Virus record (IMG/VR): IMGVR_UViG_3300009158_000031
Coordinates: 124,001-188,000 of that record
DNA length: 64,000 nucleotides
Reading direction: 5' to 3' (one strand)
Below the pieces are notes generated by a model. That model worked only from the letters and a program-made list of their open reading frames with translations, had not been told where the DNA came from and made no database searches. Numbering within the stretch: the first letter of the stretch is position 1; each line of letters opens with the position of its first letter. Below are positions 1-64,000 of this stretch, piece after piece. The translations under genes were made by a program, and so were the position numbers.

Positions 1-2
1 TC

Positions 3-1550
3 TTTTTAGAATTTCGTTTAGTTAGATATGGTACAGATGTAGGAACTAGAACTCTTACATTAGCGGCAATGGAATTCGAGAGCAAATCTGCTCCTGAACA
101 AATGGTTGAATCGCCATTTGGAAATACATCATGTTATGCACAATGTTCTCCATCACAAAACTTCTATACCGGAGTAAGAATTGATTGTGATCCAAGACTT
201 CTATTTCAACCTTACAATTTAATGAATCCGGCAATAAACTTCTATCGAGAAGCTTCGAATGCCGTATCTGAAATGTTTGGTCATTGTGTTCGTTATTTCA
301 AAACTCAAGCAGATGTTGCTTCAGCTGATGCGGTACTTAAAGAATATTCATTATTCAATGTGACTGATGTTAAAGACATCAAAATCATGGTTCCGGATAA
401 TACATTCCCAGATAATGCTATTGCATTCTTTCCTTATGATATGGATTTTGGAGAAGGTCTAGAGATACACATAGTAAGAGATCATTTCGAAAGAGCATTC
501 GGTGTAGATGATTTACCTGAACAAAAAGATTATTTATACTTTCCTCTCATAGATCGTATGTTCGAAGTTCATTCAGCATATCTTTATAGAGATTTTATGA
601 TGTCTCAAGTTTATTACAAAGTGATGCTATACAAATGGCAAGATAAGCTAAATGTAATGAGAGATATCAAAGAAATCAATGATTATGTAGATAATTTAAC
701 TGAGAATTTTGATGAAGTTCTACAACCAGAGGTGGATAAAGAATTTTTACAAATAACGAAACCAGATCAATATGTAACTTCATCCATGAATAATATCGGT
801 GGATATGATAATGTTAGATCTCTTATTAATACAGATATTCAAATAAAGACTTATGATCTAAACAATTACTTTACAATAGTAGGTAAGTATTTTTACGAAT
901 TGAATACCGGAATAAAACAAAATGATTTAGCGGTGAAATATAAATTGTTAGTAAATAGATCACAAAGTGAACATACTGCATTTTCTGCATGGTTCAAACC
1001 TTTAAAGTCTAATTGGACAACGCAAACAAATACATACGATACAATAATCAATGGATATAATACTGCAGAATCCAAAGGTTATCGAATCAATCTTCTTTAT
1101 AGTAATGTAAATAATACAGTTGTTACTAGTGGAATAGAAGTTAAAATAAATGGACAAACTTTACAATTCAATCAAGATTTTCCTCAATTAAATAGAGACG
1201 AATGGTATGCAATCGTATTTAATCAGCTAAACGATTTTTCACAGGCATCAATTCATATTTGGAAAATGAAATGGACAGGGGCACCAAACACACAAAAGAC
1301 AACCGATCTTCAATTAGTATACACTCAAAACGTTTCAATTATTGCAGAAGAAGTCAAACCAACTGCAACTAATTTTACTTTAGTCGGTGGAACTTTAGGA
1401 ATAACAAATGTAAGAATTTGGAAAGAATCTATTGAAGAAGAAAAACAACCATTGGTTCTTAATCAATATGTAGTAAGAGATTCTCATTTATCTTTAGCTA
1501 CAGACAATGCTATACCACCTTTACGATTAGTTAAAGAATATGTTAGATAA
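3..1550 (+). CDS. Neck/head-completion protein (T4 gp14-like N-terminal part) with C-terminal LamG/concanavalin-like domain; 5'-truncated by the window edge
   Basis: The frame is open from position 3 (FLEFRLVRYGTDVGTRTLTLAAM...), so ATG 69 is internal. Segments QKDYLYFPLIDRMFEVHSA and YKVMLYKW resemble T4 gp14-type neck proteins. It lies just upstream of terminase and sheath, as in T4 gene order. C-terminal FSAWFKP / EWYAIVF / ITNVRIW pattern is LamG-like. Confidence 0.5.
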   Translation, partial: FLEFRLVRYGTDVGTRTLTLAAMEFESKSAPEQMVESPFGNTSCYAQCSPSQNFYTGVRIDCDPRLLFQPYNLMNPAINFYREASNAVSEMFGHCVRYFKTQADVASADAVLKEYSLFNVTDVKDIKIMVPDNTFPDNAIAFFPYDMDFGEGLEIHIVRDHFERAFGVDDLPEQKDYLYFPLIDRMFEVHSAYLYRDFMMSQVYYKVMLYKWQDKLNVMRDIKEINDYVDNLTENFDEVLQPEVDKEFLQITKPDQYVTSSMNNIGGYDNVRSLINTDIQIKTYDLNNYFTIVGKYFYELNTGIKQNDLAVKYKLLVNRSQSEHTAFSAWFKPLKSNWTTQTNTYDTIINGYNTAESKGYRINLLYSNVNNTVVTSGIEVKINGQTLQFNQDFPQLNRDEWYAIVFNQLNDFSQASIHIWKMKWTGAPNTQKTTDLQLVYTQNVSIIAEEVKPTATNFTLVGGTLGITNVRIWKESIEEEKQPLVLNQYVVRDSHLSLATDNAIPPLRLVKEYVR

Positions 1551-1752
1551 TGGGAGAATGAAGGAGATTAACCTAACTAGTAACTACTAGTACTGCCTGA
1601 AGAACTATATTATTTCCTCGATCACCTTAGATAAAGGTTATATGTTATTTTGAAGTAGTCAGATTCAGTACCATCGTTGATTCATTTACACATTTCCTGC
1701 AAATAATAATAAAACCTAAGAGATGCTAATTTATGCATCCAATAAATAAATT

Positions 1753-2382
1753 ATGGAAGATAAAAACGATTCAGTAAGAAAATCTATAGATGATTTATTA
1801 GCAGAAGATCAACAATCAAATTCTTTGTCTACTACATCAGGTGGAGGTTTACCTGCATTTCAAGTAACAGATCCTTTAGATTATGATGGAGAAAAAGATA
1901 TAGCACAGAATAAGGCCAAGAAATTAATGAATTCTCTTTTGAAATTCTACCTATCACAGGAGATAATTCAAAAGAATGAATATATTACTCTCAAAGCTAA
2001 AATTGATGTAATGACAATGAGTAACTTAATGTTTCAGATGAGAACTGCTGAACATGCAATAGTTACTTTGTTAAGATCTATTGATGCCGGTGAAGCTTCA
2101 CCTCGTATGTTTGAAGTTCTTGGTGGACTTCAGAAAACGATGTTAGATATTATGAAACATCAAACCCTTCATATGATGGCTGCGGAGGAGAACATGAAAA
2201 AACTTAAACGTGATATTGATATCTATGGAGATTCAATTGATATTACACCAAAAGACACAAAACCTCAGATTGCATCTGTTAATAGAGGAACTAGAAATCT
2301 AATGAGAGATATTCAATCAGAAATCAACGGAGAAGAAATTGAAGAAACTGATTTCGATTCCCAAAATCAAGAAGATATGTAA
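1753..2382 (+). CDS. terS: Terminase small subunit (T4 gp16-like)
   Basis: ASPRMFEVLGGLQKTMLDIMK matches the gp16 PRAYEV..L.K helix motif; helical 209 aa; upstream of TerL. Confidence 0.7.
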   Translation: MEDKNDSVRKSIDDLLAEDQQSNSLSTTSGGGLPAFQVTDPLDYDGEKDIAQNKAKKLMNSLLKFYLSQEIIQKNEYITLKAKIDVMTMSNLMFQMRTAEHAIVTLLRSIDAGEASPRMFEVLGGLQKTMLDIMKHQTLHMMAAEENMKKLKRDIDIYGDSIDITPKDTKPQIASVNRGTRNLMRDIQSEINGEEIEETDFDSQNQEDM

Positions 2383-3060
2383 ATGATTAATCCAATTAAA
2401 GGTACTTTTAAAACCTTTCATAATTTCATTAAAATTATAGGTCATAACGATAAAGAGTTAGATCCTAAACAATTTACTCGAATTGATACAGAAGAGAAGG
2501 TTCTTTATCTAACGTTTGATACCTGTCCAACTAATGGAGTAGACTTCGATACCGTAAATTGGTTAATGGAAAATAAAATACCAGCAACCATATTTCTAAA
2601 TATTGAATGGTATAAAACAAACAAATCGAAAGATCTGTCATTCTTAAAATCCTCACAATTTGAAATTGGTGGTCATGGATATAATCATAAACGTCCATTT
2701 AGACAAGATCTTCGAGAACAAACATATGATATTGATTCTTGTGTAAACTTCATTGATAGTGAATTAAAACGAGAAGTAAAATGGTATCGTTGTCCTTATG
2801 GAAAACCTAATGAAGATACCTTTAATATATTAGAACCTTTAGGTATTAGATACGCATCATGGGCTGGTCATGTATTTGACAAGAGTGTACCTGATTTAGC
2901 AAATCCAAATAAAGTTGCATTATCATATCTAGCTCAAAATACTCGTCCTGGAGATATTTTGTTATTTCACATCAATGGTGAAGGAATTAATACATTAGAG
3001 ATTTTAAAGATTGCTCATACATGGGCAATCGATCAAGGATATTCCTTCAAAACGCTATAA
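2383..3060 (+). CDS. Polysaccharide deacetylase (NodB/CE4 family)
   Basis: CE4 motifs LYLTFDTCP, GHGYNH, RCPYG and GDILLFH. Confidence 0.85.
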   Translation: MINPIKGTFKTFHNFIKIIGHNDKELDPKQFTRIDTEEKVLYLTFDTCPTNGVDFDTVNWLMENKIPATIFLNIEWYKTNKSKDLSFLKSSQFEIGGHGYNHKRPFRQDLREQTYDIDSCVNFIDSELKREVKWYRCPYGKPNEDTFNILEPLGIRYASWAGHVFDKSVPDLANPNKVALSYLAQNTRPGDILLFHINGEGINTLEILKIAHTWAIDQGYSFKTL

Positions 3061-3063
3061 TTT

Positions 3064-4854
3064 ATGTTTAAAGTAAAAGAATATAAAGAGGAAAATTCAG
3101 AAGATAACAAAGTAATTTGGACATCTGCAAAAGTTGAAAAACTTCTTGTGGCAATGGAAGAAGGATATGCTACGGTTGACCATCCATTTTATGAAGGTGA
3201 TCCTAGTTATCGAAAAGGAAATATTGTATTTGAATATAGTGATTGGGAATATGAAGAGATAAAGAAATGTGCTAAGGATATCATTCACTTTGCCAATCAT
3301 TATTGTACGGTAATGACAGATGAAGGTTACATGAAAATCGAACTTCGTCCATATCAAGAAGATGTACTTCGATCATATCAAGCAAATCGTTGGAATATCT
3401 TTATGGCATCTCGTCAAATAGGTAAAACTATTACATCTTCTATATTTTTAACATGGTATCTTCTATTTCACTTTGATAAAAATGTACTCCTTATGTCTAA
3501 TAAAGGAGCAACCACTAAAGAGATTATGGATAAGATCAAAGCAATCGTTGAAGGTCTTCCATTCTTCTTAAAACCTGGTGTTAATAAGAAAGACGTTATG
3601 ACAATGATATTCGATAATAAATGTCGTATCATTGGTCAGAATACTACAAAAACCGGTGGTATTGGATTTACCATCCATTTGCTATTTATAGATGAGTTTG
3701 CTCACATTCCAGAAGGAATTAAGAGAACCTTCTATGAAAACGTATATCCAACTTTATCATCATCCAAAATATCCAGGGTTATAATCACAAGTACACCTAA
3801 TGGATTTGATCTATTTCATGATTTATATTCATCTGCTATGGATGGATCTAATGAGTATAAAGCAATGAGAGTTGATTGGTGGCAAGTTCCAGGTAGAGAT
3901 GAAGAATGGAAAGAACGAGAGATAGCAAATTTAGGTTCGTTAGAAGCTTTTAATCAACAATATGGTTGCCAATTTCTTTCATCTTCTAATTTACTTCTTT
4001 CATCCGATGAATTAAAAAGACTTAAGCGAGATGAAGCAGAATATATCTTTCAGGAATTTGATGCTTTAGATGATTTAGGTTTGGATTATTCTCAGCTTAA
4101 ATGGCATCCTGATTTTGATATATTAGATATCGACGATCCAAATAAATTCTTCATATTTGCCATTGATTTGGCTGAAGGAATAGGACGAGATCATTCTATC
4201 ATAAATATATTTGAACTTGATTCGTTAACGTATGAAGATATTGAAAAATTAGAATCGCCAGGAGGAATAACGGATTTCTTTTCATTAAGACAAGTTGGTT
4301 TATTTAGATCTAATATACATCCAATAGAAAGTTTTGCAAAAATTCTTTATACGATGTCTGTGAAAATTTTTGATCAGGAAAATCTACGACATGTAATTGA
4401 ATATAATGTTTATGGTGCTGAGTTAATGAAAAACTTAATTACGTTATATCCATCATCCAATGATTTTGATGAGGATTGTGTAGTTAGGTATCATCATAGA
4501 GTCGGTGCTAAAGTTAAACAACCCGGACTTAGATTAAATAAAGATTTGAAGAAAATTTATTGTGAAAAGATGAAAGCTTTGATAATGTCTGGAAAAATTC
4601 AATTAAACGAGAGACAATCTATACAAGAGGCTTCTATGTTTTCTAGAAATCCTTCTGGAACATATTCAGCTCAAACTGGCCATGATGATATTATTATGTC
4701 GGCGGTTTCTGTATCTTCTTTCTTCGATACTTTAGATTTTGCAGACATCGTAGAAGAGTATTTCGAATTCCTCGATGGTGAGAAAGTCGCTAAAATAGAA
4801 CAGATCCTAGATGAACTAGGAGACGATACAGGGGAAATATATGATATTTTTTAG
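3064..4854 (+). CDS. terL: Terminase large subunit (T4 gp17-like)
   Basis: LRPYQ, Walker A ASRQIGKT, Walker B LFIDEFAH, ITSTPNG, nuclease AIDLAEG and GHDDIIMS. Confidence 0.96.
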   Translation: MFKVKEYKEENSEDNKVIWTSAKVEKLLVAMEEGYATVDHPFYEGDPSYRKGNIVFEYSDWEYEEIKKCAKDIIHFANHYCTVMTDEGYMKIELRPYQEDVLRSYQANRWNIFMASRQIGKTITSSIFLTWYLLFHFDKNVLLMSNKGATTKEIMDKIKAIVEGLPFFLKPGVNKKDVMTMIFDNKCRIIGQNTTKTGGIGFTIHLLFIDEFAHIPEGIKRTFYENVYPTLSSSKISRVIITSTPNGFDLFHDLYSSAMDGSNEYKAMRVDWWQVPGRDEEWKEREIANLGSLEAFNQQYGCQFLSSSNLLLSSDELKRLKRDEAEYIFQEFDALDDLGLDYSQLKWHPDFDILDIDDPNKFFIFAIDLAEGIGRDHSIINIFELDSLTYEDIEKLESPGGITDFFSLRQVGLFRSNIHPIESFAKILYTMSVKIFDQENLRHVIEYNVYGAELMKNLITLYPSSNDFDEDCVVRYHHRVGAKVKQPGLRLNKDLKKIYCEKMKALIMSGKIQLNERQSIQEASMFSRNPSGTYSAQTGHDDIIMSAVSVSSFFDTLDFADIVEEYFEFLDGEKVAKIEQILDELGDDTGEIYDIF

Positions 4855-4881
4855 TCATCTATCACATATCAGAAAAACCCA

Positions 4882-4889
4882 GATATATA
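4882..4889 (+). promoter_or_regulatory. Representative T4-like late promoter variant RATA(A/T)ATA (also at 1741, 8219, 8883, 17657, 24760, 46152, 53260, 53880, 54721, 55554, 58853)
   Basis: Octamer lies a few to about 35 bp before starts of structural and CTS genes. T4 late consensus is TATAAATA. The AT-rich background limits significance. Confidence 0.45.
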
Positions 4890-4908
4890 ATTAAAAAATT
4901 AAAGACCC

Positions 4909-7900
4909 ATGGCAATATCTCCTAGTCTACAACAATTCAAATCTTCAGGTGTTTACCGATTAGAATTCGACAAGAGTCAAATTACTAATATTCCATCTGA
5001 AACAATCCGTTTAATTATCGGATTCTCAAAAAAAGGACCTTTTAATACTCCTGTTCTTTGTAAAGACACCGTCTTCTTTAAAGAAATTTTTGGAGATATT
5101 GATACTTCTCTTGAAAGAAAAGGTTCGTTCTTCCATAGAACGGCTCTAGTTTCTCTTGATAGAGGTCCAGTTATTGTATTGAATCTTTTGAATCTTGACG
5201 ATACTCTAGATCAATCACAATTCCGCTCAATCTCTACTGCTTCTTGGCAAGCTAATTCAGCGGTTAAGTATGCTCCAGTATCAAATTATTTCAACCAAGA
5301 TAAATTCTGGTTCACTGATGCTCAAGCTCTTATTGACACTGCAGATAATTCTGATTATCAATCAGTTTTAGCTCAAAGATTACTTAACCTTGCAAATGTT
5401 GGTAGAAAAAACATGTCAGTTTTTACTAAAAAATCTACAACTTTAGGTTTCGATATTTTAGCTAAAGATTGGTACGGAACTGGTAAAGTTCCAGAATTCA
5501 TTAACGAAAATGATTACATCTCTGATTATATGGTAGATTTGATTATCGTTGAAGGTGACTTCTCTAATTATCAATCTCTTGCAATCGATCCAATTTATGG
5601 AACTTATTTCGATGCAACTGGTTTAAAAACTACTATCACTGATTCTTATGGAAATATTTTAGATGGTTTAACTGCATTCTTAAACTTAAATTCAGTTAAT
5701 GTACTAGGTGTTTATACTGGTTGTTTAATTCCAGAATTCCAAGATAAAAATGGTAATAACCTTTTCATTCAAGATCTAGTTAATCTAGAAACTTCTAAGA
5801 CTGGTTTGCTATTAGGAATTAATGTAGATACTATTGATGATGCTCCTGAAACTATTGGAAACGATTTAATTGACTTAATTGGTCATGGTATCGAATCTCA
5901 AGAACCTACAGTAGTAGACTTCCTTTCTTATTATGGTTCTATTGTTTCTGCAATGCCTTATGCCGGAGCTACCGGTATCGATACTCTTATCGTTGCTGGA
6001 ACTGCTGGTCAAACTGGTGCTCAGGCATTAATGATTGCTTCTGCTGGTTTAACTGGAGCTTCTGCTACAAACGGTTGGAAAACTACAACAGGTCATTATG
6101 ATACTTTATTGGTATATGGTCCTTCTGCTACTCTTCCCACTTCATTTGCATCTAAATTTGCTAACGAAACAGCATTCGCTACTTTCCGTACTGCCGTTTC
6201 AGTGGATAATACATTCATTAAAGCTGGTGCTTCAGCGAATACAACTGGTGCTTCAGGTAACTACTCTTATTTAGCTTCCGAATCTTATGATACTACAACT
6301 GATATCTTAACACTTAAGATCTCTAACGTTGCTGGTTCTGGTGTTACTGGTCCTACTTCAGTTGCTCAAGGTTATTATTACTTATACCCAGTTGGTTTAA
6401 CCGCTGGTGGTACTGCTTCATTACCGGTTATCCAATCAGTGAATTTCAATTTTGCTGAAGGTGGTAATTTGTTTACTGGTGTTGCAAATCAACTTTATCA
6501 AGATAATCTTTCTGGTATTTTAACTGATGGAGATAAAGTTAAAGTTAATAATGCAGGTGCTACTGCTACTGCTTATGCTGAATTTAACCGAGTATCTACT
6601 AATGACTTTAGTGGTGCTACATTTACTAACGCTAATGCTTTTGGTAATGAAGCTCCTATTCTAAATGCATTTACTAATTACATTGAAGTTAATGCTTATA
6701 CAAATCCTAACTTATCTACTGGAGCTACTGCAATTACTCCGCAAACTACTTATGTGGTAAATACTTTAACCGGTAATATCAACGAATCTTTCGCTCTATG
6801 GGGTGGAACTGCCTATACAAATCCTACTAACGTAGTTTGGGTAGATAATGGTTCTACTGGTCCTCTTGGATTAAATGGTTTCAATGGTCTAATCATTAAA
6901 AATCAATTATTGCTTCAGAACTTTGGCGGAACTGGTGGTGCTACATCTAACAGTCCTATTACTGGAAAATCAAGATTAACTCGCATCCTTTCAGTTGCTG
7001 AAATTACCGATCCTACATCTGATCTTTACAAAAAGATCAAGATTACTACAGTAGATCCCATCTTTATTTCTGCAACAAGTGAAATTGAAAGATATAAAGA
7101 GGCTTCTAATTTTGTTACTCACTACAGACCTTCTGCTCTTAGAGGTTATACTTTAAGAACTGGTCAAATGCCTGATGGTACTGATACTCGTCAAAATGAA
7201 ATTCTAGACGTTATGTATAACAGTAATATCGCGGCTGCTCTTGCTGATCGTGAAACTATTAGTTTCCGTTATATTATCGATTCATTCCAAGGAACAATCG
7301 AACCTTCAACGAAGATTCGTTTAACTAAACTTGCTAAGAATCGTCAATCTGCTTTAGCAATTGTCAATATGCCTTCAGTGAAACAATTTAAAGATAGTAC
7401 TAACCCTATATTCAAATTAACTTCATCTTCTCAATTCGATGCTGCTTATATTGCTGATGGTGGTAATCTATCAACAAATCCTTCAAACATATTCAGCTTA
7501 CCAGGTATTGCTGATGGTGGTAATTACTCCGCTTTCTATGGTCCTAACTTGACTATCAGAGAAGCCGGTAAAAACACTTCAGTTCCTCCTGCTGCTCATG
7601 TTGGTAACTTATACATTGACAAATACACTCAAGCCCTTCCTTATTCAATTATCGCTGGTCCTCGTAGAGGTGTGATAACAGGAACTGGTCTTGTAGGTGT
7701 TGAATACAATTTTGATAGAACCGATCTAGATTCAATTGAACCATTTGGTTACAATGCAATCGTTAACAAGAGAGGTTTTGGATTAACTATTAATGCCAAT
7801 CAAACTGCTCAACAAACTGTAAAATCTGCTCTTTCACAAATTCACGTAAGAGAGTTATTAATTTACATTCAAGATGGTATTGAGGCTATCCTTAAAAATT

Positions 7901-8160
7901 ACCGTTGGGAATTCAACAGTGCTAATAATCGTTTAGAAATTAAAACTTTAGCCGACAATTTCCTATCACAAATCCTTTCTGATGGTGGAGTTTACGACTT
8001 CCAAAACATTATGGATACAACTAACAATACGACTGAGATCATCGATAACAATTATGGAATCCTTGATACTTACATCGAACCTGTTAGAGGAATGGGTATC
8101 TTAGTTCACAGAACTACAATTCTAAGAACTGGTGCTATTTCAACTGGTAACTTTATTTAA
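4909..8160 (+). CDS. gp18: Tail sheath protein (T4 gp18-like) with a large Gly/Ala/Thr-rich central insertion
   Basis: N-terminal SGVYRLEFDKS and IIGFSKKGPFNTP; C-terminal SALSQIHVRELLIYI..WEFN and DFQNIMDTTNNT..IIDNN..IEPVRGM; 1083 aa. Confidence 0.95.
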   Translation: MAISPSLQQFKSSGVYRLEFDKSQITNIPSETIRLIIGFSKKGPFNTPVLCKDTVFFKEIFGDIDTSLERKGSFFHRTALVSLDRGPVIVLNLLNLDDTLDQSQFRSISTASWQANSAVKYAPVSNYFNQDKFWFTDAQALIDTADNSDYQSVLAQRLLNLANVGRKNMSVFTKKSTTLGFDILAKDWYGTGKVPEFINENDYISDYMVDLIIVEGDFSNYQSLAIDPIYGTYFDATGLKTTITDSYGNILDGLTAFLNLNSVNVLGVYTGCLIPEFQDKNGNNLFIQDLVNLETSKTGLLLGINVDTIDDAPETIGNDLIDLIGHGIESQEPTVVDFLSYYGSIVSAMPYAGATGIDTLIVAGTAGQTGAQALMIASAGLTGASATNGWKTTTGHYDTLLVYGPSATLPTSFASKFANETAFATFRTAVSVDNTFIKAGASANTTGASGNYSYLASESYDTTTDILTLKISNVAGSGVTGPTSVAQGYYYLYPVGLTAGGTASLPVIQSVNFNFAEGGNLFTGVANQLYQDNLSGILTDGDKVKVNNAGATATAYAEFNRVSTNDFSGATFTNANAFGNEAPILNAFTNYIEVNAYTNPNLSTGATAITPQTTYVVNTLTGNINESFALWGGTAYTNPTNVVWVDNGSTGPLGLNGFNGLIIKNQLLLQNFGGTGGATSNSPITGKSRLTRILSVAEITDPTSDLYKKIKITTVDPIFISATSEIERYKEASNFVTHYRPSALRGYTLRTGQMPDGTDTRQNEILDVMYNSNIAAALADRETISFRYIIDSFQGTIEPSTKIRLTKLAKNRQSALAIVNMPSVKQFKDSTNPIFKLTSSSQFDAAYIADGGNLSTNPSNIFSLPGIADGGNYSAFYGPNLTIREAGKNTSVPPAAHVGNLYIDKYTQALPYSIIAGPRRGVITGTGLVGVEYNFDRTDLDSIEPFGYNAIVNKRGFGLTINANQTAQQTVKSALSQIHVRELLIYIQDGIEAILKNYRWEFNSANNRLEIKTLADNFLSQILSDGGVYDFQNIMDTTNNTTEIIDNNYGILDTYIEPVRGMGILVHRTTILRTGAISTGNFI

Positions 8161-8172
8161 TATTTGAATGAA

Positions 8173-8196
8173 GCTGGGATTCGCAAGGATCCCAGC
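8173..8196 (+). other. GNRA-capped hairpin between sheath and tube genes (mRNA stabiliser/processing site or weak terminator)
   Basis: gctgggattc-GCAA-ggatcccagc: 10-bp stem with one G.U pair, no U-tract. Confidence 0.55.
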
Positions 8197-8254
8197 CAAT
8201 TCATTTACGAATCAGTAAGATAAATAATAAAATACACAAAAAAAGCAATATACA

Positions 8255-8809
8255 ATGCCAGGATTACCACATTTTCTAAACAGTAAAGCGGCTACTAAAT
8301 ACTACGAACCGTTTTATCAAAACTTGTTTGAGGTAAACATTCTTCCTCCTTCTACTATTTCTGGTGGAGAGATCTTGATTGAACACGTAAATAAAATCGG
8401 CGGTTTAACTCAAGATAGAGGTTCAGAAGCAACCACTCAATCATACAAATTCGCTAAGAGATCTTACGCAATGGGAACTCCTACAGATACCATTACAGAT
8501 TTAACAATCGGTTTCTCTCTTAACTTAAACGATGCAAACGAACTATACGTATATAAAACATTACGTGATTGGTTCCGTTTGATCTATAACCCACTTACTG
8601 GTGAACAAGGTTTGAAGAAAGATTATGTAGGTACTCTCGTTATTACAAACTATAATCGTGCCGGAGATATCTTCTGGCAACGTACTTTCCATGATTGTTT
8701 CCCTACTGGAGATATCGGTGAATTAGCTGCAGATTACTCAGGTGGTGAAAAAGTTGATATGCCAGACGTTAAATTTCGTTCTGATTGGTGGGAAGAGAAC
8801 ATCGTTTAA
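8255..8809 (+). CDS. gp19: Tail tube protein (T4 gp19-like)
   Basis: YKTLRDWFRLIYNPLTG..YVGTLVITNYNRAGDIFWQRTFHDCFP; 184 aa directly after the sheath. Confidence 0.9.
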   Translation: MPGLPHFLNSKAATKYYEPFYQNLFEVNILPPSTISGGEILIEHVNKIGGLTQDRGSEATTQSYKFAKRSYAMGTPTDTITDLTIGFSLNLNDANELYVYKTLRDWFRLIYNPLTGEQGLKKDYVGTLVITNYNRAGDIFWQRTFHDCFPTGDIGELAADYSGGEKVDMPDVKFRSDWWEENIV

Positions 8810-8830
8810 TTTCAATCTATTAAGACTTTT

Positions 8831-8861
8831 AAAGAGAACTTCGAAAGAGGTTCTCTTTTGT
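8831..8861 (+). terminator. Rho-independent terminator after tail tube
   Basis: aaagagaacttc-GAAA-gaggttctcttt followed by tgtt. Confidence 0.75.
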
Positions 8862-8918
8862 TGTATATTCATATAAGTAAGAGATAAATATAATAACGAA
8901 AAAAAATTATATTTAAAA

Positions 8919-9182
8919 ATGGGTGAAACGTCGGTTGTTGGTATAATTTTAGCACTAATCGGTATATTTAAAGGAAAAGACATATGGGAATTCTTTAAAC
9001 ATCGAGCTACTATTAAAAGTAAAACTAATGACAAGGTCATTGAGATTTATGAAAAACAACTAAATACTTGCGAAACTAAAGTTCAGCTTTTAGAAACAAA
9101 AAATGATAAATTGTCTAAGAGATTTGAAACTAAATTGAAGAGTCGAGGAAAAACCAAAGAAGAACCTCTTAAAAAAGATTAA
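8919..9182 (+). CDS. Small membrane protein with coiled coil (holin/spanin-like, unassigned)
   Basis: N-terminal hydrophobic helix VVGIILALIGIF, then a heptad-rich C-terminus. Confidence 0.35.
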   Translation: MGETSVVGIILALIGIFKGKDIWEFFKHRATIKSKTNDKVIEIYEKQLNTCETKVQLLETKNDKLSKRFETKLKSRGKTKEEPLKKD

Positions 9183-9185
9183 AAT

Positions 9186-9449
9186 ATGAAAAACTACATA
9201 AACACATTTGAAGAGTTCTTAAATGAATCAATTAACGAAAATGTTTGGGCAGATATAACTAAATCAGCAAAACCTACTAAAGGTCCTTGGACTCTAGTAT
9301 CATCTGATAATAAAAAAGTTTTAGCCCAGAGCACAACTGATAATATACACATGCTTCCTGCTCATTTTGAATCACTGAAACTAAAATTTCCAAAATCAAG
9401 TATTCATATAGAAAGTGCTTCCGGTGAAGTAATTTGGAAAATGAAATAA
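9186..9449 (+). CDS. Putative internal head protein with capsid-targeting sequence (CTS 1)
   Basis: Starts MKNYINTFEEFLNESINE; compare the T4 IPII/IPIII CTS MKTYQEFIAE. Confidence 0.65.
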   Translation: MKNYINTFEEFLNESINENVWADITKSAKPTKGPWTLVSSDNKKVLAQSTTDNIHMLPAHFESLKLKFPKSSIHIESASGEVIWKMK

Positions 9450-9454
9450 TCAAT

Positions 9455-9910
9455 ATGAAAAATTACATAAACACATTTGAAGGTTTCTTAAATGAAGTTC
9501 GATTAAATGAAGATAAAATGCCGGTAGTTTCGGACTTTAAAGCTAACCCAACCGTATTGGATGGTGTTAAAATTAAAAACCTAGCCGAAGAAAATCCTGA
9601 ACAGGTGTTCATTATAAAGAAGGAATATGGCAAATGGCCTGATGATATACTTGCTAAATACAGCAAAACAGAAACTTCGATAACTGAATTTCTACCAATC
9701 GATAAATATGCTACAATGACAAAGTTAGAGTACTTAGGTTCTATGGCTGAAGTTATTGATATGATGTTCGGAGCTGACGAATGGCCACCAGCTAAACAGA
9801 AAGAACTTGCAAATGAACCATACTTATCTACTAATAAACAAGGAGAAGTTATAATAGATGTTCAACGAGGAAATATCAGTAAGTTTGTAAAATTAGCAGA
9901 AAAAAAGTAA
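9455..9910 (+). CDS. Putative internal head protein (CTS 2)
   Basis: True start is ATG 9455: MKNYINTFEGFLNEVRLNE. Confidence 0.65.
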   Translation: MKNYINTFEGFLNEVRLNEDKMPVVSDFKANPTVLDGVKIKNLAEENPEQVFIIKKEYGKWPDDILAKYSKTETSITEFLPIDKYATMTKLEYLGSMAEVIDMMFGADEWPPAKQKELANEPYLSTNKQGEVIIDVQRGNISKFVKLAEKK

Positions 9911-9920
9911 TTTAACTAAT

Positions 9921-10526
9921 ATGAAAAATTACATAAACACATTTGAAGGCTTCTTAAATGAATCTAAATACAAAGGAAATATCTCAGGAGATTCTGCTGA
10001 ATATATTGCTAAAGAAATGTCACAATATGTTAAAGGCATAATTAAACAGCCTAATGATAATGTTACTTACTTCCATTTAAAAGATAAATCCGGCAAATCA
10101 AAAGTTATTAAAACCTTATTAGATGTTTATGGATTAGAAGCAGTAGATGGTGGAAATCAATTTTCTCCATCACCTACTATTAAATTTGATAACGATCAAC
10201 TTCTTGAATCCCTTAGATCAGGTCCTAATGATGCTAAAATATATCCCATTAAAAAAGGAAGTGATCCAGAAGATCTTCTTTCCGGTAGATCTAGAGGATC
10301 ATGGGTAAGTTCAAAAACCATTAATGATATATTAGACGTTTTTGGTAAGGAAATGACCATTTATAAAGGTGACGAAATCACAGAATTCCTTCAAGTTAAT
10401 AGCCGAGATAATAGTGACATATATAAAATAGTTAGACGAGATTTAAGAGGACCTAGAACGGTTGGTTATATCCCTTCATATTATCAGAATTTTGACCAAA
10501 CCGAAGAAATAAACAATACTCGTTAA
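9921..10526 (+). CDS. Putative internal head protein (CTS 3)
   Basis: MKNYINTFEGFLNES; a possible second internal site at QLLES. Confidence 0.65.
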   Translation: MKNYINTFEGFLNESKYKGNISGDSAEYIAKEMSQYVKGIIKQPNDNVTYFHLKDKSGKSKVIKTLLDVYGLEAVDGGNQFSPSPTIKFDNDQLLESLRSGPNDAKIYPIKKGSDPEDLLSGRSRGSWVSSKTINDILDVFGKEMTIYKGDEITEFLQVNSRDNSDIYKIVRRDLRGPRTVGYIPSYYQNFDQTEEINNTR

Positions 10527-10527
10527 T

Positions 10528-11010
10528 ATGAAAAACCACATAAACACATTTGAAGGATTCTTAAATGAAGCTCGATTAAATGAAAGCAAACCTGCTATGA
10601 TGTACTATGTAGTAGCCAAGGATGTCATTAAGGATAGAAGACTTAAAGTATATCCTGAAAACATCGAAAGACTTTTGAACAACTTACAAGCAGACGGACA
10701 TTTATCATATGATGCAACGATAACATCAGATGCAAAGAAAGATATTGAAAACGCATTAGATAAGTTAGACTTGAAAGGGAATGAATTGCTTTCATATGCA
10801 AGAAAAGGCATGAAGTACGAAAGTGAAGATGTTAATGAAGCCAATCAAATTAAAGTTGGAACTTTTGTTAGATACAAAAAAGACGAAGATTTTACTGGTG
10901 GTAAGATCAAATCTATAAGTTCTGGTAAAGCAGAAATACATAATTGGGATGGTTCAACAACAGAACTTCCACTTAAAGATCTTGAATATATTGAGTCTTG
11001 GAATAATTAA
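10528..11010 (+). CDS. Putative internal head protein, two modules (CTS 4)
   Basis: MKNHINTFEGFLNEARLNE; internal EDVNE followed by a small SH3/Tudor-like beta module (IKVGTFVRY..GKIKSI..AEIHNWDG). Confidence 0.65.
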   Translation: MKNHINTFEGFLNEARLNESKPAMMYYVVAKDVIKDRRLKVYPENIERLLNNLQADGHLSYDATITSDAKKDIENALDKLDLKGNELLSYARKGMKYESEDVNEANQIKVGTFVRYKKDEDFTGGKIKSISSGKAEIHNWDGSTTELPLKDLEYIESWNN

Positions 11011-11013
11011 AAT

Positions 11014-11421
11014 ATGAAACCTATCAAACTATATAAAGAGTTTATTAATGAGGCAAAAGACGTTGATTCGGCAATGAAGAAAATCGATGATTTGCCAAAA
11101 GGATCAACCTTTGAAGATGCCAAAAGAATAGATCGTATTTTTGATATCAGTAAACATAGTTGGAGTGAGGTTGTGGAAACTTTTGAAAAGAATCAAAAAT
11201 CCGCAAAGATTAAACCGATAAATATAAAAGACATACAAATAACTCAACCAAATATCCAGAGCAATAAAGTGAAAGCCATGATTGAGAAATTTGATAAATT
11301 ACCTACAATTAATGCAGTTCAATTTCCGGATGGAATATCCATATATGATGGACATCATCGTCTATTAACTGCTTGGTCAATAGGAGAAACACGAATCAAA
11401 GTTAATCTTGTAAAAATATGA
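11014..11421 (+). CDS. CTS-bearing ParB/Sulfiredoxin-fold protein (CTS 5)
   Basis: MKPIKLYKEFINE, then INIKDIQITQPNI and IYDGHHRLLTA (ParB/Srx DGxHR motif). Confidence 0.7.
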   Translation: MKPIKLYKEFINEAKDVDSAMKKIDDLPKGSTFEDAKRIDRIFDISKHSWSEVVETFEKNQKSAKIKPINIKDIQITQPNIQSNKVKAMIEKFDKLPTINAVQFPDGISIYDGHHRLLTAWSIGETRIKVNLVKI

Positions 11422-11648
11422 AACACCTACACACATACAAAGAGTTCTTATTCGAGTCAACGATTTCCGAAATGAAGATAACTTCAGTTGGCGTTAAAGA
11501 GATTCTTAAGAAGCTTTATGACGATGCTAAACTTACAAAAGCATTACATTTTAAAAACTTCCGAGATGCACTCGATTCTATTCTTGGATATAGTCAAACG
11601 GAATTAGAAGAATTAGAAACAGAGATAAAAGAACTAGAGCACGCTTAA
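11418..11648 (+). CDS. Putative internal head protein (CTS 6)
   Basis: MKHLHTYKEFLFESTISE. Confidence 0.6.
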   Translation: MKHLHTYKEFLFESTISEMKITSVGVKEILKKLYDDAKLTKALHFKNFRDALDSILGYSQTELEELETEIKELEHA

Positions 11649-11670
11649 GATAATTTAAAAAATAAAAAAC

Positions 11671-12501
11671 ATGAAACATACACAAACATTCAAAGAGTTC
11701 TTAAATGAACAAGAAGAGATACTTAATGAAGATAGTTCTCTTGCACTTATGGTAATACTGCAAGCGGCTATAGTTAATGGACTTCTAATAGGTCAAATGG
11801 CGGCTAGTGGTGGTGGAGATGGCTTTCATCCTATCGATGATTTAAAAGCTTGGTGGGCGAAACGTAAAAAAGATAAAGCTGTAAAAAGTATTGTTGATAA
11901 ATTAAAAGAAGATCCTGAAGTTTTAGCCTTTTTGAAAATGTCAAATTGGGCACAAAAAGGAAAATGGTATAAACTTATTGAACCTAAACTTAATGACGAA
12001 GAGAAAAAATATCTAAAAAGTATTTCAAGAACTCCATTTATGAATGAGGAAGTTAATGAAAATTCCGCAATCCTTCTTGATCTTTCTGATAAGCAGTTGG
12101 CACTTTCTATAAAGGCTAAATTACCAGCCAAGTATAAAAAAGATACGAAGACTTTAATATACAATGCTCCATATTCAATGGTTTCTCATGGTGCTAAACT
12201 TACAAACCTTCCAACTCCTTCACGAGTATATCAATTGGAAAAAATGAATGAAACTTATAGAGGATCTGATAATTGGATATCTTTATCTTCATTAGCTATT
12301 GTACAAGATACAACCAATCAAGTTACTTTTGTAATTGTATATGAAGAATTTGATCCAATTCAATTTGATGAAATAAAATCAAATAAAGATTTGTACAAAG
12401 AAGAGGATTATAAAGACGAAAAAGATTTGCTTAAAAAGATGCAAACTTGGTTTGCTTATTCTGAAAAGGTCTTTAAAGAAGTAATAGAAGATCACTCATA
12501 A
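11671..12501 (+). CDS. Putative internal head protein, two modules (CTS 7)
   Basis: MKHTQTFKEFLNEQEEILNE; hydrophobic segment LALMVILQAAIVNGLLIG; internal FMNEEVNE linker. Confidence 0.6.
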   Translation: MKHTQTFKEFLNEQEEILNEDSSLALMVILQAAIVNGLLIGQMAASGGGDGFHPIDDLKAWWAKRKKDKAVKSIVDKLKEDPEVLAFLKMSNWAQKGKWYKLIEPKLNDEEKKYLKSISRTPFMNEEVNENSAILLDLSDKQLALSIKAKLPAKYKKDTKTLIYNAPYSMVSHGAKLTNLPTPSRVYQLEKMNETYRGSDNWISLSSLAIVQDTTNQVTFVIVYEEFDPIQFDEIKSNKDLYKEEDYKDEKDLLKKMQTWFAYSEKVFKEVIEDHS

Positions 12502-12512
12502 AAAAACATAAT

Positions 12513-12989
12513 ATGAAACATATACTCACATTCAAAAACTTCTTAAACGAGGAAAGAGTTTATGGAATGTTCAATGATTCTCAAGGAAAACCATCTAAAC
12601 TTTCACAAGAGATTTTAGATATTTGTCTAAAAGCACTACCTAAATATGTAATAGATAATATTGAATCAGTTGAAGCTTCCGGTTATTCTAAGACAAATTT
12701 AGCATCACCTCCTACGGTTAGTAATAAAGGTCAATCAAGAGGTGAAAATGATTATACGACTATTGTTCTAATATTCAAAAATCCAATGGGAAAATCTAAA
12801 ACAACTGAATTGACGGTTGGATTAAGAAAAAGAACTTCTGGACCAGGAACTGGTTATCTTGCGGTTAAACCTACTGCAAATGGTCATTATGTTTTACCTG
12901 AACATAGTGCCGCAATTGAATTTTATGATGCAGCGCCTGAAAGTTTAGCGGATTTATATAAGAGTACACTAGAAAAATTAATGAAATAA
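12513..12989 (+). CDS. Putative internal head protein (CTS 8)
   Basis: MKHILTFKNFLNEE. Confidence 0.65.
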   Translation: MKHILTFKNFLNEERVYGMFNDSQGKPSKLSQEILDICLKALPKYVIDNIESVEASGYSKTNLASPPTVSNKGQSRGENDYTTIVLIFKNPMGKSKTTELTVGLRKRTSGPGTGYLAVKPTANGHYVLPEHSAAIEFYDAAPESLADLYKSTLEKLMK

Positions 12990-12990
12990 T

Positions 12991-13353
12991 ATGAAACATA
13001 TACCAACATTCGATAATTTCCTAAATGAAGGAACCATCATGATTTTTCACTACTCAAAGAAATCTTCAGAGATTGATGGTGACGTGAAAGAATTACAGAA
13101 GAAAGCTCAAGAATTTATTAAAATCGCAAGAGACAAAGATTACAATATATCTTCTAACGATTCCGTACTTTATTTTCCAAATTTTAAATGGGCAGGAGGT
13201 AAACAAATCTTTGGACCATCATTAGGTATTAAAGCAGGATCAGAAACAATGCTAATTAATCCAATAGGCTCTGATAAAATAATCAAGATTAGCGAAGGCT
13301 TGCTTGTTCGTTTTGTAAAAGACGGCAGAATCGAATCATATAATTTATACTAA
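12991..13353 (+). CDS. Putative internal head protein (CTS 9)
   Basis: MKHIPTFDNFLNEG. Confidence 0.65.
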   Translation: MKHIPTFDNFLNEGTIMIFHYSKKSSEIDGDVKELQKKAQEFIKIARDKDYNISSNDSVLYFPNFKWAGGKQIFGPSLGIKAGSETMLINPIGSDKIIKISEGLLVRFVKDGRIESYNLY

Positions 13354-13354
13354 T

Positions 13355-13603
13355 ATGAAACATATACTCACATTCAAAAACTTCTTAAATGAAGGATTCA
13401 AGAAACCTTATAGCGAAAAAATGAGCCTTGAGGATTTTTCTGCTATAGAAGTTGGAAGTGAGGTTCTTTATGCTGGAGCAACTTACGAAGTGGTTAACAA
13501 CGATGGTGCAACTCTTCAATTAAAACCGGCTAAAGGTGCTAATGGTAAAGCGACTAAAGTTAATTTCTCAATGTTTAATGTTGCTGGAGCAATCCGCGAT
13601 TAG
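13355..13603 (+). CDS. Putative internal head protein (CTS 10)
   Basis: MKHILTFKNFLNEG; SH3-like cargo (IEVGSEVLYAGATYEVV). Confidence 0.65.
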   Translation: MKHILTFKNFLNEGFKKPYSEKMSLEDFSAIEVGSEVLYAGATYEVVNNDGATLQLKPAKGANGKATKVNFSMFNVAGAIRD

Positions 13604-13688
13604 TTGAATCTTCATAAATTTCAAATCATATAATTAAAATTATAAGTCTAAGGATATGATCTGCTTATAGTAAAAAATATCATATGTT

Positions 13689-15050
13689 TTGAAATTAAGA
13701 CAAGGGTTATTATTCCTAAAATCTCTACACACAAGATCTAAATCCGATGAAGAAGTTCTTCAATGGATAGAATCTAGACGATCATTAGTTAAGCACACGA
13801 TTCAACAAATCGATCTTAATAAGCTAAATGGTTGGAATTTCTACGATCATAAGATAGAACATACTTCTGGTAAATTTTATCAGATTCATATTAGACGCAA
13901 TGAGTTAGATGGAAGGATTTGGGATCAACCAATAATCAATCAACCCGAAATTGGTATTCTTGGATTTATTACCAAACAAATCGATGACGTACTTCATTTT
14001 CTAGTTCAAGCTAAAATTGAACCAGGAAATATCAATATCGTTCAGTTATCACCAACCGTACAATCAACTAAAAGTAATTTCACTAAAGTTCATGGTGGTG
14101 CATTAACACCCTTTGTAGAATATTTCTTAAAAGGAGAATCTAGAATTTTAGTAGATCAACTACAATCCGAACAATCTAGTAGGTTCTTTCAAAAACGTAA
14201 TCGCAATATTATTATAGAAGTTGAAGATGAGTTATCTCATGAAAATTATTTATGGATGACTCTTGGAGATCTTGTTGCATTAACTAGATATCCTAATACT
14301 GTCAATATGGATAGTCGAACCGTTTTAAGTTGTATTCACTTTGGTTCATATTCATTTGAACATCTAGAACTAAGAGATTTTCTTGGTGGAATTTCACATG
14401 ATTCTGCTTGGATAGATTCACTACTTCGTAAAGATGTATATCAAAAATCCCATCCAGAAATTCTTTCATTAATTACCGATCTTAAATTTAGAAGAGAAGC
14501 TTTGACTAGGTTAATTTATCTTTCAGAATCACATGATTGGAATTTGATTGATGGTAAGATTGTTCATAAAGATGAAAAATATTTTGATGTAGTAGGTTAT
14601 CGAATATTTATTGAAAATCGAGAATCCGCTCAATGGGATCAACCTTTAATCCGACCTAAATCTACTGGAATATGTTGTTTCTTTGCTCGTAAATTTGAAG
14701 GAGTATTTCACTTACTAGTTCAGCTAAAAGATGAGATTGGATCTTTTGATGGTGTTGAAATGGCACCAACTATTCAAATGTCTGAAGAGAATTTAGATCT
14801 ATCGCCTTTCTTTGAATCGTATCAAAGACTAATAAATACAGATTCGGTTTTATTTGATGTTATGCAATCCGAAGAAGGAGGAAGATTTTATCAAGAACAA
14901 AACCGAAATATTATCATAGAAGTTAATGAAGAACTGGAACTTCCAAGAAATTATATTTGGATGACTCTTAATCAACTTAAAACATTCTTACAATATAACA
15001 ATTACGTAAATATTCAAACACGTTCAATTATGTCATCTTTACCTCTATGA
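13689..15050 (+). CDS. NDP-hexose 2,3-dehydratase (EvaA/SpnO/TylX3 family), TTG start
   Basis: Two-repeat architecture: WDQPIINQPEIGILGF..LVQAKIEPGN..QLSPTVQST..QSEQSSRFFQKRNRN, then WDQPLI..LLVQ..EMAPTIQ..QSEEGGRFYQEQNRN. Confidence 0.92.
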   Translation: MKLRQGLLFLKSLHTRSKSDEEVLQWIESRRSLVKHTIQQIDLNKLNGWNFYDHKIEHTSGKFYQIHIRRNELDGRIWDQPIINQPEIGILGFITKQIDDVLHFLVQAKIEPGNINIVQLSPTVQSTKSNFTKVHGGALTPFVEYFLKGESRILVDQLQSEQSSRFFQKRNRNIIIEVEDELSHENYLWMTLGDLVALTRYPNTVNMDSRTVLSCIHFGSYSFEHLELRDFLGGISHDSAWIDSLLRKDVYQKSHPEILSLITDLKFRREALTRLIYLSESHDWNLIDGKIVHKDEKYFDVVGYRIFIENRESAQWDQPLIRPKSTGICCFFARKFEGVFHLLVQLKDEIGSFDGVEMAPTIQMSEENLDLSPFFESYQRLINTDSVLFDVMQSEEGGRFYQEQNRNIIIEVNEELELPRNYIWMTLNQLKTFLQYNNYVNIQTRSIMSSLPL

Positions 15051-16000
15051 AAGTAGCTATTCTAAATTGTTCAGATATTGCAAAACGAAGAATGATTCCG
15101 GCATTTCAGGCAATACCTGAAGTTGAAGTTTCTATCGTATGTAGCCGAGATATTCGTAGAGCTAAACAATATGCTGAAGAATTTGGAATCCCAAAATATA
15201 CGGATAATCCAGATGAAATTATTGGAGTTGATCTAGTTTATATTTCATCTCCTCCATCTGAACATTTTGATGCGATTAAAACATTTATAAAGAGAAAAAT
15301 TAATATTCTTTGCGAAAAATCTCTTACCATAGATGCATATCAAACAACCTATCTAATTAATCTAGCCGATAAACAAGGAGTTCTTATACAAGAAAATTAT
15401 GGATTTCCTTTTCATACTCAGTGGAAATGGATAAAAGAAAACCTAAATAAAATAGGAGATCTTCTTTACATAAGAAGTGGATTTGAATTTCCTCCAAGAA
15501 ATACCGAAACAGATTTTCGTTACAAATCTGCTCTCGGTGGTGGTGCTCTTTTCGATGCCGGTGGATATCCTATTAAATTAGCCTCTTTATTATTGGGAAC
15601 TCCTCAAAAACTTGATGCAGTTACTCATATATCAAAATCACTTGATATTGATCTTTCTGGAAGAACATTTATTATTGATGAAACTGGAAAATCTGCATTT
15701 TTAACTTGGAGTTTTGAATCTACTTATCGTTGTGATGTAGAAATTGTAGGAACTCAAGGAACAATTAAAGCTGGTAAGATATTTACTCCTAGAATTGATG
15801 AACATGTTGAAGTGTCAATTTCACTTATTGGAGAGCCGGTAGAAAGACAACAATTTGTTTGCGATCATTTCGTTGAACTTATTCGAGATTTTATAAATAG
15901 AATAAAGATTAAAGATAACTCTCATCATAAAAGTATATTAAAACAATCAAAATGGCAAACATATGTATCGTCTACTAGTATCAGAACCTTCACTAACTAA
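15047..16000 (+). CDS. Gfo/Idh/MocA oxidoreductase, likely NDP-sugar 3-ketoreductase (SpnN/KijD10-like)
   Basis: CSDIAKRRMIPA, ILCEKSL, GGGALFDAGGYP; coupled to the 2,3-dehydratase by an ATGA overlap. Confidence 0.82.
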   Translation: MKVAILNCSDIAKRRMIPAFQAIPEVEVSIVCSRDIRRAKQYAEEFGIPKYTDNPDEIIGVDLVYISSPPSEHFDAIKTFIKRKINILCEKSLTIDAYQTTYLINLADKQGVLIQENYGFPFHTQWKWIKENLNKIGDLLYIRSGFEFPPRNTETDFRYKSALGGGALFDAGGYPIKLASLLLGTPQKLDAVTHISKSLDIDLSGRTFIIDETGKSAFLTWSFESTYRCDVEIVGTQGTIKAGKIFTPRIDEHVEVSISLIGEPVERQQFVCDHFVELIRDFINRIKIKDNSHHKSILKQSKWQTYVSSTSIRTFTN

Positions 16001-17045
16001 CTTCGAAGAATTTGCAAATATTGCAAAAGAAGTTTGGGCAAGTGGAATCCTAACGCACAATGGACCTAAGGTCAAAGAACTCGAACATCGGTTAAAAGAA
16101 CAATGGCAGATACCTCATCTATCATTAGTTACAAATGGAACTATTGCACTTGAAGTTGCAATGAGAGCTCTAGAACTTCCTAAAGGAAGTGAAATTATTA
16201 CAACTCCATTTACCTGGATTGCAACTGCATCAGCTATTCAATGGCAAGATTATGAACCTATTTTTGTTGACGTTGATCCAAATACTCTTAATATAGATCC
16301 GGCTAAAATTGAAGAAAAAATAACAGATAGAACATCTGCTATTTTAGCGGTTCATGTATTCTCGAATCCATGTGATGTAGATTCTATTCAAGAAATTGCA
16401 GATCGTCGAGGTCTACGAGTTATTTATGATGGTGCTCATGCAGTTGGTGTAAAATATAAAGGAGTAGATCTTTCTCAATTCGGTGATATTACAACTCATT
16501 CATATCATGCAACTAAAATTTATAATAGTGGAGAAGGTGGATCGATTATTACTAGAAATCCAGAGTTAGCTAAAAGAATTGATCGTCTTCGCTTCTTTGG
16601 ACATAATGAAAAGAAAGATATTGTACATGAAGGAACTAATGCTAAAATGCATGAAATCTCTGCTGCAATTGGATTAGCTAATTTAAAAATGTTACCTAAA
16701 ACAATTATGCATAGAAAACTTTTAACTCTTATGTATAAACATAGAATGGAAGGTTTACCGGTTAGATATCAAGCAATCAGCAACGACTCTTATAATTTTT
16801 CATATTTCCCCATCATATTTGAAACAGAAGAACAATGTCTTAAAGTGTATGCGGCATTAGATGCTATTAAAATTATGCCTCGTAGATATTTCTATCCATC
16901 AGTTAACGAATTCAAAATCTTTGATCCTCAATCATGTCCTATTAGCGAAGATATTTCTAGACGAATTCTTTGTCTACCATGTCACGATGGTGTGAAGCTT
17001 ATGGATGTCGATGAAATCTCACACACAATAATCAAAACTTTCTAA
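15963..17045 (+). CDS. vioA: DegT/DnrJ/EryC1 PLP aminotransferase, VioA-like sugar 4-aminotransferase
   Basis: VTNGTIAL, IYDGAHA, SYHATKIYNSGEGG (catalytic Lys retained), GTNAKMHEISAAIGL, RRYFYP. Confidence 0.85.
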   Translation: MYRLLVSEPSLTNFEEFANIAKEVWASGILTHNGPKVKELEHRLKEQWQIPHLSLVTNGTIALEVAMRALELPKGSEIITTPFTWIATASAIQWQDYEPIFVDVDPNTLNIDPAKIEEKITDRTSAILAVHVFSNPCDVDSIQEIADRRGLRVIYDGAHAVGVKYKGVDLSQFGDITTHSYHATKIYNSGEGGSIITRNPELAKRIDRLRFFGHNEKKDIVHEGTNAKMHEISAAIGLANLKMLPKTIMHRKLLTLMYKHRMEGLPVRYQAISNDSYNFSYFPIIFETEEQCLKVYAALDAIKIMPRRYFYPSVNEFKIFDPQSCPISEDISRRILCLPCHDGVKLMDVDEISHTIIKTF

Positions 17046-17046
17046 G

Positions 17047-17661
17047 ATGCATGTAGTTATTGGAGCTAATGGATTAGCTAAACAAGTACTTCCTTTATAC
17101 GACGCAAATCCTAGAGTTATCTTCTTTGATGATACTGAAAATGCAGGAGAGAACCTATATGAACATAAAATTGCACATGATCTTAAATGGGTAAAAGAGT
17201 ATACGTCAATTGGCGAGACAGTAAATTTCTCAATTTGTATAGGAAATCCTAAATGGCGTGAGTATTTTTATTATCTTCTGGTTGATATGGGAGCCACACC
17301 AATTAATATCTTATCGGAATTATCCTCCATTCAAGAGAGATCCGAGATTGACACAGGGAATATCTTTTTAGACTACACTTTAGTAGAAACCGATGTAAAA
17401 ATTGGAAAAGGAAACCTTATAAATTGCTATGCCGGTTTATTTCATGATTCTCAAATAGGAGATTTTAATGAGATTATGCCAGGAGCTAAAATTCTAGGAG
17501 GAGCTAAAATAGGTAACTCTTGTAGAATAGGAACGAATGCAACAATTCTTCCACAAATACATATTTGCTCGAATGTAGTAATTGGAGCTGGAGCAGTGGT
17601 TACTAAAAATATTACTGAACCAGGAACATATATTGGAATTCCTGCAAGGAAGCAAGGATAA
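17047..17661 (+). CDS. NeuD/PglD/VioB-like sugar N-acetyltransferase (left-handed beta-helix)
   Basis: VVIGANGLAK Rossmann-like N-terminus; hexapeptide repeats; ends GAGAVVTKNI..GTYIGIPAR. Confidence 0.88.
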   Translation: MHVVIGANGLAKQVLPLYDANPRVIFFDDTENAGENLYEHKIAHDLKWVKEYTSIGETVNFSICIGNPKWREYFYYLLVDMGATPINILSELSSIQERSEIDTGNIFLDYTLVETDVKIGKGNLINCYAGLFHDSQIGDFNEIMPGAKILGGAKIGNSCRIGTNATILPQIHICSNVVIGAGAVVTKNITEPGTYIGIPARKQG

Positions 17662-17684
17662 ATAACAAAATACAACATATATTA

Positions 17685-18566
17685 ATGGAATTTTTAAAGT
17701 ACAACAACTTCATTCTTAATGAGCAATCTAAATGGGTTAATTTAGACACTATTAATGAAGCTGCACTTACGGCTACTCCAGATAAAAGCGTTAAGTTTGG
17801 TATTTGTATTACCACTTACAAAATTGATGCTGGTGGTAGACAAAATCACATGTCCACCGAAAAAGTTCTGAGAGAATGTTTAGAGTCAGTTAAAACACAG
17901 AGTTGGCCAGAATGGAAAGTCTATATTATGGGAGACGCATATCCACAAGAAGAATGGCCGGAAATTGAAAAACTTGCTGCATCTATCGTTCCAAAAGATA
18001 AACTTTGGATGGATAATCTAAAAACACCAGGAGAAAGAGACAAATATGATGGATCTATTCCACATCTAACAGGAGGAAATACGGCAGCAAACGTGACCAT
18101 CGCTCAAATGAAAAAAGATGGCATTAAGTATTTTGCACGTCTTGACCATGATGATGCTTGGAAAACCGATCATTTAAAAACTCATGCTACTGCTTATACA
18201 CAATTCCCAGAAGTTGTTTATAGTTTAACACAAGCTCGCAAGAAAAGAGTAAAAGGAGATGCCGGATCTTACATGTATTTTCCTGACAAAGGAACATATG
18301 AGAATTCTGAAAATAATTACACATTAGGTCTTGGTGGACAATGTCATTCAGCAATGACTTGGAAATTAGAACCTTTAAAATATATCAAGTATCGTACTTG
18401 GGATCAACAAAAAGCGACACAACCTCGTAGAAAAGAGTGCTTCCCTGGCGATTGGGATAATACTGAAAGAATTAAAAGAATTGTAGAAGATGAAAATAAT
18501 AAACACTCAATGATTTTTGTTCCTAAATTAACTGTAAAATATCGTAACTCTGAAGGAAAATTTTAA
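17685..18566 (+). CDS. GT2-like glycosyltransferase with N-terminal CTS
   Basis: MEFLKYNNFILNE..TINE leader; GICITTY, CLESVKTQS, IMGD, YFARLDHDDAW (DxDD). Confidence 0.75.
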   Translation: MEFLKYNNFILNEQSKWVNLDTINEAALTATPDKSVKFGICITTYKIDAGGRQNHMSTEKVLRECLESVKTQSWPEWKVYIMGDAYPQEEWPEIEKLAASIVPKDKLWMDNLKTPGERDKYDGSIPHLTGGNTAANVTIAQMKKDGIKYFARLDHDDAWKTDHLKTHATAYTQFPEVVYSLTQARKKRVKGDAGSYMYFPDKGTYENSENNYTLGLGGQCHSAMTWKLEPLKYIKYRTWDQQKATQPRRKECFPGDWDNTERIKRIVEDENNKHSMIFVPKLTVKYRNSEGKF

Positions 18567-18567
18567 T

Positions 18568-19140
18568 ATGAAAAAACTACTAATCTTATTAATCTCGAGT
18601 CTTCCTCTTTTTGGATATTCACAAGACACTCTGGTAAAAAGACCTATCTATACTGTAAAATATTCTCAATCACTACAACAACCTCTTTGGTTAGAGTATT
18701 CTGTTAAAAGTCGTGAATGTGGAGCGAAACGAGATGGAATGGATTTTTATTCCGAAAAGGGAATTATAACAAGTGACAACGCTGATTATGCCGATAATGT
18801 TTATGATAAAGGTCATATGGCTCCTGCTGCCGATTTCTGTGTTAATCGAGAAACTCTATTACTAACATTTTCCTATCTCAATTGTGCTCTTCAACACTAT
18901 AAATTAAACCGAGGTGTATGGAAACAACTTGAATCAAATGAACGTGAATGGTCTAAAACTGATTCATTGATTATTCGAATCGATGTTATTTTTGAAAATG
19001 CTACCAAACTTCCTAGTGGTGCAACTATTCCTACTGCTTTTAAGAAGACTATTAAATTCTATAATTCAAAGAAGACGGTTGTTTATTACTTCAAAAACGA
19101 ACCTCCTACAAAAACACTAGATCAATATCTAGTTAAATAA
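18568..19140 (+). CDS. Secreted DNA/RNA non-specific endonuclease (NucA/Endonuclease_NS)
   Basis: Signal peptide MKKLLILLISSLPLFGYSQ; YDKGHMAPAAD; TFSYLNCALQ..LNRGVWKQLE. Confidence 0.92.
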   Translation: MKKLLILLISSLPLFGYSQDTLVKRPIYTVKYSQSLQQPLWLEYSVKSRECGAKRDGMDFYSEKGIITSDNADYADNVYDKGHMAPAADFCVNRETLLLTFSYLNCALQHYKLNRGVWKQLESNEREWSKTDSLIIRIDVIFENATKLPSGATIPTAFKKTIKFYNSKKTVVYYFKNEPPTKTLDQYLVK

Positions 19141-19144
19141 CTAA

Positions 19145-19201
19145 TTGTTAATAACTTTTGATCCCGAGATTTTTTAATCTCGGGATTTTGTATTATATTT
19201 G
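19145..19201 (+). promoter_or_regulatory. Composite early promoter, copy 1
   Basis: TTGTTAATAACTT at 19145; Bacteroidota -7 element TATATTTG at 19194 (49 bp later); internal palindrome at 19161-19186. Confidence 0.8.
19161..19190 (+). terminator. Perfect inverted repeat embedded in promoter 1 (terminator for upstream operon and/or operator)
   Basis: atcccgagatt-tttt-aatctcgggat followed by tttg. Confidence 0.55.
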
Positions 19202-19223
19202 TATATACAATTTAAAACAATAT

Positions 19224-19616
19224 ATGCAAAAGATTAGTGCTCAAGTTGTCCTCATCAACGAGGAAGGAAAAATTCTCTGTGTTTCTAGAAAAGATAACCA
19301 TTCTGATTTTGGTTTACCTGGTGGTAAATCCGATCCTGAAGATAATGGTGATCCCGTTCAAACTGCCATTAGAGAAACCAAAGAAGAAACCGGTTTAGAT
19401 GTTCACGATCTTAAACTTATATTTGCAATTCATAAATACGGTTTCATGAATTATACTTATGTTGCCAAGTATTCTGGTGAAATTCATTTTAATGAACCTC
19501 ATATTGTTAAATGGGCACCAATCAAATTAGCAACGGAAGGAACCTTCGGTGTGTATAATCAATTAGTTGCAGAATCCTTAAGAGATTCAAATTATGAATT
19601 CATCCGCCATTTTTAA
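19224..19616 (+). CDS. NUDIX hydrolase
   Basis: Nudix box GLPGGKSDPEDNGDPVQTAIRETKEETGL; start moved to ATG 19224, downstream of the promoter. Confidence 0.92.
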   Translation: MQKISAQVVLINEEGKILCVSRKDNHSDFGLPGGKSDPEDNGDPVQTAIRETKEETGLDVHDLKLIFAIHKYGFMNYTYVAKYSGEIHFNEPHIVKWAPIKLATEGTFGVYNQLVAESLRDSNYEFIRHF

Positions 19617-19618
19617 AA

Positions 19619-19675
19619 TTGTTAATAACTTTATTCAAAAAGATTTTTTTATTTCACAAAGATTTATTATATTTG
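19619..19675 (+). promoter_or_regulatory. Composite early promoter, copy 2
   Basis: TTGTTAATAACTT at 19619; TATATTTG at 19668. Confidence 0.8.
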
Positions 19676-19700
19676 TATATACAATTTAAACAAATAACAT

Positions 19701-19910
19701 ATGCAACCTTTCGTAATTACTCTATCCGCTAAAGCCGCAAAATCTTTTCTTAAAGATCTTCGATCAAATGCAATTTCATTACAAACCATCGTAGAAAAAA
19801 CCCATTTTACGCATTTCGGATTTATGGAAGATTCACCTAAACTCCAAATGGCAATTCATTTAGTGAAAGAAAGATTCGGTACTAAATCATTTTCAATTGA
19901 ATACATCTAA
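19701..19910 (+). CDS. Hypothetical early protein
   Basis: 69-aa ORF directly after promoter 2. Confidence 0.6.
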   Translation: MQPFVITLSAKAAKSFLKDLRSNAISLQTIVEKTHFTHFGFMEDSPKLQMAIHLVKERFGTKSFSIEYI

Positions 19911-19928
19911 TATTAAAACCAAAATCAT

Positions 19929-20348
19929 ATGAGCAATTACAAACAATGGATGAATCAAAAACAATCAGAAGTAAAAATAACAATTTCACCTTCTGATCTT
20001 GAGTACTCTGAAATTATAAAAGAATATACATTACTTACTGGATCTACGAATTATTACGATAATCGTGATCTATACAATCAAATTACCAATAATATACGAA
20101 AGGTAATTATCTTAGAAAATGTTTCTTTAAACGAAGCTCAAACTTTCGCTGAACCTTTAAGAATTACATTCCCTAATCAATGTGTTTCACTTTATGCTGG
20201 TGAAAATTCATTCGTTGGTAATACCACTTGGAACGATCAATTAAAAATGTTTTTTGAATATCCAACATTTACGGAAATTGGAAAATCCATAATGGCAATC
20301 CGAAAAGAAGAAGCAAACGCAATGGGAATCGAAGCATCTTGGGAATAA
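19929..20348 (+). CDS. Hypothetical early protein
   Basis: 139-aa ORF in operon. Confidence 0.6.
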   Translation: MSNYKQWMNQKQSEVKITISPSDLEYSEIIKEYTLLTGSTNYYDNRDLYNQITNNIRKVIILENVSLNEAQTFAEPLRITFPNQCVSLYAGENSFVGNTTWNDQLKMFFEYPTFTEIGKSIMAIRKEEANAMGIEASWE

Positions 20349-20363
20349 TCAAAATTAATCTAT

Positions 20364-20498
20364 ATGCAATATATCAAAAAAATCTATCGTGCAATACGAT
20401 GCAAATTTTGCGGAAAGAATATATCTTCCGTTGGTGCAGGAACCGAACCTCGACCTGAAATGTGTGAGCGATGCTATGAACATGGCGGAGATGAATAA
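20364..20498 (+). CDS. Small zinc-finger protein (not in ORF track)
   Basis: MQYIKKIYRAIRCKFCGKNISSVGAGTEPRPEMCERCYEHGGDE; two CxxC pairs; fills the gap up to promoter 3. Confidence 0.6.
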   Translation: MQYIKKIYRAIRCKFCGKNISSVGAGTEPRPEMCERCYEHGGDE

Positions 20499-20555
20499 TT
20501 GTTAATAACTTTCCTACAAAACATTTTTTTATTCCACAAAAAAGTATTATATTTG
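20499..20555 (+). promoter_or_regulatory. Composite early promoter, copy 3
   Basis: TTGTTAATAACTT at 20499; TATATTTG at 20548. Confidence 0.8.
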
Positions 20556-20579
20556 TTATAACCAATTAAAAAATAATCT

Positions 20580-20822
20580 ATGAATTCATTCTATGACAAT
20601 CTAAAAGGCGTTGAAAAAGTAATGTACAAAACAAAATTCGACTTTCACATGAAATATTCTACCGGTGCTACCAAAGATTCTGCACATACTGCTGGTATTA
20701 AAGAGCTAGAAAGACTTGGAAAAATGCGTAAAGAAATGGATCAACCACAAACTTATGTAGATCTTTCAACTGGTCGTAAATTTCGTTCAACCGAATCAGA
20801 ACTTATATCACGTAATTCTTAA
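20580..20822 (+). CDS. Hypothetical early protein
   Basis: 80-aa ORF after promoter 3. Confidence 0.6.
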   Translation: MNSFYDNLKGVEKVMYKTKFDFHMKYSTGATKDSAHTAGIKELERLGKMRKEMDQPQTYVDLSTGRKFRSTESELISRNS

Positions 20823-20842
20823 CATCATATAAATTATAACTA

Positions 20843-21088
20843 ATGAAAAAATTACTCACATTTGCTCTTATCATTGTTTCTATTGCAACTTCATGTAAAG
20901 AGCCAAAAAGTAAAACCGTTGTTAATCACATAGTTCAATCTATTGACACATCATTAAAATGGAATCCGACTATTCAACGAATGGAACCAATCTATGTTTA
21001 TCATTATATAGATGGTGATAGTGTAAGAATGGCTGCTGATCGAATAAAAATCGGTGATACCATACCATACATATATTATAAATACTAA
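20843..21088 (+). CDS. Putative lipoprotein
   Basis: MKKLLTFALIIVSIATSC-KEPK lipoprotein signal. Confidence 0.6.
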   Translation: MKKLLTFALIIVSIATSCKEPKSKTVVNHIVQSIDTSLKWNPTIQRMEPIYVYHYIDGDSVRMAADRIKIGDTIPYIYYKY

Positions 21089-21097
21089 TCTTTTCGA

Positions 21098-22933
21098 ATG
21101 AAAGTAACAGACATAAGTAAAAAATACGAATTACTCGATGAAATACAGCACGTCTTAAAAAGACCTGGAATGTATATTGGTTCAACCAAACCACATCAAT
21201 CATCCGAGTATTTTTTAGAAGATGGTAAATTTCAAAAAGAAGAAATTGAATTTAATCCAGGCTTTCTAAAATTATTTGATGAAATCGTTTCCAACTCGGT
21301 AGATGAATCTAAACGTAATAAGACACTAGATACTATCGTTGTAAATGTAAACGAACAAACAAATGAAATTACCATTTGGGATAATGGTGGTATTCCAGTT
21401 GTTCAACATACTGAACACAAACAATGGATTCCAGAATTAATCTTCTCAAATCTTCGTGCTGGTTCAAATTTCGATGATACTCAATCAAGAACCGTTGCTG
21501 GAACAAATGGTGTTGGTTCCACATTAACTAATATCTTTTCCAAGAAATTTACAGTAAAAACGGCAGATGGTAAAAATCAATACCTTCAAACCTTTTCCGA
21601 CAACATGGGAAAACGAACCGAAGCTAAGATTTCCAAATCTGATAGAAAATTTACTGAAATATCTTATATCGCGGATCTTCAACAATTTGGAATGAAATCA
21701 ATTGGCGAAAAGCATCTCAAAATGATGCGTAAACGTTTAATCGATATTGCCGCTGCAAATCCAGGACTTCGAGTAAATTTCAATAAAGAGAAATATCGTT
21801 TCAAATCATTTTTAGAATATGTTAAATTATACGTCAATGAAGCTTTATTCGAATCTTCAGAAAATTGGGAATTCGCTTTTGCACCATCAAACGGATCTTT
21901 TCAATCTGTTTCCTTTGTTAACTCCATTGAAACTAAGGATGGTGGAACTCATATCAATTACATCTTAAATCAAGCAGTTGAAAAACTACGAATTCTAATT
22001 AAGAAAAAACATAAAGTCGAGGTAAAACCAGCCGAGATTCGTAATCACATTTTTCTATTTGTTAATGCAACGGTATTCAATCCGGCATTCTCATCCCAAA
22101 CTAAAGAAAAACTAATTACCGAACCTAAAGATTTTGGATCTTCTCATATCATTTCAGATAAACTTGCAATGCGTATCTTTCAATCTGAAATTGTAAAATC
22201 ATTACTTGATTGGATAGATCGTAAAAAGGAAGCTGATGAAAGAGCACAACTTCGTAAATTAAACAAGAATTTAGATACCACCAAGATTCAAAAGCTAATT
22301 GATGCAAAATCTAGAGGTGATCGTGATAAATGTGTACTTGGTATATTCGAAGGAATGAGTGCATTAAGTGCCGTTCGTAAATTTAGAGAACCTCAATCAT
22401 TCGGTGCATTTCCACTCAAAGGAAAATTCCTAAATGTTAATGAACTAAAACCATCTGATGTTATTAAGAATCGTGAAGTAGTCGATCTTATGGGTTCGCT
22501 TGGACTTCGTTTAGGTGAAGCACCTGAAAATCTTCGATATGGTAAAATTTACATATATACCGATGCTGATCCAGATGGTGATGCAATCGCTGCATTGTTA
22601 ATTAATTTCTTCGCTAAATTTTGGCCAGAATTATTTACTGAAAATCGCATCTTCCGTATTATGACTCCTATTGTGGTTGCTCAAAAAGGAAAACAAACCA
22701 TGAGTTTCTATACTAACGAAGAATATCATAAATGGTTTAAAGAAATCGATCCAAAACCCTGGTCTATCGAATACAAAAAAGGTCTTGCATCTCTTGAAGA
22801 TGTGGAATACAACGATATCATTCGTAATCCAAATACTTTATTGCTTACTAGCGATAAATTATTCAAACAAACTTTATCTGAATGGTTCGGTGGAGATTCA
22901 ACCCCTAGAAAAACAAAATTGTTAAAAGCGTAA
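21098..22933 (+). CDS. gp39: DNA topoisomerase II large (ATPase/TOPRIM) subunit, T4 gp39+gp60 fused type
   Basis: HVLKRPGMYIGS, LFDEIVSNSVDE, DNGGIP, AGTNGVGSTLTN, FEGMSA, PLKGKFLNV, YTDADPDGDAI. Confidence 0.96.
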   Translation: MKVTDISKKYELLDEIQHVLKRPGMYIGSTKPHQSSEYFLEDGKFQKEEIEFNPGFLKLFDEIVSNSVDESKRNKTLDTIVVNVNEQTNEITIWDNGGIPVVQHTEHKQWIPELIFSNLRAGSNFDDTQSRTVAGTNGVGSTLTNIFSKKFTVKTADGKNQYLQTFSDNMGKRTEAKISKSDRKFTEISYIADLQQFGMKSIGEKHLKMMRKRLIDIAAANPGLRVNFNKEKYRFKSFLEYVKLYVNEALFESSENWEFAFAPSNGSFQSVSFVNSIETKDGGTHINYILNQAVEKLRILIKKKHKVEVKPAEIRNHIFLFVNATVFNPAFSSQTKEKLITEPKDFGSSHIISDKLAMRIFQSEIVKSLLDWIDRKKEADERAQLRKLNKNLDTTKIQKLIDAKSRGDRDKCVLGIFEGMSALSAVRKFREPQSFGAFPLKGKFLNVNELKPSDVIKNREVVDLMGSLGLRLGEAPENLRYGKIYIYTDADPDGDAIAALLINFFAKFWPELFTENRIFRIMTPIVVAQKGKQTMSFYTNEEYHKWFKEIDPKPWSIEYKKGLASLEDVEYNDIIRNPNTLLLTSDKLFKQTLSEWFGGDSTPRKTKLLKA

Positions 22934-22937
22934 ATAT

Positions 22938-24296
22938 ATGAAAGTAGCTGAACAGAAATCAAAATCGGTAACTGAATATCTGGATACCGAATATTTAAGT
23001 TATGCCAAGTATGTGGTGGAAAATCGTGCAATACCTTCGGTTATTGATGGATTCAAACCAACACAAAGAAAAATCATTTTTACTGCAAATCGAGCATGGA
23101 AGAATGGAACTGAAAAACCTTTTAAGATTTTTCAATTGAGCGGTAAAGTTGCAGTTGAATCTTTTTATCATCATGGTAATGCATCACTTGATGCTGCAAT
23201 TATTGGTATGGCACAATCATTTAAGAATTCACTTCCGCTCCTTGAAGAGATTGGTCAATTTGGATCTTTGCGATCTCCTGAAGCCGGTGCTCCTCGTTAT
23301 ATCTCAACTAAATTATCTAAAAATTTCAGATTGATTTATAAAGACTTCGAATTACTTACTCCTCGAATGGAAGAAGGAAATGAAATTGAACCTGAATATT
23401 TCTTACCAATTATACCTACTGTTTTATTAAATGGATCTTCCGGTATTGCAGTTGGATTTGCCACTAACATTCTTAACCGAAATCCAATTGATTTAATCGA
23501 TGCTTGTCTTGCGATTGTTAATGGAAAGAAATTTAAAGAACCTTTACCATGGTGGAGAGACTTTAACGGTAACGTTGAAAAAGTCGATGGCAGTGCATCA
23601 TCATTTGTATTTCGTGGAATCTATGATGTAAAAGATACTACAACCGTAGAAATCACAGAACTTCCACCTTCAATGACTCTTGAGAAATATGATAATATTC
23701 TTAATGGTTTATTGGAAAAAGGAATCATTCGTCATTATGATGATAATTGTTCAAATGGAATTAGCTATACCGTAAAAATTGGTAGAGCAGAAATGAAACA
23801 ACATGAACCTCGTCTTGAAGGTTATTTAAAATTAGCCGAAGCCGAAACAGAAAATCTAACTTGTTTAGATGAACGTGGTAAGCTAATCATTTTCAAAAAC
23901 GTAAATGAAATTATCAATTACTTTGTAAACTTCCGTCTAAGTTATTATGACAAACGAAAACAATATTACGTTGATCTATATACCCGAGACCTAACTAGAT
24001 TATCAAATCGAGCTAGATTTATTAAAATGGTTGTTGATAGCAAACTAAAAATTAATAACGTTCCTAAAGCACAAATCGAAGCTGAATTAATAAAGAATAA
24101 ATTCGATCAGCTAGATGGATCGTTTACTTACTTACTTTCAATGCCTATTCATTCATTAACGAAAGAAAAAATCGATGAATTGCTTAAAGATGTTGAAACC
24201 AAAAAATCTGAAATCGAAGAAATTCAAAAGTTAACTAAGGAAGAATGGTATAAACAAGACCTTATGGCTCTTAAAAAATCATTACAAACCAAATAA
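22938..24296 (+). CDS. gp52: DNA topoisomerase II medium subunit (T4 gp52/GyrA-like)
   Basis: RAIPSVIDGFKPTQRKI, FYHHGNAS, GQFGSLRSPEAGAPRYI (active Tyr), LLNGSSGIAVGFATNI. Confidence 0.96.
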   Translation: MKVAEQKSKSVTEYLDTEYLSYAKYVVENRAIPSVIDGFKPTQRKIIFTANRAWKNGTEKPFKIFQLSGKVAVESFYHHGNASLDAAIIGMAQSFKNSLPLLEEIGQFGSLRSPEAGAPRYISTKLSKNFRLIYKDFELLTPRMEEGNEIEPEYFLPIIPTVLLNGSSGIAVGFATNILNRNPIDLIDACLAIVNGKKFKEPLPWWRDFNGNVEKVDGSASSFVFRGIYDVKDTTTVEITELPPSMTLEKYDNILNGLLEKGIIRHYDDNCSNGISYTVKIGRAEMKQHEPRLEGYLKLAEAETENLTCLDERGKLIIFKNVNEIINYFVNFRLSYYDKRKQYYVDLYTRDLTRLSNRARFIKMVVDSKLKINNVPKAQIEAELIKNKFDQLDGSFTYLLSMPIHSLTKEKIDELLKDVETKKSEIEEIQKLTKEEWYKQDLMALKKSLQTK

Positions 24297-24301
24297 TTCA
24301 C

Positions 24302-24562
24302 ATGAAAAAATATATCATCATTGCGATTGCAGCCTTAATTATAGAAGCTGCTGGTACCATGTACATATCAACCGTTGCTGATAAAAGTATATCAATGATA
24401 TTTTGGGCTTCTCTTGGTCCTTTCCTCGGTCTACCATTTGTAGGCTATATGGTTGAATCTAAAACTTGGAAAGACCGTATAAAAATGGCTTTAGCCTCTT
24501 CTACTGGTTTTACTATTGGAGCGGCAATCATTTATGGAGTTAACAGCACTCATCTTTTTTGA
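24302..24562 (+). CDS. Small 3-TM membrane protein
   Basis: Three hydrophobic segments in 86 aa. Confidence 0.55.
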   Translation: MKKYIIIAIAALIIEAAGTMYISTVADKSISMIFWASLGPFLGLPFVGYMVESKTWKDRIKMALASSTGFTIGAAIIYGVNSTHLF

Positions 24563-24783
24563 TGGCCTAGTAGATATATTCCCAATAAGTATTTTGATTA
24601 TACTTCTCGGATCAATAGATGACCACCTTTGTTTAATGATAATTTTGTTAAGGAAAAACTTTATCAAATAAATTCTGGTCATTAGAGTATCATATATTGA
24701 ATCCATATTTTTAGATTATAGGAATACTATAATCATATACTATTTTATTATAGTTCTTAGATATATAAAATAAAACCAAGGAA

Positions 24784-25026
24784 ATGAAAGAGAACAAAGA
24801 TAGAAAATACCAAGTTCTACTCTCTCCTTCGGATGACCATAAATTAAAGAACATTATCATCAATTACTCATCGGTGAAAGGTCAATTAATGACGGCATCA
24901 GCTTATATTCGAGATATGATTAACAATCATATAAGAGAATATGAAGGAGAACAAAATTCGTTTGTGAATGAACGAGTTAAAGAAATTATTCAAACAACAA
25001 AACAAAATTCAAAAAACGAAAATTAA
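24784..25026 (+). CDS. Ribbon-helix-helix-like DNA-binding protein
   Basis: KYQVLLS strand, DDHKLKNI helix, TASAYIRDMINNHI helix (CopG/MetJ-like pattern). Confidence 0.5.
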   Translation: MKENKDRKYQVLLSPSDDHKLKNIIINYSSVKGQLMTASAYIRDMINNHIREYEGEQNSFVNERVKEIIQTTKQNSKNEN

Positions 25027-25029
25027 AAA

Positions 25030-25992
25030 ATGGAAAACAAAAATAATTATGAGGCAGGGATGAATGATTTAGAGAATCGTGAATTTCGCCAAGAAACGAA
25101 AATTGAAGAACAGGAAGTAAAACCTACTTCATTGGGTAAAGCTAGAGATTATACTGATCGTGGATCAGATGAAGCGGCTTTATTACCAGGTTATCATGAA
25201 ATCTATGCAGAGCAATTCCCATCAAAAGGAATTTTTTATCCAGAAGGAACTCGCTTTATGATTCGTGCAGCACAAGTAAAAGAGATTCGTCATTTCTCTA
25301 CAATCGACGAACAAAATCCCTTTTCGGTAGATGAAGCCTTAAATGAAATTCTTAATGGATGTATGCAAATTCGTGTACCTGGCCGTCAAGCATCTTTTAA
25401 AGATCTTAAAGAAGAAGATCGTATATTCATAATCATGGCTATTCGTGAATTAACTTTCCTTAAAGGTGAAAATCGTCTAATGTTAAGTGTAACTTGCAAA
25501 GAGTGTAGTACTGATAATGAACTTGATATTCGTAATGATGCATTTGAATCTACTAAATTAGAAGATACCATTATGAAATATTACGATCCAGAATCTCGTA
25601 TATTTGATGTACAAACTAAATCATCAGGTAATATTAAAATCTCTCCACCATCAATTGGTATCATGAGAGAAATTACTAAATATATTCAAAAGACTCAACA
25701 AGAAGGAAAGAAAATCGATCAATCATTCGTTAAGGTTCTTCCTTACATGATTCAAGAATGGAGAGGATTTACTGAAGCATCCATTAAAAATATGGAAGTT
25801 GAATTTATGCGTTGGGATACTACTAAATATCAAACAATGAGTAAATTAACTGAAATGACTCGAATAGGGGTAAAAGAAGAGCTAAGTCATAATTGCTCAA
25901 AGTGCGGTACGGAGTTGCGCACTCCCATTAGCTTTCCCGGCGGTATCAAAAGTCTTTTCGTTATTTCAGATATCTCTGGAGAACTTATTTAA
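25030..25992 (+). CDS. Baseplate hub/tail assembly chaperone (T4 gp26-like)
   Basis: PSKG..FMIRAAQVKEI, DRIFIIMAIRELT, CKEC and CSKCG zinc pairs, IKISPPSIG; precedes the tape measure gene. Confidence 0.72.
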   Translation: MENKNNYEAGMNDLENREFRQETKIEEQEVKPTSLGKARDYTDRGSDEAALLPGYHEIYAEQFPSKGIFYPEGTRFMIRAAQVKEIRHFSTIDEQNPFSVDEALNEILNGCMQIRVPGRQASFKDLKEEDRIFIIMAIRELTFLKGENRLMLSVTCKECSTDNELDIRNDAFESTKLEDTIMKYYDPESRIFDVQTKSSGNIKISPPSIGIMREITKYIQKTQQEGKKIDQSFVKVLPYMIQEWRGFTEASIKNMEVEFMRWDTTKYQTMSKLTEMTRIGVKEELSHNCSKCGTELRTPISFPGGIKSLFVISDISGELI

Positions 25993-26257
25993 GACTAAAA
26001 CTTATTTACTTTATCATCTACGACTACAGCCTTCAGAAATTGAAGGCATGTCGTATTATGAGTACGAATATATCACACAGAACTTGATAGATATATTAAA
26101 GGAGAAACAAGATGCCGAAGAACGTTCTCATAAAGGACAATCTGATAGTATGAATGTTAATTCCATGATGAAAGACGCTAAAAAGAGTTTACCTTCAATG
26201 CCTAGCATGGGTTCACTATCATCTTTCCCTGGAATTCCCTCCTCATTAAAAATATAA
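25886..26257 (+). CDS. T4 gp51-like/lambda gpT-like chaperone extension; open frame lacking a good start, probably reached by frameshift
   Basis: The +1 frame relative to 25030 is open from 25886 to 26257 and reads LFQISLENLFKTKTYLLYHLRLQPSEIEGMSYYEYEYITQNL. The first ATG (26048) falls in the middle of the gp51-like motif. Confidence 0.6.
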   Translation, partial: VIIAQSAVRSCALPLAFPAVSKVFSLFQISLENLFKTKTYLLYHLRLQPSEIEGMSYYEYEYITQNLIDILKEKQDAEERSHKGQSDSMNVNSMMKDAKKSLPSMPSMGSLSSFPGIPSSLKI

Positions 26258-26264
26258 TTTGTAA

Positions 26265-29200
26265 TTGAGCGCTAGACAAGTAAATGCACAAGAAGCAATT
26301 GTTTCCATCACTAGCAAGATGGAAGCGATGCTTCAGCAAGTGCAAACCCAATATGATCAGTCAATTAATTTATTAACGTCATTAAATACAACAATGACGG
26401 TTGATGTTGGGCAGGAGCTTAAGAAGCAAACCTCCTTACTTATGTCCATTGAGGCTAAGATAGGAACCAATGGAGGTAGTGCTGGCGAAGATAAAATGTT
26501 AGGCAAGAATTTAGAAATTCTCTCTAAAGGATTGAGTAAACTTGTTAAAGCGGCTGAAAAAATTAAACCTAAAACTGGCGAACAAGTAAAAGAATTTTTA
26601 GGTAATATAGCTGATGGTCTAGCTAGTTTAACTGATAAAATAGATGAAAAGAAAGCTGAAATTATAGCGAATACGGTTATAACTTTAGCAAAAGGTGTTC
26701 TTCTATTTGGATTAGCAATGACTCTATATGTAATACTCGGACCAACCGCAATGTTAGGTTCAATGCTATTTGGATTAACAATTAGACTCTTATTGAAATC
26801 TGCCGGAGAAGTAGATGAAAATTCGCTTAAAGGAATTGTTGCAGTTGCTGCATTAGGTCTTGGTGTTATATATTTTGGATTAGCAATGGCTTTATATGCA
26901 GTTATTGGTATTCCTGCAATGCTAGGTGCTGTTTTATTTGGATTAACCGTTAGATTATTAGCTAAAACTGCCGGATTAAATGATCCTAAAGTTGCTGCTG
27001 GAATTGTCGGAATTGCTGCATTAGGTCTTGGAGCCATATATTTTGGATTAGCAATGTTGGGTTATGCAATTATCGGTATTCCAGCAATGCTAGGTGCTGT
27101 TTTATTTGGATTAACCGTTAGATTATTAGTGAAAACAGCTGGTTTAAACGATCCTAAAGTTGCTGCCGGAATGCAAGCCTTAATAGGACTTGGTAAAGCT
27201 ATTTTAATATTCGGTTTAGTTATGTTGGCTTATGCAATTATTGGTATTCCTGGATTGATTGGTGCTTTGGTTCTTGCATTAACTCTTAAACTTCTTTCGA
27301 AAAGTATTAAGTCAATGGGATCTAATATGGTCAGAAAAGGAATTATAAATATGGCTTTAGGAGCTATTGCTATTATTCTTCTCGGATTAACTATTATATT
27401 ATTTGCAAAAGAGGTTCCTATAATGAGTTCTCTTTATGTTATTCTTACCATTGGTGCATTTGCTTTAGCCTTCTATATAGTAGGTAAATTCTTTAATGAT
27501 ATATTAAAAGGAGCTCTTGCAGTTGCTGCTATAGGATTAGGTATATCATTCTTAGCCTTAGGTTTATTCTTTTATAAATCAGTTGGAATGACTTGGGAAG
27601 AAACCGCAATGTTAGGGGTTACTATCGCTGGTCTTGGATTAGTAATGGGAGGTGCTGGTGAATTCTTTATGGAAATTATTAAAGGATCCGCTGCAATGAT
27701 AGTCGCCGGAATTGCTCTAATAGTTATTTCTGCGGGTTTACTTGTATTCGCTCAAACTAAATTAACATTTCAAGATGCTGCTATTCTAGGAGCTACCATC
27801 TTAGGACTTGGTGTTGTAATGGGAATTGCCGGTGCTGGACCGGTACCTTTATTTATTGCATTAGGATCTGCCGCAATGATTGTTGCTGGTTTATCTTTAG
27901 TAGTTCTTTCTCTTGGTCTTGGAGCATTCAAGCTAACCGGATTTAAAGTTGAAGATGCTTTATCTTTAGGAGCTGCTATAGGTGCAGTTGGTGTAACTAT
28001 GGGTATTGCCGGATTAGCCTCTCCATTTATTATATTAGGTAGTGCAGCAATGGCTATTGCCGGTGTTGCATTAATGCCTCTTGCATTAGGATTGGCCGTA
28101 TTCAAAGCTATTGGTTGGAAAAAAGGAACCGATGATGAGAGTTTAAAATCTGCATTAGGTTCCGTAATATCTGGTTTTCTTGGAGGAGATATGCCTGGTG
28201 GTATTCTTGCATCAATTAAATTTGCTGCTCAAGCGGCAGCTAGATCGGTTCTTCTATTCATAGCAATTCCGCCATTAATTCTTGCCGGTGTTGCTTTATT
28301 GTCTATCTCTTTAGGATTAGCCGCATTTAAGAAAGCCGGATTTACTTCTTCGGATTCTGCTAATATGGAAGCTGCTATTGGTGGTATCGTTGGAGCATTC
28401 TCATTAGTTACTGATAAAGAACGTCAGAAGAAAATGGGAATCAATGTCGATTGGATGGATTTAATGATTGGTATTATGGCACTTTCACAAGCCGGAAATA
28501 CTCTATCTTCATTAGCAAAAGGAATTCAAGCATTTGCTAATCTTTCAGTTATTGAATATGAGGTGGTTGGTGCTGGAACTAAAAATGCTAAAATCGTTCC
28601 TAAAGGAATTACCAAATTAAGCAAGTCCGATTTTGAATCAGCGGCTTATGGAATGGCACAAGTAATTGGGGCTATTGCCGAACCATTCGCTTTAGTTGGT
28701 AAATTAGAAAAGGGTACACCATCTGGAAATCCTTTCTATGATGCAATATTCGGTGGTGGATTTGTATCTGCCGGTATTGATGCATTATCAAGATCTGGAG
28801 ATACTCTTGTTAATTTAGCAAAAGGAGTACAAGCATTCGCTAATCTCGAAATAACTGAATATGAAGTAATTGGTGCTGGAACTAAAAATGCTAAAATAAT
28901 TCCTAAATCGATTACGAAAATGTCGCCGACAGATTTTGCTGCTGCCGGAGCCAATATAGCAAAAATTATTGCGGTTGTTGCCGAAGCATTCGCTAAAGTA
29001 GGTAAAGATGAAGCTGCATCTGAAGGAGTATTCTCTGGAGGATTCTTATCTAAAGGAGTCGAAGCATTAGCTAACATAGGAGAAAATCTACAAGGAATTA
29101 CTGAATCGGTTATTAAAGTTGCAACAGGAACATTTACTCCAATGACTGCCGTTCAAGACGGAAAAGGTACTAAATTAGTACCTGGAACTCCTATTAAAAT

Positions 29201-30005
29201 TTCTAAGGCAATGTTAGAAGAGGCTGCCAGAACAATTAATAGTGTTATAATGGTTCTAGGACAGGGAATGATGGACTTCGGAACATTCGTTGACGAGAAT
29301 GAAGATTCTATCGACGAAGCTATTGAATACATTCCTACAATGAGTGAAGCCTTAATGAAGATGGTAGAGGTTAATGAAAAATTCTCTAAGATAACAGATG
29401 CAGATAAAGGAGTTAAATCATTTACTAGTTTTAATCAAGCAGTAATGGATGCTTATGATCCAGCCAAGCAGAAAAATCTTCCTCAAACAGCAGGATATAT
29501 GATGCTATTCGTTAAAGGTATTGAAAGACTTGCTGCACCGGCCGATCAATTAGGTAAGGTTGCATCTAACGTAGAACGTATAGAAGCAGCAATGAAAAAT
29601 ATCAAAACTCATGTTAATGGATTTGATATGGAAAGGCTTACTAAAACGGATTCTCTATTTAAGTCAATGGCGATTTTATCAAAGAATCCTGAAGCTATGG
29701 CTGCTAAAATTAATGATACTCTTAAAGTTGCATTTGAAGAATTTGGTAAAGCTCTTACCGAAGCAATTAAAGAATCCGGTGGTGGTGGTGGCGGTGGCGG
29801 TGGTGGAATACTTGAAGGCGTTAAAGATATTTTGACTCCAGGTCCAGCAGGTGCTGCTCCAAAAGCTACCGATCCAAAAGGAAAGGCTGCTCCTGGACCT
29901 GCTCCTCTCACTGCAGAGGCGATTGGAGCTGCTATGTCGAAAGCTTTAAATGCCGCTTCAATTACCATAAAACCGGCAGCAAACGCGGTATTCAAAACCA
30001 CCTAA
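26265..30005 (+). CDS. Tape measure protein
   Basis: 1246 aa, Gly/Ala/Leu-rich amphipathic repeats (56-aa period near 26850-27200, about 100-aa period near 28520/28820); follows the chaperone genes; TTG start uncertain. Confidence 0.8.
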   Translation: MSARQVNAQEAIVSITSKMEAMLQQVQTQYDQSINLLTSLNTTMTVDVGQELKKQTSLLMSIEAKIGTNGGSAGEDKMLGKNLEILSKGLSKLVKAAEKIKPKTGEQVKEFLGNIADGLASLTDKIDEKKAEIIANTVITLAKGVLLFGLAMTLYVILGPTAMLGSMLFGLTIRLLLKSAGEVDENSLKGIVAVAALGLGVIYFGLAMALYAVIGIPAMLGAVLFGLTVRLLAKTAGLNDPKVAAGIVGIAALGLGAIYFGLAMLGYAIIGIPAMLGAVLFGLTVRLLVKTAGLNDPKVAAGMQALIGLGKAILIFGLVMLAYAIIGIPGLIGALVLALTLKLLSKSIKSMGSNMVRKGIINMALGAIAIILLGLTIILFAKEVPIMSSLYVILTIGAFALAFYIVGKFFNDILKGALAVAAIGLGISFLALGLFFYKSVGMTWEETAMLGVTIAGLGLVMGGAGEFFMEIIKGSAAMIVAGIALIVISAGLLVFAQTKLTFQDAAILGATILGLGVVMGIAGAGPVPLFIALGSAAMIVAGLSLVVLSLGLGAFKLTGFKVEDALSLGAAIGAVGVTMGIAGLASPFIILGSAAMAIAGVALMPLALGLAVFKAIGWKKGTDDESLKSALGSVISGFLGGDMPGGILASIKFAAQAAARSVLLFIAIPPLILAGVALLSISLGLAAFKKAGFTSSDSANMEAAIGGIVGAFSLVTDKERQKKMGINVDWMDLMIGIMALSQAGNTLSSLAKGIQAFANLSVIEYEVVGAGTKNAKIVPKGITKLSKSDFESAAYGMAQVIGAIAEPFALVGKLEKGTPSGNPFYDAIFGGGFVSAGIDALSRSGDTLVNLAKGVQAFANLEITEYEVIGAGTKNAKIIPKSITKMSPTDFAAAGANIAKIIAVVAEAFAKVGKDEAASEGVFSGGFLSKGVEALANIGENLQGITESVIKVATGTFTPMTAVQDGKGTKLVPGTPIKISKAMLEEAARTINSVIMVLGQGMMDFGTFVDENEDSIDEAIEYIPTMSEALMKMVEVNEKFSKITDADKGVKSFTSFNQAVMDAYDPAKQKNLPQTAGYMMLFVKGIERLAAPADQLGKVASNVERIEAAMKNIKTHVNGFDMERLTKTDSLFKSMAILSKNPEAMAAKINDTLKVAFEEFGKALTEAIKESGGGGGGGGGGILEGVKDILTPGPAGAAPKATDPKGKAAPGPAPLTAEAIGAAMSKALNAASITIKPAANAVFKTT

Positions 30006-30023
30006 CCTAATAAAAAACAATAT

Positions 30024-30770
30024 ATGGCTAAAAGAAGAAAGAATTATCAAGAGGAAGAACAAGATTACCAAGAGGTAATCAATCATTTCCAACCAAATCA
30101 ACCCATTCTTGAAAAATACAAAATTGAGTTAAAACCTAAAAGCGAAAATCAAAAGATTTTTTTAGACTTAATAAGTAATAAGGAAATTGTAATATGTTCG
30201 GGTCCAGCTGGTACAGGTAAAACTTTCTTAGCTTGCGTTCAAGCACTTAAATTATTCAAATCCGAATTTAAGTATCGTAAAATCGTATTAGTAAAATCCG
30301 TTACAACTCTTAAGGATGAAGAGATTGGTTATCTTAAAGGAACTATGGAAGAAAAAATGGAACCTTTCGTTTATTCATTCTTTCACAACTTCGAGAAAAT
30401 CCTTCCCAAGAATGTTATTAAAAATTTAAAAGACTCTCAATCAATTGAAGTTCTTCCTCTTGCATATATGCGAGGAATTAATCTAGATAATTGTATTGTA
30501 ATTGTCGATGAATGTCAAAATATTACACCTGATAATATGAGAACTATTATGACTCGTATAGGTGAAAATTGTAAGATGATATTCTTAGGTGATGAAGGTC
30601 AAATCGATTTGAAAAATAAGAAAAACTCTTCTTTACAGCTAATCATGGATAAATTCTCAACGGTTCCAGCAATTGGATGTATTAGATTCACCGAAGAAGA
30701 TACGGTTAGAAATCCATTAATCAGAAAAATAGAAGAAGTTTTTAGATCTATTTCTAATCCTACTGCATAA
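30024..30770 (+). CDS. phoH: PhoH-family ATPase
   Basis: GPAGTGKT, IGYLKGTMEEKMEP, PLAYMRG, IVDECQN, LGDEGQID, VRNPLI. Confidence 0.95.
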   Translation: MAKRRKNYQEEEQDYQEVINHFQPNQPILEKYKIELKPKSENQKIFLDLISNKEIVICSGPAGTGKTFLACVQALKLFKSEFKYRKIVLVKSVTTLKDEEIGYLKGTMEEKMEPFVYSFFHNFEKILPKNVIKNLKDSQSIEVLPLAYMRGINLDNCIVIVDECQNITPDNMRTIMTRIGENCKMIFLGDEGQIDLKNKKNSSLQLIMDKFSTVPAIGCIRFTEEDTVRNPLIRKIEEVFRSISNPTA

Positions 30771-30777
30771 AATAGGT

Positions 30778-31299
30778 ATGAAAAGAAAAAAGCCAAATGT
30801 CTTCTTAATATCCGATACTTTCTTTGGTAGAAATTTAGCTGCCGTTGAAAGAGGATTTGAGAGTGTAGAAGAGATGGAAGATAACATGATTGATTTATGG
30901 AATGAAACCGTCGGTGAAGATGATGTAGTATATCATTTAGGTAATTTTGCATGGGATCCTATTTCAGCAGAAACGGCAATCAATTTTCTGAAAGGTAAAA
31001 TTTATTTCGTATCCGGTAAATGTGATACCTTTCTACCGACCATATCTTTAGTTAAAACTGGAGTTCATACTTTATTTACCAATCAGATTGGAACTATGAA
31101 AGATCACAATTTTATATTTTCTCATTGGCCTATGTTAGATTGGCCTGGAAAAGAAAATGGATTTATGCAATTTCATGCCGGAGAAGAACCAACAAATATT
31201 AAAGAACAACGAATCAATGTCAATTGTAAGAATTGGGGTTTAAAACCAGTTGCCCTAGATGCTATACTTGATATTATTGAAATAACAAATAAAAAATAA
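30778..31299 (+). CDS. Calcineurin-like phosphoesterase homologue with degenerate metal ligands
   Basis: FLISDTFFG, YHLGNF, VSGKCD, FSHWP, FHAG replace canonical SDxH, HLGD, GNHD, SHYP and HGH. Confidence 0.7.
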   Translation: MKRKKPNVFLISDTFFGRNLAAVERGFESVEEMEDNMIDLWNETVGEDDVVYHLGNFAWDPISAETAINFLKGKIYFVSGKCDTFLPTISLVKTGVHTLFTNQIGTMKDHNFIFSHWPMLDWPGKENGFMQFHAGEEPTNIKEQRINVNCKNWGLKPVALDAILDIIEITNKK

Positions 31300-31377
31300 A
31301 CATAGAGCCTCACTCTTGTTTGTCTTGGGTTTAATCACCCTAGAGTAGTCTAATCGGCTACAATAAGATTAACAAAC
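31298..31377 (+). ncRNA. Candidate structured 5' leader: left arm of a long-range inverted repeat plus a three-way junction with two UAAUC loops
   Basis: P1 ttgtttgtctt/aagattaacaa; P2 gggt-ttaatc-accc; P3 gtagtc-taatc-ggctac. Confidence 0.45.
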
Positions 31378-31394
31378 TAAAAACAAAGGTAAAA

Positions 31395-32171
31395 ATGTAC
31401 ACAACAACCACAACAGAAAAAGCTTGCGAAGCTCATATCGCTATTAATCACAGCCGTCTAAAGAGCTATGATAAAAATCGCTACTATCTTAAAGATAAAA
31501 CAAATTTCGAGATAGAGGTATTCAATCCACATACCGTTTCGGTATTAGCAAAAATCAAAATGAATGGTGAGTATATCTCAACTGCCGGATTGATTATTAA
31601 ACCAGGTCAACGAGTATTTCTTTCTCGTTATCTAGACACAAACAATTCCTTCCTTTTCGAAACATATGATGTTGAGAATAATCATGAAGTACTTGAAGCA
31701 ATTGCCAACAATGGTAAAATTGAAGTTGAATTCTTCTTAGAACAGAATTATTATAATCCTACTTTTAGTGGAATATCGTGGACTTCATCGCCAACGGTTT
31801 ATTATCAAAACAACTTCCATAATGGAAATATGTTGTTCGATTCACAACCCATCTTTGGAGGAATTGCCTCTACCTTCACATCATCTCTTAATATGCCTAT
31901 TGCCGGTAGTTCAGATGTAAAATCTCTTTCGGTAGATGCATCAATAGAAACGGGAAGAATTGAGAAAGGTGAAAAGACTAATCAAAAAATGGAATCATCT
32001 TATGGATCTTATAATTCATGGCCAACGAACGCCATTCAAATTCAGCTATTCCCGGAATCAATCAAACCAATTGAGGTTTCTGAAATTCGTACATATTGTA
32101 CTGAATGTGGAACTCGAATGAAAAAACAAACATGGAAATTCTGCCCTAATTGCGGAACTAAAAATGACTAA
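31395..32171 (+). CDS. Conserved phage protein with C-terminal double zinc ribbon
   Basis: Beta-rich N-domain (FEIEVFNP..KIKMNG..KPGQRVFL); C-terminal YCTECG..KFCPNCG. Confidence 0.7.
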   Translation: MYTTTTTEKACEAHIAINHSRLKSYDKNRYYLKDKTNFEIEVFNPHTVSVLAKIKMNGEYISTAGLIIKPGQRVFLSRYLDTNNSFLFETYDVENNHEVLEAIANNGKIEVEFFLEQNYYNPTFSGISWTSSPTVYYQNNFHNGNMLFDSQPIFGGIASTFTSSLNMPIAGSSDVKSLSVDASIETGRIEKGEKTNQKMESSYGSYNSWPTNAIQIQLFPESIKPIEVSEIRTYCTECGTRMKKQTWKFCPNCGTKND

Positions 32172-32199
32172 TTAGAGAGTGAGGCCTCTATGTTTTAAT

Positions 32200-32256
32200 T
32201 TGTTAATAACTTTATTCAAATAAATTTTTTTATTCCACAAAAAAGTATTATATTTG
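32200..32256 (+). promoter_or_regulatory. Composite early promoter, copy 4
   Basis: TTGTTAATAACTT at 32200; TATATTTG at 32249. Confidence 0.8.
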
Positions 32257-32282
32257 TATATACAATTTAAAACAATATACAT

Positions 32283-32483
32283 ATGACAATGACTAAATTA
32301 GACTACAACAAAATCTCAAACGTATTCGTAGGTGGAATCGATATGGAAGATTTTCCAGATTTCTGTGACGCTTACATCGAATCTGCTGATTATGATAATC
32401 GTGAAATGACCGACGAAGAATTAGATATTCTTAACGAAGACGGTAGCTTTATTTCCGAACACGCACATTCACAAATTTGTTAA
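32283..32483 (+). CDS. Small acidic early protein
   Basis: IDMEDFPDFCDAYIESADYDNREMTDEELD; very acidic, possible DNA mimic. Confidence 0.6.
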   Translation: MTMTKLDYNKISNVFVGGIDMEDFPDFCDAYIESADYDNREMTDEELDILNEDGSFISEHAHSQIC

Positions 32484-32484
32484 T

Positions 32485-32646
32485 ATGATAATTTACATGA
32501 TACAAACTCTTCAGATGTTCGTAAACATAAGAGGAGAAGAATTCGCAAAACGAATTTCAGAATGTGGAAGATTCCAACAAACTAAAGATGGAGTTCCATT
32601 TTTAATAATTGAAGACGAAGATAAACTTAATACTCTACTAAATTAA
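32485..32646 (+). CDS. Small hypothetical protein (53 aa, not in track)
   Basis: MIIYMIQTLQMFVNIRGEEFAKRISECG..; tightly packed between neighbours. Confidence 0.45.
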   Translation: MIIYMIQTLQMFVNIRGEEFAKRISECGRFQQTKDGVPFLIIEDEDKLNTLLN

Positions 32647-32647
32647 T

Positions 32648-32809
32648 ATGGAAGATAAAGAGATAATCATAAAAGCAATCGCTCAAAGAATCAAAGATGA
32701 GCAAAAGAAACATGAACGAAGTATTCCAGATTGGCATGAAATTGCTGCACGAAAAATATATGCTTCATTAGATATTAAACCTAAAACAGATTCAGATGAA
32801 AACTTATGA
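32648..32809 (+). CDS. Small hypothetical protein (53 aa, not in track)
   Basis: MEDKEIIIKAIAQRIKDEQKKHERSIPDWHEIAARKIY..; tightly packed. Confidence 0.5.
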   Translation: MEDKEIIIKAIAQRIKDEQKKHERSIPDWHEIAARKIYASLDIKPKTDSDENL

Positions 32810-33023
32810 ACCAACCGATTCTATGCGAACGAATCAACTATCATTTACTCCAGGAGGATCTACTATAAAGGTTCTATATGAAACTCATGAAGTGGTATAC
32901 ACAAAAGTAAAATATCCAAATGCATATATTAGGAAAATTCTAACCGATGCTCAACCTGAAGCAATTTGGATAAACGATCAATTAACACACATAAAAAAAG
33001 ATGGGACGATTACGAAACTTTAA
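32796..33023 (+). CDS. Hypothetical protein
   Basis: 75-aa ORF in operon. Confidence 0.55.
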   Translation: MKTYEPTDSMRTNQLSFTPGGSTIKVLYETHEVVYTKVKYPNAYIRKILTDAQPEAIWINDQLTHIKKDGTITKL

Positions 33024-33492
33024 TAAATTAAAATGGAAACCTTTTCAATTGAGAGAGGGTTCAATTTCCATAACTAATTACTTTATCGATAAAGATGGAA
33101 AGAAATGTCCAATGCAATCACATTTAGATATTCCCAAATATTCATTCTTTGAGATTGTAAAATGGGAACCTAATCAATATTATGGTAAGCTTCAAGAATA
33201 TTTAGATAATGGATGGAACATATCATTTGGCGGAGATTTCCTTCAACGGAATAATACCTCTATTTCTCTATCATTCTTTACCGGATCTCCTGAATCTTGT
33301 TTCATGCTTGCCTCATGGGAAAACATGGATCATGATGAAAAATCTCCTGACCTTAAATTTGTAGGATCTCGTCCAATGGATTTAAATGAAGAAGAACAGG
33401 CAATTTTCATGCAGATTGCAAAAGCCGGTCAACAACATATAGAAAAGGTATTAAGCAAATTCAACGAAGAAGATCACGATCATTGGAATTAA
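33001..33492 (+). CDS. Hypothetical protein
   Basis: 163-aa ORF in operon. Confidence 0.55.
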   Translation: MGRLRNFNKLKWKPFQLREGSISITNYFIDKDGKKCPMQSHLDIPKYSFFEIVKWEPNQYYGKLQEYLDNGWNISFGGDFLQRNNTSISLSFFTGSPESCFMLASWENMDHDEKSPDLKFVGSRPMDLNEEEQAIFMQIAKAGQQHIEKVLSKFNEEDHDHWN

Positions 33493-33493
33493 A

Positions 33494-33550
33494 TTGTTAA
33501 TAACTTTTGAAACAAATATTTTTTTATTCCAAAAAGATTTATTATATTTG
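33494..33550 (+). promoter_or_regulatory. Composite early promoter, copy 5
   Basis: TTGTTAATAACTT at 33494; TATATTTG at 33543. Confidence 0.8.
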
Positions 33551-33576
33551 TATATACAATTTAAAACAATATACAT

Positions 33577-33846
33577 ATGACACACAGAGAATTCCATTTA
33601 AACGTAACAAAAGCAATTACCGAAAACTCCGGTAGAGAAGTTTATCCCATAATATACAAAGTTGGTGATACTTTAACACTTAACGAAAAACAATTCGATG
33701 ATCTTCAATCTGGTTCTACTATCACTTTTTATACTAACGAAGGAATCATGGAATTTGACAAATATAATTTTAATAATGAAGTTTCCTTCACAGAAATAAC
33801 CGTTCAATCCGGAACTCGCAAATTAGGTCAACGTAAAAAGAAATAA
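33577..33846 (+). CDS. Hypothetical early protein
   Basis: 89-aa ORF after promoter 5. Confidence 0.6.
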   Translation: MTHREFHLNVTKAITENSGREVYPIIYKVGDTLTLNEKQFDDLQSGSTITFYTNEGIMEFDKYNFNNEVSFTEITVQSGTRKLGQRKKK

Positions 33847-33847
33847 T

Positions 33848-33912
33848 TTGTTAATAACTTTCCATCAATAAATTTTACTTTACCAATTTTTTTTATTATA
33901 TTATACTATAAA
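33848..33912 (+). promoter_or_regulatory. Composite promoter, copy 6 (variant -7: TATATTAT-ACTATAAT)
   Basis: TTGTTAATAACTT at 33848; TATATTAT at 33897 (49 bp later). Confidence 0.7.
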
Positions 33913-33935
33913 TAATAACTTAAACAAATCAACTT

Positions 33936-34535
33936 ATGGCTAAAAACGAATCATTAAAGGAATTAGGCGTTTCATTTAAAGAAACCAGATCAGAACGAGT
34001 ATTTACCGATTTGTATCATCGACTTAAACCAGGATTAACAAATTATGTCTTTCAAATTGTAAAAGATTACGATATGTCTAATCATATTGTTTCGGCGGTA
34101 ATGTCTGAGGTTTACAATAAAATCGATAAATATGATCCCAAATGGCATATATCAACGTGGATTTATCGAATAGCATACACTCATGCTTGTGGTTATCTTC
34201 GTGCTAAAAAAGTACAAAGAACGGTTTCCCTTTCTGCATTCGATAACGATGAAAATCGTAACCGTTTACATAAACTTGAATTTGAATCTATCGAAGATCA
34301 TCGTGATGCAATCGAAAAACGTGAGGATGCTGATGCGGAAAAAGCACACATTTTATACCTTCGTACAATCGTCGATAATTTACCAATCGAATATCGTGAG
34401 GTAGTAGTTGAAAAATTCTATAACGATTTAAAATACGATGAAATCGCCGAGAAACTAAATATTCCATTACATACCGTAAAAAATCGAATTTCTCGAGGAA
34501 AACGAATCATTCAAGAAGAACTTACCAAAAAATAA
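33936..34535 (+). CDS. ECF-type RNA polymerase sigma-70 factor
   Basis: Region 2 (VYNKIDKYDPKWHISTWIYRIAYT); region 4 HTH (LPIEYREVVVEKFYNDLKYDEIAEKLNIPLHTVKNRISRGK). Confidence 0.92.
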   Translation: MAKNESLKELGVSFKETRSERVFTDLYHRLKPGLTNYVFQIVKDYDMSNHIVSAVMSEVYNKIDKYDPKWHISTWIYRIAYTHACGYLRAKKVQRTVSLSAFDNDENRNRLHKLEFESIEDHRDAIEKREDADAEKAHILYLRTIVDNLPIEYREVVVEKFYNDLKYDEIAEKLNIPLHTVKNRISRGKRIIQEELTKK

Positions 34536-34551
34536 ATTAATTTGAAATATT

Positions 34552-34620
34552 CAATTGTCACTTATCAATGATAGGTGACAATTGCTGTTCCTACAGACCG
34601 CTAGTAGTAAGCAATTTTTT
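34552..34620 (+). terminator. Long hairpin plus overlapping alternative hairpin with T-tract after the sigma gene
   Basis: caattgtcacttatc-aat-gataggtgacaattg (34552-34584); aattgct (34580-34586) can instead pair with agcaatt (34610-34616), which is followed by tttt. Confidence 0.5.
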
Positions 34621-34658
34621 CATCACTTTTAGGATACATATCTTAAAACAAAAACAAA

Positions 34659-36581
34659 ATGAAGAAATTGCTTAAATCATTTCTATTGATGATTATTCTA
34701 GCTCTTCCAATTCTTACGTTTGCACAATCTGGTCCACCAGCACCAAGTGCAGGAATCTGGGCTTTAATAGATACCAACTATTCTGTTGGTACATCAACAT
34801 TAGGAATATCAAAAGCCAGAATAACTCTTAAAAACACAACCAGTACATTATATACTGGTGTACAATTTAGAGTATTCTACGACAAAAATGCTTTCTCATC
34901 TGCATCAGTTGCTTTAGTAGGATCAACAACTAATCTTTACCTACAATCAGTAGATAACAATACGGCAGGTTATGTTACTATGTCTCTAGTTTATACAGGA
35001 AATAGTTCAGCATATACATTAGCAGACGGTGAAAGATTTGAAATTACATTTAATCACGTATCATCCGGTGCATTTTTTGCCTTACCAAGTATTAGTGCAT
35101 TAACCTGGACTGGTTCTGCTACTTTTCCTGAGATTGCTGCTGAGCAAACTGGTTTAGATACGGTCTTAAATTTACATAGTTATGGTGGAACTTGGTTAAG
35201 ACCACAACTTAGTTATCATGGTAAATTTACTAACGTAACCGCAACACCAGCTAAAAACCTTCCGCTTTCATTAGAAAAAAAAGTTAAGATTGGTGGAACT
35301 TGGGGTGCACATGCAACTTACACAACTAACCTTTTAGGAGTATTTTCATTTACGGAATTAATCGATACAACTTATTATGATGTTCGTCTTTCTATTCAAG
35401 GAGATACAATGTCAGTTGGTAACGTTATTTCAACTGCCGATGCTCAGCTAATTAATCAATGGGTTCTTGGTGGAGCTACTCCTTCTGGATTTGATTTTTA
35501 TACTGGAGACGTTAATTCATCTAATGGAATATCCATCACCGATGCTTATGGAGTATTTGGTAGAATTGCCGGTAGATTTAGCACTTGGCCTAACTCAGTT
35601 AAAGATGTAAAATTCTTTACTGAAACAGAATATACCACAATCGTTGGAACCCCAACCACAAACTTTACTGGAACTATTTCAGGAGCTACGAACTTCTATT
35701 TTGATATACTTCCTGGAGCACCAGATAGTGTAACTTATTATGTATGTGTACCTGGTGATGCAAATGGAACCGGTTATCATATGGCTCGTCTAACCCCAAT
35801 AGATATTATTGTTAGTCCACCTGCCGGAACTCCTATCCAACAAGAAAATGTTATTGATATGAAAGTTGAATATGACTTTCCTACATCTTCTATGGAAATA
35901 GGTCTACCTTCACTTTCTGTTAAAGAAGGAAATCTAGTGGAACTTCCAGTTACTGTTAAAACTAATGGAAAAGATATTTCAGCATTACAACTTTCAATGC
36001 TATACGATCAAACGCTTTTACAATTCAAAGATGTTAAGAATTCTCAAAAATCCATGTTTTGGATGTCTTCTATTAATCCTATGAATGGTATTATAGAATG
36101 GGCCGGATATGATCCTTCATCTAACAAATCATATATGATTTCTGATGGATATGAAATATTCACTCTTCGTTTCTTGGCTTTGAAACCTCAAGCAGAATGG
36201 AATCAATCACCTCTTTATACTTCTCGTAAATTTTCAGGTGATGCTTATTCTAAAGATATGAATATTACTCCAGCAAATGGAATTTTGATTGTCGCTAAAA
36301 TGGCACCTATTTCTGGAGGTTTAAGTGAAAATGAAATGACTATATTTCCAAATCCAACATCTGGTGAAATTACCATCGACTTTACCGTAAAACAGACAGG
36401 TCGAGTAAAGTTATATATAGTAGGCATGAATGGAGAAATCAATCACATAATTCTTGATAAAGATATGCCAGAAGGTGAATATGTTTATACTTCAAATATT
36501 AATCATCTTACTCAAGGAATTTATGTTGCTTCTTTACAAGCCAAGAATCAAACTATAAGTAAAAAAATAATCAAAAACTAA
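34659..36581 (+). CDS. Secreted cohesin-Ig-dockerin-cohesin protein with T9SS C-terminal sorting domain
   Basis: Signal peptide; cohesin-like YTGVQFRVFYDKNAF; dockerin/EF-like ISTADAQLI..GDVNSSNGISITDAY; second cohesin LVELPVTVKT..ISALQLSMLYDQTLLQF; CTD TIFPNPTSGEITI..GIYVASL..KKIIKN. Confidence 0.82.
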   Translation: MKKLLKSFLLMIILALPILTFAQSGPPAPSAGIWALIDTNYSVGTSTLGISKARITLKNTTSTLYTGVQFRVFYDKNAFSSASVALVGSTTNLYLQSVDNNTAGYVTMSLVYTGNSSAYTLADGERFEITFNHVSSGAFFALPSISALTWTGSATFPEIAAEQTGLDTVLNLHSYGGTWLRPQLSYHGKFTNVTATPAKNLPLSLEKKVKIGGTWGAHATYTTNLLGVFSFTELIDTTYYDVRLSIQGDTMSVGNVISTADAQLINQWVLGGATPSGFDFYTGDVNSSNGISITDAYGVFGRIAGRFSTWPNSVKDVKFFTETEYTTIVGTPTTNFTGTISGATNFYFDILPGAPDSVTYYVCVPGDANGTGYHMARLTPIDIIVSPPAGTPIQQENVIDMKVEYDFPTSSMEIGLPSLSVKEGNLVELPVTVKTNGKDISALQLSMLYDQTLLQFKDVKNSQKSMFWMSSINPMNGIIEWAGYDPSSNKSYMISDGYEIFTLRFLALKPQAEWNQSPLYTSRKFSGDAYSKDMNITPANGILIVAKMAPISGGLSENEMTIFPNPTSGEITIDFTVKQTGRVKLYIVGMNGEINHIILDKDMPEGEYVYTSNINHLTQGIYVASLQAKNQTISKKIIKN

Positions 36582-36586
36582 TAATC

Positions 36587-36916
36587 ATGTCAGAAGAAAC
36601 ACAAGATCAAAATGACGGAACTTGGTCAGGTCTAAAGAAAACTTTAATAGGAACTCTAACCACAGTTATTGCTGGCGGAGGAATCTGGTTATCTACTACT
36701 CTATTTGGTGGTGGACACGAAGATAAAGAAGAAACTAAAACCGAGCAAGCTGCACCAGCACCAGTTGTAATTAATGTACAACAAAATCAAGAGAATACTC
36801 AAAAACAACAAAACAATGGTGGTACCACTACTATCATCAAAGAAAGAGTTATAGAGAAAGCTCCTGCTGAAAAGAAAGAAGAAAAGAAAAAAGAATCTGA
36901 GGATGCTCCTTGGTAA
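36587..36916 (+). CDS. Single-TM membrane protein
   Basis: TLIGTLTTVIAGGGIWLSTTLFG helix; low-complexity exported tail. Confidence 0.6.
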   Translation: MSEETQDQNDGTWSGLKKTLIGTLTTVIAGGGIWLSTTLFGGGHEDKEETKTEQAAPAPVVINVQQNQENTQKQQNNGGTTTIIKERVIEKAPAEKKEEKKKESEDAPW

Positions 36917-36935
36917 TTAAAAAAATTAAAACAAA

Positions 36936-37232
36936 ATGGCTAAATTACAAAACACCAAACCTGGATTCTTTAAGAGAATGTTTATGGATGATAACGATAT
37001 TAATGAAAAATCTATCGTTGGATTTTGTGCTTTCATTGTGATGGTTATTGCATTTGGAGTTGATATTTATACCGGTTTCAAAGGTATGCCTTTCGAGATT
37101 AATGAATTCATTTTTGATGGATTTATGGTTATTACTTTAGGTGCATTTGGTATCGCTTCAGTTGATAAGTACTTAACCGGAAAGAATAAAAATGAGAGTT
37201 CATCATCTAATGAAGAACCGCCTATTGAATAA
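36936..37232 (+). CDS. Two-TM membrane protein
   Basis: SIVGFCAFIVMVIAFGVDI and IFDGFMVITLGAFGIA helices. Confidence 0.6.
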   Translation: MAKLQNTKPGFFKRMFMDDNDINEKSIVGFCAFIVMVIAFGVDIYTGFKGMPFEINEFIFDGFMVITLGAFGIASVDKYLTGKNKNESSSSNEEPPIE

Positions 37233-37242
37233 ACCAAAATTT

Positions 37243-37962
37243 ATGAAAGCGATTATAATTTCTATATTGCTATTATTTTTTGCTCAAGCAAGTATTGCTC
37301 AGATTGGTACTATAAAATCTGAGCAATATCAAGCTGAGTTTGAAAAGAAGCAATCTCTTGATGCATTACCAGAATATACTGATACAGTTAAAGTTCCCAT
37401 TCAAATTCTTAAAATTGGAATCAATTCAGAATTGTATGAGATGTACCCTGAATTGAAAGATAAAAGAGTTGGTTTAGGTGTAACTAATATTGTTCTAGAA
37501 TATCTTGAATATACTAATCGTTTTGTATTCACTGAAGATAAACTTGAAATTAAAGAACGTATGGTTCAGCAATTTAAAGCATCTGATAAAGGATTTACTG
37601 AAAATAAAATAGACGGTAGAGGAAAGATCAAACTCGCTAAATATTTTGTTTATATTGAGGTCTATGATTTTTCTGTATCTGATGATGAAGTTGTAAAAAT
37701 TAATGGCGAATCAAAAACCACTCAAATAACTCGTTTAGGTTTACAAATTAAATTTGTGGATGCTGAGACTGGTGAAATTATTATGGGATCCGGTCTTGGT
37801 GAAGCATCAACTATTAAGACGGTTTCTATTTTAGATGGAGTTGATGATAGTGAAATTAAGTTCAATCAATCACACATTGGTATAACTACCAAGAAATCTC
37901 TTGAAACGGCATCTTCTAGAATTGTTTCGAGAATGATTAAAAAAGGCATATTCAAATCGTAA
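37243..37962 (+). CDS. CsgG/HfaB-like exported protein
   Basis: Signal peptide from ATG 37243 (MKAIIISILLLFFAQASIAQ); GLGVTNIVLEYL..RFVFTE, YFVYIEVYDFSV, LQIKFVDAETGEII..G.G follow the CsgG pattern. Confidence 0.75.
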   Translation: MKAIIISILLLFFAQASIAQIGTIKSEQYQAEFEKKQSLDALPEYTDTVKVPIQILKIGINSELYEMYPELKDKRVGLGVTNIVLEYLEYTNRFVFTEDKLEIKERMVQQFKASDKGFTENKIDGRGKIKLAKYFVYIEVYDFSVSDDEVVKINGESKTTQITRLGLQIKFVDAETGEIIMGSGLGEASTIKTVSILDGVDDSEIKFNQSHIGITTKKSLETASSRIVSRMIKKGIFKS

Positions 37963-39726
37963 ATGTACATTAGATCAATTATATTCTTTATTGCCTTTTG
38001 GTTCACGTCAATAGCAAGTTATGGTCAGTCTTTTAATTATTCATATACTGATCCTTGTACAGGTGTAGTCAAGACAATACCGGTTTCTACTAATGGAATA
38101 ACGGTAACCTATTACGGCCAAATCCATACATTTCAACCTACTGATTTTTACAATGGAGGTTTTGAAAGTTGGGCTCAAACGGTATACTCATCCTTTGGAA
38201 ATAATAATCCATGTGCTTCTATTGTAGGTCTTCCTACTGGAATTAATATAGCACAAAACACAGCAATCAATTTCTTAAGTATTATAAATTCTCTATCTGC
38301 TATTAGTGATTTATCTTCTTTAGGTGGAGCTACTAATTTATTATCAGGAATTGGAAGTGTTTCCGGTTCTACTAGTAATAAAAAGAAAGATGATAAAAAG
38401 AGTGGATCCGCTCAAACAGACGGAACAACCACAACTACTGAAGGTAGCGTATCAACTCCTAATGGAGGATCAACAACATCAGGTTCATCAGGAAATTCCG
38501 GATCCACTCAAACGAATGGAACTGCTACAAATACGGAAGGAAGCGTATCAACTCCAAGTGGAGGTTCAACAACTTCAGGATCTTCTACTAATCAAGGAAC
38601 TGGAAATACAAATCCAACTCAACCTACTCAAACAGGAGGTCAAACAACTCAACCACCGGTAGGTTCTACTCAAAATCAAACTGGCACAAATGGAAATAAT
38701 AACACGAGTAATACCAATAGTAATTCTAGTGGGTCTAGTAATACTAGCAATAATACAAACAATACTCAACCTACGACTGGTACAAATCAAACACAAAACC
38801 CTACCACAACCCAAAATGGAAATTCACAGAGTGGAAGCACAAATTCAAATAGCGGCAATGCTAACCAAAATGGGAGTGGATCCTCTAATAGCAATGGATC
38901 GAGCAACCAAAATGGTAGCGGATCAAACTCAAACGATGGATCTTCTCAAGAAGGTAAAAGTGGAAGCGGAAATACTCAAGGAAGCGAAACGCCTAAAGAA
39001 GAAGGTGGAAAAACCAACCTAGTAGGTGGAGCCGTTTCGACTTTAGCAAATTCAACTAGTTCTGGTAAAGCCGCTTCAACTGAAAGTAGAAAACCCACAA
39101 TTCTAGGAAGTAGTGATTTTGTTGGATTTAATTTTAAAGATTCCGATATTGATCGAGGAGCTAAATTTACAGGAGGTTATACTTCATTAAGATGGGATGG
39201 ACAAAGATCCCATGGAATTTTAGTTGATTATACAACTGCTCTTAAAGGACCAAATATTACTGGATTTTATGCAATCATAAAGAAGAAGAGAATTGATTTA
39301 ATATCAACTACGCTTACATTAGGATTTGATCGAAAGACTTCGGTTTATGGAACTTTGGCTCTTGGTCAAATGTGGAATATTGATAAAAAGAAAAAACTTA
39401 AAGCAGTATACATGTTAACCGGATCATTTGGTTCTGTATATGGCGAAGAATTTGTTGGTACTGCTGCAATTGCCGGTGTAATGTACGATTGGAAAATTTC
39501 TAAACGAATAGATATTAAATTAATGGGGCTATATGTCTATGCTCCATATGTTAGTTATTATAATGACATACTACTAAAATCTCCTCATGTAGTTCTTCCT
39601 ATCATTGGAACTAACATTGGACTTACGAAGAGATTTAAGTTAAACATAAATGGTGGTGGAGCTTGGGCATTACAAGAAAATGCATTAAACTACACCATAA
39701 TGATGGGTACTAGATTTTTATTATGA
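37963..39726 (+). CDS. Outer-membrane beta-barrel protein with a long Ser/Thr/Asn/Gly-rich stalk
   Basis: Signal peptide; about 220-aa low-complexity linker with a 31-aa duplication (TEGSVSTPNGGSTTSGSS / TEGSVSTPSGGSTTSGSS); amphipathic strands ending NYTIMMGTRFLL. Confidence 0.65.
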   Translation: MYIRSIIFFIAFWFTSIASYGQSFNYSYTDPCTGVVKTIPVSTNGITVTYYGQIHTFQPTDFYNGGFESWAQTVYSSFGNNNPCASIVGLPTGINIAQNTAINFLSIINSLSAISDLSSLGGATNLLSGIGSVSGSTSNKKKDDKKSGSAQTDGTTTTTEGSVSTPNGGSTTSGSSGNSGSTQTNGTATNTEGSVSTPSGGSTTSGSSTNQGTGNTNPTQPTQTGGQTTQPPVGSTQNQTGTNGNNNTSNTNSNSSGSSNTSNNTNNTQPTTGTNQTQNPTTTQNGNSQSGSTNSNSGNANQNGSGSSNSNGSSNQNGSGSNSNDGSSQEGKSGSGNTQGSETPKEEGGKTNLVGGAVSTLANSTSSGKAASTESRKPTILGSSDFVGFNFKDSDIDRGAKFTGGYTSLRWDGQRSHGILVDYTTALKGPNITGFYAIIKKKRIDLISTTLTLGFDRKTSVYGTLALGQMWNIDKKKKLKAVYMLTGSFGSVYGEEFVGTAAIAGVMYDWKISKRIDIKLMGLYVYAPYVSYYNDILLKSPHVVLPIIGTNIGLTKRFKLNINGGGAWALQENALNYTIMMGTRFLL

Positions 39727-40715
39727 GAAAGTTTATCACCACAATAATTGCCATCTTGTTAACCGGTGCTACATATGCACAAGCGTTTACATATTCAGGC
39801 TACATATATAACGCAAATGGTACAGGAGCAGTAAATGTTCCAGTAAAGTTATATAAGAGAACAACTCCAAATATAACTGGTTTTACGTCTCAAACAAACT
39901 ATAATGGTCACTCATATTATAGATCAACCGGTTCTATGACGTGGACTGATGCAAAACAAGCTTGCATAAATATGAATGGGCACTTGGTTACAATTGCTAA
40001 CGCCTCTGAACAATCATTCGTATTTAATACATGGCCATCAGGATGGATTGGATTTACTGATGAATCGGTTGAAGGTACATTTGTATGGGTAACTGGAGAA
40101 CCTGTAAATTATACCAATTGGAATCCTGGTGAACCAAATAATGCAGGCAATGAAGATTATGCTCAATTTGTTAGTGGCGGTAAATGGAATGATCTACCTA
40201 ACACATCTTTACCTTATGTAATTGAATTTGATTATATTGTAACCACTACTCCATGGGTTTTGCATCAAACCGTATACACAAACGCTAGTGGATATTATTC
40301 ATTCAATCAATTGACAAATCCATCAGTTGAATGGTATATTCGATATGATGCACCAACACCAATCACAATACATCAAACATCTGATTTAAGTACAATTGGA
40401 AATATCGTATTAGGAGTTACCACCAAGAAATCTTTACATTGGAATATGTTCGATGTGAATAATGATGGAAATATAACGATATCTGATGCATACTATGTGA
40501 GTGGAAAGAAAAACGGAATATTTGCAAGTTGGATTGGATCTCAATCATCAGCCTTATATACGCCAGCCCAATTTAATATTCTAAATACCGGAACTACTAA
40601 TTTAAAGGCAACATACCCTGGAGTAAGCTCATTTACAATATCAACTCCAGTGAATGGTGGATCTGCAAATTATTACCTAATTGCTCCAGGTTATGCTGGA
40701 CAAGTAACATACTAA
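39723..40715 (+). CDS. Secreted Ig-like/C-type lectin/dockerin-like protein
   Basis: Signal peptide; CTLD motifs MTWTDAKQAC, GHLVTI, WIGFTDE..EGTFVWVTGE..NYTNWNPGEPNN..EDYA..GKWNDL; FDVNNDGNITISDAY. Confidence 0.88.
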   Translation: MRKFITTIIAILLTGATYAQAFTYSGYIYNANGTGAVNVPVKLYKRTTPNITGFTSQTNYNGHSYYRSTGSMTWTDAKQACINMNGHLVTIANASEQSFVFNTWPSGWIGFTDESVEGTFVWVTGEPVNYTNWNPGEPNNAGNEDYAQFVSGGKWNDLPNTSLPYVIEFDYIVTTTPWVLHQTVYTNASGYYSFNQLTNPSVEWYIRYDAPTPITIHQTSDLSTIGNIVLGVTTKKSLHWNMFDVNNDGNITISDAYYVSGKKNGIFASWIGSQSSALYTPAQFNILNTGTTNLKATYPGVSSFTISTPVNGGSANYYLIAPGYAGQVTY

Positions 40716-40721
40716 ATATTT

Positions 40722-41177
40722 ATGAAAAATCTACTTCTTATATTACTTCTGCTTCCAATGTTATCATTCGGACAAATCAATTCATGTGTTCATGTTGATT
40801 CGGTTTATTCAACCGCTAAATATAAGGATATGGGTAATCGTGATATTCGCTTTGGTATTAGACAAATGACCGAGGATATTCTTTCTGAAAAATATTGTAT
40901 CAATTCATCATCTCCGGATGTAGATGTAGAGGTATTTTTCTTTGGTTTACCTAGAAGTACTTATAGAATAATTGGAGTAGAGAAAACTAATCAAATAACT
41001 CAAGTTGGCATTCGTATTTATTATAATGGTGTTAAATACGAAGCTTATGGAGAATCTGATACTGAAATACGAACTGTGATGTTAGAGATTGTTGAAGGAC
41101 AGACTCCATTTTCAAAGATGACGGTTTCTAATGCGATAAAAAAAGCAATAGAATCATGCGTATCTCAAATGCCTTAA
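40722..41177 (+). CDS. Exported protein, possibly CsgG/LptE-like fold
   Basis: Signal peptide; alpha/beta pattern ending in helix VSNAIKKAIE. Confidence 0.45.
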   Translation: MKNLLLILLLLPMLSFGQINSCVHVDSVYSTAKYKDMGNRDIRFGIRQMTEDILSEKYCINSSSPDVDVEVFFFGLPRSTYRIIGVEKTNQITQVGIRIYYNGVKYEAYGESDTEIRTVMLEIVEGQTPFSKMTVSNAIKKAIESCVSQMP

Positions 41178-41617
41178 TTATATTCTTACTCTTTATACCA
41201 TCATTCATATTTGGACAAATTAAAGTTCAAGATGTTGGTGACGGATGGCAAAGCAAAGTAGATTCTGCTATTACTCTTATACAGAAAACTGATACCATCG
41301 CCTATCAAATCTTAATAGAAAATTGTAAGGATGTGGAATTTATTATTGGTAAGTACTCTACTACTAAACCTCCTTATACGATTGCTATAACCACTAAAGA
41401 TATGAATCTAAATTCCATCAATAATATAGCAGCCGTGTTAATACATGAATCATATCATCTTTTTATATACAATAACAAAATAGTATATTCACCAACCGAT
41501 GAAGAAGCCACTTGCTATGAAAGAGAATATGAATTTCTTTGTAAACTCCCTAATGTTGAAGATTGGCTATTTCTTAATGCCATGAACAACATCATCCTTT
41601 TCCGAAATCGGAAGTAA
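41156..41617 (+). CDS. Exported zincin-like metallopeptidase
   Basis: Signal peptide; IAAVLIHESYH (HExxH) followed by EEATCY. Confidence 0.65.
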   Translation: MRISNALIIFLLFIPSFIFGQIKVQDVGDGWQSKVDSAITLIQKTDTIAYQILIENCKDVEFIIGKYSTTKPPYTIAITTKDMNLNSINNIAAVLIHESYHLFIYNNKIVYSPTDEEATCYEREYEFLCKLPNVEDWLFLNAMNNIILFRNRK

Positions 41618-41671
41618 CTTTTTATTACACGGTTCATATAATTAATATATTGATCTCTTAAAATTAAGGAA

Positions 41672-42298
41672 ATGAAACCACACAAGCTAAAAGGAGATTT
41701 TGATCTAGATGAATCTTCATCTAACAAAATCAAAGAAGTAAAAGATAAAATATCCAATTGGCTTTGGATGAATATTGGATGGCAATTTAGATACATTTAT
41801 CGTAAAATTCGTAATCTAATTAGATGGACTCCTATTATTTGGAAAGATCAAGATTGGGATGATACTTTCATATTTGAAATTCTAAAATTCAAATTGACCA
41901 ATCAAGCTAAATATATTGGTGGTCAGGATCGTCATACAACGGCAAAAAGAGATGCCGAGATTATGATGACTTGCGTTAGATTAATTGATCGTATACAAGA
42001 TGATTTCTATGATAGTGAATATACAGATTATCATGAAGCTGATTTTAGATTTGAAGATTGCGAAGATAAACCCGGATATTCACAATTACACATTGATGAG
42101 ATTTCTAATAGATTTCCAGAATACTTCTCTAAATATCCAAGACAATATAAACGAGCATTAGATCCTAATACTCATTGGTATTATAGCGAGAAATCTGATA
42201 AGACAATTGCAATGTGGATTAGTAACGAAAATCAAAAACGAGCACAAACTCTACTCTTCAAAATTATAAACGAAAGAATCCAAGGATGGTGGGATTAA
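41672..42298 (+). CDS. Conserved phage hypothetical protein
   Basis: 208 aa; IWKDQDWD..FEILKFKL..GWWD. Confidence 0.6.
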   Translation: MKPHKLKGDFDLDESSSNKIKEVKDKISNWLWMNIGWQFRYIYRKIRNLIRWTPIIWKDQDWDDTFIFEILKFKLTNQAKYIGGQDRHTTAKRDAEIMMTCVRLIDRIQDDFYDSEYTDYHEADFRFEDCEDKPGYSQLHIDEISNRFPEYFSKYPRQYKRALDPNTHWYYSEKSDKTIAMWISNENQKRAQTLLFKIINERIQGWWD

Positions 42299-42403
42299 TC
42301 AACAGATGTACTTCTTAGTTCATCTATTGACCCTAATAGAATCAATAACTATTATATACATTATCTTACAATCAATACCTCTATTGTTAATAATTGGCTA
42401 AAA

Positions 42404-42470
42404 TTGTTAATAACTTTATGACTCGAGATTTTTTAATCTCGGTTTTTTGTATTATATTTATACTATAATT
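42404..42470 (+). promoter_or_regulatory. Composite promoter, copy 7 (variant -7: TATATTTA-TACTATAAT) with internal palindrome
   Basis: TTGTTAATAACTT at 42404 (partial copy at 42384); CGAGATT-TTTT-AATCTCG at 42424-42441; TATATTTA at 42453. Confidence 0.72.
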
Positions 42471-42481
42471 AATTAAACAAT

Positions 42482-43126
42482 ATGAAGATAGAAATTCCAA
42501 AAGGCGTAAACGTTTGGTTTACTTCGGATACCCATTACAATCACAAAAACATTTGTCGAGGCGTAAGTACATGGGAAGCTGGAAGAGGAACTCGAGATTT
42601 TACAAATCTACAAAAGATGAACGATGCGATCGTTAATCAAATCAATTCAAAGGTAATGGAAGATGATATTCTTTTCCATCTTGGTGATTGGTCATTTGGT
42701 GGATTTGAATCTATTATGGAATTTCGTAATCGTATCGTTTGTAAAAACATTCACTTAATCTTAGGTAATCATGACCATCATATCGAAAATAATGCAGATG
42801 ATGTTCAAGATTTATTTTCTTCTGTTAATCAGTACTTGAAAATGCAAATCAACATTAACCGAACAGCAAATGGCGTAGATAAACATAACTTCGTTTTATG
42901 TCATTATCCTCTTGGATCTTGGCACGATATGGCAATGGGTGTAATACATTTACATGGTCACGTTCACCTTCCACCAAATTTAAAACTTGGTGAAGGAAAG
43001 GCAATGGATGTAGGTGTTGATGGAAATAATATGGCAGTATACTCATTACAAGAAATTGTGAACATCATGAAGAAACAACCAATTGCCTCTTTACGTTTAC
43101 CAAAAGATCATCATGAACAAGTCTAA
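42482..43126 (+). CDS. Calcineurin-like metallophosphoesterase
   Basis: TSDTHYNH, HLGDWS, LGNHDHH, CHYP, HLHGHVH, DVGVD. Confidence 0.92.
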   Translation: MKIEIPKGVNVWFTSDTHYNHKNICRGVSTWEAGRGTRDFTNLQKMNDAIVNQINSKVMEDDILFHLGDWSFGGFESIMEFRNRIVCKNIHLILGNHDHHIENNADDVQDLFSSVNQYLKMQININRTANGVDKHNFVLCHYPLGSWHDMAMGVIHLHGHVHLPPNLKLGEGKAMDVGVDGNNMAVYSLQEIVNIMKKQPIASLRLPKDHHEQV

Positions 43127-43138
43127 CATAAAATAAAT

Positions 43139-43543
43139 ATGAAAAATCTAATTCTACTTCGAGGATTACCAGGTTCTGGAAAATCCACAGCTGCAAAACT
43201 ATTTCAAGGATCAGGATATTCTTCACATTATGAAGCCGATATGTATTTCCTTAATAAAGAAACTGGTGAATATCAATTTGATCCGAGTAAATTAAAATTG
43301 GCTCATAATTGGTGTGCTATACAAACTCAAAAAGCAATGGTTGATGAGATACCTACTATTATAATCTCGAATACATTTACTCAAGAATGGGAAATGGACA
43401 ATTATCGTGAATTAGCAAAAATGCACGATTATCAAGTATTTACTCTAATTGTAGAAAATCGTCATGGTGGAGTTAATGTACATGGAGTACCTGATGATAA
43501 ATTAAAAGCAATGGAAGACCGTTTTGAACTTAAATTAATATAA
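43139..43543 (+). CDS. P-loop kinase (polynucleotide-kinase/AAA_33-like)
   Basis: LILLRGLPGSGKST, HYEADMYF, IISNTFT, NVHGVP. Confidence 0.88.
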   Translation: MKNLILLRGLPGSGKSTAAKLFQGSGYSSHYEADMYFLNKETGEYQFDPSKLKLAHNWCAIQTQKAMVDEIPTIIISNTFTQEWEMDNYRELAKMHDYQVFTLIVENRHGGVNVHGVPDDKLKAMEDRFELKLI

Positions 43544-43544
43544 C

Positions 43545-43763
43545 ATGAAAAATGACAGACACATTTGGGAAGGTTGGACAGCTCAATCTTTTATCGATGA
43601 ATTACAACCAATCTTTAATATGATAATCCAAAATCAATCTCATATTAAACCTTTTAAAACAAAAGAAGAACTTAAAACCTGGTGTAAGGATCATCAACCT
43701 TACTATAAGAAACATATACCAGAAGTATACAATCATTTCTTAGAACTTACTGAATTAAAATAA
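43545..43763 (+). CDS. Hypothetical protein
   Basis: 72-aa ORF in operon. Confidence 0.6.
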   Translation: MKNDRHIWEGWTAQSFIDELQPIFNMIIQNQSHIKPFKTKEELKTWCKDHQPYYKKHIPEVYNHFLELTELK

Positions 43764-44012
43764 ATGGGAAAAATAATATTAGAATTCGATTCAATCGAAG
43801 AATCGCAAGATGCAAGAGTAGCATTGGATGCGATGAAATGGAAAATGGCAATGTGGGACTTAGATCAAAAGTTAAGAGGAACTACTAAATATGGAGCAAG
43901 TCAACTTGATACAGCAAAAGAAGCAACAGATGAAGAGATGAATATTGCAGAAAAATACAGAAATACGATTAGGGAAATACTTAATGAATATAATCTAAAC
44001 ATAGAAGATTAA
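43764..44012 (+). CDS. Hypothetical protein
   Basis: 82-aa ORF, TAAATG-coupled. Confidence 0.6.
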   Translation: MGKIILEFDSIEESQDARVALDAMKWKMAMWDLDQKLRGTTKYGASQLDTAKEATDEEMNIAEKYRNTIREILNEYNLNIED

Positions 44013-44032
44013 ACGATTACAAAATATAATAG

Positions 44033-44293
44033 ATGAAAAATATTGATATTGAATTAGACCGAATAAATGTTCGTTCAGAACAAATACTTGATAGATTAAA
44101 AGAAATTCAAGGAGAAAGAACAACTATTAAATTCAAGATAAAAAATAATCTAATAGATTTTGTTTTAGGAGAGCTACAAATGCAAACACTCGATTATGAA
44201 GCACTTCTTCTAGTCGAAGAAACGGTAGAATTAGAAGTAGATATTTCGTTCGTGGAGTTAATCGATGAATTGGATATTGATATACAAAGATAA
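44033..44293 (+). CDS. Hypothetical acidic protein
   Basis: 86-aa ORF. Confidence 0.5.
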   Translation: MKNIDIELDRINVRSEQILDRLKEIQGERTTIKFKIKNNLIDFVLGELQMQTLDYEALLLVEETVELEVDISFVELIDELDIDIQR

Positions 44294-44299
44294 AAAATT

Positions 44300-44914
44300 A
44301 TGAAAGCGTTAAAAAAAATAAAGTACTTCATCAAAGATTTCGAATTTTTGAAGGCGTATAACTCACCATTCCTAGCACCAAAACCTCATTTGTACATTGG
44401 AAAAATTGCTTTAGGAACACCACATTTTTTTCCTAGAAAATGGGTAAAGGCTACTCCAGAAAGAGCTACTGAGGCAGCTTTACGAGAAATTGAAGATACC
44501 AAGAAATTTAATGAAAATCATACCGAATATAAAAGAACCGTCAAGACTTTTGATGATCTTTATGTAGAGAAGATGAGATGGTCTTATACCGAACCTAAAA
44601 AAATCGGTTTTGATTTTGTTTCACTTGGTTGGAAAACTAAATGGTCAGATACCGATTATCGTTTTGAATGGTCGCCTAGATGGTCATTTGTCTTTTTTAA
44701 ATGGCAAATTGCCATTACGTTTGTTGCTCCTCAAATAGATCATTATTGGGAATGTTGGTTATTTTATACTCGAAATACTGATAAAACTAAATCAATTGAA
44801 CAAAGAATCATTCAATGTAGAAAAGAATTTCCTTGTAATTGGATTTCCTCAATTGATGGAGTAAAAACAACTACTTGTTATTGGGATGTAATTTTAAAGG
44901 AAAAATGGTTATAA
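44300..44914 (+). CDS. Hypothetical protein
   Basis: 204-aa Trp-rich ORF. Confidence 0.6.
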   Translation: MKALKKIKYFIKDFEFLKAYNSPFLAPKPHLYIGKIALGTPHFFPRKWVKATPERATEAALREIEDTKKFNENHTEYKRTVKTFDDLYVEKMRWSYTEPKKIGFDFVSLGWKTKWSDTDYRFEWSPRWSFVFFKWQIAITFVAPQIDHYWECWLFYTRNTDKTKSIEQRIIQCRKEFPCNWISSIDGVKTTTCYWDVILKEKWL

Positions 44915-44926
44915 CATATAATAGAT

Positions 44927-45493
44927 ATGAAAGTAATATTTTTAGATAATGATGGAGTAATTTGTTTATCTAGCAATTGGGGTGGAAGATCTAAGAAATG
45001 GTCTAATTATAGGAGTGAAAATCCTGAATCTAGTAATGACTTAAGATCTGCTCCTGTTACCGTGAGATTTGATAATTTCGATAAGAAAGCCATTAAAATT
45101 CTTAACGAAGTTATTGAGGAAACTGGTGCTGAAATTGTGGTAAGTTCTGATTGGAAACTTCACGCAAATCTCGAAGAACTTGGAGATTATTATGAATCAC
45201 AAGGAATCGTTAAAAGGCCTATTGCAATAACTCCTAACTTAGAAGATTTTGATCCTGATTCTGCTGGCATATATCATTGGAAAGGGTGGAAGGAAAGAGC
45301 TCGAATATTAGAAATACAAAAGTATCTTGAACTACATCCAGAGATTACACATTGGGTTGCTATTGATGATTTGAATATGTCACCAGAATATAACCAAGAT
45401 CATGGATTAGAACATTTCGTTTTAACGCCGAGATCGAATGAAGGAATTAAACAATCCGGTATAAAAGAAAAACTAATTAATAAATTGAAATAG
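44927..45493 (+). CDS. HAD-superfamily phosphatase (Swiss-Army-Knife RNA-repair-like HAD)
   Basis: KVIFLDNDGV, IVVSSDWK, WVAIDD. Confidence 0.85.
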   Translation: MKVIFLDNDGVICLSSNWGGRSKKWSNYRSENPESSNDLRSAPVTVRFDNFDKKAIKILNEVIEETGAEIVVSSDWKLHANLEELGDYYESQGIVKRPIAITPNLEDFDPDSAGIYHWKGWKERARILEIQKYLELHPEITHWVAIDDLNMSPEYNQDHGLEHFVLTPRSNEGIKQSGIKEKLINKLK

Positions 45494-46156
45494 ATGGAAA
45501 CGAAGATTGTTTGTATCTCTGATACACATGGTAAACACAAACAAATTCCCGAAGATTGGTTTCCTGAAGGAGATATTATCGTACATGCCGGTGATATTAG
45601 TTCAATGGGTTATTTACACGAAATAGAAGAATTTTGTAAATGGTACTCTAATCTATCATATTCTTATAAGATTCTTATTGCAGGAAATCATGATTGGGGA
45701 TTCCAAACTAAACCTCAGGAAGTAAAAGAAATTCTTGATCGTTATCCAGAAATTACCTACCTACAAGATTCTAGTATAGAAATACGAGGTATTAAATTCT
45801 GGGGTTCTCCATGGCAACCTGAATTTTGTGATTGGGCTTTCAATCTTAAAAGAGGACCTCGAATTCTAGAAAGATGGAAACAAATACCCGAAGATACTCG
45901 AGTACTTATTACTCATGGTCCTGTACAGGGAAGATGTGATATGACATTAAGTGGAGAATTCGTTGGTTGTGAAATGCTTGAAATGGAACTTCATACTAGA
46001 TTAAATGTTGAGCTACATATATGCGGACATATTCATTGTGCTCATGGAGAAACTCATGATGGTAAAACACATTTCATCAATGCCGCAATTCTAAACGAAC
46101 GTTATCAAGTACAATATAAACCGATCGTTTACACCGTTGACCTAAACGACGAATAA
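45494..46156 (+). CDS. Metallophosphoesterase (MPPED/239FB-like)
   Basis: CISDTHG, VHAGD, IAGNHD, GSPWQP, ITHGP, HICGHIH. Confidence 0.92.
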   Translation: METKIVCISDTHGKHKQIPEDWFPEGDIIVHAGDISSMGYLHEIEEFCKWYSNLSYSYKILIAGNHDWGFQTKPQEVKEILDRYPEITYLQDSSIEIRGIKFWGSPWQPEFCDWAFNLKRGPRILERWKQIPEDTRVLITHGPVQGRCDMTLSGEFVGCEMLEMELHTRLNVELHICGHIHCAHGETHDGKTHFINAAILNERYQVQYKPIVYTVDLNDE

Positions 46157-46175
46157 ATATAAAAAACAACTTACC

Positions 46176-46469
46176 ATGGATAAAATTCCTACATATAAAA
46201 ACTATAAACAAGATTTTACGACTAAGAAGCTAGATGAAGCCGGCATGAAAGTATCTCGTCAACTTCAAAAAGCAACCGAAGATTATCATCAAGCACAACT
46301 AGATATGCAGACTATACAAAAAGATTTTATTGCAACTGCTAAAAATGATGAATCTAAACGTAAAGAACTTAAAGATAAACTAATTAAACAAAATGAAATC
46401 GTCAAAACCAAAGAGAAAGCGTTTCATCAAGCCCTTGGCAACGAGGACATTGACGATCTTGAAATCTAA
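46176..46469 (+). CDS. Coiled-coil protein with weak CTS-like start
   Basis: MDKIPTYKNYKQDF..KLDE; helical. Confidence 0.5.
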   Translation: MDKIPTYKNYKQDFTTKKLDEAGMKVSRQLQKATEDYHQAQLDMQTIQKDFIATAKNDESKRKELKDKLIKQNEIVKTKEKAFHQALGNEDIDDLEI

Positions 46470-46473
46470 AAAT

Positions 46474-46959
46474 ATGGGTCTATTTAATTTCTGGTCATGG
46501 CCAGCTGAACTTATCGATGATATACGACAATGGTTTGTTGTTAGATCAGCACTTAAAGAACCGGCTACTGATGCTGAGTTTAAAGCATTTAAAGATCTTG
46601 AAATCAGAAAAGATAAAATTGGTAGATTATATACCGTCGTAAATTTACCCGAAGAACTTTGGCCATATGAAAAAAAGAATATGGCTTGGCCTTATGTCCT
46701 AGATAAATTAAGAACTGTAGATGAACTTCTAATGAGATTGCGTCTAAACGAACTTCTATTTCCAGATGTTAGACCTATCGAAGATTCATTTGCATATTTG
46801 GTAATTCTTTCTCCATCAATTGAATCCTTTTCGATATGGAAATTTTTAAGATGGTTACTTAATTTATCAGTAACTACCGGAACATTATTTTTAATCGATC
46901 GAATAGTACTTAAACTTTCCGGATTAGGTATACTAGATCACTTCATAACATTATTTTGA
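46474..46959 (+). CDS. Hypothetical protein with C-terminal hydrophobic segment
   Basis: Start at ATG 46474 (MGLFNFWSW). Confidence 0.55.
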   Translation: MGLFNFWSWPAELIDDIRQWFVVRSALKEPATDAEFKAFKDLEIRKDKIGRLYTVVNLPEELWPYEKKNMAWPYVLDKLRTVDELLMRLRLNELLFPDVRPIEDSFAYLVILSPSIESFSIWKFLRWLLNLSVTTGTLFLIDRIVLKLSGLGILDHFITLF

Positions 46960-47678
46960 GAACTACAATAGGAAACCACGGTGCTGGTAGATACTATGTT
47001 GTAGACGAAGAGAAACAAATCAAACTCCCATCTGTCACTACTATACTTGGTGAAATGATGGACAAATCCGGTTTGCTAGAATGGCAAAAACGAGTTGGTG
47101 TTGAAGAGGCAGAAAAAATCGCCAAGAAAGCAGCAAATCGAGGAACATTCATGCATGCCGTTTTAGAGAATTATGTTGATAACTTATTCGTTGCACCTAT
47201 AGAAAATGCATTACAAGAATCTTTTAAAAAGGCAGTAGCCGAAAACGATTTCACTGAAGAAGAATTTGAAATTGGTAAGAACTTATTCTTTAACTTTTAT
47301 CAATCCGACTTTTTTAATAAAATTGATGGAGTTCTTTATCAAGAAGAAGCTCTATGGTCTAATCGAGGTGGTGGTTATGCTGGTCGTATGGACTTAGCAG
47401 TTAGGTATAAAGATCAAAAGAAAAAAGTCGTAGATTATAAAACATCTAAAAAACCTAAAAGAGATGATTGGATTCTAGGTTATAAAATGCAAGTATCCGC
47501 TTATGCAGTTGCGTTATACGATCGATTTGGAATTGTCATAGATGAATGTGAAATATGGATATCTTGTGAGACTGGAGATTTACAAACATTTACACTAACA
47601 CAACCAGATATGAAATTTTATTTCGGTGAATTTATGAAGTTAGTTAAAGGTTATCATGAGAAATTCCCACAGAATTAA
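46956..47678 (+). CDS. PD-(D/E)XK exonuclease (RecB/Cas4-like phage family)
   Basis: LPSVTTILG, RGTFMH, YAGRMDLA, VVDYKTS, YKMQVSAYA. Confidence 0.88.
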   Translation: MRTTIGNHGAGRYYVVDEEKQIKLPSVTTILGEMMDKSGLLEWQKRVGVEEAEKIAKKAANRGTFMHAVLENYVDNLFVAPIENALQESFKKAVAENDFTEEEFEIGKNLFFNFYQSDFFNKIDGVLYQEEALWSNRGGGYAGRMDLAVRYKDQKKKVVDYKTSKKPKRDDWILGYKMQVSAYAVALYDRFGIVIDECEIWISCETGDLQTFTLTQPDMKFYFGEFMKLVKGYHEKFPQN

Positions 47679-47691
47679 CATATAATAGAAT

Positions 47692-48345
47692 ATGGCGATA
47701 CCTAAAATTATACATCAAATTTGGATTGGTCCCAAGAAATGCCCTGATAAATTAATACAAACTTGGCGAGATCTACATCCAGAAGAAGATGGTTGGCAAC
47801 ATATACTTTGGACAGATAAAGATGTAGATGATTTCAAAATGAAAAATATCCGTCATTATAATGATATTGAAGAATGGGCAGGAAAAGCAGATGTTTGGCG
47901 ATATGAAATACTTTATCGTTATGGTGGATTCTTTTGTGATGCAGATTCTATTTGCACTAATACATTAGATGATTTTTTCTTTGAACATGATTGTTTTGCT
48001 GGTTTCGAAAATGAACAAGCTAGACCTAATCTAGTGGCAAACGGTTATATCGGTGCTTCAAAAGAAAATCCATTCATGAAAATCCTTATTGATGAGTTAT
48101 ACAAAACTACATCGGTTTCTCATAAATATACTAATCGTATGGCTTGGCAAAATACCGGTCCTCTTTTCTTTACGAACACAATCATTAAACATCAATATCC
48201 AATTTCGGTTTATCCATCATTTGTTTTTATACCTGAACATTATTCAGGAGTCAAATATACAGGAGATAAAAAATCTTACTCTAAACAATTATGGGGTAGT
48301 ACGCAAGAATTTGGAGCTAACCCAAACTTTTATAACGAATTATGA
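47692..48345 (+). CDS. DXD glycosyltransferase (GT32/Gb3-synthase-like)
   Basis: IPKIIHQIWIG, KADVWRYEILYRYGGFFCDAD, TGPLFFT. Confidence 0.9.
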   Translation: MAIPKIIHQIWIGPKKCPDKLIQTWRDLHPEEDGWQHILWTDKDVDDFKMKNIRHYNDIEEWAGKADVWRYEILYRYGGFFCDADSICTNTLDDFFFEHDCFAGFENEQARPNLVANGYIGASKENPFMKILIDELYKTTSVSHKYTNRMAWQNTGPLFFTNTIIKHQYPISVYPSFVFIPEHYSGVKYTGDKKSYSKQLWGSTQEFGANPNFYNEL

Positions 48346-49046
48346 TAGCATCTGTAATTGTTCCTATTTACAATACACCCATTGAATGGCTTAAACTTTC
48401 AATCGAATCGATAAAAGCACAGACATATAAAGATCTGCAAATTTTACTTATTGATGATTGTTCAACCGATCTTGAAGTACAAAAAGCCTGTCAAGAGCTA
48501 GAGGATTCTGATAATAGAATTGAATACTATAGATTAGAAGAAAATCGAGGTATTGCCGGTGCACTTAATGTAGGTTTGCATTATTCGAAATCTGAATGGG
48601 TTTTTAGAATGGATGCCGATGATATTATGTTACCAGGAAGAATTCAATTACAAATGGATTATCTTAAAGAAAATCCAACCGTTGATATTCTTGGTGGTGG
48701 TCTTTTTTATCTAATTAAAAATGAAGATACTTGGAATTATGATCCTAATCCAATAATTCATCCTAATATAATTACTCGTGAAATTGGTAAAAACTCTCAT
48801 TGGTTTATTAATCATCCAACAGTAGTTTACAGAAAATCTAAGATTCGAGAAATTGGTGGTTACGATGAATCTTTACGAGGTCTTCCTGAAGATTATGAAC
48901 TTTGGTGTCGTTCTTTACGTAATGGATTGACCATACATAACATTGCTCTTCCTTTAATATTTCTAAGACTTTCGCCAAAATCACTTTCTCAAAATTTCGA
49001 TTCTAGAGTACTTGATTTTCTAAATCAAAACCAGAAAACCCTATGA
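48342..49046 (+). CDS. GT2 glycosyltransferase
   Basis: VIVPIYNT, IDDCSTD, ALNVGL, RMDADD, NHPTV, EDYELW. Confidence 0.92.
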   Translation: MIASVIVPIYNTPIEWLKLSIESIKAQTYKDLQILLIDDCSTDLEVQKACQELEDSDNRIEYYRLEENRGIAGALNVGLHYSKSEWVFRMDADDIMLPGRIQLQMDYLKENPTVDILGGGLFYLIKNEDTWNYDPNPIIHPNIITREIGKNSHWFINHPTVVYRKSKIREIGGYDESLRGLPEDYELWCRSLRNGLTIHNIALPLIFLRLSPKSLSQNFDSRVLDFLNQNQKTL

Positions 49047-49816
49047 TAACTACTGCATTAATAGGTGGACTTGGAAATTACATGTTCCAAATTGCCACAG
49101 CTCATTCTATCGCTAAAGATGTAAGAACTGATGCCTTTTTTGATTTAAGTAGAACCGGCCAATCACAAAGACACATCAATTATTATTTAGATAATATCTT
49201 CAAAAATGTAAAGTTCGGAACCCCAATCCCGAAATACTTATATAACGAGAAAAAATTCAGTTTTGATACGATCCCAGCAGTAGATGATTTATATTTAAGC
49301 GGATATTTTCAAAGTGAAAAGTATTTTGAAAAATACGCTAAAGAAATACGAGATCTATTTAGATGCAAAGAAACTGAAATTAAATTAAGGGAACATATCT
49401 CACAAATCGATTTTACTTGCTCAATACATGTTAGACGAGGAGATTATCTTCAATATCCGAATAAACACAATCAATCACCTGCAGATTATTATAAAACAGC
49501 AATTCAATTAGTAAAAGATCAATTTCCTAATTATGAAGTAACTTTTCTGGTATTCTCTGATGATATACAATGGTGTAAAAATCATTTCATTGGAATGGAA
49601 TATATGTTCATTGAAGGATTCGAAGATTGGGAAGACATGATACTCATGTCTTTATGTGATGCTAATATTATAACAAATTCCACCTTTTCTTGGTGGGCAG
49701 CTTGGTTAGGTGAAACTCCTAATAAGCTAATCATTGCACCAGAAAAATGGTTTGGTTCAGAAGGACCACAAGATCAACAAGATATTATACCTGAACGATG
49801 GATAAAATTAAGATAA
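49043..49816 (+). CDS. GT11 alpha-1,2-fucosyl/colitosyltransferase
   Basis: GGLGNYMFQ, GYFQSEKYF, SIHVRRGDY, FSDDIQWCK, NSTFSWWAAWL. Confidence 0.92.
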   Translation: MITTALIGGLGNYMFQIATAHSIAKDVRTDAFFDLSRTGQSQRHINYYLDNIFKNVKFGTPIPKYLYNEKKFSFDTIPAVDDLYLSGYFQSEKYFEKYAKEIRDLFRCKETEIKLREHISQIDFTCSIHVRRGDYLQYPNKHNQSPADYYKTAIQLVKDQFPNYEVTFLVFSDDIQWCKNHFIGMEYMFIEGFEDWEDMILMSLCDANIITNSTFSWWAAWLGETPNKLIIAPEKWFGSEGPQDQQDIIPERWIKLR

Positions 49817-50628
49817 GAGATTATGCCTTTGCTCATGCAAAGTACAGTACAGATTTTCAAAACTCTCAATTTATTGAATGGGATAGAGGACCTATAACTG
49901 CTGAAGACAAAGTGGTATTCTATACTGACAATTCATTAGAATTAGTTCACCGAGAATCTTCGCAAAATGCACATTGTAAAAAGATTGCATGGTTGCTAGA
50001 ACCGGTGGATGTATGTCCTCATTCATACGATTTCATCCGAATAACTCGTTATTTTGATTTAGTTCTTTCGCATAACATAGATTTCGTAAATGAAATGCAA
50101 AATCGAGGAGTTGAAGCATTATGGGTACCATTTGGTGGTTGTTGGATAAAACCAGAAGATCAACGAATATATGATAAACATGGAATGACTTCAATCATTG
50201 CATCAGATAAACAAATGACGGTTGGTCATCGTTTACGACACTCAGTCATTGCAGCAACTAGAGATAAACTAACTGTTCGAGGAAGAGGCTATACGCCTGT
50301 TGATTATAAGCTCGATTTACTCAAAGATTTTAGATTCCATGTAGTTATTGAAAACGCTAATATTGCTGGTTGGTTTACTGAAAAGCTAATTGATTGCTTT
50401 AGAACAGGAACCGTTCCTATTTATTGGGGAAATCCTCTGATCGAAGAAATTTTTGATCGTGAAGGAATGATACTTTGCTACAATGAACAACAAATTATTG
50501 ATGCAATAAATTCTGTTACTCTAGAAAAATATGATACGATGAAAGAGGCAATACAACGAAATTTCGAAATTGCACAAACCTACCTAATTGCCGAAGATTA
50601 TATCTATAAAAATATTCTCAATAAATGA
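49798..50628 (+). CDS. GT10-like fucosyltransferase-family protein
   Basis: FRFHVVIEN..GWFTEKLIDCFRTGTVPIYWG. Confidence 0.78.
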   Translation: MDKIKIRDYAFAHAKYSTDFQNSQFIEWDRGPITAEDKVVFYTDNSLELVHRESSQNAHCKKIAWLLEPVDVCPHSYDFIRITRYFDLVLSHNIDFVNEMQNRGVEALWVPFGGCWIKPEDQRIYDKHGMTSIIASDKQMTVGHRLRHSVIAATRDKLTVRGRGYTPVDYKLDLLKDFRFHVVIENANIAGWFTEKLIDCFRTGTVPIYWGNPLIEEIFDREGMILCYNEQQIIDAINSVTLEKYDTMKEAIQRNFEIAQTYLIAEDYIYKNILNK

Positions 50629-51551
50629 AACAAAAAATTCTAATAACTGGATCTAATGGAATGGTTGGTAAAGACCTTATTAGATTAATAGAAGACGAAG
50701 GGTTATACTCAGTAATAGGAGTTCCTTCTAAAGTATATGATCTTAGAGATTCTCAAGAAGTATTTGGTTTATTGAGACTCAATAAACCGGATATTGTAGT
50801 TCATTTAGCTGCAAAAGTCGGAGGAATTGTAGATAACATAGAAAAACCTGCAGAATACACAGAAGATAATTTACTAATGAATACGAACATCGTATCAGCT
50901 TCTCGTAATTTTGGAGTAAAAAGATTAATTGGAATTCTTTCAACTTGTGCATATCCTGATAAAGTTGAAATTTATCCCATGACAGAAGAACAACTTCATG
51001 ATGGTCCACCGGCACCAACTAATTTTGGTTATGGTATATCTAAACGTTGTATGGCATCTCATATAGATGCAATCAATAAACAATATGGATTGGAATATCA
51101 ATATCTAATTCCCTGCAATTTATATGGAGAACACGATAAATTTGATAATCAAAGAGCACATTTCATATCAGCTCTAATCAAAAAGATATTAGATGCTAAA
51201 GAACAAAATGCAGAAGAAGTAACCCTATTTGGTGATGGAACTCCTCTTCGTCAATTTATGCATTCTAGAGATTTAGCTAACATCATATATGAATGTATCA
51301 AAAATGATATAACCGAATCAATGAATGTGGCAACTGAAGATAATTTATCTATTGATGAAATGGCACATATTGCTAGAACTTCTTTAGGTGCCGATCATAT
51401 AAAAATAAAATACGATATCACCAAACCAAATGGTCAATTTCGTAAAGATGTTTCAATACAAAAATTACGTAAACATTTCCCTGACTTTAAGTTCACTACT
51501 TTAAGCGAAGGAATCAAACAAATATATCAAACTTATGCAAAAAGCAATTAA
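50625..51551 (+). CDS. fcl: GDP-L-fucose synthase-like epimerase/reductase (Fcl/WcaG; ColC in this context)
   Basis: ITGSNGMVG, HLAAKVGGI, LSTCAYP, PTNFGYGISKR, PCNLYG, GDGTPLRQF, GQFRKD. Confidence 0.88.
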   Translation: MKQKILITGSNGMVGKDLIRLIEDEGLYSVIGVPSKVYDLRDSQEVFGLLRLNKPDIVVHLAAKVGGIVDNIEKPAEYTEDNLLMNTNIVSASRNFGVKRLIGILSTCAYPDKVEIYPMTEEQLHDGPPAPTNFGYGISKRCMASHIDAINKQYGLEYQYLIPCNLYGEHDKFDNQRAHFISALIKKILDAKEQNAEEVTLFGDGTPLRQFMHSRDLANIIYECIKNDITESMNVATEDNLSIDEMAHIARTSLGADHIKIKYDITKPNGQFRKDVSIQKLRKHFPDFKFTTLSEGIKQIYQTYAKSN

Positions 51552-52713
51552 GTTAGTATCCGACACAATTGATAAGAAAGATCTAAAGGCTCTATCTGAT
51601 TGGATGTTACACTCAGAAACTCCACAATTAACAAAAGGTCCTTTAACAATTGAATTTGAAAAGAATTGGTCAGAATGGTTAGGTGTAAAACATACGACTT
51701 TCGTAAACTCCGGTTCATCTGCAATTCTTTTGGCGCTTGCCGCATTAAAAGAAACAAATCGTTTAAGAAACGAAAAAGTCGTAGTTCCTGCATTGAGTTG
51801 GGTAACCGATGTTAGTTCTGTTATGCAATTAGGAATGACTCCTATTTTATGTGATTGTAATAATGAAGATCTTTCATTAGATCTCGATGATTTAGAGAAG
51901 ATATTTATTGAAGCAAATCCTTCAGTAATGATTTTAGTTTCCGTTCTTGGTCTAGTACCAGATATGAATAATGTTGTTAAGCTTTGTAAAAAATATGGAG
52001 TTTATCTTATTGAAGATGTATGTGAAAGTATGGGATCTTCTTATAATGGAAATAAACTAGGAACCTTTGGTGACATATCTTTATTTTCACTTTACTATGG
52101 ACATCATATTTCAACTATTGAAGGTGGTTTAATTTGTACTAATAACGAAGAGCTAAATACCATAATTCGATCAATGAGATCTCATGGTTGGGATCGCGAT
52201 TGGAACGATAAAACCAAACGAGAATATAGAGATCTATATGATATATCAGAATTTGATTCAATGTATACATTCTATTATCCAGGGTATAATCTCAGATCTA
52301 CTGATTTACAAGCCTTCATTGGTTTACGCCAAATAGGAAAGATCGACGAATTTGCTAAACTTCGTTCGTATAATTTCACGATCTATCAAGAACTTTTATC
52401 AGAATACAATGAATTAGATATTGAATATCGAGAAAATACATTTATTTCTAATTTTGCATATCCTATGGTACATGCAAATCGAGAAAAAATTATTACTGCT
52501 CTTCGAGAAAAAAATATTGAAGTTCGACCTTTAATTGCCGGAAATATGGCAAACAAACCATTTTGGAAAATGAAATATGGTGATCGAGATGATTACTTCT
52601 TCAATTGTGTTGACATTGATAAATGTGGATTCTATCTACCAAATCATCAAGGTTTAATCCGGGAAGACATTGAATTCATATGTTCAATAATTATCAAACA
52701 TGCAAAATCTTAA
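51535..52713 (+). CDS. colD: GDP-4-keto-6-deoxymannose 3-dehydratase (ColD-like PLP enzyme)
   Basis: FVNSGSSA, EDVCES, SLYYGHHISTIEGG (His in place of the catalytic Lys, as in ColD), RSHGW, GYNLRSTDLQA, RPLIAGN. Confidence 0.8.
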   Translation: MQKAIKLVSDTIDKKDLKALSDWMLHSETPQLTKGPLTIEFEKNWSEWLGVKHTTFVNSGSSAILLALAALKETNRLRNEKVVVPALSWVTDVSSVMQLGMTPILCDCNNEDLSLDLDDLEKIFIEANPSVMILVSVLGLVPDMNNVVKLCKKYGVYLIEDVCESMGSSYNGNKLGTFGDISLFSLYYGHHISTIEGGLICTNNEELNTIIRSMRSHGWDRDWNDKTKREYRDLYDISEFDSMYTFYYPGYNLRSTDLQAFIGLRQIGKIDEFAKLRSYNFTIYQELLSEYNELDIEYRENTFISNFAYPMVHANREKIITALREKNIEVRPLIAGNMANKPFWKMKYGDRDDYFFNCVDIDKCGFYLPNHQGLIREDIEFICSIIIKHAKS

Positions 52714-52752
52714 TATTAAAACAATCATATAAAATAAAACAAACAAATTAAA

Positions 52753-53268
52753 ATGAAAGTAGTTAAAGCAAACGACGTTCCTACTCAGGAACAAACAAAA
52801 ACAGGTGCAATTAATGAAGTATTAGTTGCTCAATTGGTGGAAAAATTTGATAACATGAAAATGTTAGTAGATACTAAAAAGTACTCTATTCTTTTAGATG
52901 AAAATCAAACAAATGCATTGATGAACGAATTCTATCCAGCATTTCAATGGAAAGGTTACGAATCTTATGCAGTGGCAGAAACCTATAATCAATTAAGTGA
53001 AATGGTTAAAGATAACAAAATCGATTCAGGTGCTGATGCTCCTATTATTGAAGCTATCTTTCACTTCTTAAAAAATTATATTGGAACTGGTGTTGATTCT
53101 GCTACTAAATTCCGTTCAATTTGCGATCAATTTGCATTACCTATGCAAGACATCAATACTGATCGTCAAACATTGAAAGATGTTGCTCTAGAATTAACTG
53201 CAGCGGAAAAAGGAATTACCGTAGAATCATTAGTAAATTCATTCGATCCAGAAAAACGAAATATATAA
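52753..53268 (+). CDS. Hypothetical protein
   Basis: 171-aa helical ORF. Confidence 0.6.
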   Translation: MKVVKANDVPTQEQTKTGAINEVLVAQLVEKFDNMKMLVDTKKYSILLDENQTNALMNEFYPAFQWKGYESYAVAETYNQLSEMVKDNKIDSGADAPIIEAIFHFLKNYIGTGVDSATKFRSICDQFALPMQDINTDRQTLKDVALELTAAEKGITVESLVNSFDPEKRNI

Positions 53269-53284
53269 TAGAAAGAAACTCCTA

Positions 53285-53524
53285 ATGTTCAAGAAATTCT
53301 TTCAATTTATAAGTGAAGGCAAAAAACCAAAACCGCATGAGATCCAACAAGCTGACCCTCAAAGTCCTCCTGTAGATCCATCAATAGTAACTAAATGCCC
53401 TAAGTGTGGAAGTACTGGTATGATTTGCGATTGCTATACTGATGATTATTATAATGCAAAGCTGCCTCAACAGGCACCAAGACCTAATAAAAAAGTAAAA
53501 CCTAAAACGAAAAAAGATGAATAA
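53285..53524 (+). CDS. Small CTS-like, Cys-containing protein
   Basis: MFKKFFQFISEG; CPKCG..CDC. Confidence 0.55.
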   Translation: MFKKFFQFISEGKKPKPHEIQQADPQSPPVDPSIVTKCPKCGSTGMICDCYTDDYYNAKLPQQAPRPNKKVKPKTKKDE

Positions 53525-53807
53525 ATTCGAACAATTCATAGAGAAACATTTTAACAAATTAGCTTTATTTTTGTTGATTGTTACTTTCCTAAATACATGC
53601 GGAAACCCAAACAAAGTTACAAACAAACGTTTAGATGCTTTAACAACTAAGATTGATTCTTTACAATCAATTACTGTTAATATAAAAGATCTTCAAATCG
53701 AAGGACTTAAAGCCGAAAAACGAATGATACAATCAACCGATCGTAAAATGTTAGACGTTAGTCGTCAAACAGAAATCGATAAAGAGATTGAAAAACTTTC
53801 CAAGTAA
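53517..53807 (+). CDS. Putative lipoprotein/spanin-like coiled coil
   Basis: LALFLLIVTFLNTC-GN, then a coiled coil. Confidence 0.45.
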   Translation: MNKFEQFIEKHFNKLALFLLIVTFLNTCGNPNKVTNKRLDALTTKIDSLQSITVNIKDLQIEGLKAEKRMIQSTDRKMLDVSRQTEIDKEIEKLSK

Positions 53808-53812
53808 TATAT

Positions 53813-53841
53813 AAAAGAACCGAGCAATCGGTTCCTTTTTT
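53813..53841 (+). terminator. Rho-independent terminator
   Basis: gaaccga-GCAA-tcggttc followed by ctttttt. Confidence 0.8.
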
Positions 53842-53851
53842 GTTAATAATT

Positions 53852-53877
53852 AGGAGATCTAAATGATCTCCTTTTTG
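53852..53877 (+). terminator. Second tandem terminator-like hairpin
   Basis: aggagatc-taaat-gatctcct followed by tttt. Confidence 0.6.
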
Positions 53878-53899
53878 CATATAAATAATATACATAAAA

Positions 53900-54277
53900 A
53901 TGAAAGTTACCAAAAGCATTAAATTAGAAGATTATCTTTTCCTTGAAATCGAAAGAATTATCAATGAAGATAATTCTATAGAAAAACACTTTTACTTAAA
54001 AGATGACGAAAATAAAATTCGTCAGAAATTAGCAGTATTAAGCGATCTAAGATGGTCATCTCATAATCCAATGGCATTGGATAAATTTTTTAAAATATCA
54101 AAACAATATAAGGTGCCTATAACAAATAACATCAATAAAGGATTGGATTTCGAACATGAAATAAGTATTCAAAAGAGATTTAATTGTTTCAGCCGAACAT
54201 TCAAAATTAGAGTAACTAGATTAACCAATCAAACAGCCAGAAATACAAGAAATGCAATACAGAATATACTTGGATGA
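53900..54277 (+). CDS. Hypothetical protein
   Basis: 125-aa ORF preceded by TATAAATA at 53880. Confidence 0.55.
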   Translation: MKVTKSIKLEDYLFLEIERIINEDNSIEKHFYLKDDENKIRQKLAVLSDLRWSSHNPMALDKFFKISKQYKVPITNNINKGLDFEHEISIQKRFNCFSRTFKIRVTRLTNQTARNTRNAIQNILG

Positions 54278-54725
54278 TGTAAGAACTCCAGTCGATAAAG
54301 ACTCTTGGGTGATTGTTAGAAATTATGAAAAATTCATAGCTAAAGTTAGCGAATTAGGATTGAAGAACATTTCAACAATCTCATTAGATCATGATTTAGG
54401 CGATGGAGCTATGAGTGAATACTTCAATAATGTATCACCAAATTATAAGTTAGATTATAACAACATCAATGAAAAAACAGGAATGGATTGTACTAAATGG
54501 TTGATTAATCATTTTTACGAAATCAATCCTAAGAGAACGGAAATGACACGTTTTGATAGAAAATCTGTTCCATTAATATTTCCTACCGTATATGTACATT
54601 CTGCAAATCCAATTGGAAGCGCTAATATGATGGGATATATCAATAACTTCTTAATGAATGAAGGTGCTCCTCAAACATGTGTTAGAGTTCGTATCGATCA
54701 TACTATGGAAACTATCATCGAATAA
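54252..54725 (+). CDS. Cyclic-phosphate-processing receiver-like domain protein
   Basis: IYLDDVRTP, ISLDHDLG, TGMDCTKWL, VHSANPIG. Confidence 0.82.
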   Translation: MQYRIYLDDVRTPVDKDSWVIVRNYEKFIAKVSELGLKNISTISLDHDLGDGAMSEYFNNVSPNYKLDYNNINEKTGMDCTKWLINHFYEINPKRTEMTRFDRKSVPLIFPTVYVHSANPIGSANMMGYINNFLMNEGAPQTCVRVRIDHTMETIIE

Positions 54726-54748
54726 ATAAAGAAAATATACTTACGTCA

Positions 54749-55546
54749 ATGAACAAACGCGACAACATAATTAAATGGACAATCATTGGAATCTTTGTTG
54801 GCTTATATGCCATGGTTTCAGCTATCTCCACTATTCACGTTATCGATTTCTTTCGTTTAAGTAATCCAAATTGGTTGGCAATTACTTTAGCGATTGCATT
54901 CGAGATTGGTGCTGCTGCATCGTTAGGTGCTATCGTAATCCTAGATAAAACTTCTCGTTTTATGGTTTGGATGTTATTCTTAATTATAACTGCAATGCAG
55001 ATGATGGGAAATATGTATTATGCATATACTCATTTAACCGAATATCAATCTTGGTCTGAGCTATTTGGATTGATTGAAGACGAACCCATTTATCAAAAAC
55101 GAATACTTTCATTAATTTCTGGTGCAATTTTACCTTTAGTTGCACTTGGATTTATCAAATCCCTAGTTGATTATATTAGACCTTCAAAAGAACAACATTT
55201 AACCGATAAAGAAATACAGAAAGAGGCTATCATAAAGACGATGAAATCTGACGAGAAATCTAATATATATGATACTCCTGAAGTAAAAGAAAAAATGTTA
55301 GCCGATTTATTTACAAAAGATGAGGTTATTGAAGAAGACGTTCAAGTTAGTCCTAGCATCGAATCCGAAGAAAATCCTCATAATATCACAATAGAATCGG
55401 TAGAGAATAAAGAAGAATGGCCACCAAAAGAAGAAATTCAATTCTATAAAGGACCTACTGCTAGCGAATCGTCAACTTTACCTAAAGAACCACAAACTGT
55501 TAATACTATAGAAGAGCTAAGACACTTCAATAAGATGCATGCATAA
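54749..55546 (+). CDS. Multi-TM membrane protein with acidic C-terminal tail
   Basis: Four hydrophobic helices in the first 140 aa. Confidence 0.65.
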   Translation: MNKRDNIIKWTIIGIFVGLYAMVSAISTIHVIDFFRLSNPNWLAITLAIAFEIGAAASLGAIVILDKTSRFMVWMLFLIITAMQMMGNMYYAYTHLTEYQSWSELFGLIEDEPIYQKRILSLISGAILPLVALGFIKSLVDYIRPSKEQHLTDKEIQKEAIIKTMKSDEKSNIYDTPEVKEKMLADLFTKDEVIEEDVQVSPSIESEENPHNITIESVENKEEWPPKEEIQFYKGPTASESSTLPKEPQTVNTIEELRHFNKMHA

Positions 55547-55580
55547 TCAATGAGATAAATATAAAAACATCTCATTTTAA

Positions 55581-56123
55581 ATGGACATAGTATCATCGGG
55601 TAGTAGTATCAATGGAATTTCTCAATTTGGAACGGCATTTATGGACTTGCAAGAGAATTTCTGTTGCTGGGACACGGATAACCGACATATCATTCGTTGG
55701 ATTGGTTGTAATCCATCTATTTACAAAAACAACAAAAATGTATTTTCTGCAGCCGATTTAGCATTCTGTAATTGGTATCAGGTAGTAGATTCTTATCAAT
55801 TTACTATTGTAGAAATGGCTCCTGAAGCATTAGTTGAGGTTGCTTTAAATTCAAAGTACTTAATGATGAAAGTTATATGGCCAACCGGAACTACTGGACC
55901 ATTAGAATCTGCTAAAACTATAGAAGTTCAAATTAATGAACAGGCTGGTTATGTTGGTTCTACCGTACCTGTTAATATCGAATCTCCTAGTCCTGCTAGA
56001 TATAACACATATGTTATGAAAGATGTATTTACTCTTAATTCAGAATCTCTTTTAACTAGCAATTTAATTCTAAACAATATATCTGCCTATACGGTAGATG
56101 TTGCAATATTATACGCAAAATAA
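55581..56123 (+). CDS. Hypothetical (probable virion) beta-rich protein
   Basis: GATAAATA upstream; 180 aa. Confidence 0.5.
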   Translation: MDIVSSGSSINGISQFGTAFMDLQENFCCWDTDNRHIIRWIGCNPSIYKNNKNVFSAADLAFCNWYQVVDSYQFTIVEMAPEALVEVALNSKYLMMKVIWPTGTTGPLESAKTIEVQINEQAGYVGSTVPVNIESPSPARYNTYVMKDVFTLNSESLLTSNLILNNISAYTVDVAILYAK

Positions 56124-56133
56124 ATAAAAAACA

Positions 56134-56451
56134 ATGTCTATAGCAAGTAGAAATACATTAAAAACCGGATTTGTTGCAGGTACTGCAGCAACCGCAACTA
56201 AATTTGCAGATTTAATCGATTCTGCATTTAACCGAAATGATGACTCTTTAGTATTAGGTCCAACCGGAATGACTGGTGTTTATGGTCTATTAGGTCCAAC
56301 TGGTGGAACTTATATGGGAATGTTCATCTCTCCATCTTACGCTGGATTTACTGGAGCTTCTGGAATGACTGGTCAAACTATTTTTGACGGTTATACCATG
56401 TATGTTTATAGTGGAGTAAATTGGGTAAAATTTGGTGGTACTTCAGTTTAA
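56134..56451 (+). CDS. Small virion-type protein with GxTG repeats
   Basis: SRNTLKTGF..TKFADLIDS N-terminus; GPTGMTG, GPTGGT, GFTGASGMTGQT. Confidence 0.55.
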   Translation: MSIASRNTLKTGFVAGTAATATKFADLIDSAFNRNDDSLVLGPTGMTGVYGLLGPTGGTYMGMFISPSYAGFTGASGMTGQTIFDGYTMYVYSGVNWVKFGGTSV

Positions 56452-56484
56452 GTAACTTCATATAATTACTAAAACCAATTATAT

Positions 56485-56745
56485 ATGTCACAAAAGAAAA
56501 GTGTTACTAATGCTGGTGAAGCTATCTCAGTATTAATTCAAACCGCAGAATTAGCTCAATCAAGAGGAATCTTATCGTTAGATGATGCATTCCTGGTAAA
56601 GCAATCAATTGATTTGCTTGATGCAATGGCTAAGGCTGCACAACGTATGGATGGACCAATTCCTCCAGGACATCCTGTTCCTGAAACGGCAATTCCTACA
56701 TATGATGAAAATCAAGTTTTAAACGAAAGTGCAAAAACCAAATAA
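56485..56745 (+). CDS. Hypothetical protein
   Basis: 86-aa ORF. Confidence 0.55.
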   Translation: MSQKKSVTNAGEAISVLIQTAELAQSRGILSLDDAFLVKQSIDLLDAMAKAAQRMDGPIPPGHPVPETAIPTYDENQVLNESAKTK

Positions 56746-57040
56746 AGAAAACCTGCTTACTCAAGGTGAATATAACCCAGGTACAGAAAATACTGATCTA
56801 GAAAAGATTCGTTTTTTTCGTTCTACTTGGAAAAATTTCTTCGACTACTGGAAGGCTAGAGGTGTAGAAACCGATCCTTATGAAGGTACAGAGATGGAAT
56901 ATCCTACTAAAAAAGTACAAGATAAACCAACTTTACCATATCAGGACTTTGGCACTTACGACAAATCTAGTAAAAATCAGAAGCTATCTGAAAGTTTCAA
57001 TGATTTCCAAAAAGAAGAAGATAATTCAATCGAAGAGTAA
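56729..57040 (+). CDS. Hypothetical protein (GTG start)
   Basis: 103-aa ORF. Confidence 0.5.
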   Translation: MQKPNKENLLTQGEYNPGTENTDLEKIRFFRSTWKNFFDYWKARGVETDPYEGTEMEYPTKKVQDKPTLPYQDFGTYDKSSKNQKLSESFNDFQKEEDNSIEE

Positions 57041-57057
57041 GTACATATAATTAATAT

Positions 57058-57285
57058 ATGTCATACCGAGAATTAATCCCAAATTCAAATTTTTCTAATC
57101 CTCTTAACGAATTAATGTTTAAATTCATGGATCGTTTAGATATGGATGCTCGAGATCGAGAGATCTTCGAGGATTTGGCGTTATTCATTTATCATGAAGG
57201 TAAATTAAAAGGTGCAGAAGAGTACTTAAACGAAATAACTGAAATTAAATTAATAGATAATGGAGAAAACAAAACAGCCGATTAA
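57058..57285 (+). CDS. Hypothetical protein
   Basis: 75-aa ORF. Confidence 0.55.
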   Translation: MSYRELIPNSNFSNPLNELMFKFMDRLDMDARDREIFEDLALFIYHEGKLKGAEEYLNEITEIKLIDNGENKTAD

Positions 57286-58441
57286 CGGCTTACCTACTAT
57301 TGGATTGAGCATCATTGTAAAAAATGAATCCAAAGTAATTGAAAGAATGCTCAATACCGTGCATCCTATACTTGATTACTATTGTGTAATTGATACTGGA
57401 TCTACTGATGGAACGCAAGATATTATTCGCAAATTCTTTGAAGAAAAAGGAATACCCGGTGAAGTAATCGAACATCAATGGGTTAATTTCCAAGATGCTC
57501 GTAATACGGCAATGAATGCCGTAAAAGGTAAAGTAGATTTTGGATTTTGGATAGATGCCGATGAACAATTAACATACGATCCAAGATTTAATTTAATGGC
57601 TTTGAAAATGAGTCTAGCTAAAATCGATGGTGGAAATGTAAAAGTAACTTATGGTGATCAGAATTATTACCGTATGCAATTCTTTCGAACTAATAAACCA
57701 TGGTATTGGTATGGTCCAGTCCACGAGGTTCTTATTAGTGATGAACCACTAATATCAAATGAAGTTCCTGGTCTTGGTGTCCTAGTTACTCCTGATGGTA
57801 ATTCATGGACTTCTGAATCGGTACAATCTAAATATGAAGGTCATGCTAAAATCCTAGAAGATTACGTAGCAAATGATCCCAAGAAAGATCCTCGTTGGTT
57901 ATTCTATTTAGCTCAATCATATAGAGATGCTAATGGTGAAGAAAACCTAAAGAAATCTCTTGGATGGTATACTAAACGTGCTGAAACGCTTAGTGGATTT
58001 TGGGAAGAGGTTTATTATTCAGGTTTAATGGCTGCAACTATTAAAGCTCAATTAAAACATCCAACATCAGAAATTATCGAAGATTATCTTAAGATAGGTA
58101 AAACTAATATCTTCCGTTGTGAACACCTAGTTCCCATCATTATGCATTATCAAGCAATAAAAGAATTTGATATTGCATACATATTCTCATCACATGCAAT
58201 GAAATATGCCGGTAAGAATCCATTCCCTAAAGCAACTTTATTCATCGATAAAAACACTTACAATTGGAAGATTTTTGATCTTCATTGTTTAAGTTGTTTC
58301 TATTCTGGTCGTAAAGAAGAAGGCGAACAAGCATTTAGAAAATTGCTTAAAGCTAAAGAGAAAGGACTTATCCCACAAACGGAATTAGCTAGAATTGAAC
58401 AAAACCGTCAATGGTTTATTAAAGCAAAAAATGGAAAGTAA
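57260..58441 (+). CDS. GT2 glycosyltransferase with TPR repeats
   Basis: LSIIVKNESKVIERML, DTGSTDGT, FQDARN, WIDADE, WYGPVHE; TPR-like PRWLFYLAQSYRD..WYTKR..EEVYYS. Confidence 0.9.
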   Translation: MEKTKQPINGLPTIGLSIIVKNESKVIERMLNTVHPILDYYCVIDTGSTDGTQDIIRKFFEEKGIPGEVIEHQWVNFQDARNTAMNAVKGKVDFGFWIDADEQLTYDPRFNLMALKMSLAKIDGGNVKVTYGDQNYYRMQFFRTNKPWYWYGPVHEVLISDEPLISNEVPGLGVLVTPDGNSWTSESVQSKYEGHAKILEDYVANDPKKDPRWLFYLAQSYRDANGEENLKKSLGWYTKRAETLSGFWEEVYYSGLMAATIKAQLKHPTSEIIEDYLKIGKTNIFRCEHLVPIIMHYQAIKEFDIAYIFSSHAMKYAGKNPFPKATLFIDKNTYNWKIFDLHCLSCFYSGRKEEGEQAFRKLLKAKEKGLIPQTELARIEQNRQWFIKAKNGK

Positions 58442-58658
58442 AATGAAGCTTAACAAAAGAGAAGATATTAAAGTAGCTATGTGGATAAATGAAGAGCTGG
58501 TTACTAATGATTCTAATATTGTGTATGCTGAAATTGAAGAAAACGACCTTTTCTTGTTAATAAAAACCGAGTCAAAAGATTATAAATTTAAAATATCCAA
58601 ATATGAAAACATTAAAGAAAATGAACCTGAAAGGGGAAATGGAGTACAAGAGAGTTAA
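58431..58658 (+). CDS. Hypothetical protein
   Basis: ATG 58431 overlaps the end of the GT gene. Confidence 0.4.
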   Translation: MESKMKLNKREDIKVAMWINEELVTNDSNIVYAEIEENDLFLLIKTESKDYKFKISKYENIKENEPERGNGVQES

Positions 58659-58818
58659 TGACTCTGAAGGAAACAATCTTACACGAGTTGGATGGAACTT
58701 CTGTCCTAAAACTGAGTGGAAAGAAAATGTAAGAGATTTCGGTAAAACGAAAGAAGAAATCACTAAGGTTGATAAACCTAAGAAAGAAAAGAAGATTAAA
58801 AAGGAGAAAGTCGCTTAA
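58603..58818 (+). CDS. Small basic hypothetical protein
   Basis: MKTLKK..YKRVND..GWNFCPKTEWK. Confidence 0.6.
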   Translation: MKTLKKMNLKGEMEYKRVNDSEGNNLTRVGWNFCPKTEWKENVRDFGKTKEEITKVDKPKKEKKIKKEKVA

Positions 58819-58864
58819 TTGCGGCTTTTGCCGTTTTAACCATCGAGGATTGAATATATATTAC

Positions 58865-60178
58865 ATGAAAAGATTATTAAAGTATAAAGACTTTGTTGAA
58901 GTTTTAAGCGAAGGTGCTAGACTTCAAGCATTGGTCGATGATCTTCCTTTGTTTGAAGGTGGTGCATACGGTCACCTATCACATCCTTTCGAAGACATGA
59001 ATTTGACTATGGCAGATTTGCATACGATGATACAAGATACTGTTAATGGATCTTTTGGTCCTGAGAATTTTGTTCAAGAGAAAACTGATGGTCAGCAAAT
59101 ATCAATATCTTGGAAGGATGGTAAATTGATTGCGGCAAGAAATAAAAGTCATCTAAAGAATGCTGGCGAAGCCGCATTAGATTCTTCTGGTATTGCTTCT
59201 ATGTTTGCTGGTCGTGGTGATATCGAAATTGCCTATAATGCAGCAATGGAAGATCTTCAAAAATCTATTGGCGGTTTATCAGATAAAGATAAATTAGCCT
59301 TCTTTGCTAATGGTAAGAAATTCGTTTCATTAGAAGTTATTACGCCTATCACACAAAATACAGTTCCTTATGGTCAAAATATGCTTGTATTCCATGGAGT
59401 ACTTGAATATGATGAATCCGGAAATGTTATCGATGAAGATAAACAAGCTGCTAGAAATCTTGGTAAATCAATTGCTGATGCGAATCTAGCTGCACAGAAA
59501 ATGTTCTTTGTTAGAGGACCTCAAGATATGGATATTAAACCATTTCCTAATACCGCAAAAAGATCTTCATATTACGAAAAGAAATACAACGAAATCCTTA
59601 CTACTTGTGGATTAACTGATGCATCTACCGTATTTGATTATGCAATAGGTATGGCTAGATTAGTACTTGAAGAAGAAGCTAAATCTGCAAAGGTTGAAAT
59701 CCCTGCATCTGCAATCGATGGTTTGGCTGCACGTATAGCAGATATTAATAAGTCTTTTTCGGTTTCGTTAATCAAGAAAGAACTTGGTGATAATGCTGAT
59801 TGGTATTTTGATCTAGAAAAGAAAAGTGCCAAACAACTTAAACGTAAAATTTATGCTCCTCTTGAATCGCTTTTCCTTGAAATAGGAACAGAATTCATGA
59901 AGAATATGTCTACCTTCCTATCTGCAAATCCTACGGAAGCAGCCGAAGCAATGAAAAATGAAATTGATTCTACTATCGCAAAGATTCGTACAAATGGTGA
60001 CGAAAAAGACGTAGAAAAATTAGAACACGAATTAACTAGAGTTACTGCTGCTGGTGGTGTCGAAGGATTGGTTCCTACTGAAGGAATTACATTCGTTTAT
60101 AAAGGTAAACTTTATAAGTATACTGGAATTTTCGCTCCACTACATCAAATACGCTCTATTTTAGCTTATAAAAAATAA
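58865..60178 (+). CDS. CTS-bearing ligase-like (covalent nucleotidyltransferase) protein
   Basis: True start ATG 58865: MKRLLKYKDFVEVLSE..LFEGG; GHLSHPFED; QEKTDG (KxDG motif I); PTEGITF..YKYTG (motif IV/V-like). Confidence 0.62.
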   Translation: MKRLLKYKDFVEVLSEGARLQALVDDLPLFEGGAYGHLSHPFEDMNLTMADLHTMIQDTVNGSFGPENFVQEKTDGQQISISWKDGKLIAARNKSHLKNAGEAALDSSGIASMFAGRGDIEIAYNAAMEDLQKSIGGLSDKDKLAFFANGKKFVSLEVITPITQNTVPYGQNMLVFHGVLEYDESGNVIDEDKQAARNLGKSIADANLAAQKMFFVRGPQDMDIKPFPNTAKRSSYYEKKYNEILTTCGLTDASTVFDYAIGMARLVLEEEAKSAKVEIPASAIDGLAARIADINKSFSVSLIKKELGDNADWYFDLEKKSAKQLKRKIYAPLESLFLEIGTEFMKNMSTFLSANPTEAAEAMKNEIDSTIAKIRTNGDEKDVEKLEHELTRVTAAGGVEGLVPTEGITFVYKGKLYKYTGIFAPLHQIRSILAYKK

Positions 60179-60191
60179 AAACAAAGTAATT

Positions 60192-60368
60192 ATGCAAAAG
60201 TACGAAGAAATCAAAACTTTAATCTCATCAATCGATGGTGACGTAGACAAATTTTATAATAAAGGAAATAAGTCTGCTGGAACTCGTATCCGTAAAGCTA
60301 TGCAAGATTTGAAAAAACTTGCTCAAGACTTACGTGTTGATGTTCAAGAATCGAAAAGTGCTGAGTAA
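60192..60368 (+). CDS. Histone H1-like protein, Hc1 family (58 aa, not in track)
   Basis: MQKYEEIKTLISSIDGDVDKFYNKGNKSAGTRIRKAMQDLKKLAQDLR; KF..KGNK.AGTR.RK is the Hc1/Bacteroidota histone-H1-like signature. Confidence 0.85.
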   Translation: MQKYEEIKTLISSIDGDVDKFYNKGNKSAGTRIRKAMQDLKKLAQDLRVDVQESKSAE

Positions 60369-60374
60369 TCCTAA

Positions 60375-60830
60375 ATGACCGGATTGTTCAAAATTAATGA
60401 AGATTCTGCCTTTGGACCGGGAATGATGTTTGGCATCCCTGGTCCTGGTCCAAAAGCGGATTCTCCAAAACAACCTTCTGATAAAAAGAAGGAAAAAGGA
60501 ATTACCCCGAAACAAATGAAGAAGACTATACCATCATTCAAAAAATTTAACGAAGGTTTTGCTTACGTTAAAGATCCTTTCAGAGAAGGTGAAAGGATGT
60601 TCAGTAAAGATATTAAAATAGACAATGTTGCTGTTATTAATATCAATGGTTCTATTGATGGATTAGATGCTACACACACAGCAATCGTATCCGTTATAAC
60701 TAGTACTATGGATAACTTCGGCGAAGATCTTGGTAAAGAACGAATCATATTAACACAAAAAGATTTTACCACTAAAGCAGAGGCTGAAAGCTTTTTGAAG
60801 AAAATTGAAAAAGAAATTATCTACAAATAA
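60375..60830 (+). CDS. Hypothetical protein with N-terminal FKINE and internal CTS-like IPSFKKFNE
   Basis: Sequence motifs as stated. Confidence 0.55.
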   Translation: MTGLFKINEDSAFGPGMMFGIPGPGPKADSPKQPSDKKKEKGITPKQMKKTIPSFKKFNEGFAYVKDPFREGERMFSKDIKIDNVAVININGSIDGLDATHTAIVSVITSTMDNFGEDLGKERIILTQKDFTTKAEAESFLKKIEKEIIYK

Positions 60831-61417
60831 TGAAGAAATTTAAAGAATTCGTTACAGATATTCTGATATTTGAAAAGATTGATGGAAAGGAAGTTTGTAT
60901 ATTTCCTGGACGTTTTCAACCTTTTCATAATGGACATATTGAAGCAATACATCGAACAGCAAAAGCTTTCGGAGTTCCTGTTATCCCGGTACAAATCAAA
61001 TCAAAGAACGAAAATTCACCTTTCCCAGATTCTCTTCTAGAAAAGATTGGTAAGGCCATGATTAAAGAATTTCCTTTCATTGAAGATTATGTACTTTATC
61101 CTCCTGATAAGAAAACTGTAGTACCTCAAATGGTTAAATTCCTTCAAGAAAAGGGTTATGATCCAATTGGTATTGGTTGTGGAAGTGATCGTTTAAGAGA
61201 TTATGAACGTCAAGTTGAATATCTAACATCACCGAAATCGGATGTTCAAGTTAATAAATTTTCGGTTGCAATGGTTGATGAACGAAGAGCCGATGGTCCT
61301 TCAGGAACAAGAGTTCGTGAAGCACTTATGAATGATGATAAAGAGGCATTCGAAAAAGCTACACCAAGATCACTACATCCTTTCTATAAAGAGCTACAAA
61401 AATACCTTAAAAAATAA
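60830..61417 (+). CDS. CTS-bearing HIGH-superfamily (cytidylyl/adenylyl) nucleotidyltransferase
   Basis: MKKFKEFVTDILIFE; FPGRFQPFHNGH (HxGH); GSDR; SGTRVRE. Confidence 0.85.
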   Translation: MKKFKEFVTDILIFEKIDGKEVCIFPGRFQPFHNGHIEAIHRTAKAFGVPVIPVQIKSKNENSPFPDSLLEKIGKAMIKEFPFIEDYVLYPPDKKTVVPQMVKFLQEKGYDPIGIGCGSDRLRDYERQVEYLTSPKSDVQVNKFSVAMVDERRADGPSGTRVREALMNDDKEAFEKATPRSLHPFYKELQKYLKK

Positions 61418-61433
61418 AAATCATAATATAAAT

Positions 61434-62957
61434 ATGAAACCTATTAAAAACTACAACGAATTCATTAATGAAGCATGGATTGGTCCATTCGTATTCAATG
61501 AAGACATGACCGATGATGAACTAAAGGCTATATACCAAGGTGCATTAGATGGATTTGCTTATTGGCAAAAAGGATTTGAATATCCAAAAGCCGATTACAA
61601 AAAGGCATATACTGAAATTGGAAAGATTCTAAAGAAAAGAGGAGTTAATGTTGATGAATCTGTTAATGAAGGATCTAACGACGAAATGGTAAAACGGAGT
61701 TGTGTCGAAAGACTTTCTCAATTCTTTAGAGTTAGTCCAAACGCATTATCACATTTCAAATTTGATGGAACCGATAACATTAAAGCTTTAACAAAAGCTC
61801 TTAATTCTACATCAGATGAAGGAACCGAGGCATACTATAAAGTAGCAATCCGAGTTGGAAAACAAGATGCCGGTATCGAAGAATCTATCGAGGAATCAGC
61901 TAAATGTCCTCCTATATACATTCCGGTATTATCTAATATCGATCATACTAGAATAATCAAATGGATGGATATTCATTTTGATAGTCATAAATGGGATATG
62001 AAGAAATCCGGTGCTGGTTTTGAAATCGATGTTGAAAAACTATCTAGTCAAGAACAAGATGATTTATTAAAATATTTACACTCACAAGATTATTTAGAAG
62101 AATCTGTTAATGAAGCTTGGAGTAATATAGACACCGACAAAGCTGCCGATCTAATCAATAAAGAAATTGGAGTTAATCCTGGTTATTTCTTTATTGGCGA
62201 TGAAGATTTATGCATCAAATTTGATAAATTATGGACTGAAAAGAAATACAAAGTAGCTCTTAATATGTTATTTTTTATTGAAAATCTAAAAGATCTTAAA
62301 GACTTCATAAAACAAAACCAAAACGAATCGGTTAATGAAGCAGTATCACCAGAAGTACATCGTATGGTTAATAAATTTGTAACCGGTATGGCTGATAAAT
62401 ATGATTATTCTTTACAAGATGCAGTTTATGCAATACTAGACGTTTTAAAAAGTCAAAAATATAAAGGATTAAAAGAATCTGTTAATGAAGGTGAAACTTT
62501 AATATTTGATGAGATCGGAGAAAACCTAACCAAACTTCAGGATCAAATAGATGCAATGCTTAAATGGGAAATCACCGATCAAAAATGGATCGTTGCACTT
62601 AAAACAATTCAATCTGCCTGTTCTAAATTGGAAGATACTGTCGCTAAAGCTGATCAGAAATTAGGTGCTATTGAATATAATGAATCCATTAGTGAAGGTC
62701 TTTTAAAATTAGATGAAGGTGCTGTTAAACAATTTGAGATCGATTATAAAGACATGGAAAGTAGTATCAAACGAGGTATTGGTTGGATTGATCCTGAATA
62801 TGTGGCTGAAACTTGGGAGAATTCTTCAGATACTATTGATTATGAAATAGTTAGAAATGAAATTCTTACTCGTCTAATTAAAGCCGATCTTCTTTATACA
62901 TCACTAGATGGAGAAACTAAAGGTAAAAGAATTACCAACATAAGTCAAATTAAATAA
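61434..62957 (+). CDS. CTS-bearing multi-module polyprotein with ES(V/I)(N/E/S)E linkers
   Basis: True start ATG 61434: MKPIKNYNEFINE; linkers DESVNE, EESIEE, EESVNE, NESVNE, KESVNE, NESISE. Confidence 0.75.
   Translation: MKPIKNYNEFINEAWIGPFVFNEDMTDDELKAIYQGALDGFAYWQKGFEYPKADYKKAYTEIGKILKKRGVNVDESVNEGSNDEMVKRSCVERLSQFFRVSPNALSHFKFDGTDNIKALTKALNSTSDEGTEAYYKVAIRVGKQDAGIEESIEESAKCPPIYIPVLSNIDHTRIIKWMDIHFDSHKWDMKKSGAGFEIDVEKLSSQEQDDLLKYLHSQDYLEESVNEAWSNIDTDKAADLINKEIGVNPGYFFIGDEDLCIKFDKLWTEKKYKVALNMLFFIENLKDLKDFIKQNQNESVNEAVSPEVHRMVNKFVTGMADKYDYSLQDAVYAILDVLKSQKYKGLKESVNEGETLIFDEIGENLTKLQDQIDAMLKWEITDQKWIVALKTIQSACSKLEDTVAKADQKLGAIEYNESISEGLLKLDEGAVKQFEIDYKDMESSIKRGIGWIDPEYVAETWENSSDTIDYEIVRNEILTRLIKADLLYTSLDGETKGKRITNISQIK
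61656..62490 (+). repeat. 16-bp linker repeats gaatc(t/g)gttaatgaag at 61656, 62100, 62325 and 62475
   Basis: Three identical copies and one with a single substitution; degenerate copies at 61881 and 62682. Confidence 0.92.
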
Positions 62958-63859
62958 TGCTAAAATTTAATCAATTTGTTAACCTGATTCTTAATGAAGG
63001 AGGTAATGCGATTGAGGATGCTCGTCCTATTTTGCAATCTGAAATAGATGCAACGTATGCATATGTTATTAAAAACATATATCCTCTTATTGGTCTTGCC
63101 GAAGATTTTGCTAAACCAATAGGATCTTTTAAGAAAAAAGCACCTGATCAAACATCTGGTGATATCGATATTGCCGTTCTTGCTGATAGAATTGCCGGAG
63201 AAAATGGAATTGATTTATCTCAGGTTCTTGAATTCATCGCATCTAAATTGAGTGATTATTCTCCGGTCGTTAGTAAAGGGTTTCAACAAGTTTCTATAGG
63301 TGTTCCAATTGAAGGTGATAAGAAAAAAGGTATTGCACAAATTGATTTGATGCTAACAGATAATCTGAATTTTTCCTCCTTCATGTATCATTCACCAGAC
63401 TTTACTCAAGCAGAATCCAAATATAAAGGACTTTACCGTAATATTCTACTAATGAATATCATTAGCAATTCGAAACGAGAAACTACCAAGCTAACCGACA
63501 AAGGTGAAATTGAAGAATATCGTTCATATGTACTTCGTCTAAATCAAGGTGTTGTTGCGGTAACCAAATCGTTTATAGGTAAGAAAGGGTTAGTTAAGAA
63601 TCCTACATTACTCAACGATCAAGATAAATTTATGTCTAATACTCCAGAAGTTATTGCGGAATTGGCATTCGGTCCGGATGTTCCCATTTCAGAAATAATG
63701 ACTTTTGAAGATACTTGGAGACATACAATGGATTCTAAATTTATTCACCAAGATAAATTAGATGCAATTCTAAAAGATTTCAGAACTAGATTACTTGCTG
63801 CTAAAGTTCCTTTCCCTATTGAATGTGTAGAACAATACCCAAATATATTTACATCATGA
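62957..63859 (+). CDS. CTS-bearing DNA polymerase beta-superfamily nucleotidyltransferase
   Basis: MLKFNQFVNLILNEGGNA; PIGSFKKK..SGDIDIAV (GS..DxD); AQIDLM. Confidence 0.8.
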   Translation: MLKFNQFVNLILNEGGNAIEDARPILQSEIDATYAYVIKNIYPLIGLAEDFAKPIGSFKKKAPDQTSGDIDIAVLADRIAGENGIDLSQVLEFIASKLSDYSPVVSKGFQQVSIGVPIEGDKKKGIAQIDLMLTDNLNFSSFMYHSPDFTQAESKYKGLYRNILLMNIISNSKRETTKLTDKGEIEEYRSYVLRLNQGVVAVTKSFIGKKGLVKNPTLLNDQDKFMSNTPEVIAELAFGPDVPISEIMTFEDTWRHTMDSKFIHQDKLDAILKDFRTRLLAAKVPFPIECVEQYPNIFTS

Positions 63860-64000
63860 TGTTAAAATACAATCAATTCGTTCAATGGTTAAATGAATCA
63901 GCTATGGCTCCAGTTGAATGGAATGAGAAGCCTAAATATCGAGTACAATTTCTTAGTTTCTTAGAAGATAAAAATAAAGAACTTATAATTGATGGTAAAT
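63856..64000 (+). CDS. CTS-bearing protein, 3'-truncated by the window edge
   Basis: MMLKYNQFVQWLNESAM.. starts at an ATGA overlap with the previous stop. Confidence 0.65.
   Translation, partial: MMLKYNQFVQWLNESAMAPVEWNEKPKYRVQFLSFLEDKNKELIIDGK

What the first reader, a model, noticed from the sequence alone, without database searches (positions are those of the whole stretch)
31298..32195. Gene enclosed by a long-range inverted repeat, with a twin-UAAUC-loop structured leader
Seen: 31298-31316 pairs with 32176-32195 (19 pairs, one bulge). The arms hug the upstream stop codon and this gene's own stop, bracketing the zinc-ribbon gene exactly. Within the 5' UTR a three-way junction can form whose two hairpins both have TAATC loops (gggt-ttaatc-accc; gtagtc-taatc-ggctac), closed by ttgtttgtctt/aagattaacaa next to the translation start region. 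Inference: the mRNA ends pair, allowing RNase III excision, circularisation or stabilisation, and the repeated loops look like binding sites for a dimeric protein, perhaps the encoded protein itself. It could alternatively be an invertible or mobile cassette.
Basis: partly seen in the sequence, partly recalled or inferred. Interest (0 to 1): 0.62.

Follow-up and report, generated by a model that had tools for sequence, protein, structure and literature searches.

The report
Phage mRNA clamped end-to-end, structured leader
A gene for an uncharacterised zinc-ribbon protein in a large freshwater phage carries a conserved, previously uncatalogued three-way-junction RNA in its leader, and in most relatives its 5' and 3' flanks base-pair across the whole coding region, which points to control at the mRNA level and not to a mobile or invertible DNA cassette.

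Summary
Bases 31298-31316 pair with 32176-32195 (19 pairs, one bulged G). This is the best flank pairing of 68 ORFs in the window and beats 1500 random window pairs.

It is conserved by covariation. In 59 of 99 distinct homologous loci, a 5' arm ends 72-88 nt before the ATG and pairs with a 3' arm starting 2-11 nt after the stop. About a dozen unrelated arm sequences do this. There are G-C/G.U/A-U series, co-deletions and moving bulges, which fits pairing in the sense RNA.

The leader three-way junction is also real. In 63 distinct sequences, 16 of 18 pairs show compensatory changes, and junction bases U-N-G-A and R-A-N are near invariant. It is absent from Rfam and occurs once per phage genome, always before this gene.

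The twin UAAUC loops are not conserved, so the idea of a dimer binding the loops fails. I found no inversion or circular junction, no transposase or recombinase, and only one copy per genome.

My best reading is a cis-acting mRNA element. An ORF-spanning clamp would protect or insulate the transcript, as in B. subtilis hbs. The junction would be a specific binding site, possibly for the encoded protein. The structure is well supported; the function is inferred.

The parts
31298..31316 (+). 5' arm of the ORF-spanning helix (P0). Alone it can also fold as a local 5' hairpin, AAACA-U-AGAG[CCUCA]CUCU-UGUUU.
   Evidence: Local hairpin -7.8 kcal/mol, z -3.4. Covariation with the 3' arm in the own-clade relatives L149, L151 and L153.
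31318..31373 (+). Conserved three-way junction of the leader. P1 is 31318-31326 with 31365-31373. P2 is 31327-31330 with 31337-31340. Junction J23 (UAGA) is 31341-31344. P3 is 31345-31350 with 31356-31361. Junction J31 (AAU) is 31362-31364.
   Evidence: Alignment A2 and RNAalifold. Pair counts with controls. Covariance model R1 scores 63.9 bits at 31316-31375.
31386..31390 (+). Shine-Dalgarno-like AAGGU, unpaired in the junction model, 5-9 nt before the start codon.
   Evidence: Read from the sequence. Left single-stranded in the folds. That it acts as a ribosome-binding site is inferred.
31395..32171 (+). Gene for a 258-aa protein. It has an N-terminal Ig-like/MSP-like beta-sandwich, a variable disordered linker and an almost invariant C-terminal zinc ribbon (CGTRMKKQTWKFCPNCG).
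32176..32195 (+). 3' arm of P0, starting 4 nt after the stop codon, with one bulged G.
32193..32207 (+). Segment just after the 3' arm that is complementary to the 3' strand of P1 (31368-31382; 15 nt, 93%). It is kept in the window's clade only, so its status is uncertain.
   Evidence: I10. Present in L004, L149 and L151 but not L153. No such second pairing across the family.

Best explanation
This is an RNA-level, cis-acting element of one phage gene, with two parts.

(1) A roughly 56-nt three-way junction lies in the 5' leader. It has helices P1, P2 and P3 and near-invariant junction bases U-N-G-A and R-A-N. It is present before every homologue examined.

(2) A 5' element abuts P1. In most lineages it is complementary to a segment placed 2-11 nt after the stop codon, so the finished mRNA closes into a panhandle (P0) with the ORF as its loop. 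In lineages without the 3' partner, the same position holds a local 5' hairpin and the gene ends in an ordinary terminator hairpin.

Most likely mechanism (inferred): the 5' stem, local or long-range, shields the mRNA's 5' end. The long-range version also ties down the 3' untranslated end. This gives a compact transcript that resists ribonucleases and is insulated from its context, whether it starts at its own promoter, follows a tRNA, or is read through from an upstream gene. The start region stays single-stranded, so translation can proceed inside the clamp. The invariant junction is most likely a specific binding site for a protein. The candidate is the gene's own basic zinc-ribbon protein, which would give autogenous control.

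Shown: the structures, their conservation and their link to this one gene. Inferred: the effect on stability and the identity of the ligand.

The confidence given (0.45) is for this functional reading. That the structures are real, selected RNA features I hold at about 0.9.
For: P0 is far above chance in the window and forms in the full-length fold.

Across 99 distinct flank pairs, the duplex energy between a gene's own two flanks has a median of -26 kcal/mol. Against the downstream flank of an unrelated locus it is -18 (Mann-Whitney p 8.6e-26).

Fifty-nine loci have arms at a fixed geometry, built from about a dozen unalignable sequences.

Changes in the window's own clade: a double change A-U to G-C (L149), a co-deletion in both arms (L153) and loss of the bulge (L151).

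Two G-C / G.U / A-U series exist: L011/L018/L111 and L055/L119/L045. In the core columns of the GGUGCC arm group there are 22 G.U against 4 A.C.

Three-way junction: 97.6% of cells are paired, against 69% in shuffles and 39-52% when partners are slid. Sixteen of 18 pairs carry changes on both sides, and many G.U pairs make sense only on the + strand.

Model R1 finds the junction before homologues that were not in the seed, including ones only 33-39% identical in protein. It hits once per genome in six large phage records.

The 5' arm starts 1-2 nt after a tRNA-Ser 3' end in one clade. In others it lies 2-10 nt after a TATATAAT-like box. Both fit an arm at the extreme 5' end of the RNA.

Contigs from three lake metatranscriptome libraries cover the leader and ORF of a roughly 95% identical relative.

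Precedent: a 14-bp 5'/3'-UTR interaction modulates RNase Y cleavage of B. subtilis hbs mRNA (PMC5737220).
Against: There are no transcript ends, half-lives or binding data, and the RNA-library contigs could derive from contaminating DNA.

A local hairpin would be enough to protect a 5' end, so the advantage of long-range pairing is unexplained.

About half of the loci have a separate terminator hairpin after the 3' arm, so protecting the 3' end cannot be the general role.

About 40% of loci, including the large clade B, lack P0 altogether.

The strict G.U versus A.C count over all arm families is underpowered (4 vs 2).

Autoregulation by the encoded protein is conjecture. The fold search gives only generic Ig-like sandwiches.
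Confidence: 0.45

Rival explanations
1. P0 is an RNase III processing stem. The paired flanks would be cut to release a discrete monocistronic mRNA, as with the stems that flank rRNAs or the T7 early-gene sites.
For: The window's helix has 19 pairs plus a bulge, and some clades reach 22-27 pairs. The gene sits in polycistronic or tRNA-linked contexts where excision would be useful.
Against: Across arm families the median is 14 and the minimum is 9 Watson-Crick pairs, which is short for RNase III (own knowledge). No discrete ends were seen, but only contigs were available. Clade B does without the stem.
Confidence: 0.17
2. P0 is one state of a conformational switch. The 5' arm first folds locally, or pairs with the translation start region. 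It is captured by the 3' arm only once the whole gene has been transcribed. This would couple translation to transcript completeness, or bring terminating ribosomes next to the start site.
For: The 5' arm folds on its own better than shuffles (mean z -1.4). In the window the local hairpin and outer P1 compete for UGUUUG. In some clades the arm is complementary to the SD or to the bases just 5' of the AUG, for example GUGGUGC with GCACUAU. The stop codon is always 2-11 nt from the 3' arm.
Against: Arm-to-start-region pairing is barely above controls: -7.05 against -5.85 and -6.59 kcal/mol. In the window it is only 4-8 weak pairs. No covariation supports it. The junction core forms in either state.
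Confidence: 0.15
3. P0 followed by a U-rich tail acts as a split intrinsic terminator. Its upstream half would be the 5' end of the same transcript.
For: In the window, L024/L069, L095, L022 and L045 the 3' arm runs into or is followed by a U tract, and no other terminator hairpin is present.
Against: There is no overall enrichment of T after the 3' arm (2.67 vs 2.80 per 8 nt). Many loci have an ordinary terminator after the arm. A hairpin with an 860-nt loop is kinetically unfavourable (own knowledge).
Confidence: 0.06
4. The repeat acts at the DNA level, as ends of an invertible segment or of a small mobile cassette.
For: The inverted repeats bracket exactly one gene. Homology between relatives breaks at the outer edge of the 5' arm (window vs L004; L014 vs L015, where an HNH gene is inserted). 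DNA contigs of other phages diverge at 32194.
Against: The locus is single copy. There is no transposase or recombinase domain in the gene or its neighbours. The orientation is the same in all assemblies and no joints were found. The arms carry bulges, G.U pairs and free sequence turnover while keeping a geometry tied to start and stop codons. No target-site duplication is visible.
Confidence: 0.03

Closest known systems
5'/3'-UTR interaction of Bacillus subtilis hbs mRNA (PMC5737220)
   Same: A roughly 14-bp pairing between the two untranslated ends of one short, highly structured mRNA. It is compatible with translation and affects ribonuclease access.
   Different: The hbs case is a single bacterial gene with experimental proof. 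Here the pairing is seen by covariation across many phage lineages, sits next to a conserved three-way junction, and its effect is untested.
icaR mRNA 5'/3'-UTR pairing in Staphylococcus aureus (PMC3868564)
   Same: The 3' UTR pairs with the 5' UTR of the same mRNA.
   Different: In icaR the pairing covers the Shine-Dalgarno region, blocks translation and invites RNase III. Here the start region is left unpaired.
Long-distance 5'-3' pairing in type I toxin mRNAs (hok fbi/tac, aapA1) (own knowledge; reviewed in PMC9841398)
   Same: An ORF-spanning helix closes the full-length transcript, and metastable local 5' hairpins form first.
   Different: Those are roughly 400-nt mRNAs for small toxic peptides, with an antisense RNA and activation by 3' trimming. 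None of these features is seen here.
RNase III processing stems flanking rRNAs and phage T7 early genes (own knowledge)
   Same: Complementary flanks bracket a functional RNA unit inside a longer transcript.
   Different: The helices here are usually shorter, a protein-coding ORF is enclosed, and no cleavage evidence exists.
Autoregulatory leaders that bind their own product, such as T4 gene 32 and the three-way-junction rpsO (S15) leader of Geobacillus (own knowledge)
   Same: A gene-specific, single-copy structured leader with invariant unpaired bases, placed before a gene for a basic protein likely to bind nucleic acid.
   Different: No sequence or Rfam relationship, and binding has not been tested.

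Membership tests
Any Rfam 15 family | Score at or above the family's gathering threshold | tested here: not met
   No hit in the whole window at gathering thresholds. In 31250-32260, only chance-level hits (E 1.8-7.5) inside the ORF and none on the leader or arms.
Bacterial 5'/3'-UTR interacting mRNAs (hbs, icaR type) | Complementary segments in the 5' and 3' untranslated regions of the same gene | tested here: met
   Conserved with covariation.
Bacterial 5'/3'-UTR interacting mRNAs (hbs, icaR type) | Both segments lie on one transcript in vivo | tested here: inconclusive
   RNA-library contigs of a close relative cover 31233-31762 and 32034-32233 as separate pieces. No piece spans both arms, and contaminating DNA is not excluded.
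Bacterial 5'/3'-UTR interacting mRNAs (hbs, icaR type) | The pairing changes RNase cleavage, stability or translation | not testable with these tools
   Needs mutational and half-life experiments.
RNase III processing stem | A near-continuous duplex of about two helical turns (about 20 bp) | tested here: inconclusive
   The window has 19 bp plus one bulge. The family has a median of 14 and a range of 9-27 Watson-Crick pairs.
Invertible DNA segment | Both orientations present in sequence data | tested here: not met
   Same orientation in the window, L002 and L003. No joints in one DNA and three RNA contig sets. Contigs can miss rare variants.
Invertible DNA segment | Site-specific recombinase encoded nearby | tested here: not met
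   Neighbours are PhoH, a phosphoesterase, small ORFs without hits and a sigma factor. No recombinase domain was found.
Insertion sequence / MITE with terminal inverted repeats | Transposase, multiple copies, target-site duplication | tested here: not met
   No transposase domain. Arms and gene are single copy in the 254-kb record. No direct repeat flanks the arms.
Hammerhead ribozyme (three-way junction) | Core CUGANGA and GAAA with an unpaired cleavage-site base between stems III and I | tested here: not met
   The junctions are U-N-G-A (4 nt), R-A-N (3 nt) and 0 nt. No Rfam hammerhead hit.
k-junction / tandem sheared G.A motif | G.A and A.G pairs extending one helix at a three-way junction, with a sharp kink | not testable with these tools
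   The invariant G and A of J23 face the R-A of J31 on either side of P3. This is compatible on paper only.

The most novel reading that the evidence does not exclude
The ORF-spanning helix is a functional switch and not a passive clamp. The 5' element first folds locally, or onto the start region, and is captured by the 3' arm only when the gene has been fully transcribed. The closed form then places the stop codon within a few nucleotides of the leader junction. Expression would therefore depend on transcript completeness, or terminating ribosomes would be handed back to the same start site. The invariant three-way junction would be the docking site for the gene's own zinc-ribbon protein. 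That would be a closed-loop, self-governing mRNA in a bacterial virus.
Probability: 0.15. Interest if true: 0.85.

Novelty: new variant of a known kind. Interest (0 to 1): 0.64.

Why it matters
Pairing between the two ends of a bacterial or phage mRNA is known from a handful of single-gene experiments. Here the same architecture is backed by repeated independent compensatory evolution across a very large family of uncultured phages: 2433 protein clusters at 50% identity.

It comes with a well-defined RNA motif that is not in Rfam and is tied to one gene of unknown function. This gives a ready comparative data set for asking why an mRNA would clamp its ends. It also offers a compact candidate module for mRNA insulation or stabilisation, and a handle on the function of a widespread phage protein.

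Tried and rejected
- **Twin UAAUC loops as a conserved pair:** rejected. The P3 loop varies even within the clade, and a roughly 95% identical relative has 31335 T>C in the P2 loop.
- **A second long-range pairing** between the leader's 3' part and the region after the 3' arm: present in the window's clade (I10), but not above control across the family (17.6 vs 18.0).
- **5' arm pairing with the translation start region:** only marginally above controls.
- **U-tract after the 3' arm as a general feature:** not enriched.
- **Strict G.U versus A.C mismatch count over all arm families:** too few events to decide. A looser count gave 34 vs 20 (p 0.04) but includes AT-rich noise.
- **Clustering arm sequences by shared 7-mers:** chained most families together and gave no useful count. 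The figure of about a dozen families comes from reading the list.
- **Protein function:** Pfam and PHROGs give only the zinc ribbon. Foldseek against the PDB is not significant. VIA-align gives generic Ig/MSP/PapD-like sandwiches at Z 6-7. ESM Atlas neighbours are phage hypothetical proteins.
- **Similar cultured phages:** none in the INPHARED collection. The genome collection holds only four MAG contigs.
- **Second, weak R1 hit** at 16152-16201: it lies inside a 360-aa coding sequence and is taken as chance.
- **Literature searches:** no description of this motif found.

Full report
**Setting.** The window is bases 124001-188000 of a 254-kb IMG/VR virus record. It is AT-rich, comes from freshwater, and has no close cultured relative. 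Around the finding lie:
- a 1246-aa protein rich in membrane-like repeats (26265-30005),
- PhoH (30024-30770),
- a phosphoesterase (30778-31299),
- the gene in question (31395-32171),
- several small ORFs without family hits,
- a sigma-70-type factor at 33936-34535.

**The observation.** Bases 31298-31316 and 32176-32195 are complementary over 19 pairs, with one bulged G in the 3' arm. Each arm is unique in the window.
- The 5' arm overlaps the upstream TAA. The 3' arm begins 4 nt after the gene's own TAA.
- I scored complementarity between the region 140-41 nt upstream of the start and the 60 nt at the stop. This gene scored 41. The next best of 68 ORFs scored 29, and 1500 random window pairs at the same spacing reached at most 36.
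- A fold of the 905-nt transcript model closes the molecule with this helix in both the MFE and the centroid structure. The whole RNA is more stable than its shuffles (z -4.3).

**Homologues.** The protein belongs to a very large family with no annotation. It has 2433 clusters at 50% identity with E up to 1e-3, and 1080 below 1e-30. Members are almost all labelled hypothetical and assigned to tailed phages. I collected loci from viral contigs, metagenome contigs, MAG contigs and four look-ups of closer relatives. After removing duplicates, 99 distinct pairs of flanks remained.

**The long-range helix is conserved by covariation.**
- *Fixed geometry.* In 59 of the 99 loci, a 5' segment ending 72-88 nt before the ATG is complementary to a segment starting 2-11 nt after the stop.
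- *Different sequences.* Examples are AAACATAGAGCCTCACTCT, GTATTGAAAGGTGCCTTTCGTAC, AAGTGGTGCCTAAC, ACCCTTCTCTCTTT, AATTAAGCGGTGCCTTTTACC, ATTAGTATAGCGCCAATAACTTTGTTAG, AAGAAATTAAACCTCAAC, CCTTTTCCCGTT and others. By eye this makes about a dozen unalignable families.
- *Above control.* Predicted duplex energies between a gene's own two flanks have a median of -26 kcal/mol. Against the downstream flank of an unrelated locus the median is -18 (p 8.6e-26).
- *Changes in the window's own clade*. L149 (79% protein identity) changes an A-U pair to G-C on both sides. L153 has lost the same two bases from both arms. L151 lacks the bulged G and carries a bulge elsewhere.
- *Wobble intermediates.* Two series run G-C, G.U, A-U at one position: L011/L018/L111 and L055/L119/L045. 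In the core columns of the GGUGCC arm group there are 22 G.U against 4 A.C. A G.U on the + strand would be a C.A mismatch on the other strand and in DNA, so this points to pairing in the sense RNA. A strict count over all families is too small to decide.

**Lineages without the helix.** Clade B (L005-L010 and many metagenome loci) and the L081/L092/L106 group show no long-range complementarity above control.
- At the position of the 5' arm they carry a local hairpin, CTAGAGGTTTCTAG or TAGAG-loop-CTCTA, directly abutting P1. The gene ends in a normal terminator hairpin.
- The window's 5' arm still contains the same AGAG-loop-CTCT hairpin (z -3.4). Across clades the 5' arm folds on its own better than shuffles (mean z -1.4).
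- So the common denominator is a 5' stem next to the junction. In most lineages a 3' partner can take over that stem completely.

**The leader three-way junction.** Every leader folds into P1 enclosing two hairpins.
- In an alignment of 63 distinct sequences (A2), RNAalifold predicts 18 pairs, and 16 have changes on both sides.
- 97.6% of cells are standard pairs, against 69% after shuffling partners and 39-52% when partners are slid by 1-3 columns.
- The junction bases are nearly fixed: U-N-G-A between P2 and P3, R-A-N between P3 and P1, and nothing between P1 and P2.
- The seed sequences had been chosen with a fold-based parser. As a check, covariance model R1 was run on loci that the parser had missed or that were fetched later. 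It found the motif, on the right strand just upstream of the gene, in nearly all of them, including proteins only 33-39% identical.
- R1 hits once per genome in the window's record and in five other 139-319-kb phage records. The only other hit (20.9 bits) lies inside a coding sequence.
- Rfam has nothing like it.

**What is not conserved.** The P2 loop keeps UAAUC within the window's clade. The P3 loop reads UAUCC, UUUAAUAA or UUAAC there, and both loops differ freely elsewhere. A roughly 95% identical relative seen in RNA libraries has 31335 T>C in the P2 loop.

**Context.**
- In the GGUGCC clade the 5' arm starts 1-2 nt after a tRNA-Ser(UGA) gene. In some members it follows an HNH endonuclease gene inserted between the tRNA and the arm.
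- In several other clades a TATATAAT-like box lies 2-10 nt upstream of the arm or hairpin.
- In the window and L004 the arm follows an upstream coding gene.
- Homology between relatives in different contexts starts at the outer edge of the 5' arm. The unit from arm to arm therefore behaves as one module in phage mosaicism.
- This does not make it a mobile element. It is single copy and has no transposase, recombinase or target duplication. All assemblies show the same orientation, and no joints were seen.

**Expression.** Contigs from three independent lake metatranscriptome libraries, 90-99% identical to the window, cover 31233-31762, 31292-31535, 31642-31808 and 32034-32233. This is compatible with transcription through the leader, ORF and 3' arm. 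Contigs cannot show ends or strand, and DNA carry-over is not excluded.

**The protein.** The AlphaFold2 model has a beta-sandwich (residues 10-118 plus strands 184-220), a disordered variable linker and a zinc ribbon. Structural neighbours are generic Ig-like, MSP or PapD-like domains at Z about 7. The zinc ribbon and the basic stretch between its knuckles are invariant across the family. This fits a fixed nucleic-acid or host partner, but no more can be said.

**Mechanism.**
- *Shown.* There is a gene-specific structured leader. In most lineages there is also an ORF-spanning helix in the sense RNA. Both are under selection.
- *Inferred.* The 5' stem protects the 5' end. This end would be monophosphorylated where the RNA is released from a tRNA precursor. 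The long-range form clamps both ends into a compact unit that is independent of its context, much as the 14-bp 5'/3' pairing of hbs mRNA limits RNase Y access (PMC5737220). The start region stays open, unlike in icaR (PMC3868564). The invariant junction is probably a protein-binding site, perhaps for the encoded protein.
- *Rivals.* RNase III excision is weakened by the short arms in many clades. A co-transcriptional switch involving the start region has only marginal support. A split terminator shows no general U-tract. A DNA-level role is largely excluded.

**Novelty.** End-to-end mRNA pairing and autoregulatory leaders are both known kinds. What is new is this motif, its tie to a huge uncharacterised phage family, and the amount of independent covariation behind an ORF-spanning helix. 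I rate it a new variant of a known kind and of good interest. The function remains open.

Noticed in passing
window 32193-32280: The intergenic stretch right after the 3' arm has several-fold higher DNA contig depth than its surroundings. Contigs of other phages join it with different upstream sequence, with loose ends at 32194 and 32222. This looks like a shared promoter-like or mosaic-junction sequence.
   Followed up: partly
L011 2798-2884, L014, L018, L042, L046, L055, L061, L111, L119, L125, L136: In one large clade the gene always follows a tRNA-Ser(UGA) gene. In L015 and L045 an HNH endonuclease gene is inserted exactly between the tRNA and the 5' arm.
   Followed up: partly
window 32097-32165 (protein residues 235-257): The zinc ribbon and the basic stretch between its knuckles (CGTRMKKQTWKFCPNCG) are invariant in proteins that are otherwise only about 40% identical. 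The middle third of the protein is hypervariable and predicted to be disordered.
   Followed up: partly
window 26265-30005: A 1246-aa ORF with many repeated hydrophobic segments and a run of ten glycines. It has no Pfam hit. It may be a tape-measure-like or membrane-associated virion protein.
   Followed up: no
window 33936-34535: The phage encodes a sigma-70-family factor (regions 2 and 4; PF08281 E 6e-15). This may relate to the TATATAAT-like boxes seen upstream of the element in relatives.
   Followed up: no
window 31368-31382 and 32193-32207: A second 15-nt complementarity (93%) links the 3' strand of P1 with the sequence just after the 3' arm. It is kept in L004, L149 and L151 but not in L153 or other clades.
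   Followed up: yes
L146 (425-kb contig filed as a Pacearchaeota MAG), L147 (filed as Gracilibacteria), L145 (filed as Cytophagaceae): Contigs carrying this phage gene and its leader motif are filed under cellular MAGs. They are probably phage contigs that were binned by mistake.
   Followed up: no

What the first reader, a model, noticed from the sequence alone, without database searches (positions are those of the whole stretch)
34659..41617. Phage-encoded cell-surface display system: T9SS-sorted cohesin/dockerin scaffold, dockerin-lectin, CsgG-like channel and beta-barrel stalk
Seen: eight contiguous genes, six with signal peptides and two membrane-anchored. The 640-aa protein reads cohesin, Ig, dockerin-like (GDVNSSNGISITDAY), cohesin, then a type-A T9SS CTD (IFPNPTSG..GIYVASL..KKIIK). 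The 330-aa protein is an Ig strand-set split by a C-type lectin domain and ends in a matching dockerin-like motif (FDVNNDGNITISDAY). Also present are a CsgG/HfaB-like protein, an OM beta-barrel with an about 220-aa Ser/Thr/Asn stalk, and an exported HExxH peptidase. Established: T9SS cargo is exported by the Bacteroidota host and anchored at the surface after CTD cleavage; cohesin-dockerin pairs assemble cellulosomes; CsgG is an OM secretion pore. Inference: the phage uses the host T9SS to build a self-polymerising, lectin-decorated coat on the infected cell. Possible roles are receptor masking against superinfection, protection from grazing, or sticking the infected cell to new hosts or particles. 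I know of no characterised phage system of this kind.
Basis: partly seen in the sequence, partly recalled or inferred. Interest (0 to 1): 0.88.

Follow-up and report, generated by a model that had tools for sequence, protein, structure and literature searches.

The report
Phage operon displaying lectins on host
An operon shared by hundreds of large phages of Flavobacterium-type bacteria seems to make the infected cell export a cohesin scaffold through the host's type IX secretion system and attach a swappable sugar-binding protein to it; the parts are real and conserved, but their benefit to the phage is untested.

Summary
The eight genes exist as described, and most domain calls hold. Above curated cut-offs are one cohesin, a type A T9SS sorting domain and a C-type lectin. 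Supported but below cut-off are the N-terminal cohesin and both dockerin-like modules. The 240-aa protein has the CsgG fold, but pore formation is doubtful. The 587-aa protein ends in a predicted 12-stranded outer-membrane barrel.

The cluster is phage-borne. It occurs in the complete genome of the cultured Flavobacterium phage vB_FspM_immuto and in at least 80 IMG/VR contigs. Module proteins are 53-64% identical where the terminase is 25%.

Each complete locus carries two cohesin-type and two dockerin-like modules. The head of the dockerin protein is swapped between loci (C-type lectin, LamG, PA14, GEVED, Ig_7). All six secreted proteins follow the Bacteroidota Q-rule.

Best reading: a phage-supplied modular lectin adhesin, exported by host Sec and T9SS, with its own envelope platform. 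Surface anchoring, cohesin-dockerin binding, self-polymerisation and the biological role remain inference. I found no published description. Phage T9SS cargo in general was reported in 2020.

The parts
34659..36581 (+). Scaffold protein, 640 aa: signal peptide, cohesin-like N domain, beta-sandwich, dockerin-like module, post-dockerin domain, cohesin, T9SS type A CTD
   Evidence: Pfam Cohesin E 8.1e-13 and Por_Secre_tail E 1.7e-10. TIGR04183 35.7 bits. Found in 81/81 loci. Split into two genes in immuto and in L055, L056 and L058.
34728..35192 (+). N-terminal cohesin-like domain (aa 24-178)
   Evidence: Pfam Cohesin 15.6 bits, below GA. 25 of 38 orthologues hit Cohesin at E<0.1, best 5.5e-4. 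No PDB cohesin hit.
35193..35396 (+). Beta-sandwich (aa 179-246), shared with the lectin protein
   Evidence: The HMM of this segment hits the 330-aa protein at aa 19-49 and 173-197. Weak transthyretin, Big_1 and CarboxypepD_reg hits.
35397..35603 (+). Dockerin-like module (aa 247-315); the second Ca-loop positions D284, N286 and D295 are invariant
   Evidence: Best PDB hit of the family profile is dockerin 4uyp_B, E 0.0017, covering residues 3-70 of 75. Invariant columns. The HMM hits the 330-aa protein at E 4.3e-11.
35874..36308 (+). C-terminal cohesin (aa 406-550)
   Evidence: Pfam Cohesin 39.8 bits, GA 24.1. PDB cohesins at E 0.003.
36324..36578 (+). T9SS type A C-terminal sorting domain (aa 556-640)
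   Evidence: PF18962 41.5 bits (GA 27) and TIGR04183 35.7 bits (cut-off 23). PDB CTD 8glj_D at E 0.035.
36587..36916 (+). 109-aa bitopic inner-membrane protein: N-in, Gly-rich TM segment, Pro/Lys/Glu-rich periplasmic tail ending in an invariant Trp
   Evidence: Found in 78/81 loci. All 63 distinct homologues end in W. No family hit.
36936..37232 (+). 98-aa two-TM protein; accessory, probably lysis-related rather than core
   Evidence: Found in only 18/81 loci. Two hydrophobic segments. Its immuto homologue (45% identity) lies next to the chitinase and holin genes, not in the module.
37192..37962 (+). CsgG-fold protein; the likely start is the ATG at 37243, giving 239 aa
   Evidence: Family profile against PDB: only CsgG is significant, E 8.9e-6. 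AF2 pLDDT 86.5; the top 25 Foldseek hits are all CsgG, best E 1.4e-9. Distant relatives pass the Pfam CsgG GA. Found in 81/81 loci and the most conserved part.
37963..39726 (+). 587-aa outer-membrane protein: two-Cys N-domain (aa 23-130), S/T/G/N-rich linker (aa 131-375), 12-stranded barrel (aa ~379-587)
   Evidence: AF2 model has 12 strands, pLDDT 77. Foldseek hits are autotransporter translocators, KdgM/NanC, FapF and COG4313. Found in 80/81 loci. Total length varies from 413 to 736 aa. No Pfam or PDB sequence hit.
39723..40715 (+). 330-aa variable-head adaptor: beta-sandwich interrupted by a C-type lectin (aa ~58-168), dockerin-like module (aa 218-270), post-dockerin tail
   Evidence: Lectin_C 63.5 bits. 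Dockerin_1 21.5 bits against GA 22.9. Heads swapped among loci.
40722..41177 (+). 151-aa secreted mini-paralogue of the CsgG-fold protein
   Evidence: hhalign against the CsgG-like family: probability 97.5%, E 7.2e-12, 118 columns. Found in 65/81 loci.
41156..41617 (+). 153-aa secreted protein with invariant HExxH (aa 97-101) and EE (aa 116-117): putative small gluzincin-type peptidase
   Evidence: Invariant columns in 28 orthologues. No Pfam, NCBIfam or PDB family. Found in 54/81 loci.
41599..41614 (+). Terminator-like hairpin at the end of the last gene
   Evidence: Weak evidence: the number of such sites in the region is no higher than in shuffles.

Best explanation
This is a mobile operon of large myophages that infect Flavobacteriia. 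It makes the infected cell build a modular glycan-binding complex at or beyond its outer membrane.

Proposed steps:
1. Six proteins cross the inner membrane by Sec and signal peptidase I. All expose an N-terminal Gln, the Bacteroidota Q-rule.
2. The scaffold carries a type A CTD, so the host T9SS (PorV route) takes it across the outer membrane.
3. The scaffold offers two cohesin-type modules.
4. The variable-head protein carries a matching dockerin-like module with a single Ca site. It is recruited to the scaffold, either in the periplasm before folded export or outside the cell.
5. In the split version of the operon, the logic is anchor cohesin-CTD, then adaptor (cohesin plus dockerin), then lectin-dockerin.
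6. The co-conserved envelope proteins form the platform. They are an inner-membrane tether with an invariant C-terminal Trp, a CsgG-fold protein with its mini-paralogue, and a 12-stranded barrel with a long low-complexity linker. The platform would anchor the complex, or export the partners that lack a CTD.

In function this is a phage-supplied, exchangeable-head analogue of host T9SS lectin adhesins such as RemA. The likely benefit to the phage is control over what the infected cell binds: aggregation or attachment to glycan-bearing cells or particles, or masking of surface glycans.

What is shown: domain identities, conservation, phage origin, module stoichiometry and head swapping. What is inferred: the binding, the localisation, the role of the platform and the benefit.
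For: Domain identities.

Phage origin and conservation:
- The operon is in the complete genome of the cultured phage immuto, among replication genes and far from the structural and lysis genes.
- 237 IMG/VR stretches encode the CsgG-like protein. In the 80 that were kept the gene order is conserved and the flanks are not.
- Module proteins are 53-64% identical between the window and immuto. The terminase is 25% and the sheath 29%.

Assembly logic:
- Exactly two cohesin-type and two dockerin-like modules occur in 56 loci. Most of the rest are truncated loci or sub-threshold hits.
- Ca-loop positions 1, 3 and 12 are invariant in both dockerin families.
- Neither the window nor the immuto genome holds any other cohesin, dockerin or CTD.

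Head swapping: Lectin_C, Lectin_C+LamG, Lectin_C+Ig_7, PA14, GEVED and an unassigned ~170-aa domain occupy the same slot.

Export signals: Gln after the signal peptide is invariant or nearly so in the alignments. The Q-rule is described in PMC5837995.

Host precedent: RemA is a type A CTD lectin adhesin that is both anchored and released in F. johnsoniae (PMC12618676).
Against: - No interaction was tested.
- Both dockerin-like modules and the N-terminal cohesin fall below Pfam cut-offs. The first Ca loop of the dockerin is degenerate.
- The lectin protein has no CTD, so how it would leave the periplasm is unknown.
- The CsgG-fold protein may not be a pore.
- Type A CTD cargo can be released rather than anchored.
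- The AF2 model does not place the linker of the barrel protein inside the pore (residues 1-40 have pLDDT below 50). Its N-domain may therefore be periplasmic.
- Distance-matrix correlation did not reveal which cohesin pairs with which dockerin.
- There are no expression or proteome data.
Confidence: 0.45

Rival explanations
1. The complex is released rather than anchored. The T9SS exports the scaffold, with the lectin riding on it, and the CTD is cleaved. The soluble multivalent lectin complex then acts at a distance. It could agglutinate or coat neighbouring cells or particles, or occupy glycans that other phages use as receptors.
For: In F. johnsoniae the AmyB type A CTD leads to release, and the RemA CTD leads to both anchoring and release (PMC12618676). 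Two cohesins plus an internal dockerin would allow multivalent complexes.
Against: It gives no role to the strictly co-conserved membrane proteins: the inner-membrane tether, the CsgG-fold pair and the barrel.
Confidence: 0.2
2. It is a periplasm-spanning envelope complex, not a display system. The inner-membrane tether, CsgG-fold proteins and outer-membrane barrel bridge the envelope. The lectin binds peptidoglycan or another periplasmic glycan. The purpose would be to stabilise the envelope of a cell carrying a large phage burst, or to block DNA entry by superinfecting phages.
For: - Only one of the six exported proteins has an outer-membrane export signal.
- The 109-aa protein looks like a periplasm-spanning tether.
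- The CsgG-fold protein has charged hairpins and no lipid anchor in this copy.
- The N-domain of the barrel protein may be periplasmic.
- EPN-type C-type lectin domains can bind GlcNAc-type sugars (general knowledge).
Against: - The type A CTD is present on every scaffold in the 81 loci.
- Rapid swapping of lectin, PA14, LamG and GEVED heads fits a variable external target better than conserved peptidoglycan.
Confidence: 0.12
3. It is an export-and-anchor device for a phage-specified polymer, analogous to Pel, holdfast or curli systems. The CsgG-fold ring and the barrel form the conduit, as PelC/PelB, HfaB or CsgG do. The lectin scaffold then holds a phage-made polysaccharide or fibre on the cell.
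For: - Foldseek also matches the CsgG-fold model to PelC and LptE, and the barrel to FapF and to the oligosaccharide porins KdgM and NanC.
- Both immuto and the window phage encode glycan-synthesis genes elsewhere in the genome.
Against: - The glycan genes are not linked to the module.
- No curlin-like or Fap-like subunit, and no CsgE/F, was found.
- The low-complexity linker varies in length and has no conserved repeat.
- The CsgG hairpins look non-membrane.
Confidence: 0.1
4. The proteins are virion adhesins, or the cluster is host DNA or a chimeric assembly.
For: Swappable heads resemble the behaviour of receptor-binding proteins.
Against: - All six carry conserved Q-rule signal peptides.
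- The module lies among replication genes, 65 kb or more from the structural block in immuto.
- No immuto structural gene carries a cohesin, dockerin or CTD.
- The cluster is in an isolate genome and in 80 viral contigs.
- The GTDB scan found it only on phage-like MAG contigs. True cellular relatives have the CsgG-like gene alone.
Confidence: 0.03

Closest known systems
RemA of Flavobacterium johnsoniae, a T9SS type A CTD lectin adhesin (PMC12618676)
   Same: It has a Sec signal, a type A CTD and a lectin domain. It is exported by the T9SS/PorV route, lies at the cell surface and is partly released. It binds glycans and promotes cell-cell and cell-surface contacts.
   Different: RemA is one host polypeptide. 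Here the lectin and the CTD sit on separate phage proteins that would have to be joined by cohesin/dockerin-like modules. The lectin type differs and is exchangeable. Extra envelope genes come with it.
Cellulosome scaffoldin systems: anchoring and adaptor scaffoldins with dockerin-bearing subunits, e.g. Acetivibrio cellulolyticus ScaB dockerin, PDB 4uyp
   Same: Cohesin and dockerin-like modules are present. The split form of the operon follows an anchor, adaptor, payload logic. The Ca-loop residues are conserved.
   Different: The payloads are lectins or adhesin domains, not enzymes. The anchor is a T9SS CTD, not SLH or sortase. There are only two cohesins and two dockerins. The dockerin has one intact Ca loop and scores below the Pfam cut-off. 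The system is phage-encoded in a Gram-negative host. Binding is untested.
Phage-encoded T9SS cargo in 'Cryophage' (Bellas et al. 2020, PMC7468147)
   Same: Phage genes carry type A sorting domains, are variable between variants, and include a PA14 protein. They were proposed to hijack the host T9SS.
   Different: Those are single cargo genes (endoglucanase, GH39, PA14) that each carry their own CTD. No cohesin/dockerin, CsgG-fold protein, barrel or conserved operon was described.
Curli channel CsgG (PDB 4uv3, 3x2r) and the related ring lipoproteins PelC and LptE
   Same: The fold is the same (Foldseek E 1.4e-9). The profile hits CsgG at E 8.9e-6. The Tyr-Pro of the constriction-loop region is conserved. 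Many orthologues are lipoproteins.
   Different: The window copy has no lipobox. The TM1-equivalent hairpin is six residues shorter and charged. CsgA, B, E and F are absent. Cellular relatives are fused to kinase or caspase domains, so a pore role is not implied.
12-stranded outer-membrane barrels: type Va autotransporter translocators (EstA, NalP), FapF, KdgM/NanC
   Same: The protein has a C-terminal 12-stranded barrel preceded by a linker and an N-terminal domain. This layout resembles autotransporters and FapF.
   Different: There is no sequence similarity to any of them. No confident pore-spanning helix is predicted. The linker is a 245-aa S/T/G/N tract of variable length. The topology of the N-domain is unknown.
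Host T9SS type B adhesin operons: adhesin, PorP/SprF-like barrel and PorE-like anchor (PMC12618676)
   Same: The operon logic is similar. A secreted adhesin is encoded next to an outer-membrane barrel and an envelope anchoring protein, made in matched amounts.
   Different: The CTD here is type A. The barrel gives no PorP/SprF match in Pfam. The anchor candidate has the CsgG fold, not a PorE-like one.
Sortase B and substrate modules of huge gut phages (Yuan and Chen 2026 preprint, 10.64898/2026.10.24.761521)
   Same: [quoted passage not shown]
   Different: The mechanism is Gram-positive-type cell-wall sorting. That paper does not mention T9SS, cohesin, dockerin, lectin or CsgG.

Membership tests
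Cohesin (PF00963) | Sequence match above the Pfam gathering score | tested here: met
   C-terminal module: 39.8 bits against 24.1. PDB cohesins at E 0.003 with the family profile.
Cohesin (PF00963), N-terminal module | Sequence match above the Pfam gathering score | tested here: inconclusive
   15.6 bits, E 0.02. 25 of 38 orthologues hit Cohesin at E<0.1, none above GA. hhalign against the C-terminal cohesin gives E 0.046. No PDB cohesin hit.
Cohesin/dockerin pair | Ca2+-dependent binding of dockerin to cohesin | not testable with these tools
   No multimer prediction or binding assay was available. The 2:2 module count is only consistent with pairing.
Dockerin type I (PF00404) | Sequence match above the Pfam gathering score | tested here: not met
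   330-aa protein: 21.5 bits against 22.9. 640-aa protein: no Pfam hit. The family profile hits dockerin 4uyp_B at E 0.0017.
Dockerin type I (PF00404) | Two duplicated segments, each with a 12-residue Ca-binding loop followed by a helix | tested here: not met
   The second loop is intact and invariant at positions 1, 3 and 12 (D284/N286/D295 and D244/N246/D255). The first segment keeps the helix but lacks the loop ligands (direct reading).
T9SS type A cargo (TIGR04183 / PF18962) | C-terminal sorting domain above cut-off plus an N-terminal Sec signal | tested here: met
   35.7 bits against 23, and 41.5 against 27. The signal peptide has an invariant Gln at +1.
T9SS type A cargo | T9SS-dependent export and CTD cleavage | not testable with these tools
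   Needs expression in wild type and T9SS mutants.
C-type lectin domain (PF00059) | Sequence match above cut-off and the Ca/sugar-site motifs EPN and WND | tested here: met
   63.5 bits against 22.6. PDB E 1.5e-31. EPN and WND are present in the lectin-type orthologues.
C-type lectin domain (PF00059) | Canonical two disulfides | tested here: not met
   The whole 330-aa protein has one Cys. The aligned Cys positions are replaced.
CsgG (PF03783) | Sequence or fold homology to CsgG | tested here: met
   The window protein itself gives no Pfam hit. The family profile hits only CsgG in PDB, E 8.9e-6. The top 25 Foldseek hits are CsgG. Relatives at 30-37% identity pass the Pfam GA.
CsgG (PF03783) | N-terminal lipobox (lipoprotein) | tested here: not met
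   The window copy has a signal peptidase I type signal and no Cys. Many orthologues do have an L-x-S-C lipobox.
CsgG (PF03783) | Two membrane-compatible beta-hairpins forming the 36-stranded pore | tested here: inconclusive
   Long hairpins are predicted. The TM1-equivalent is six residues shorter than in E. coli CsgG and carries about six charged residues. The oligomer was not modelled.
Curli system | CsgA/B subunits and CsgE/F accessory proteins in the locus | tested here: not met
   No such Pfam, NCBIfam or PHROG hits in any module protein.
Type Va autotransporter | C-terminal 12-stranded barrel with a pore-spanning helix; Pfam Autotransporter match | tested here: inconclusive
   12 strands are predicted, and EstA and NalP are the best Foldseek E-values. 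There is no Pfam hit. The pre-barrel segment has pLDDT below 50.
Zinc metallopeptidase (gluzincin type) | HExxH plus a downstream Glu ligand; match to a peptidase family | tested here: inconclusive
   The motifs are invariant. There is no family match: SprT-like E 0.09 and no PDB hit.
Known anti-phage defence or exclusion systems (PADLOC) | Match to a PADLOC model | tested here: not met
   No hit for any of the eight proteins.

The most novel reading that the evidence does not exclude
The operon is a self-contained, phage-borne surface-assembly system of a kind not known in cells. A CsgG-fold ring and a 12-stranded barrel would form a new outer-membrane export or anchoring route for proteins that lack a CTD. 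A T9SS-delivered cohesin scaffold would assemble them into a cellulosome-like 'lectinosome'. Its exchangeable heads would be selected like receptor-binding proteins, so that infected cells capture specific glycan-bearing partners, such as fresh hosts, or cloak their own receptors.
Probability: 0.2. Interest if true: 0.9.

Novelty: new variant of a known kind. Interest (0 to 1): 0.72.

Why it matters
Phages are known to change host surfaces with single genes, such as exclusion lipoproteins and O-antigen modifiers. Single T9SS cargo genes in phages have also been noted. This case is a conserved multi-gene envelope module with a cohesin/dockerin-type assembly logic and a swappable lectin head.

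It is abundant. 5,916 90%-identity clusters of the CsgG-like protein score E<=0.001, and 237 IMG/VR stretches encode it. It is far better conserved than the phage backbone.

If it does display or release adhesins, infected Flavobacteriia become 'sticky' in a phage-programmed, strain-specific way. Flavobacteriia are key degraders of polysaccharide and particles in lakes and seas. Such stickiness would bear on aggregation, particle attachment, superinfection and carbon flux.

It would also be the first cohesin/dockerin-type system coupled to the T9SS, and a ready-made modular surface-display scaffold for Bacteroidota. A cultured phage-host pair carries the module (vB_FspM_immuto on Flavobacterium sp. 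LMO8), so the question can be tested directly.

Tried and rejected
- Lysis cassette: rejected. In immuto the chitinase-like, holin and lysozyme genes lie elsewhere. Only the accessory 98-aa protein has a homologue there.
- Virion component: rejected.
- Host DNA or chimera: rejected.
- Known defence or exclusion system: no PADLOC hit.
- PHROGs: nothing for seven of the eight proteins; the 109-aa and 256-aa proteins gave only weak hits.
- PDB profile searches found nothing for the barrel, the 151-aa family, the HExxH family or the N-terminal cohesin-like domain.
- hhalign of the N-terminal against the C-terminal cohesin was weak, E 0.046.
- Mirror-tree correlation of cohesin and dockerin distance matrices, controlled for the CsgG-like protein, did not discriminate partners. 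Domains on one polypeptide simply correlate best.
- The sigma-70 promoter scan showed no enrichment: 43 sites against 45.5 expected. It does not model Bacteroidota promoters.
- The genome scan with the 33-sequence alignment failed for lack of conserved stretches and was redone with 11 sequences.
- Searching homologues of the barrel gave 1,004 unnamed proteins and no functional clue.
- Literature searches found no description of this module.

Full report
**What is there**

The interval 34659-41617 holds eight + strand ORFs of 640, 109, 98, 256, 587, 330, 151 and 153 aa. They are abutting or overlapping. No + strand terminator-like site lies inside the block, and one weak hairpin sits at its end.

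The window belongs to a large myophage. A large terminase, a tail sheath and both topoisomerase II subunits were identified. The identical sequence lies on IMG/VR contigs of 207 and 254 kb. GC content is about 32% throughout.

**Scaffold and lectin proteins**

The 640-aa protein has these parts:
- A C-terminal cohesin above the Pfam cut-off (39.8 bits against 24.1).
- A type A T9SS sorting domain above both curated cut-offs.
- An N-terminal domain that is cohesin-like only below threshold (15.6 bits). Cohesin is still the leading Pfam family for 25 of 38 orthologous N-domains.
- A dockerin-like middle segment that Pfam does not see. A profile of 30 orthologues has a cellulosomal dockerin (4uyp_B) as its best PDB hit, at E 0.0017 over the whole dockerin. 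Cohesins and a T9SS CTD follow in the hit list.

The 330-aa protein has these parts:
- A strong C-type lectin domain with EPN and WND motifs. It has only one Cys, so the canonical disulfides are missing.
- A dockerin hit just under the cut-off, 21.5 bits against 22.9.

HMMs built from the scaffold show that the 330-aa protein repeats the scaffold's middle part: sandwich, dockerin-like module and post-dockerin domain. The sandwich is split by the lectin. Ca-loop positions 1, 3 and 12 of the second dockerin segment are invariant in both families. The first loop is degenerate.

**Envelope proteins**

The 256-aa protein probably starts at 37243.
- A profile of 33 diverse relatives hits only E. coli CsgG in the PDB, E 8.9e-6.
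- An AlphaFold model (pLDDT 86.5) has CsgG as its top 25 Foldseek hits, best E 1.4e-9.
- Relatives at 30-37% identity pass the Pfam CsgG cut-off.

The pore reading is doubtful for three reasons.
- This copy has a signal peptidase I signal and no Cys, although many orthologues have a lipobox.
- The hairpin that corresponds to CsgG TM1 is six residues shorter and is rich in Asp, Glu and Lys.
- The nearest cellular relatives use the domain next to, or fused with, caspase and Ser/Thr kinase domains.

The 151-aa protein is a reduced paralogue of the same fold (hhalign probability 97.5%, E 7.2e-12).

The 587-aa protein has three parts:
- A two-Cys N-domain.
- A 245-aa linker that is 75% S/T/G/N and only 3% hydrophobic.
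- A C-terminal domain modelled as 12 antiparallel strands (pLDDT 77). It matches autotransporter translocators, KdgM/NanC, FapF and COG4313 channels.

The barrel family has no Pfam model, no PDB sequence hit and no named relative among 1,004 homologues. Protein length varies from 413 to 736 aa through the linker.

The 109-aa protein is N-in, with a Gly-rich membrane segment and a Pro/Lys/Glu-rich tail. All 63 distinct homologues end in Trp.

The 153-aa protein has invariant HExxH and EE but no family assignment.

The 98-aa two-TM protein is accessory. It is present in 18 of 81 loci. Its immuto homologue lies beside the chitinase-like and holin genes.

**Export signals**

All six proteins with signal-peptide-like N-termini have Gln immediately after the hydrophobic stretch. 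That Gln is invariant or nearly so in the family alignments. This is the Bacteroidota-specific Q-rule of signal peptidase I substrates (PMC5837995). It has been noted before in Porphyromonas phage proteins (PMC10367356). Together with the CTD, it ties the module to a T9SS-bearing Bacteroidota host.

**Phage origin and spread**

Among 50,697 GenBank phage records, only the three Flavobacterium phage vB_FspM_immuto isolates (four records; 160 kb, host Flavobacterium sp. LMO8) carry the module. There the gene order is:
1. lectin-dockerin
2. cohesinN-dockerin
3. cohesinC-CTD
4. tether
5. CsgG-like
6. barrel
7. mini-CsgG

The module sits among replication genes. Structural and lysis genes lie elsewhere in that genome. 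No other immuto gene carries a cohesin, dockerin-like module or CTD.

In IMG/VR, 237 stretches encode the CsgG-like protein. In the 80 loci kept plus the immuto locus, components occur as follows:

| Component | Loci (of 81) |
|---|---|
| Scaffold | 81 |
| CsgG-like | 81 |
| Variable-head protein | 81 |
| Barrel | 80 |
| Tether | 78 |
| Mini-paralogue | 65 |
| HExxH protein | 54 |

The flanking genes are not conserved.

The GTDB genome scan found the module only on phage-like MAG contigs. Genuinely cellular relatives (Ignavibacteriales, Rhodothermales, KSB1 and others) have the CsgG-like gene without the rest.

Between the window phage and immuto, the terminase is 25% identical and the sheath 29%. 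The CsgG-like protein is 63%, the lectin protein 53% and the N-terminal half of the tether 64%. The module is therefore exchanged among phages or strongly constrained.

**Stoichiometry and head swapping**

Searching all loci with the module HMMs gives exactly two cohesin-type and two dockerin-like modules in 56 loci. Most of the remainder are cut contigs or sub-threshold hits. The scaffold is one gene in most phages and two genes in immuto, L055, L056 and L058.

The head inserted in the sandwich of the dockerin protein varies between loci. It can be a C-type lectin, a C-type lectin with a nested LamG domain, a C-type lectin plus Ig_7, PA14, GEVED, or an unassigned domain of about 170 aa. The LamG form occurs in a close relative of the window phage. 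Most of these domains are typical of sugar-binding proteins and adhesins.

Mean pairwise divergence is lowest for the CsgG-like protein (0.22). It is highest for the head protein's dockerin and for the CTD (0.63 each).

**Interpretation**

The best-supported reading is a phage-supplied modular lectin complex made outside the cytoplasm.
- Sec export of six proteins and T9SS export of the scaffold rest on strong sequence signals.
- Recruitment of the head protein through cohesin/dockerin-type modules is inferred from module identity, the invariant Ca loop and the 2:2 count.
- The role of the tether, the CsgG-fold pair and the barrel is inferred only from strict co-conservation and overlapping genes. 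They could act as an anchor, or as an export route for partners without a CTD.

The nearest functional analogue is the host adhesin RemA. It is a type A CTD lectin that is both surface-bound and released in F. johnsoniae. In that species the CTD decides between release and anchoring (PMC12618676). Anchoring of the phage scaffold therefore cannot be assumed.

The rival readings are a released soluble complex, a periplasm-spanning envelope complex, and a polymer export or anchor device. They are not excluded. Virion and chimera readings are essentially excluded.

**Novelty**

- Phage-encoded type A T9SS cargo was reported for one cryoconite phage (PMC7468147).
- Phage outer-membrane proteins and a sortase-based display route were surveyed in a 2026 preprint. 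That preprint does not mention T9SS, cohesin, dockerin, lectin or CsgG.
- Papers that mention immuto concern DNA modification and polymerases.
- I found no description of this module.

Its components are known kinds. The combination, its phage-specific distribution and the exchangeable head are new. The function is unproven.

Noticed in passing
window 34553-34583: A perfect inverted repeat of about 10 bp (ATTGTCAC...GTGACAAT) lies in the 123-bp gap between the sigma-factor gene and the first module gene. No T-run follows it. It could be an operator or an RNA hairpin.
   Followed up: no
window 33936-34535: A phage-encoded ECF-type sigma-70 family factor lies directly upstream of the module (TIGR02937 69 bits against a cut-off of 42.9; phrog_1740). 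It is adjacent only in the closest relatives, 4 of 81 loci, so it is not part of the conserved cassette.
   Followed up: partly
window 18568-19140: A 190-aa ORF with a Q-rule signal peptide is 50% identical to immuto gp12, annotated DNA/RNA endonuclease G. In immuto that gene sits immediately upstream of the module. It looks like a second exported phage protein.
   Followed up: partly
window 36936-37232 and immuto 43342-43677 (L093): The homologue of the 98-aa two-TM protein in immuto lies next to the putative chitinase and holin genes. This suggests a lysis-type membrane protein that is only loosely associated with the module.
   Followed up: partly
window 15963-17661, 51535-52713, 57260-58441; immuto 49128-59944 (L093): Both phages carry glycan-synthesis genes: WecE-like transaminases, a pilin-glycosylation-like protein and glycosyltransferases. 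In immuto they form a 13-gene block. A link between a phage-made glycan and the phage lectin is possible but was not tested.
   Followed up: no
window 26265-30005: A 1246-aa ORF rich in A, G, L and I has no Pfam or PHROG hit. It lies in the stretch with the highest GC (0.36-0.39) and strong GC skew. It is probably the tape measure protein.
   Followed up: partly
window 36587-36916 and homologues in L001-L083: Every one of 63 distinct homologues of the 109-aa membrane protein ends in Trp, usually as APW, ESW or SPW. This points to a conserved C-terminal docking contact.
   Followed up: partly
L087, L090; proteins P0208, P0214, P0219, P0227, P0250: Cellular relatives of the CsgG-like protein (about 30-37% identity) are fused to, or adjacent to, caspase (Peptidase_C14) or Ser/Thr kinase domains. 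This looks like an undescribed periplasmic use of the CsgG fold.
   Followed up: partly
window 20843-21088 and 53517-53807: Two small ORFs (81 and 96 aa) have lipobox-like N-termini. They may be phage lipoproteins.
   Followed up: no
L004:12412-14082: In a phage 85-96% identical to the window around the module, the C-type lectin head carries a nested Laminin_G_3 domain (557 aa against 330 aa). This is a recent domain insertion in the head.
   Followed up: partly

What the first reader, a model, noticed from the sequence alone, without database searches (positions are those of the whole stretch)
47692..52713. GDP-colitose biosynthesis plus four glycosyltransferases
Seen: GT32, GT2, GT11, GT10-like, an Fcl-like reductase and a DegT-family enzyme with SLYYGHHISTIEGG. 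This has His where true aminotransferases have Lys (compare HATK in the 15963 enzyme), and I see no E1-type Cys cluster. Established: ColD (His variant) plus ColC (Fcl-like) make GDP-L-colitose, and GT11 enzymes transfer fucose or colitose in alpha-1,2 linkage. Inference: the phage builds a colitosylated or fucosylated oligosaccharide. An alternative is that the ColD-like enzyme acts as a C3-dehydrase on the other pathway (SpnQ-like, towards a forosamine-type sugar). No gmd gene is present in the window.
Basis: partly seen in the sequence, partly recalled or inferred. Interest (0 to 1): 0.62.

Follow-up and report, generated by a model that had tools for sequence, protein, structure and literature searches.

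The report
Phage-borne GDP-colitose pathway with four glycosyltransferases
A large freshwater phage carries a tightly packed six-gene operon that most likely makes the rare sugar colitose (3-deoxy-fucose) and attaches it to a short sugar chain; the core of this operon recurs in hundreds of viral contigs, but what the sugar chain is attached to is unknown.

Summary
Window 47692-52713 holds six overlapping + strand genes: GT32, GT2, GT11, a GT10-type transferase, an Fcl-like reductase, and a DegT enzyme with His in place of the catalytic Lys and no Fe-S cysteine motif. The window belongs to a 254-kb myovirus record from freshwater. The "missing" gmd exists, 69 kb downstream in the same genome.

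The dehydratase's best solved relative is E. coli ColD (E 1e-52). In a tree it falls in a sister clade of canonical ColD, and the Fe-S enzyme E1 lies outside both. Its reductase partner likewise forms its own clade, apart from ColC and Fcl.

Among the 80 nearest IMG/VR loci the usual order is GT11-GT10-Fcl-like-dehydratase-GMD. GMD is present in 62 of these loci and the Fcl-like gene in 68. No relative lies near a 2,3-dehydratase, so the SpnQ-like alternative is unlikely.

A cultured cyanophage, ACG-2014f, carries the same core under generic names.

GDP-colitose synthesis is well supported by homology and gene context but not shown biochemically. The acceptor could be host envelope, virion or DNA; this is open. 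This is a new, virus-borne member of a known pathway, of moderate interest.

The parts
47692..48345 (+). GT32-type glycosyltransferase (217 aa, DXD motifs, no membrane segment)
   Evidence: PF04488 E 7.9e-12. DAD at residue 83 and no hydrophobic segment. A 40%-identical homologue sits in the megaphage cassette L007.
48342..49046 (+). GT2-type glycosyltransferase (234 aa)
   Evidence: PF00535 E 4.6e-32. Overlaps the upstream gene by 4 nt.
49043..49816 (+). GT11 alpha-1,2-fucosyl/colitosyl-type transferase (257 aa)
   Evidence: PF01531 E 3.3e-31. 30% identical to the GT11 gene of the E. coli O55 cluster, which RefSeq annotates as alpha-1,2-fucosyltransferase. HVRRGD motif. Present in 53 of 80 related viral loci.
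49798..50628 (+). GT10-type (alpha-1,3/4-fucosyltransferase-like) transferase, compact 276-aa form
   Evidence: PF00852 24.1 bits. H. pylori FucT 2nzw E 8e-10. Model pLDDT 96 with best folds 2nzy and FUT9. E185, N186 and K196 are invariant in 44 homologues. Present in 47 of 80 viral loci.
50625..51551 (+). Fcl/ColC-like GDP-4-keto-sugar epimerase-reductase (308 aa)
   Evidence: Epimerase family E 5e-54; the Fcl model scores 225 bits, below cut-off. E. coli O55 ColC scores 185 bits and E. coli Fcl 153 bits. Falls in its own clade of partners of clade-B dehydratases. Overlaps the dehydratase gene by 17 nt.
51535..52713 (+). ColD-like PMP-dependent sugar 3-dehydratase (392 aa), His in place of Lys, no Fe-S motif
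   Evidence: Best PDB match is ColD 2gms, E 1e-52, over residues 7-385. The tree places it in a sister clade of canonical ColD, with E1 outside. GMD and an Fcl-like gene are adjacent in relatives.
52102..52104 (+). Codon of His190, the predicted catalytic base
   Evidence: Aligned with ColD His188. It is H in all 81 members of the His clade and K in the aminotransferase outgroups. Codon CAT.

Best explanation
The six genes form one operon of a freshwater jumbo myovirus.

Proposed pathway. Host GDP-mannose is converted by the phage's own GMD, encoded 69 kb away, into GDP-4-keto-6-deoxy-D-mannose. The His-type DegT enzyme removes the 3-hydroxyl by the ColD mechanism: a PMP Schiff base forms, His190 acts as the base, and the cofactor is recharged from glutamate without an Fe-S partner. 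The overlapping Fcl-like enzyme then epimerises C5 and reduces C4, giving GDP-L-colitose. It may also make some GDP-L-fucose directly from the GMD product.

Proposed use. Four soluble glycosyltransferases build a short oligosaccharide in the cytoplasm. GT32 and GT2 would lay down the backbone. The GT11 and GT10-type enzymes would add the deoxyhexose in alpha-1,2 and alpha-1,3/4 linkage, giving a Lewis-type cap.

Shown: the gene families, the His substitution, the lack of the Fe-S motif, operon packing, gene linkage in relatives, and the presence of GMD.

Inferred: the substrate, the stereochemistry of the product, the order of sugar transfers, and the acceptor. My guess for the acceptor is a host envelope glycan, ahead of virion proteins and then DNA.
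For: - Phage identity: terminase and tail sheath lie in the window, and the record is a 254-kb virus record.
- Families of all six genes.
- His190 aligns with ColD His188 and is invariant in the His clade. Only one Cys follows it, against five in Yersinia E1.
- Tree: the Fe-S-less His clade has 97 support. It splits into canonical ColD (99) and the window's clade (93), with E1 outside.
- Same gene order and overlap as colC-colD in E. coli O55:H7.
- GMD is in the genome: 384 bits on TIGR01472, and the top PDB matches are all GMD at about 300 bits, against 136 for RMD.
- In the 80 nearest IMG/VR loci, an Fcl-like gene occurs in 68, GMD in 62, GT11 in 53 and GT10 in 47, usually in the order GT11-GT10-Fcl-DegT-GMD. 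The same holds on the 587-kb and 640-kb phage-like contigs.
- Cyanophage ACG-2014f has GMD, Fcl-like, His-DegT and GT11 in a row.
- Genes overlap by 4-19 nt and no GT has a membrane segment.
- The review PMC8987622 states that ColD lacks the Fe-S cluster that E1 and SpnQ have, and that the His replaces the Lys.
Against: - The dehydratase is only 29% identical to E. coli ColD and lies outside the clade that holds the characterised enzyme. E1 scores nearly as well by HMMER, 162 bits against 183.
- The reductase is not in the canonical ColC clade. In the column of Fcl His179 it keeps His, where E. coli ColC has Tyr, so it could be a plain GDP-fucose synthase.
- gmd is not in the operon in this phage.
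- No ManC/ManB-type nucleotidyltransferase is in the record, which is 83% complete.
- No product, transcript boundary or acceptor has been observed. The RNA evidence consists only of short contigs in metatranscriptome libraries.
Confidence: 0.65

Rival explanations
1. The Fcl-like enzyme is an ordinary GDP-L-fucose synthase and the glycan is fucosylated. The His-DegT enzyme then has a side role, is a minor branch, or both fucose and colitose are made.
For: The catalytic Cys and His of Fcl are both kept, whereas E. coli ColC has Tyr in the His column. Human Fcl scores 195 bits, slightly above E. coli ColC at 185. Cyanophage S-SCSM1 is reported to carry gmd, fcl and fucosyltransferases.
Against: The reductase gene overlaps the dehydratase gene, and this pairing is kept in 68 of 80 viral loci. 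It falls in a clade made only of partners of such dehydratases, apart from E. coli Fcl. The His column varies within that clade (H, G, N, Y), so it does not decide the matter.
Confidence: 0.15
2. The pair makes a different GDP-linked 3,6-dideoxy or 3-deoxy-4-amino sugar. Examples are a product without C5 epimerisation or with the other C4 configuration. This would fit because both enzymes belong to uncharacterised sister clades.
For: Both enzymes lie outside the clades that hold the characterised ColD and ColC. Identity is 29% and 36%.
Against: The catalytic Cys used for epimerisation in Fcl is invariant. The transferases that travel with the pair are the two fucosyl-type families, which handle L-fucose-like donors.
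Confidence: 0.12
3. The dehydratase acts like SpnQ on the dTDP pathway encoded at 13689-17661, removing the 3-OH of dTDP-4-keto-2,6-dideoxyglucose towards a forosamine-type amino sugar.
For: The window does encode a 2,3-dehydratase, a GFO-type ketoreductase, a Lys-type aminotransferase and an N-acetyltransferase.
Against: SpnQ and E1 carry a four-Cys Fe-S motif that is absent here. The gene lies 35 kb from that cluster and overlaps an Fcl-like gene. None of the 87 related loci checked has a 2,3-dehydratase or GFO homologue, while GMD is adjacent in most related loci.
Confidence: 0.03

Closest known systems
GDP-L-colitose pathway of E. coli O55/O111 (Gmd, ColD, ColC) with the GT11 transferase of the O55 cluster (WbgN)
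   Same: Same three enzyme families. The reductase gene is immediately upstream of and overlapping the His-type dehydratase gene. A GT11 transferase is in the cluster. There is no Fe-S motif.
   Different: Identity is 29% (dehydratase), 36% (reductase) and 30% (GT11). Both enzymes fall in sister clades. The genes are on a phage, with no wzx, wzy or manB/manC beside them. gmd is displaced by 69 kb. A GT10-type enzyme is added. That WbgN transfers colitose is from my own knowledge, not tested here.
E1 (RfbH/DdhC, CDP pathway) and SpnQ (dTDP pathway) 3-dehydrases
   Same: Same DegT fold and the same Lys-to-His change.
   Different: Those enzymes carry a [2Fe-2S] motif and need a reductase partner, and they are 437-460 aa long. 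The window enzyme has neither the motif nor the extra length. It groups with ColD to the exclusion of E1.
Glycan ('LPS/cell-wall') auxiliary genes of T4-like cyanophages, e.g. S-SCSM1 (gmd, fcl, fucosyltransferases) and ACG-2014f
   Same: A large myovirus carrying gmd, an Fcl-like gene, GT11 and further transferases in one block.
   Different: The S-SCSM1 paper describes only a GDP-fucose route. The ACG-2014f record calls the His-type enzyme an 'aminotransferase'. Two full-text searches found no paper that ties colitose to phage-encoded synthesis.
Lewis-antigen synthesis on Helicobacter pylori LPS (GT25 galactosyltransferase, GT11 FutC, GT10 FutA/B); colitose-bearing Lewis-like glycan of Vibrio cholerae O139
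   Same: The same trio of transferase families. GT25 lies next to the phage gmd and inside the cassette in 15 of 80 relatives. The GT10 part matches H. pylori FucT.
   Different: The phage enzymes are much shorter and lack the heptad-repeat tail. The acceptor and linkages are untested. The comparison rests on my own knowledge of those systems.

Membership tests
ColD (GDP-4-keto-6-deoxy-D-mannose 3-dehydratase) | DegT / fold-type I aminotransferase scaffold, about 390 aa | tested here: met
   PF01041 234 bits. ColD 2gms E 1e-52 over residues 7-385 of 392.
ColD (GDP-4-keto-6-deoxy-D-mannose 3-dehydratase) | Catalytic Lys replaced by His (ColD His188) | tested here: met
   His190 lies in the column changed in the H188N and H188K crystal mutants. 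It is invariant in alignment A1 and in all 81 His-clade rows.
ColD (GDP-4-keto-6-deoxy-D-mannose 3-dehydratase) | No [2Fe-2S] cysteine motif | tested here: met
   One Cys in the 85 residues after the His, against five in Yersinia E1. Cysteines are at 106, 108, 151, 163, 201, 358, 364 and 383. The feature is as defined in PMC8987622.
ColD (GDP-4-keto-6-deoxy-D-mannose 3-dehydratase) | Groups within the clade that holds the characterised enzyme | tested here: not met
   It is in a sister clade (support 93) of the canonical ColD clade (99). Both together (97) exclude E1. Identity to E. coli ColD is 29%.
ColD (GDP-4-keto-6-deoxy-D-mannose 3-dehydratase) | Genetically linked to gmd and an Fcl-like reductase | tested here: met
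   The Fcl-like gene overlaps it. GMD is in the genome. In 80 viral relatives, GMD is present in 62 and the Fcl-like gene in 68.
ColD (GDP-4-keto-6-deoxy-D-mannose 3-dehydratase) | Converts GDP-4-keto-6-deoxymannose to the 3-deoxy product with glutamate-driven PMP recycling | not testable with these tools
   Needs an enzyme assay.
ColC (GDP-L-colitose synthase) | Extended SDR of the Fcl type with the catalytic Cys and the Tyr-x3-Lys motif | tested here: met
   Aligned to human and E. coli Fcl, with STC and YGISK kept. The Cys column is conserved in 52 of 54 homologues.
ColC (GDP-L-colitose synthase) | Groups with characterised ColC rather than Fcl | tested here: not met
   It forms a separate clade (98) made of partners of clade-B dehydratases. 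The canonical ColC clade (99) and E. coli Fcl lie elsewhere. Bit scores are 185 for ColC and 153 for E. coli Fcl.
ColC (GDP-L-colitose synthase) | Gene directly upstream of the dehydratase gene | tested here: met
   17-nt overlap. Same order as in E. coli O55.
E1 / SpnQ type 3-dehydrase | Four-Cys [2Fe-2S] motif and a pathway context of CDP-glucose or dTDP 2,3-dehydratase genes | tested here: not met
   No such motif. No 2,3-dehydratase lies near any relative.
GT11 (alpha-1,2-fucosyl/colitosyltransferase) | PF01531 above cut-off and the HxRRxD donor motif | tested here: met
   109 bits against a cut-off of 23.9. HVRRGD at residue 129.
GT11 (alpha-1,2-fucosyl/colitosyltransferase) | Donor is GDP-colitose rather than GDP-fucose | not testable with these tools
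   Needs an assay.
GT10 (alpha-1,3/4-fucosyltransferase) | GT-B fold with the C-terminal EN...TEK nucleotide-sugar motif | tested here: met
   2nzw E 8e-10 with the motif aligned. E185, N186 and K196 are invariant. The best fold matches are 2nzy and FUT9, TM 0.55-0.60. Pfam is only borderline.

The most novel reading that the evidence does not exclude
A largely virus-borne pair of ColC/ColD-like enzymes, always travelling with GT11 and GT10-type transferases (and often GT25), makes a colitose-capped Lewis-type glycan. Phages ranging from about 60 kb to 640-kb megaphage-like contigs would attach it to their own virions (or DNA) rather than to the host envelope. This would be self-glycosylation with a 3,6-dideoxyhexose, as a common trait of aquatic phages.
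Probability: 0.2. Interest if true: 0.75.

Novelty: new member of a known kind. Interest (0 to 1): 0.5.

Why it matters
Large aquatic phages have long been known to carry "LPS" or sugar genes without a defined product. Here the product can be named and tested: a GDP-3,6-dideoxyhexose plus two fucosyl-type transfers.

The module is not a one-off. At least 580 IMG/VR stretches encode the dehydratase, and the five-gene core recurs from cyanophages to contigs of 587-640 kb.

A cultured phage, Synechococcus phage ACG-2014f, carries the core, so sugar analysis of its virions and infected cells could answer what these genes are for.

The two enzymes also define uncharacterised sister clades of ColD and ColC. 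These clades are currently mis-named in databases as aminotransferase or CDP-hexulose dehydrase.

Tried and rejected
- Megablast of the region against GenBank phages found nothing. By tblastn no cultured phage is closer than 39%.
- I tried to reach the E. coli O55 colitose cluster through a distant DNA search with the phage gmd. It returned only short gmd pieces in other serotypes. I reached the cluster instead by searching the CB9615 chromosome with the protein.
- No NTP_transferase (ManC or RmlA) is in the record, so the phage must draw on host GDP-mannose, or the gene lies in the missing 17%.
- No psbA, so the phage is not an obvious cyanophage.
- The Cook and Holden structural paper, which lists the GDP contacts, is not held. 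I therefore did not compare substrate-contact residues one by one.
- Sigma-70-type promoter matches were below the shuffled expectation (33 found against a mean of 41.8) and say nothing about promoters.
- Laying metatranscriptome contigs gave only 151-266-nt pieces on GT2, GT11, GT10-like and the dehydratase. The tool warns that DNA can be present in such libraries, so I do not count this as proof of transcription.
- The Fcl His179 column looked at first like a ColC-versus-Fcl marker (Tyr in E. coli ColC). It varies too much within clades to be used.
- The SpnQ-like reading was considered and rejected (see the rival explanations).


Full report
**What the window is.** It is bases 124001-188000 of a 254,393-base IMG/VR virus record, linear and estimated 83% complete. 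It encodes a large terminase and a tail sheath, split topoisomerase II subunits, and genes almost all on the + strand at about 32% G+C. It is therefore a jumbo myovirus. Near-identical DNA occurs in many freshwater and lake metagenomes from 21 studies. No psbA is present. The host is unknown.

**The observation.** Six ORFs fill 47692-52713 and overlap each other by 4, 4, 19, 4 and 17 nt, so they are packed as one operon.
- Pfam assigns them to GT32, GT2, GT11, GT10 (borderline), the Epimerase/GDP_Man_Dehyd SDR family, and DegT.
- The GT11 protein has the HVRRGD donor motif.
- The weak GT10 call was checked in three ways. The C-terminal half matches H. pylori alpha1,3-fucosyltransferase at E 8e-10 with the EN...TEK motif aligned. 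These residues are invariant in 44 homologues. A model with pLDDT 96 finds 2nzy (FucT with GDP-fucose) and human FUT9 as its best fold matches.
- None of the four transferases has a membrane segment.
- The DegT protein carries SLYYGHHISTIEGG at residues 185-198.

**The dehydratase.** Its best solved relative is E. coli ColD (2gms, E 1e-52, aligned end to end). The first His of the HH pair falls in the column that is N or K in the ColD H188N and H188K mutant structures. E1 follows at 2.5e-46 and perosamine synthases at 1e-36.

I fetched reference genes from E. coli O55:H7 CB9615. There the Fcl-family gene and the DegT gene lie in the same order, overlapping, beside gnd, with a GT11 gene further along. 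Identity to that ColD is 29%.

A tree of 89 homologues was built from 80 bacterial or archaeal genome loci, the viral loci and Lys-type outgroups. It puts all His-type proteins in one clade (99).
- A Yersinia E1 (437 aa, five Cys after the His) is sister to the Fe-S-less proteins (97).
- The Fe-S-less proteins split into the canonical ColD clade, with E. coli O55 and Yersinia similis (99), and a second clade (93) that holds the window enzyme.
- The window protein has a single Cys in the stretch where E1 has its cluster ligands.

According to the review PMC8987622, absence of the cluster separates the ColD mechanism from that of E1 and SpnQ. The enzyme therefore works like ColD, but it is not a member of the characterised ColD clade.

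**The reductase.** It aligns over its full length with GDP-fucose synthases, with the catalytic Cys and the Tyr-x3-Lys motif in place. It scores 185 bits against E. coli ColC and 153 against E. coli Fcl. In a tree of 54 homologues it sits in a clade (98) made up of genes that lie directly upstream of clade-B dehydratases. This clade is apart from the canonical ColC clade (99) and from E. coli Fcl. The column of Fcl His179 is His here, Tyr in E. coli ColC and Gly in the megaphage relatives. It is too variable to be a marker. A contribution to GDP-fucose synthesis cannot be excluded.

**The missing gmd.** The record holds three SDR genes. One of them, at G000:C1:245804-246748, scores 384 bits on the gmd model (cut-off 415). 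Its top PDB matches are all GDP-mannose 4,6-dehydratases at about 300 bits, against 136 for RMD. It lies 69 kb downstream of the operon, next to a GT25 gene, an FkbM-type methyltransferase and a carbamoyltransferase. No sugar nucleotidyltransferase is in the record, so GDP-mannose would come from the host.

**Relatives.**
- The protein search found homologues of 60-66% identity. Two of them lie on 587-kb and 640-kb contigs that also carry gp32, RNase T and ribonucleotide reductase genes. There the cassette reads gmd, several transferases (GT10, GT2, GT25, GT32), GT11, Fcl-like, DegT.
- A profile scan of IMG/VR hit at least 580 viral stretches.
- In the best 80 loci (52-100% identity) an Fcl-like gene is present in 68, GMD in 62, GT11 in 53, GT10-type in 47 and GT25 in 15. 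The usual order is GT11-GT10-Fcl-DegT-GMD on one strand.
- Other frequent neighbours are PhoH and further GT1/GT4- and GT2-type transferases.
- Some of the closest "bacterial" hits are short MAG contigs that share many genes with the viral loci.
- In bacterial genomes the canonical clade shows gmd-colC-colD arrays, as expected.
- No homologue of the window's 2,3-dehydratase or GFO reductase occurs in any of the 87 loci examined.

**Precedent.** No GenBank phage is closer than 39%. Even so, Synechococcus phage ACG-2014f has, in a row, a GMD (65% to E. coli), an Fcl-like gene, a His-type DegT labelled "aminotransferase" and a GT11. These are followed by methyl-, sulfo- and glycosyltransferases. 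The S-SCSM1 paper lists gmd, fcl and fucosyltransferases as cell-wall auxiliary genes. Two full-text searches found no paper linking colitose with phage-encoded synthesis.

**Mechanism proposed.** GMD makes GDP-4-keto-6-deoxymannose. The His-type enzyme removes the 3-OH by the ColD route. The Fcl-like enzyme epimerises and reduces to give GDP-L-colitose. GT32 and GT2 build a backbone, and the GT11 and GT10-type enzymes add the deoxyhexose. The trio GT25, GT11 and GT10 is the enzyme set of Lewis-antigen synthesis in H. pylori, and V. cholerae O139 has a colitose-bearing Lewis-like glycan. Both comparisons are from my own knowledge and are offered as leads.

**The acceptor is not shown.** All the transferases are soluble, and no flippase or polymerase lies beside them. 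My ranking is a host lipid-linked or LPS-core glycan first, then virion proteins, then DNA. This ranking is my judgement only.

**Expression.** Short contigs from three lake metatranscriptome libraries lie on four of the six genes at 93-100% identity. Contigs cannot exclude carried-over DNA.

**Verdict.** The SpnQ-like alternative is unlikely. The feature is a new, virus-borne member of the known colitose pathway and of the known class of phage glycan genes. It is widespread and testable in a cultured phage, and its biological role is unresolved.

Noticed in passing
window 13689-18566: A second sugar cluster: NDP-hexose 2,3-dehydratase (453 aa), GFO-type ketoreductase, Lys-type DegT aminotransferase (HATK), PglD-like hexapeptide N-acetyltransferase and a GT2-like gene. 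This suggests a dTDP-4-acetamido-2,4,6-trideoxyhexose route. It is followed by a non-specific endonuclease and a NUDIX gene.
   Followed up: partly
L099:4015-8782 (G000:C1 about 242,000-246,750): The phage gmd sits with a GT25 gene, an FkbM/RfbT-type methyltransferase, a NodU/CmcH-type carbamoyltransferase and a 297-aa unknown. The glycan may therefore also be methylated or carbamoylated.
   Followed up: partly
L098:154-7536 (G000:C1 about 3,150-10,540): This stretch holds an NAD-dependent ligase, a short divergent thymidylate-synthase-like protein (236 aa; Pfam 49 bits, PHROG 124 bits), a 438-aa unknown, a thymidylate-kinase-like protein, a 385-aa nucleotide-sugar SDR and a 422-aa unknown. 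A normal ThyA lies elsewhere, at 204,810. This could be a base-modification cluster, which would bear on a DNA acceptor.
   Followed up: partly
window 57260-58441: A further GT2-type glycosyltransferase (393 aa; PHROG beta-1,4-glycosyltransferase) lies 4.5 kb downstream of the operon.
   Followed up: no
L006 and L007 (ENA contigs of 587,058 and 640,004 bases): These very large contigs carry gp32, RNase T, ribonucleotide reductase and a ClpB-like ATPase. They hold the same cassette with gmd included, and look like megaphages.
   Followed up: partly
L097:6044-15997 (Synechococcus phage ACG-2014f, NC_026927.1): A cultured cyanophage carries GMD, an Fcl-like gene, a His-type DegT annotated 'aminotransferase' and a GT11. 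These are followed by a methyltransferase, a galactose-3-O-sulfotransferase and more transferases, just upstream of a tail fibre gene.
   Followed up: partly
window 26265-30005: A 1246-aa ORF with no PHROG match lies in the only stretch of raised G+C (0.36-0.39, with strong GC skew) in the window.
   Followed up: no
window 46956-47678 and 45494-46156: Directly upstream of the operon lie a PD-(D/E)XK (Cas4-like) nuclease and a calcineurin-type phosphoesterase. The operon thus sits among DNA-metabolism genes, not structural genes.
   Followed up: no
L013:11865-12788 (E. coli O55:H7 ColC): E. coli ColC has Tyr where Fcl has the proposed acid/base His179. Across 54 homologues this column is H, Y, W, N or G, while the Cys column is conserved in 52 of 54.
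   Followed up: partly
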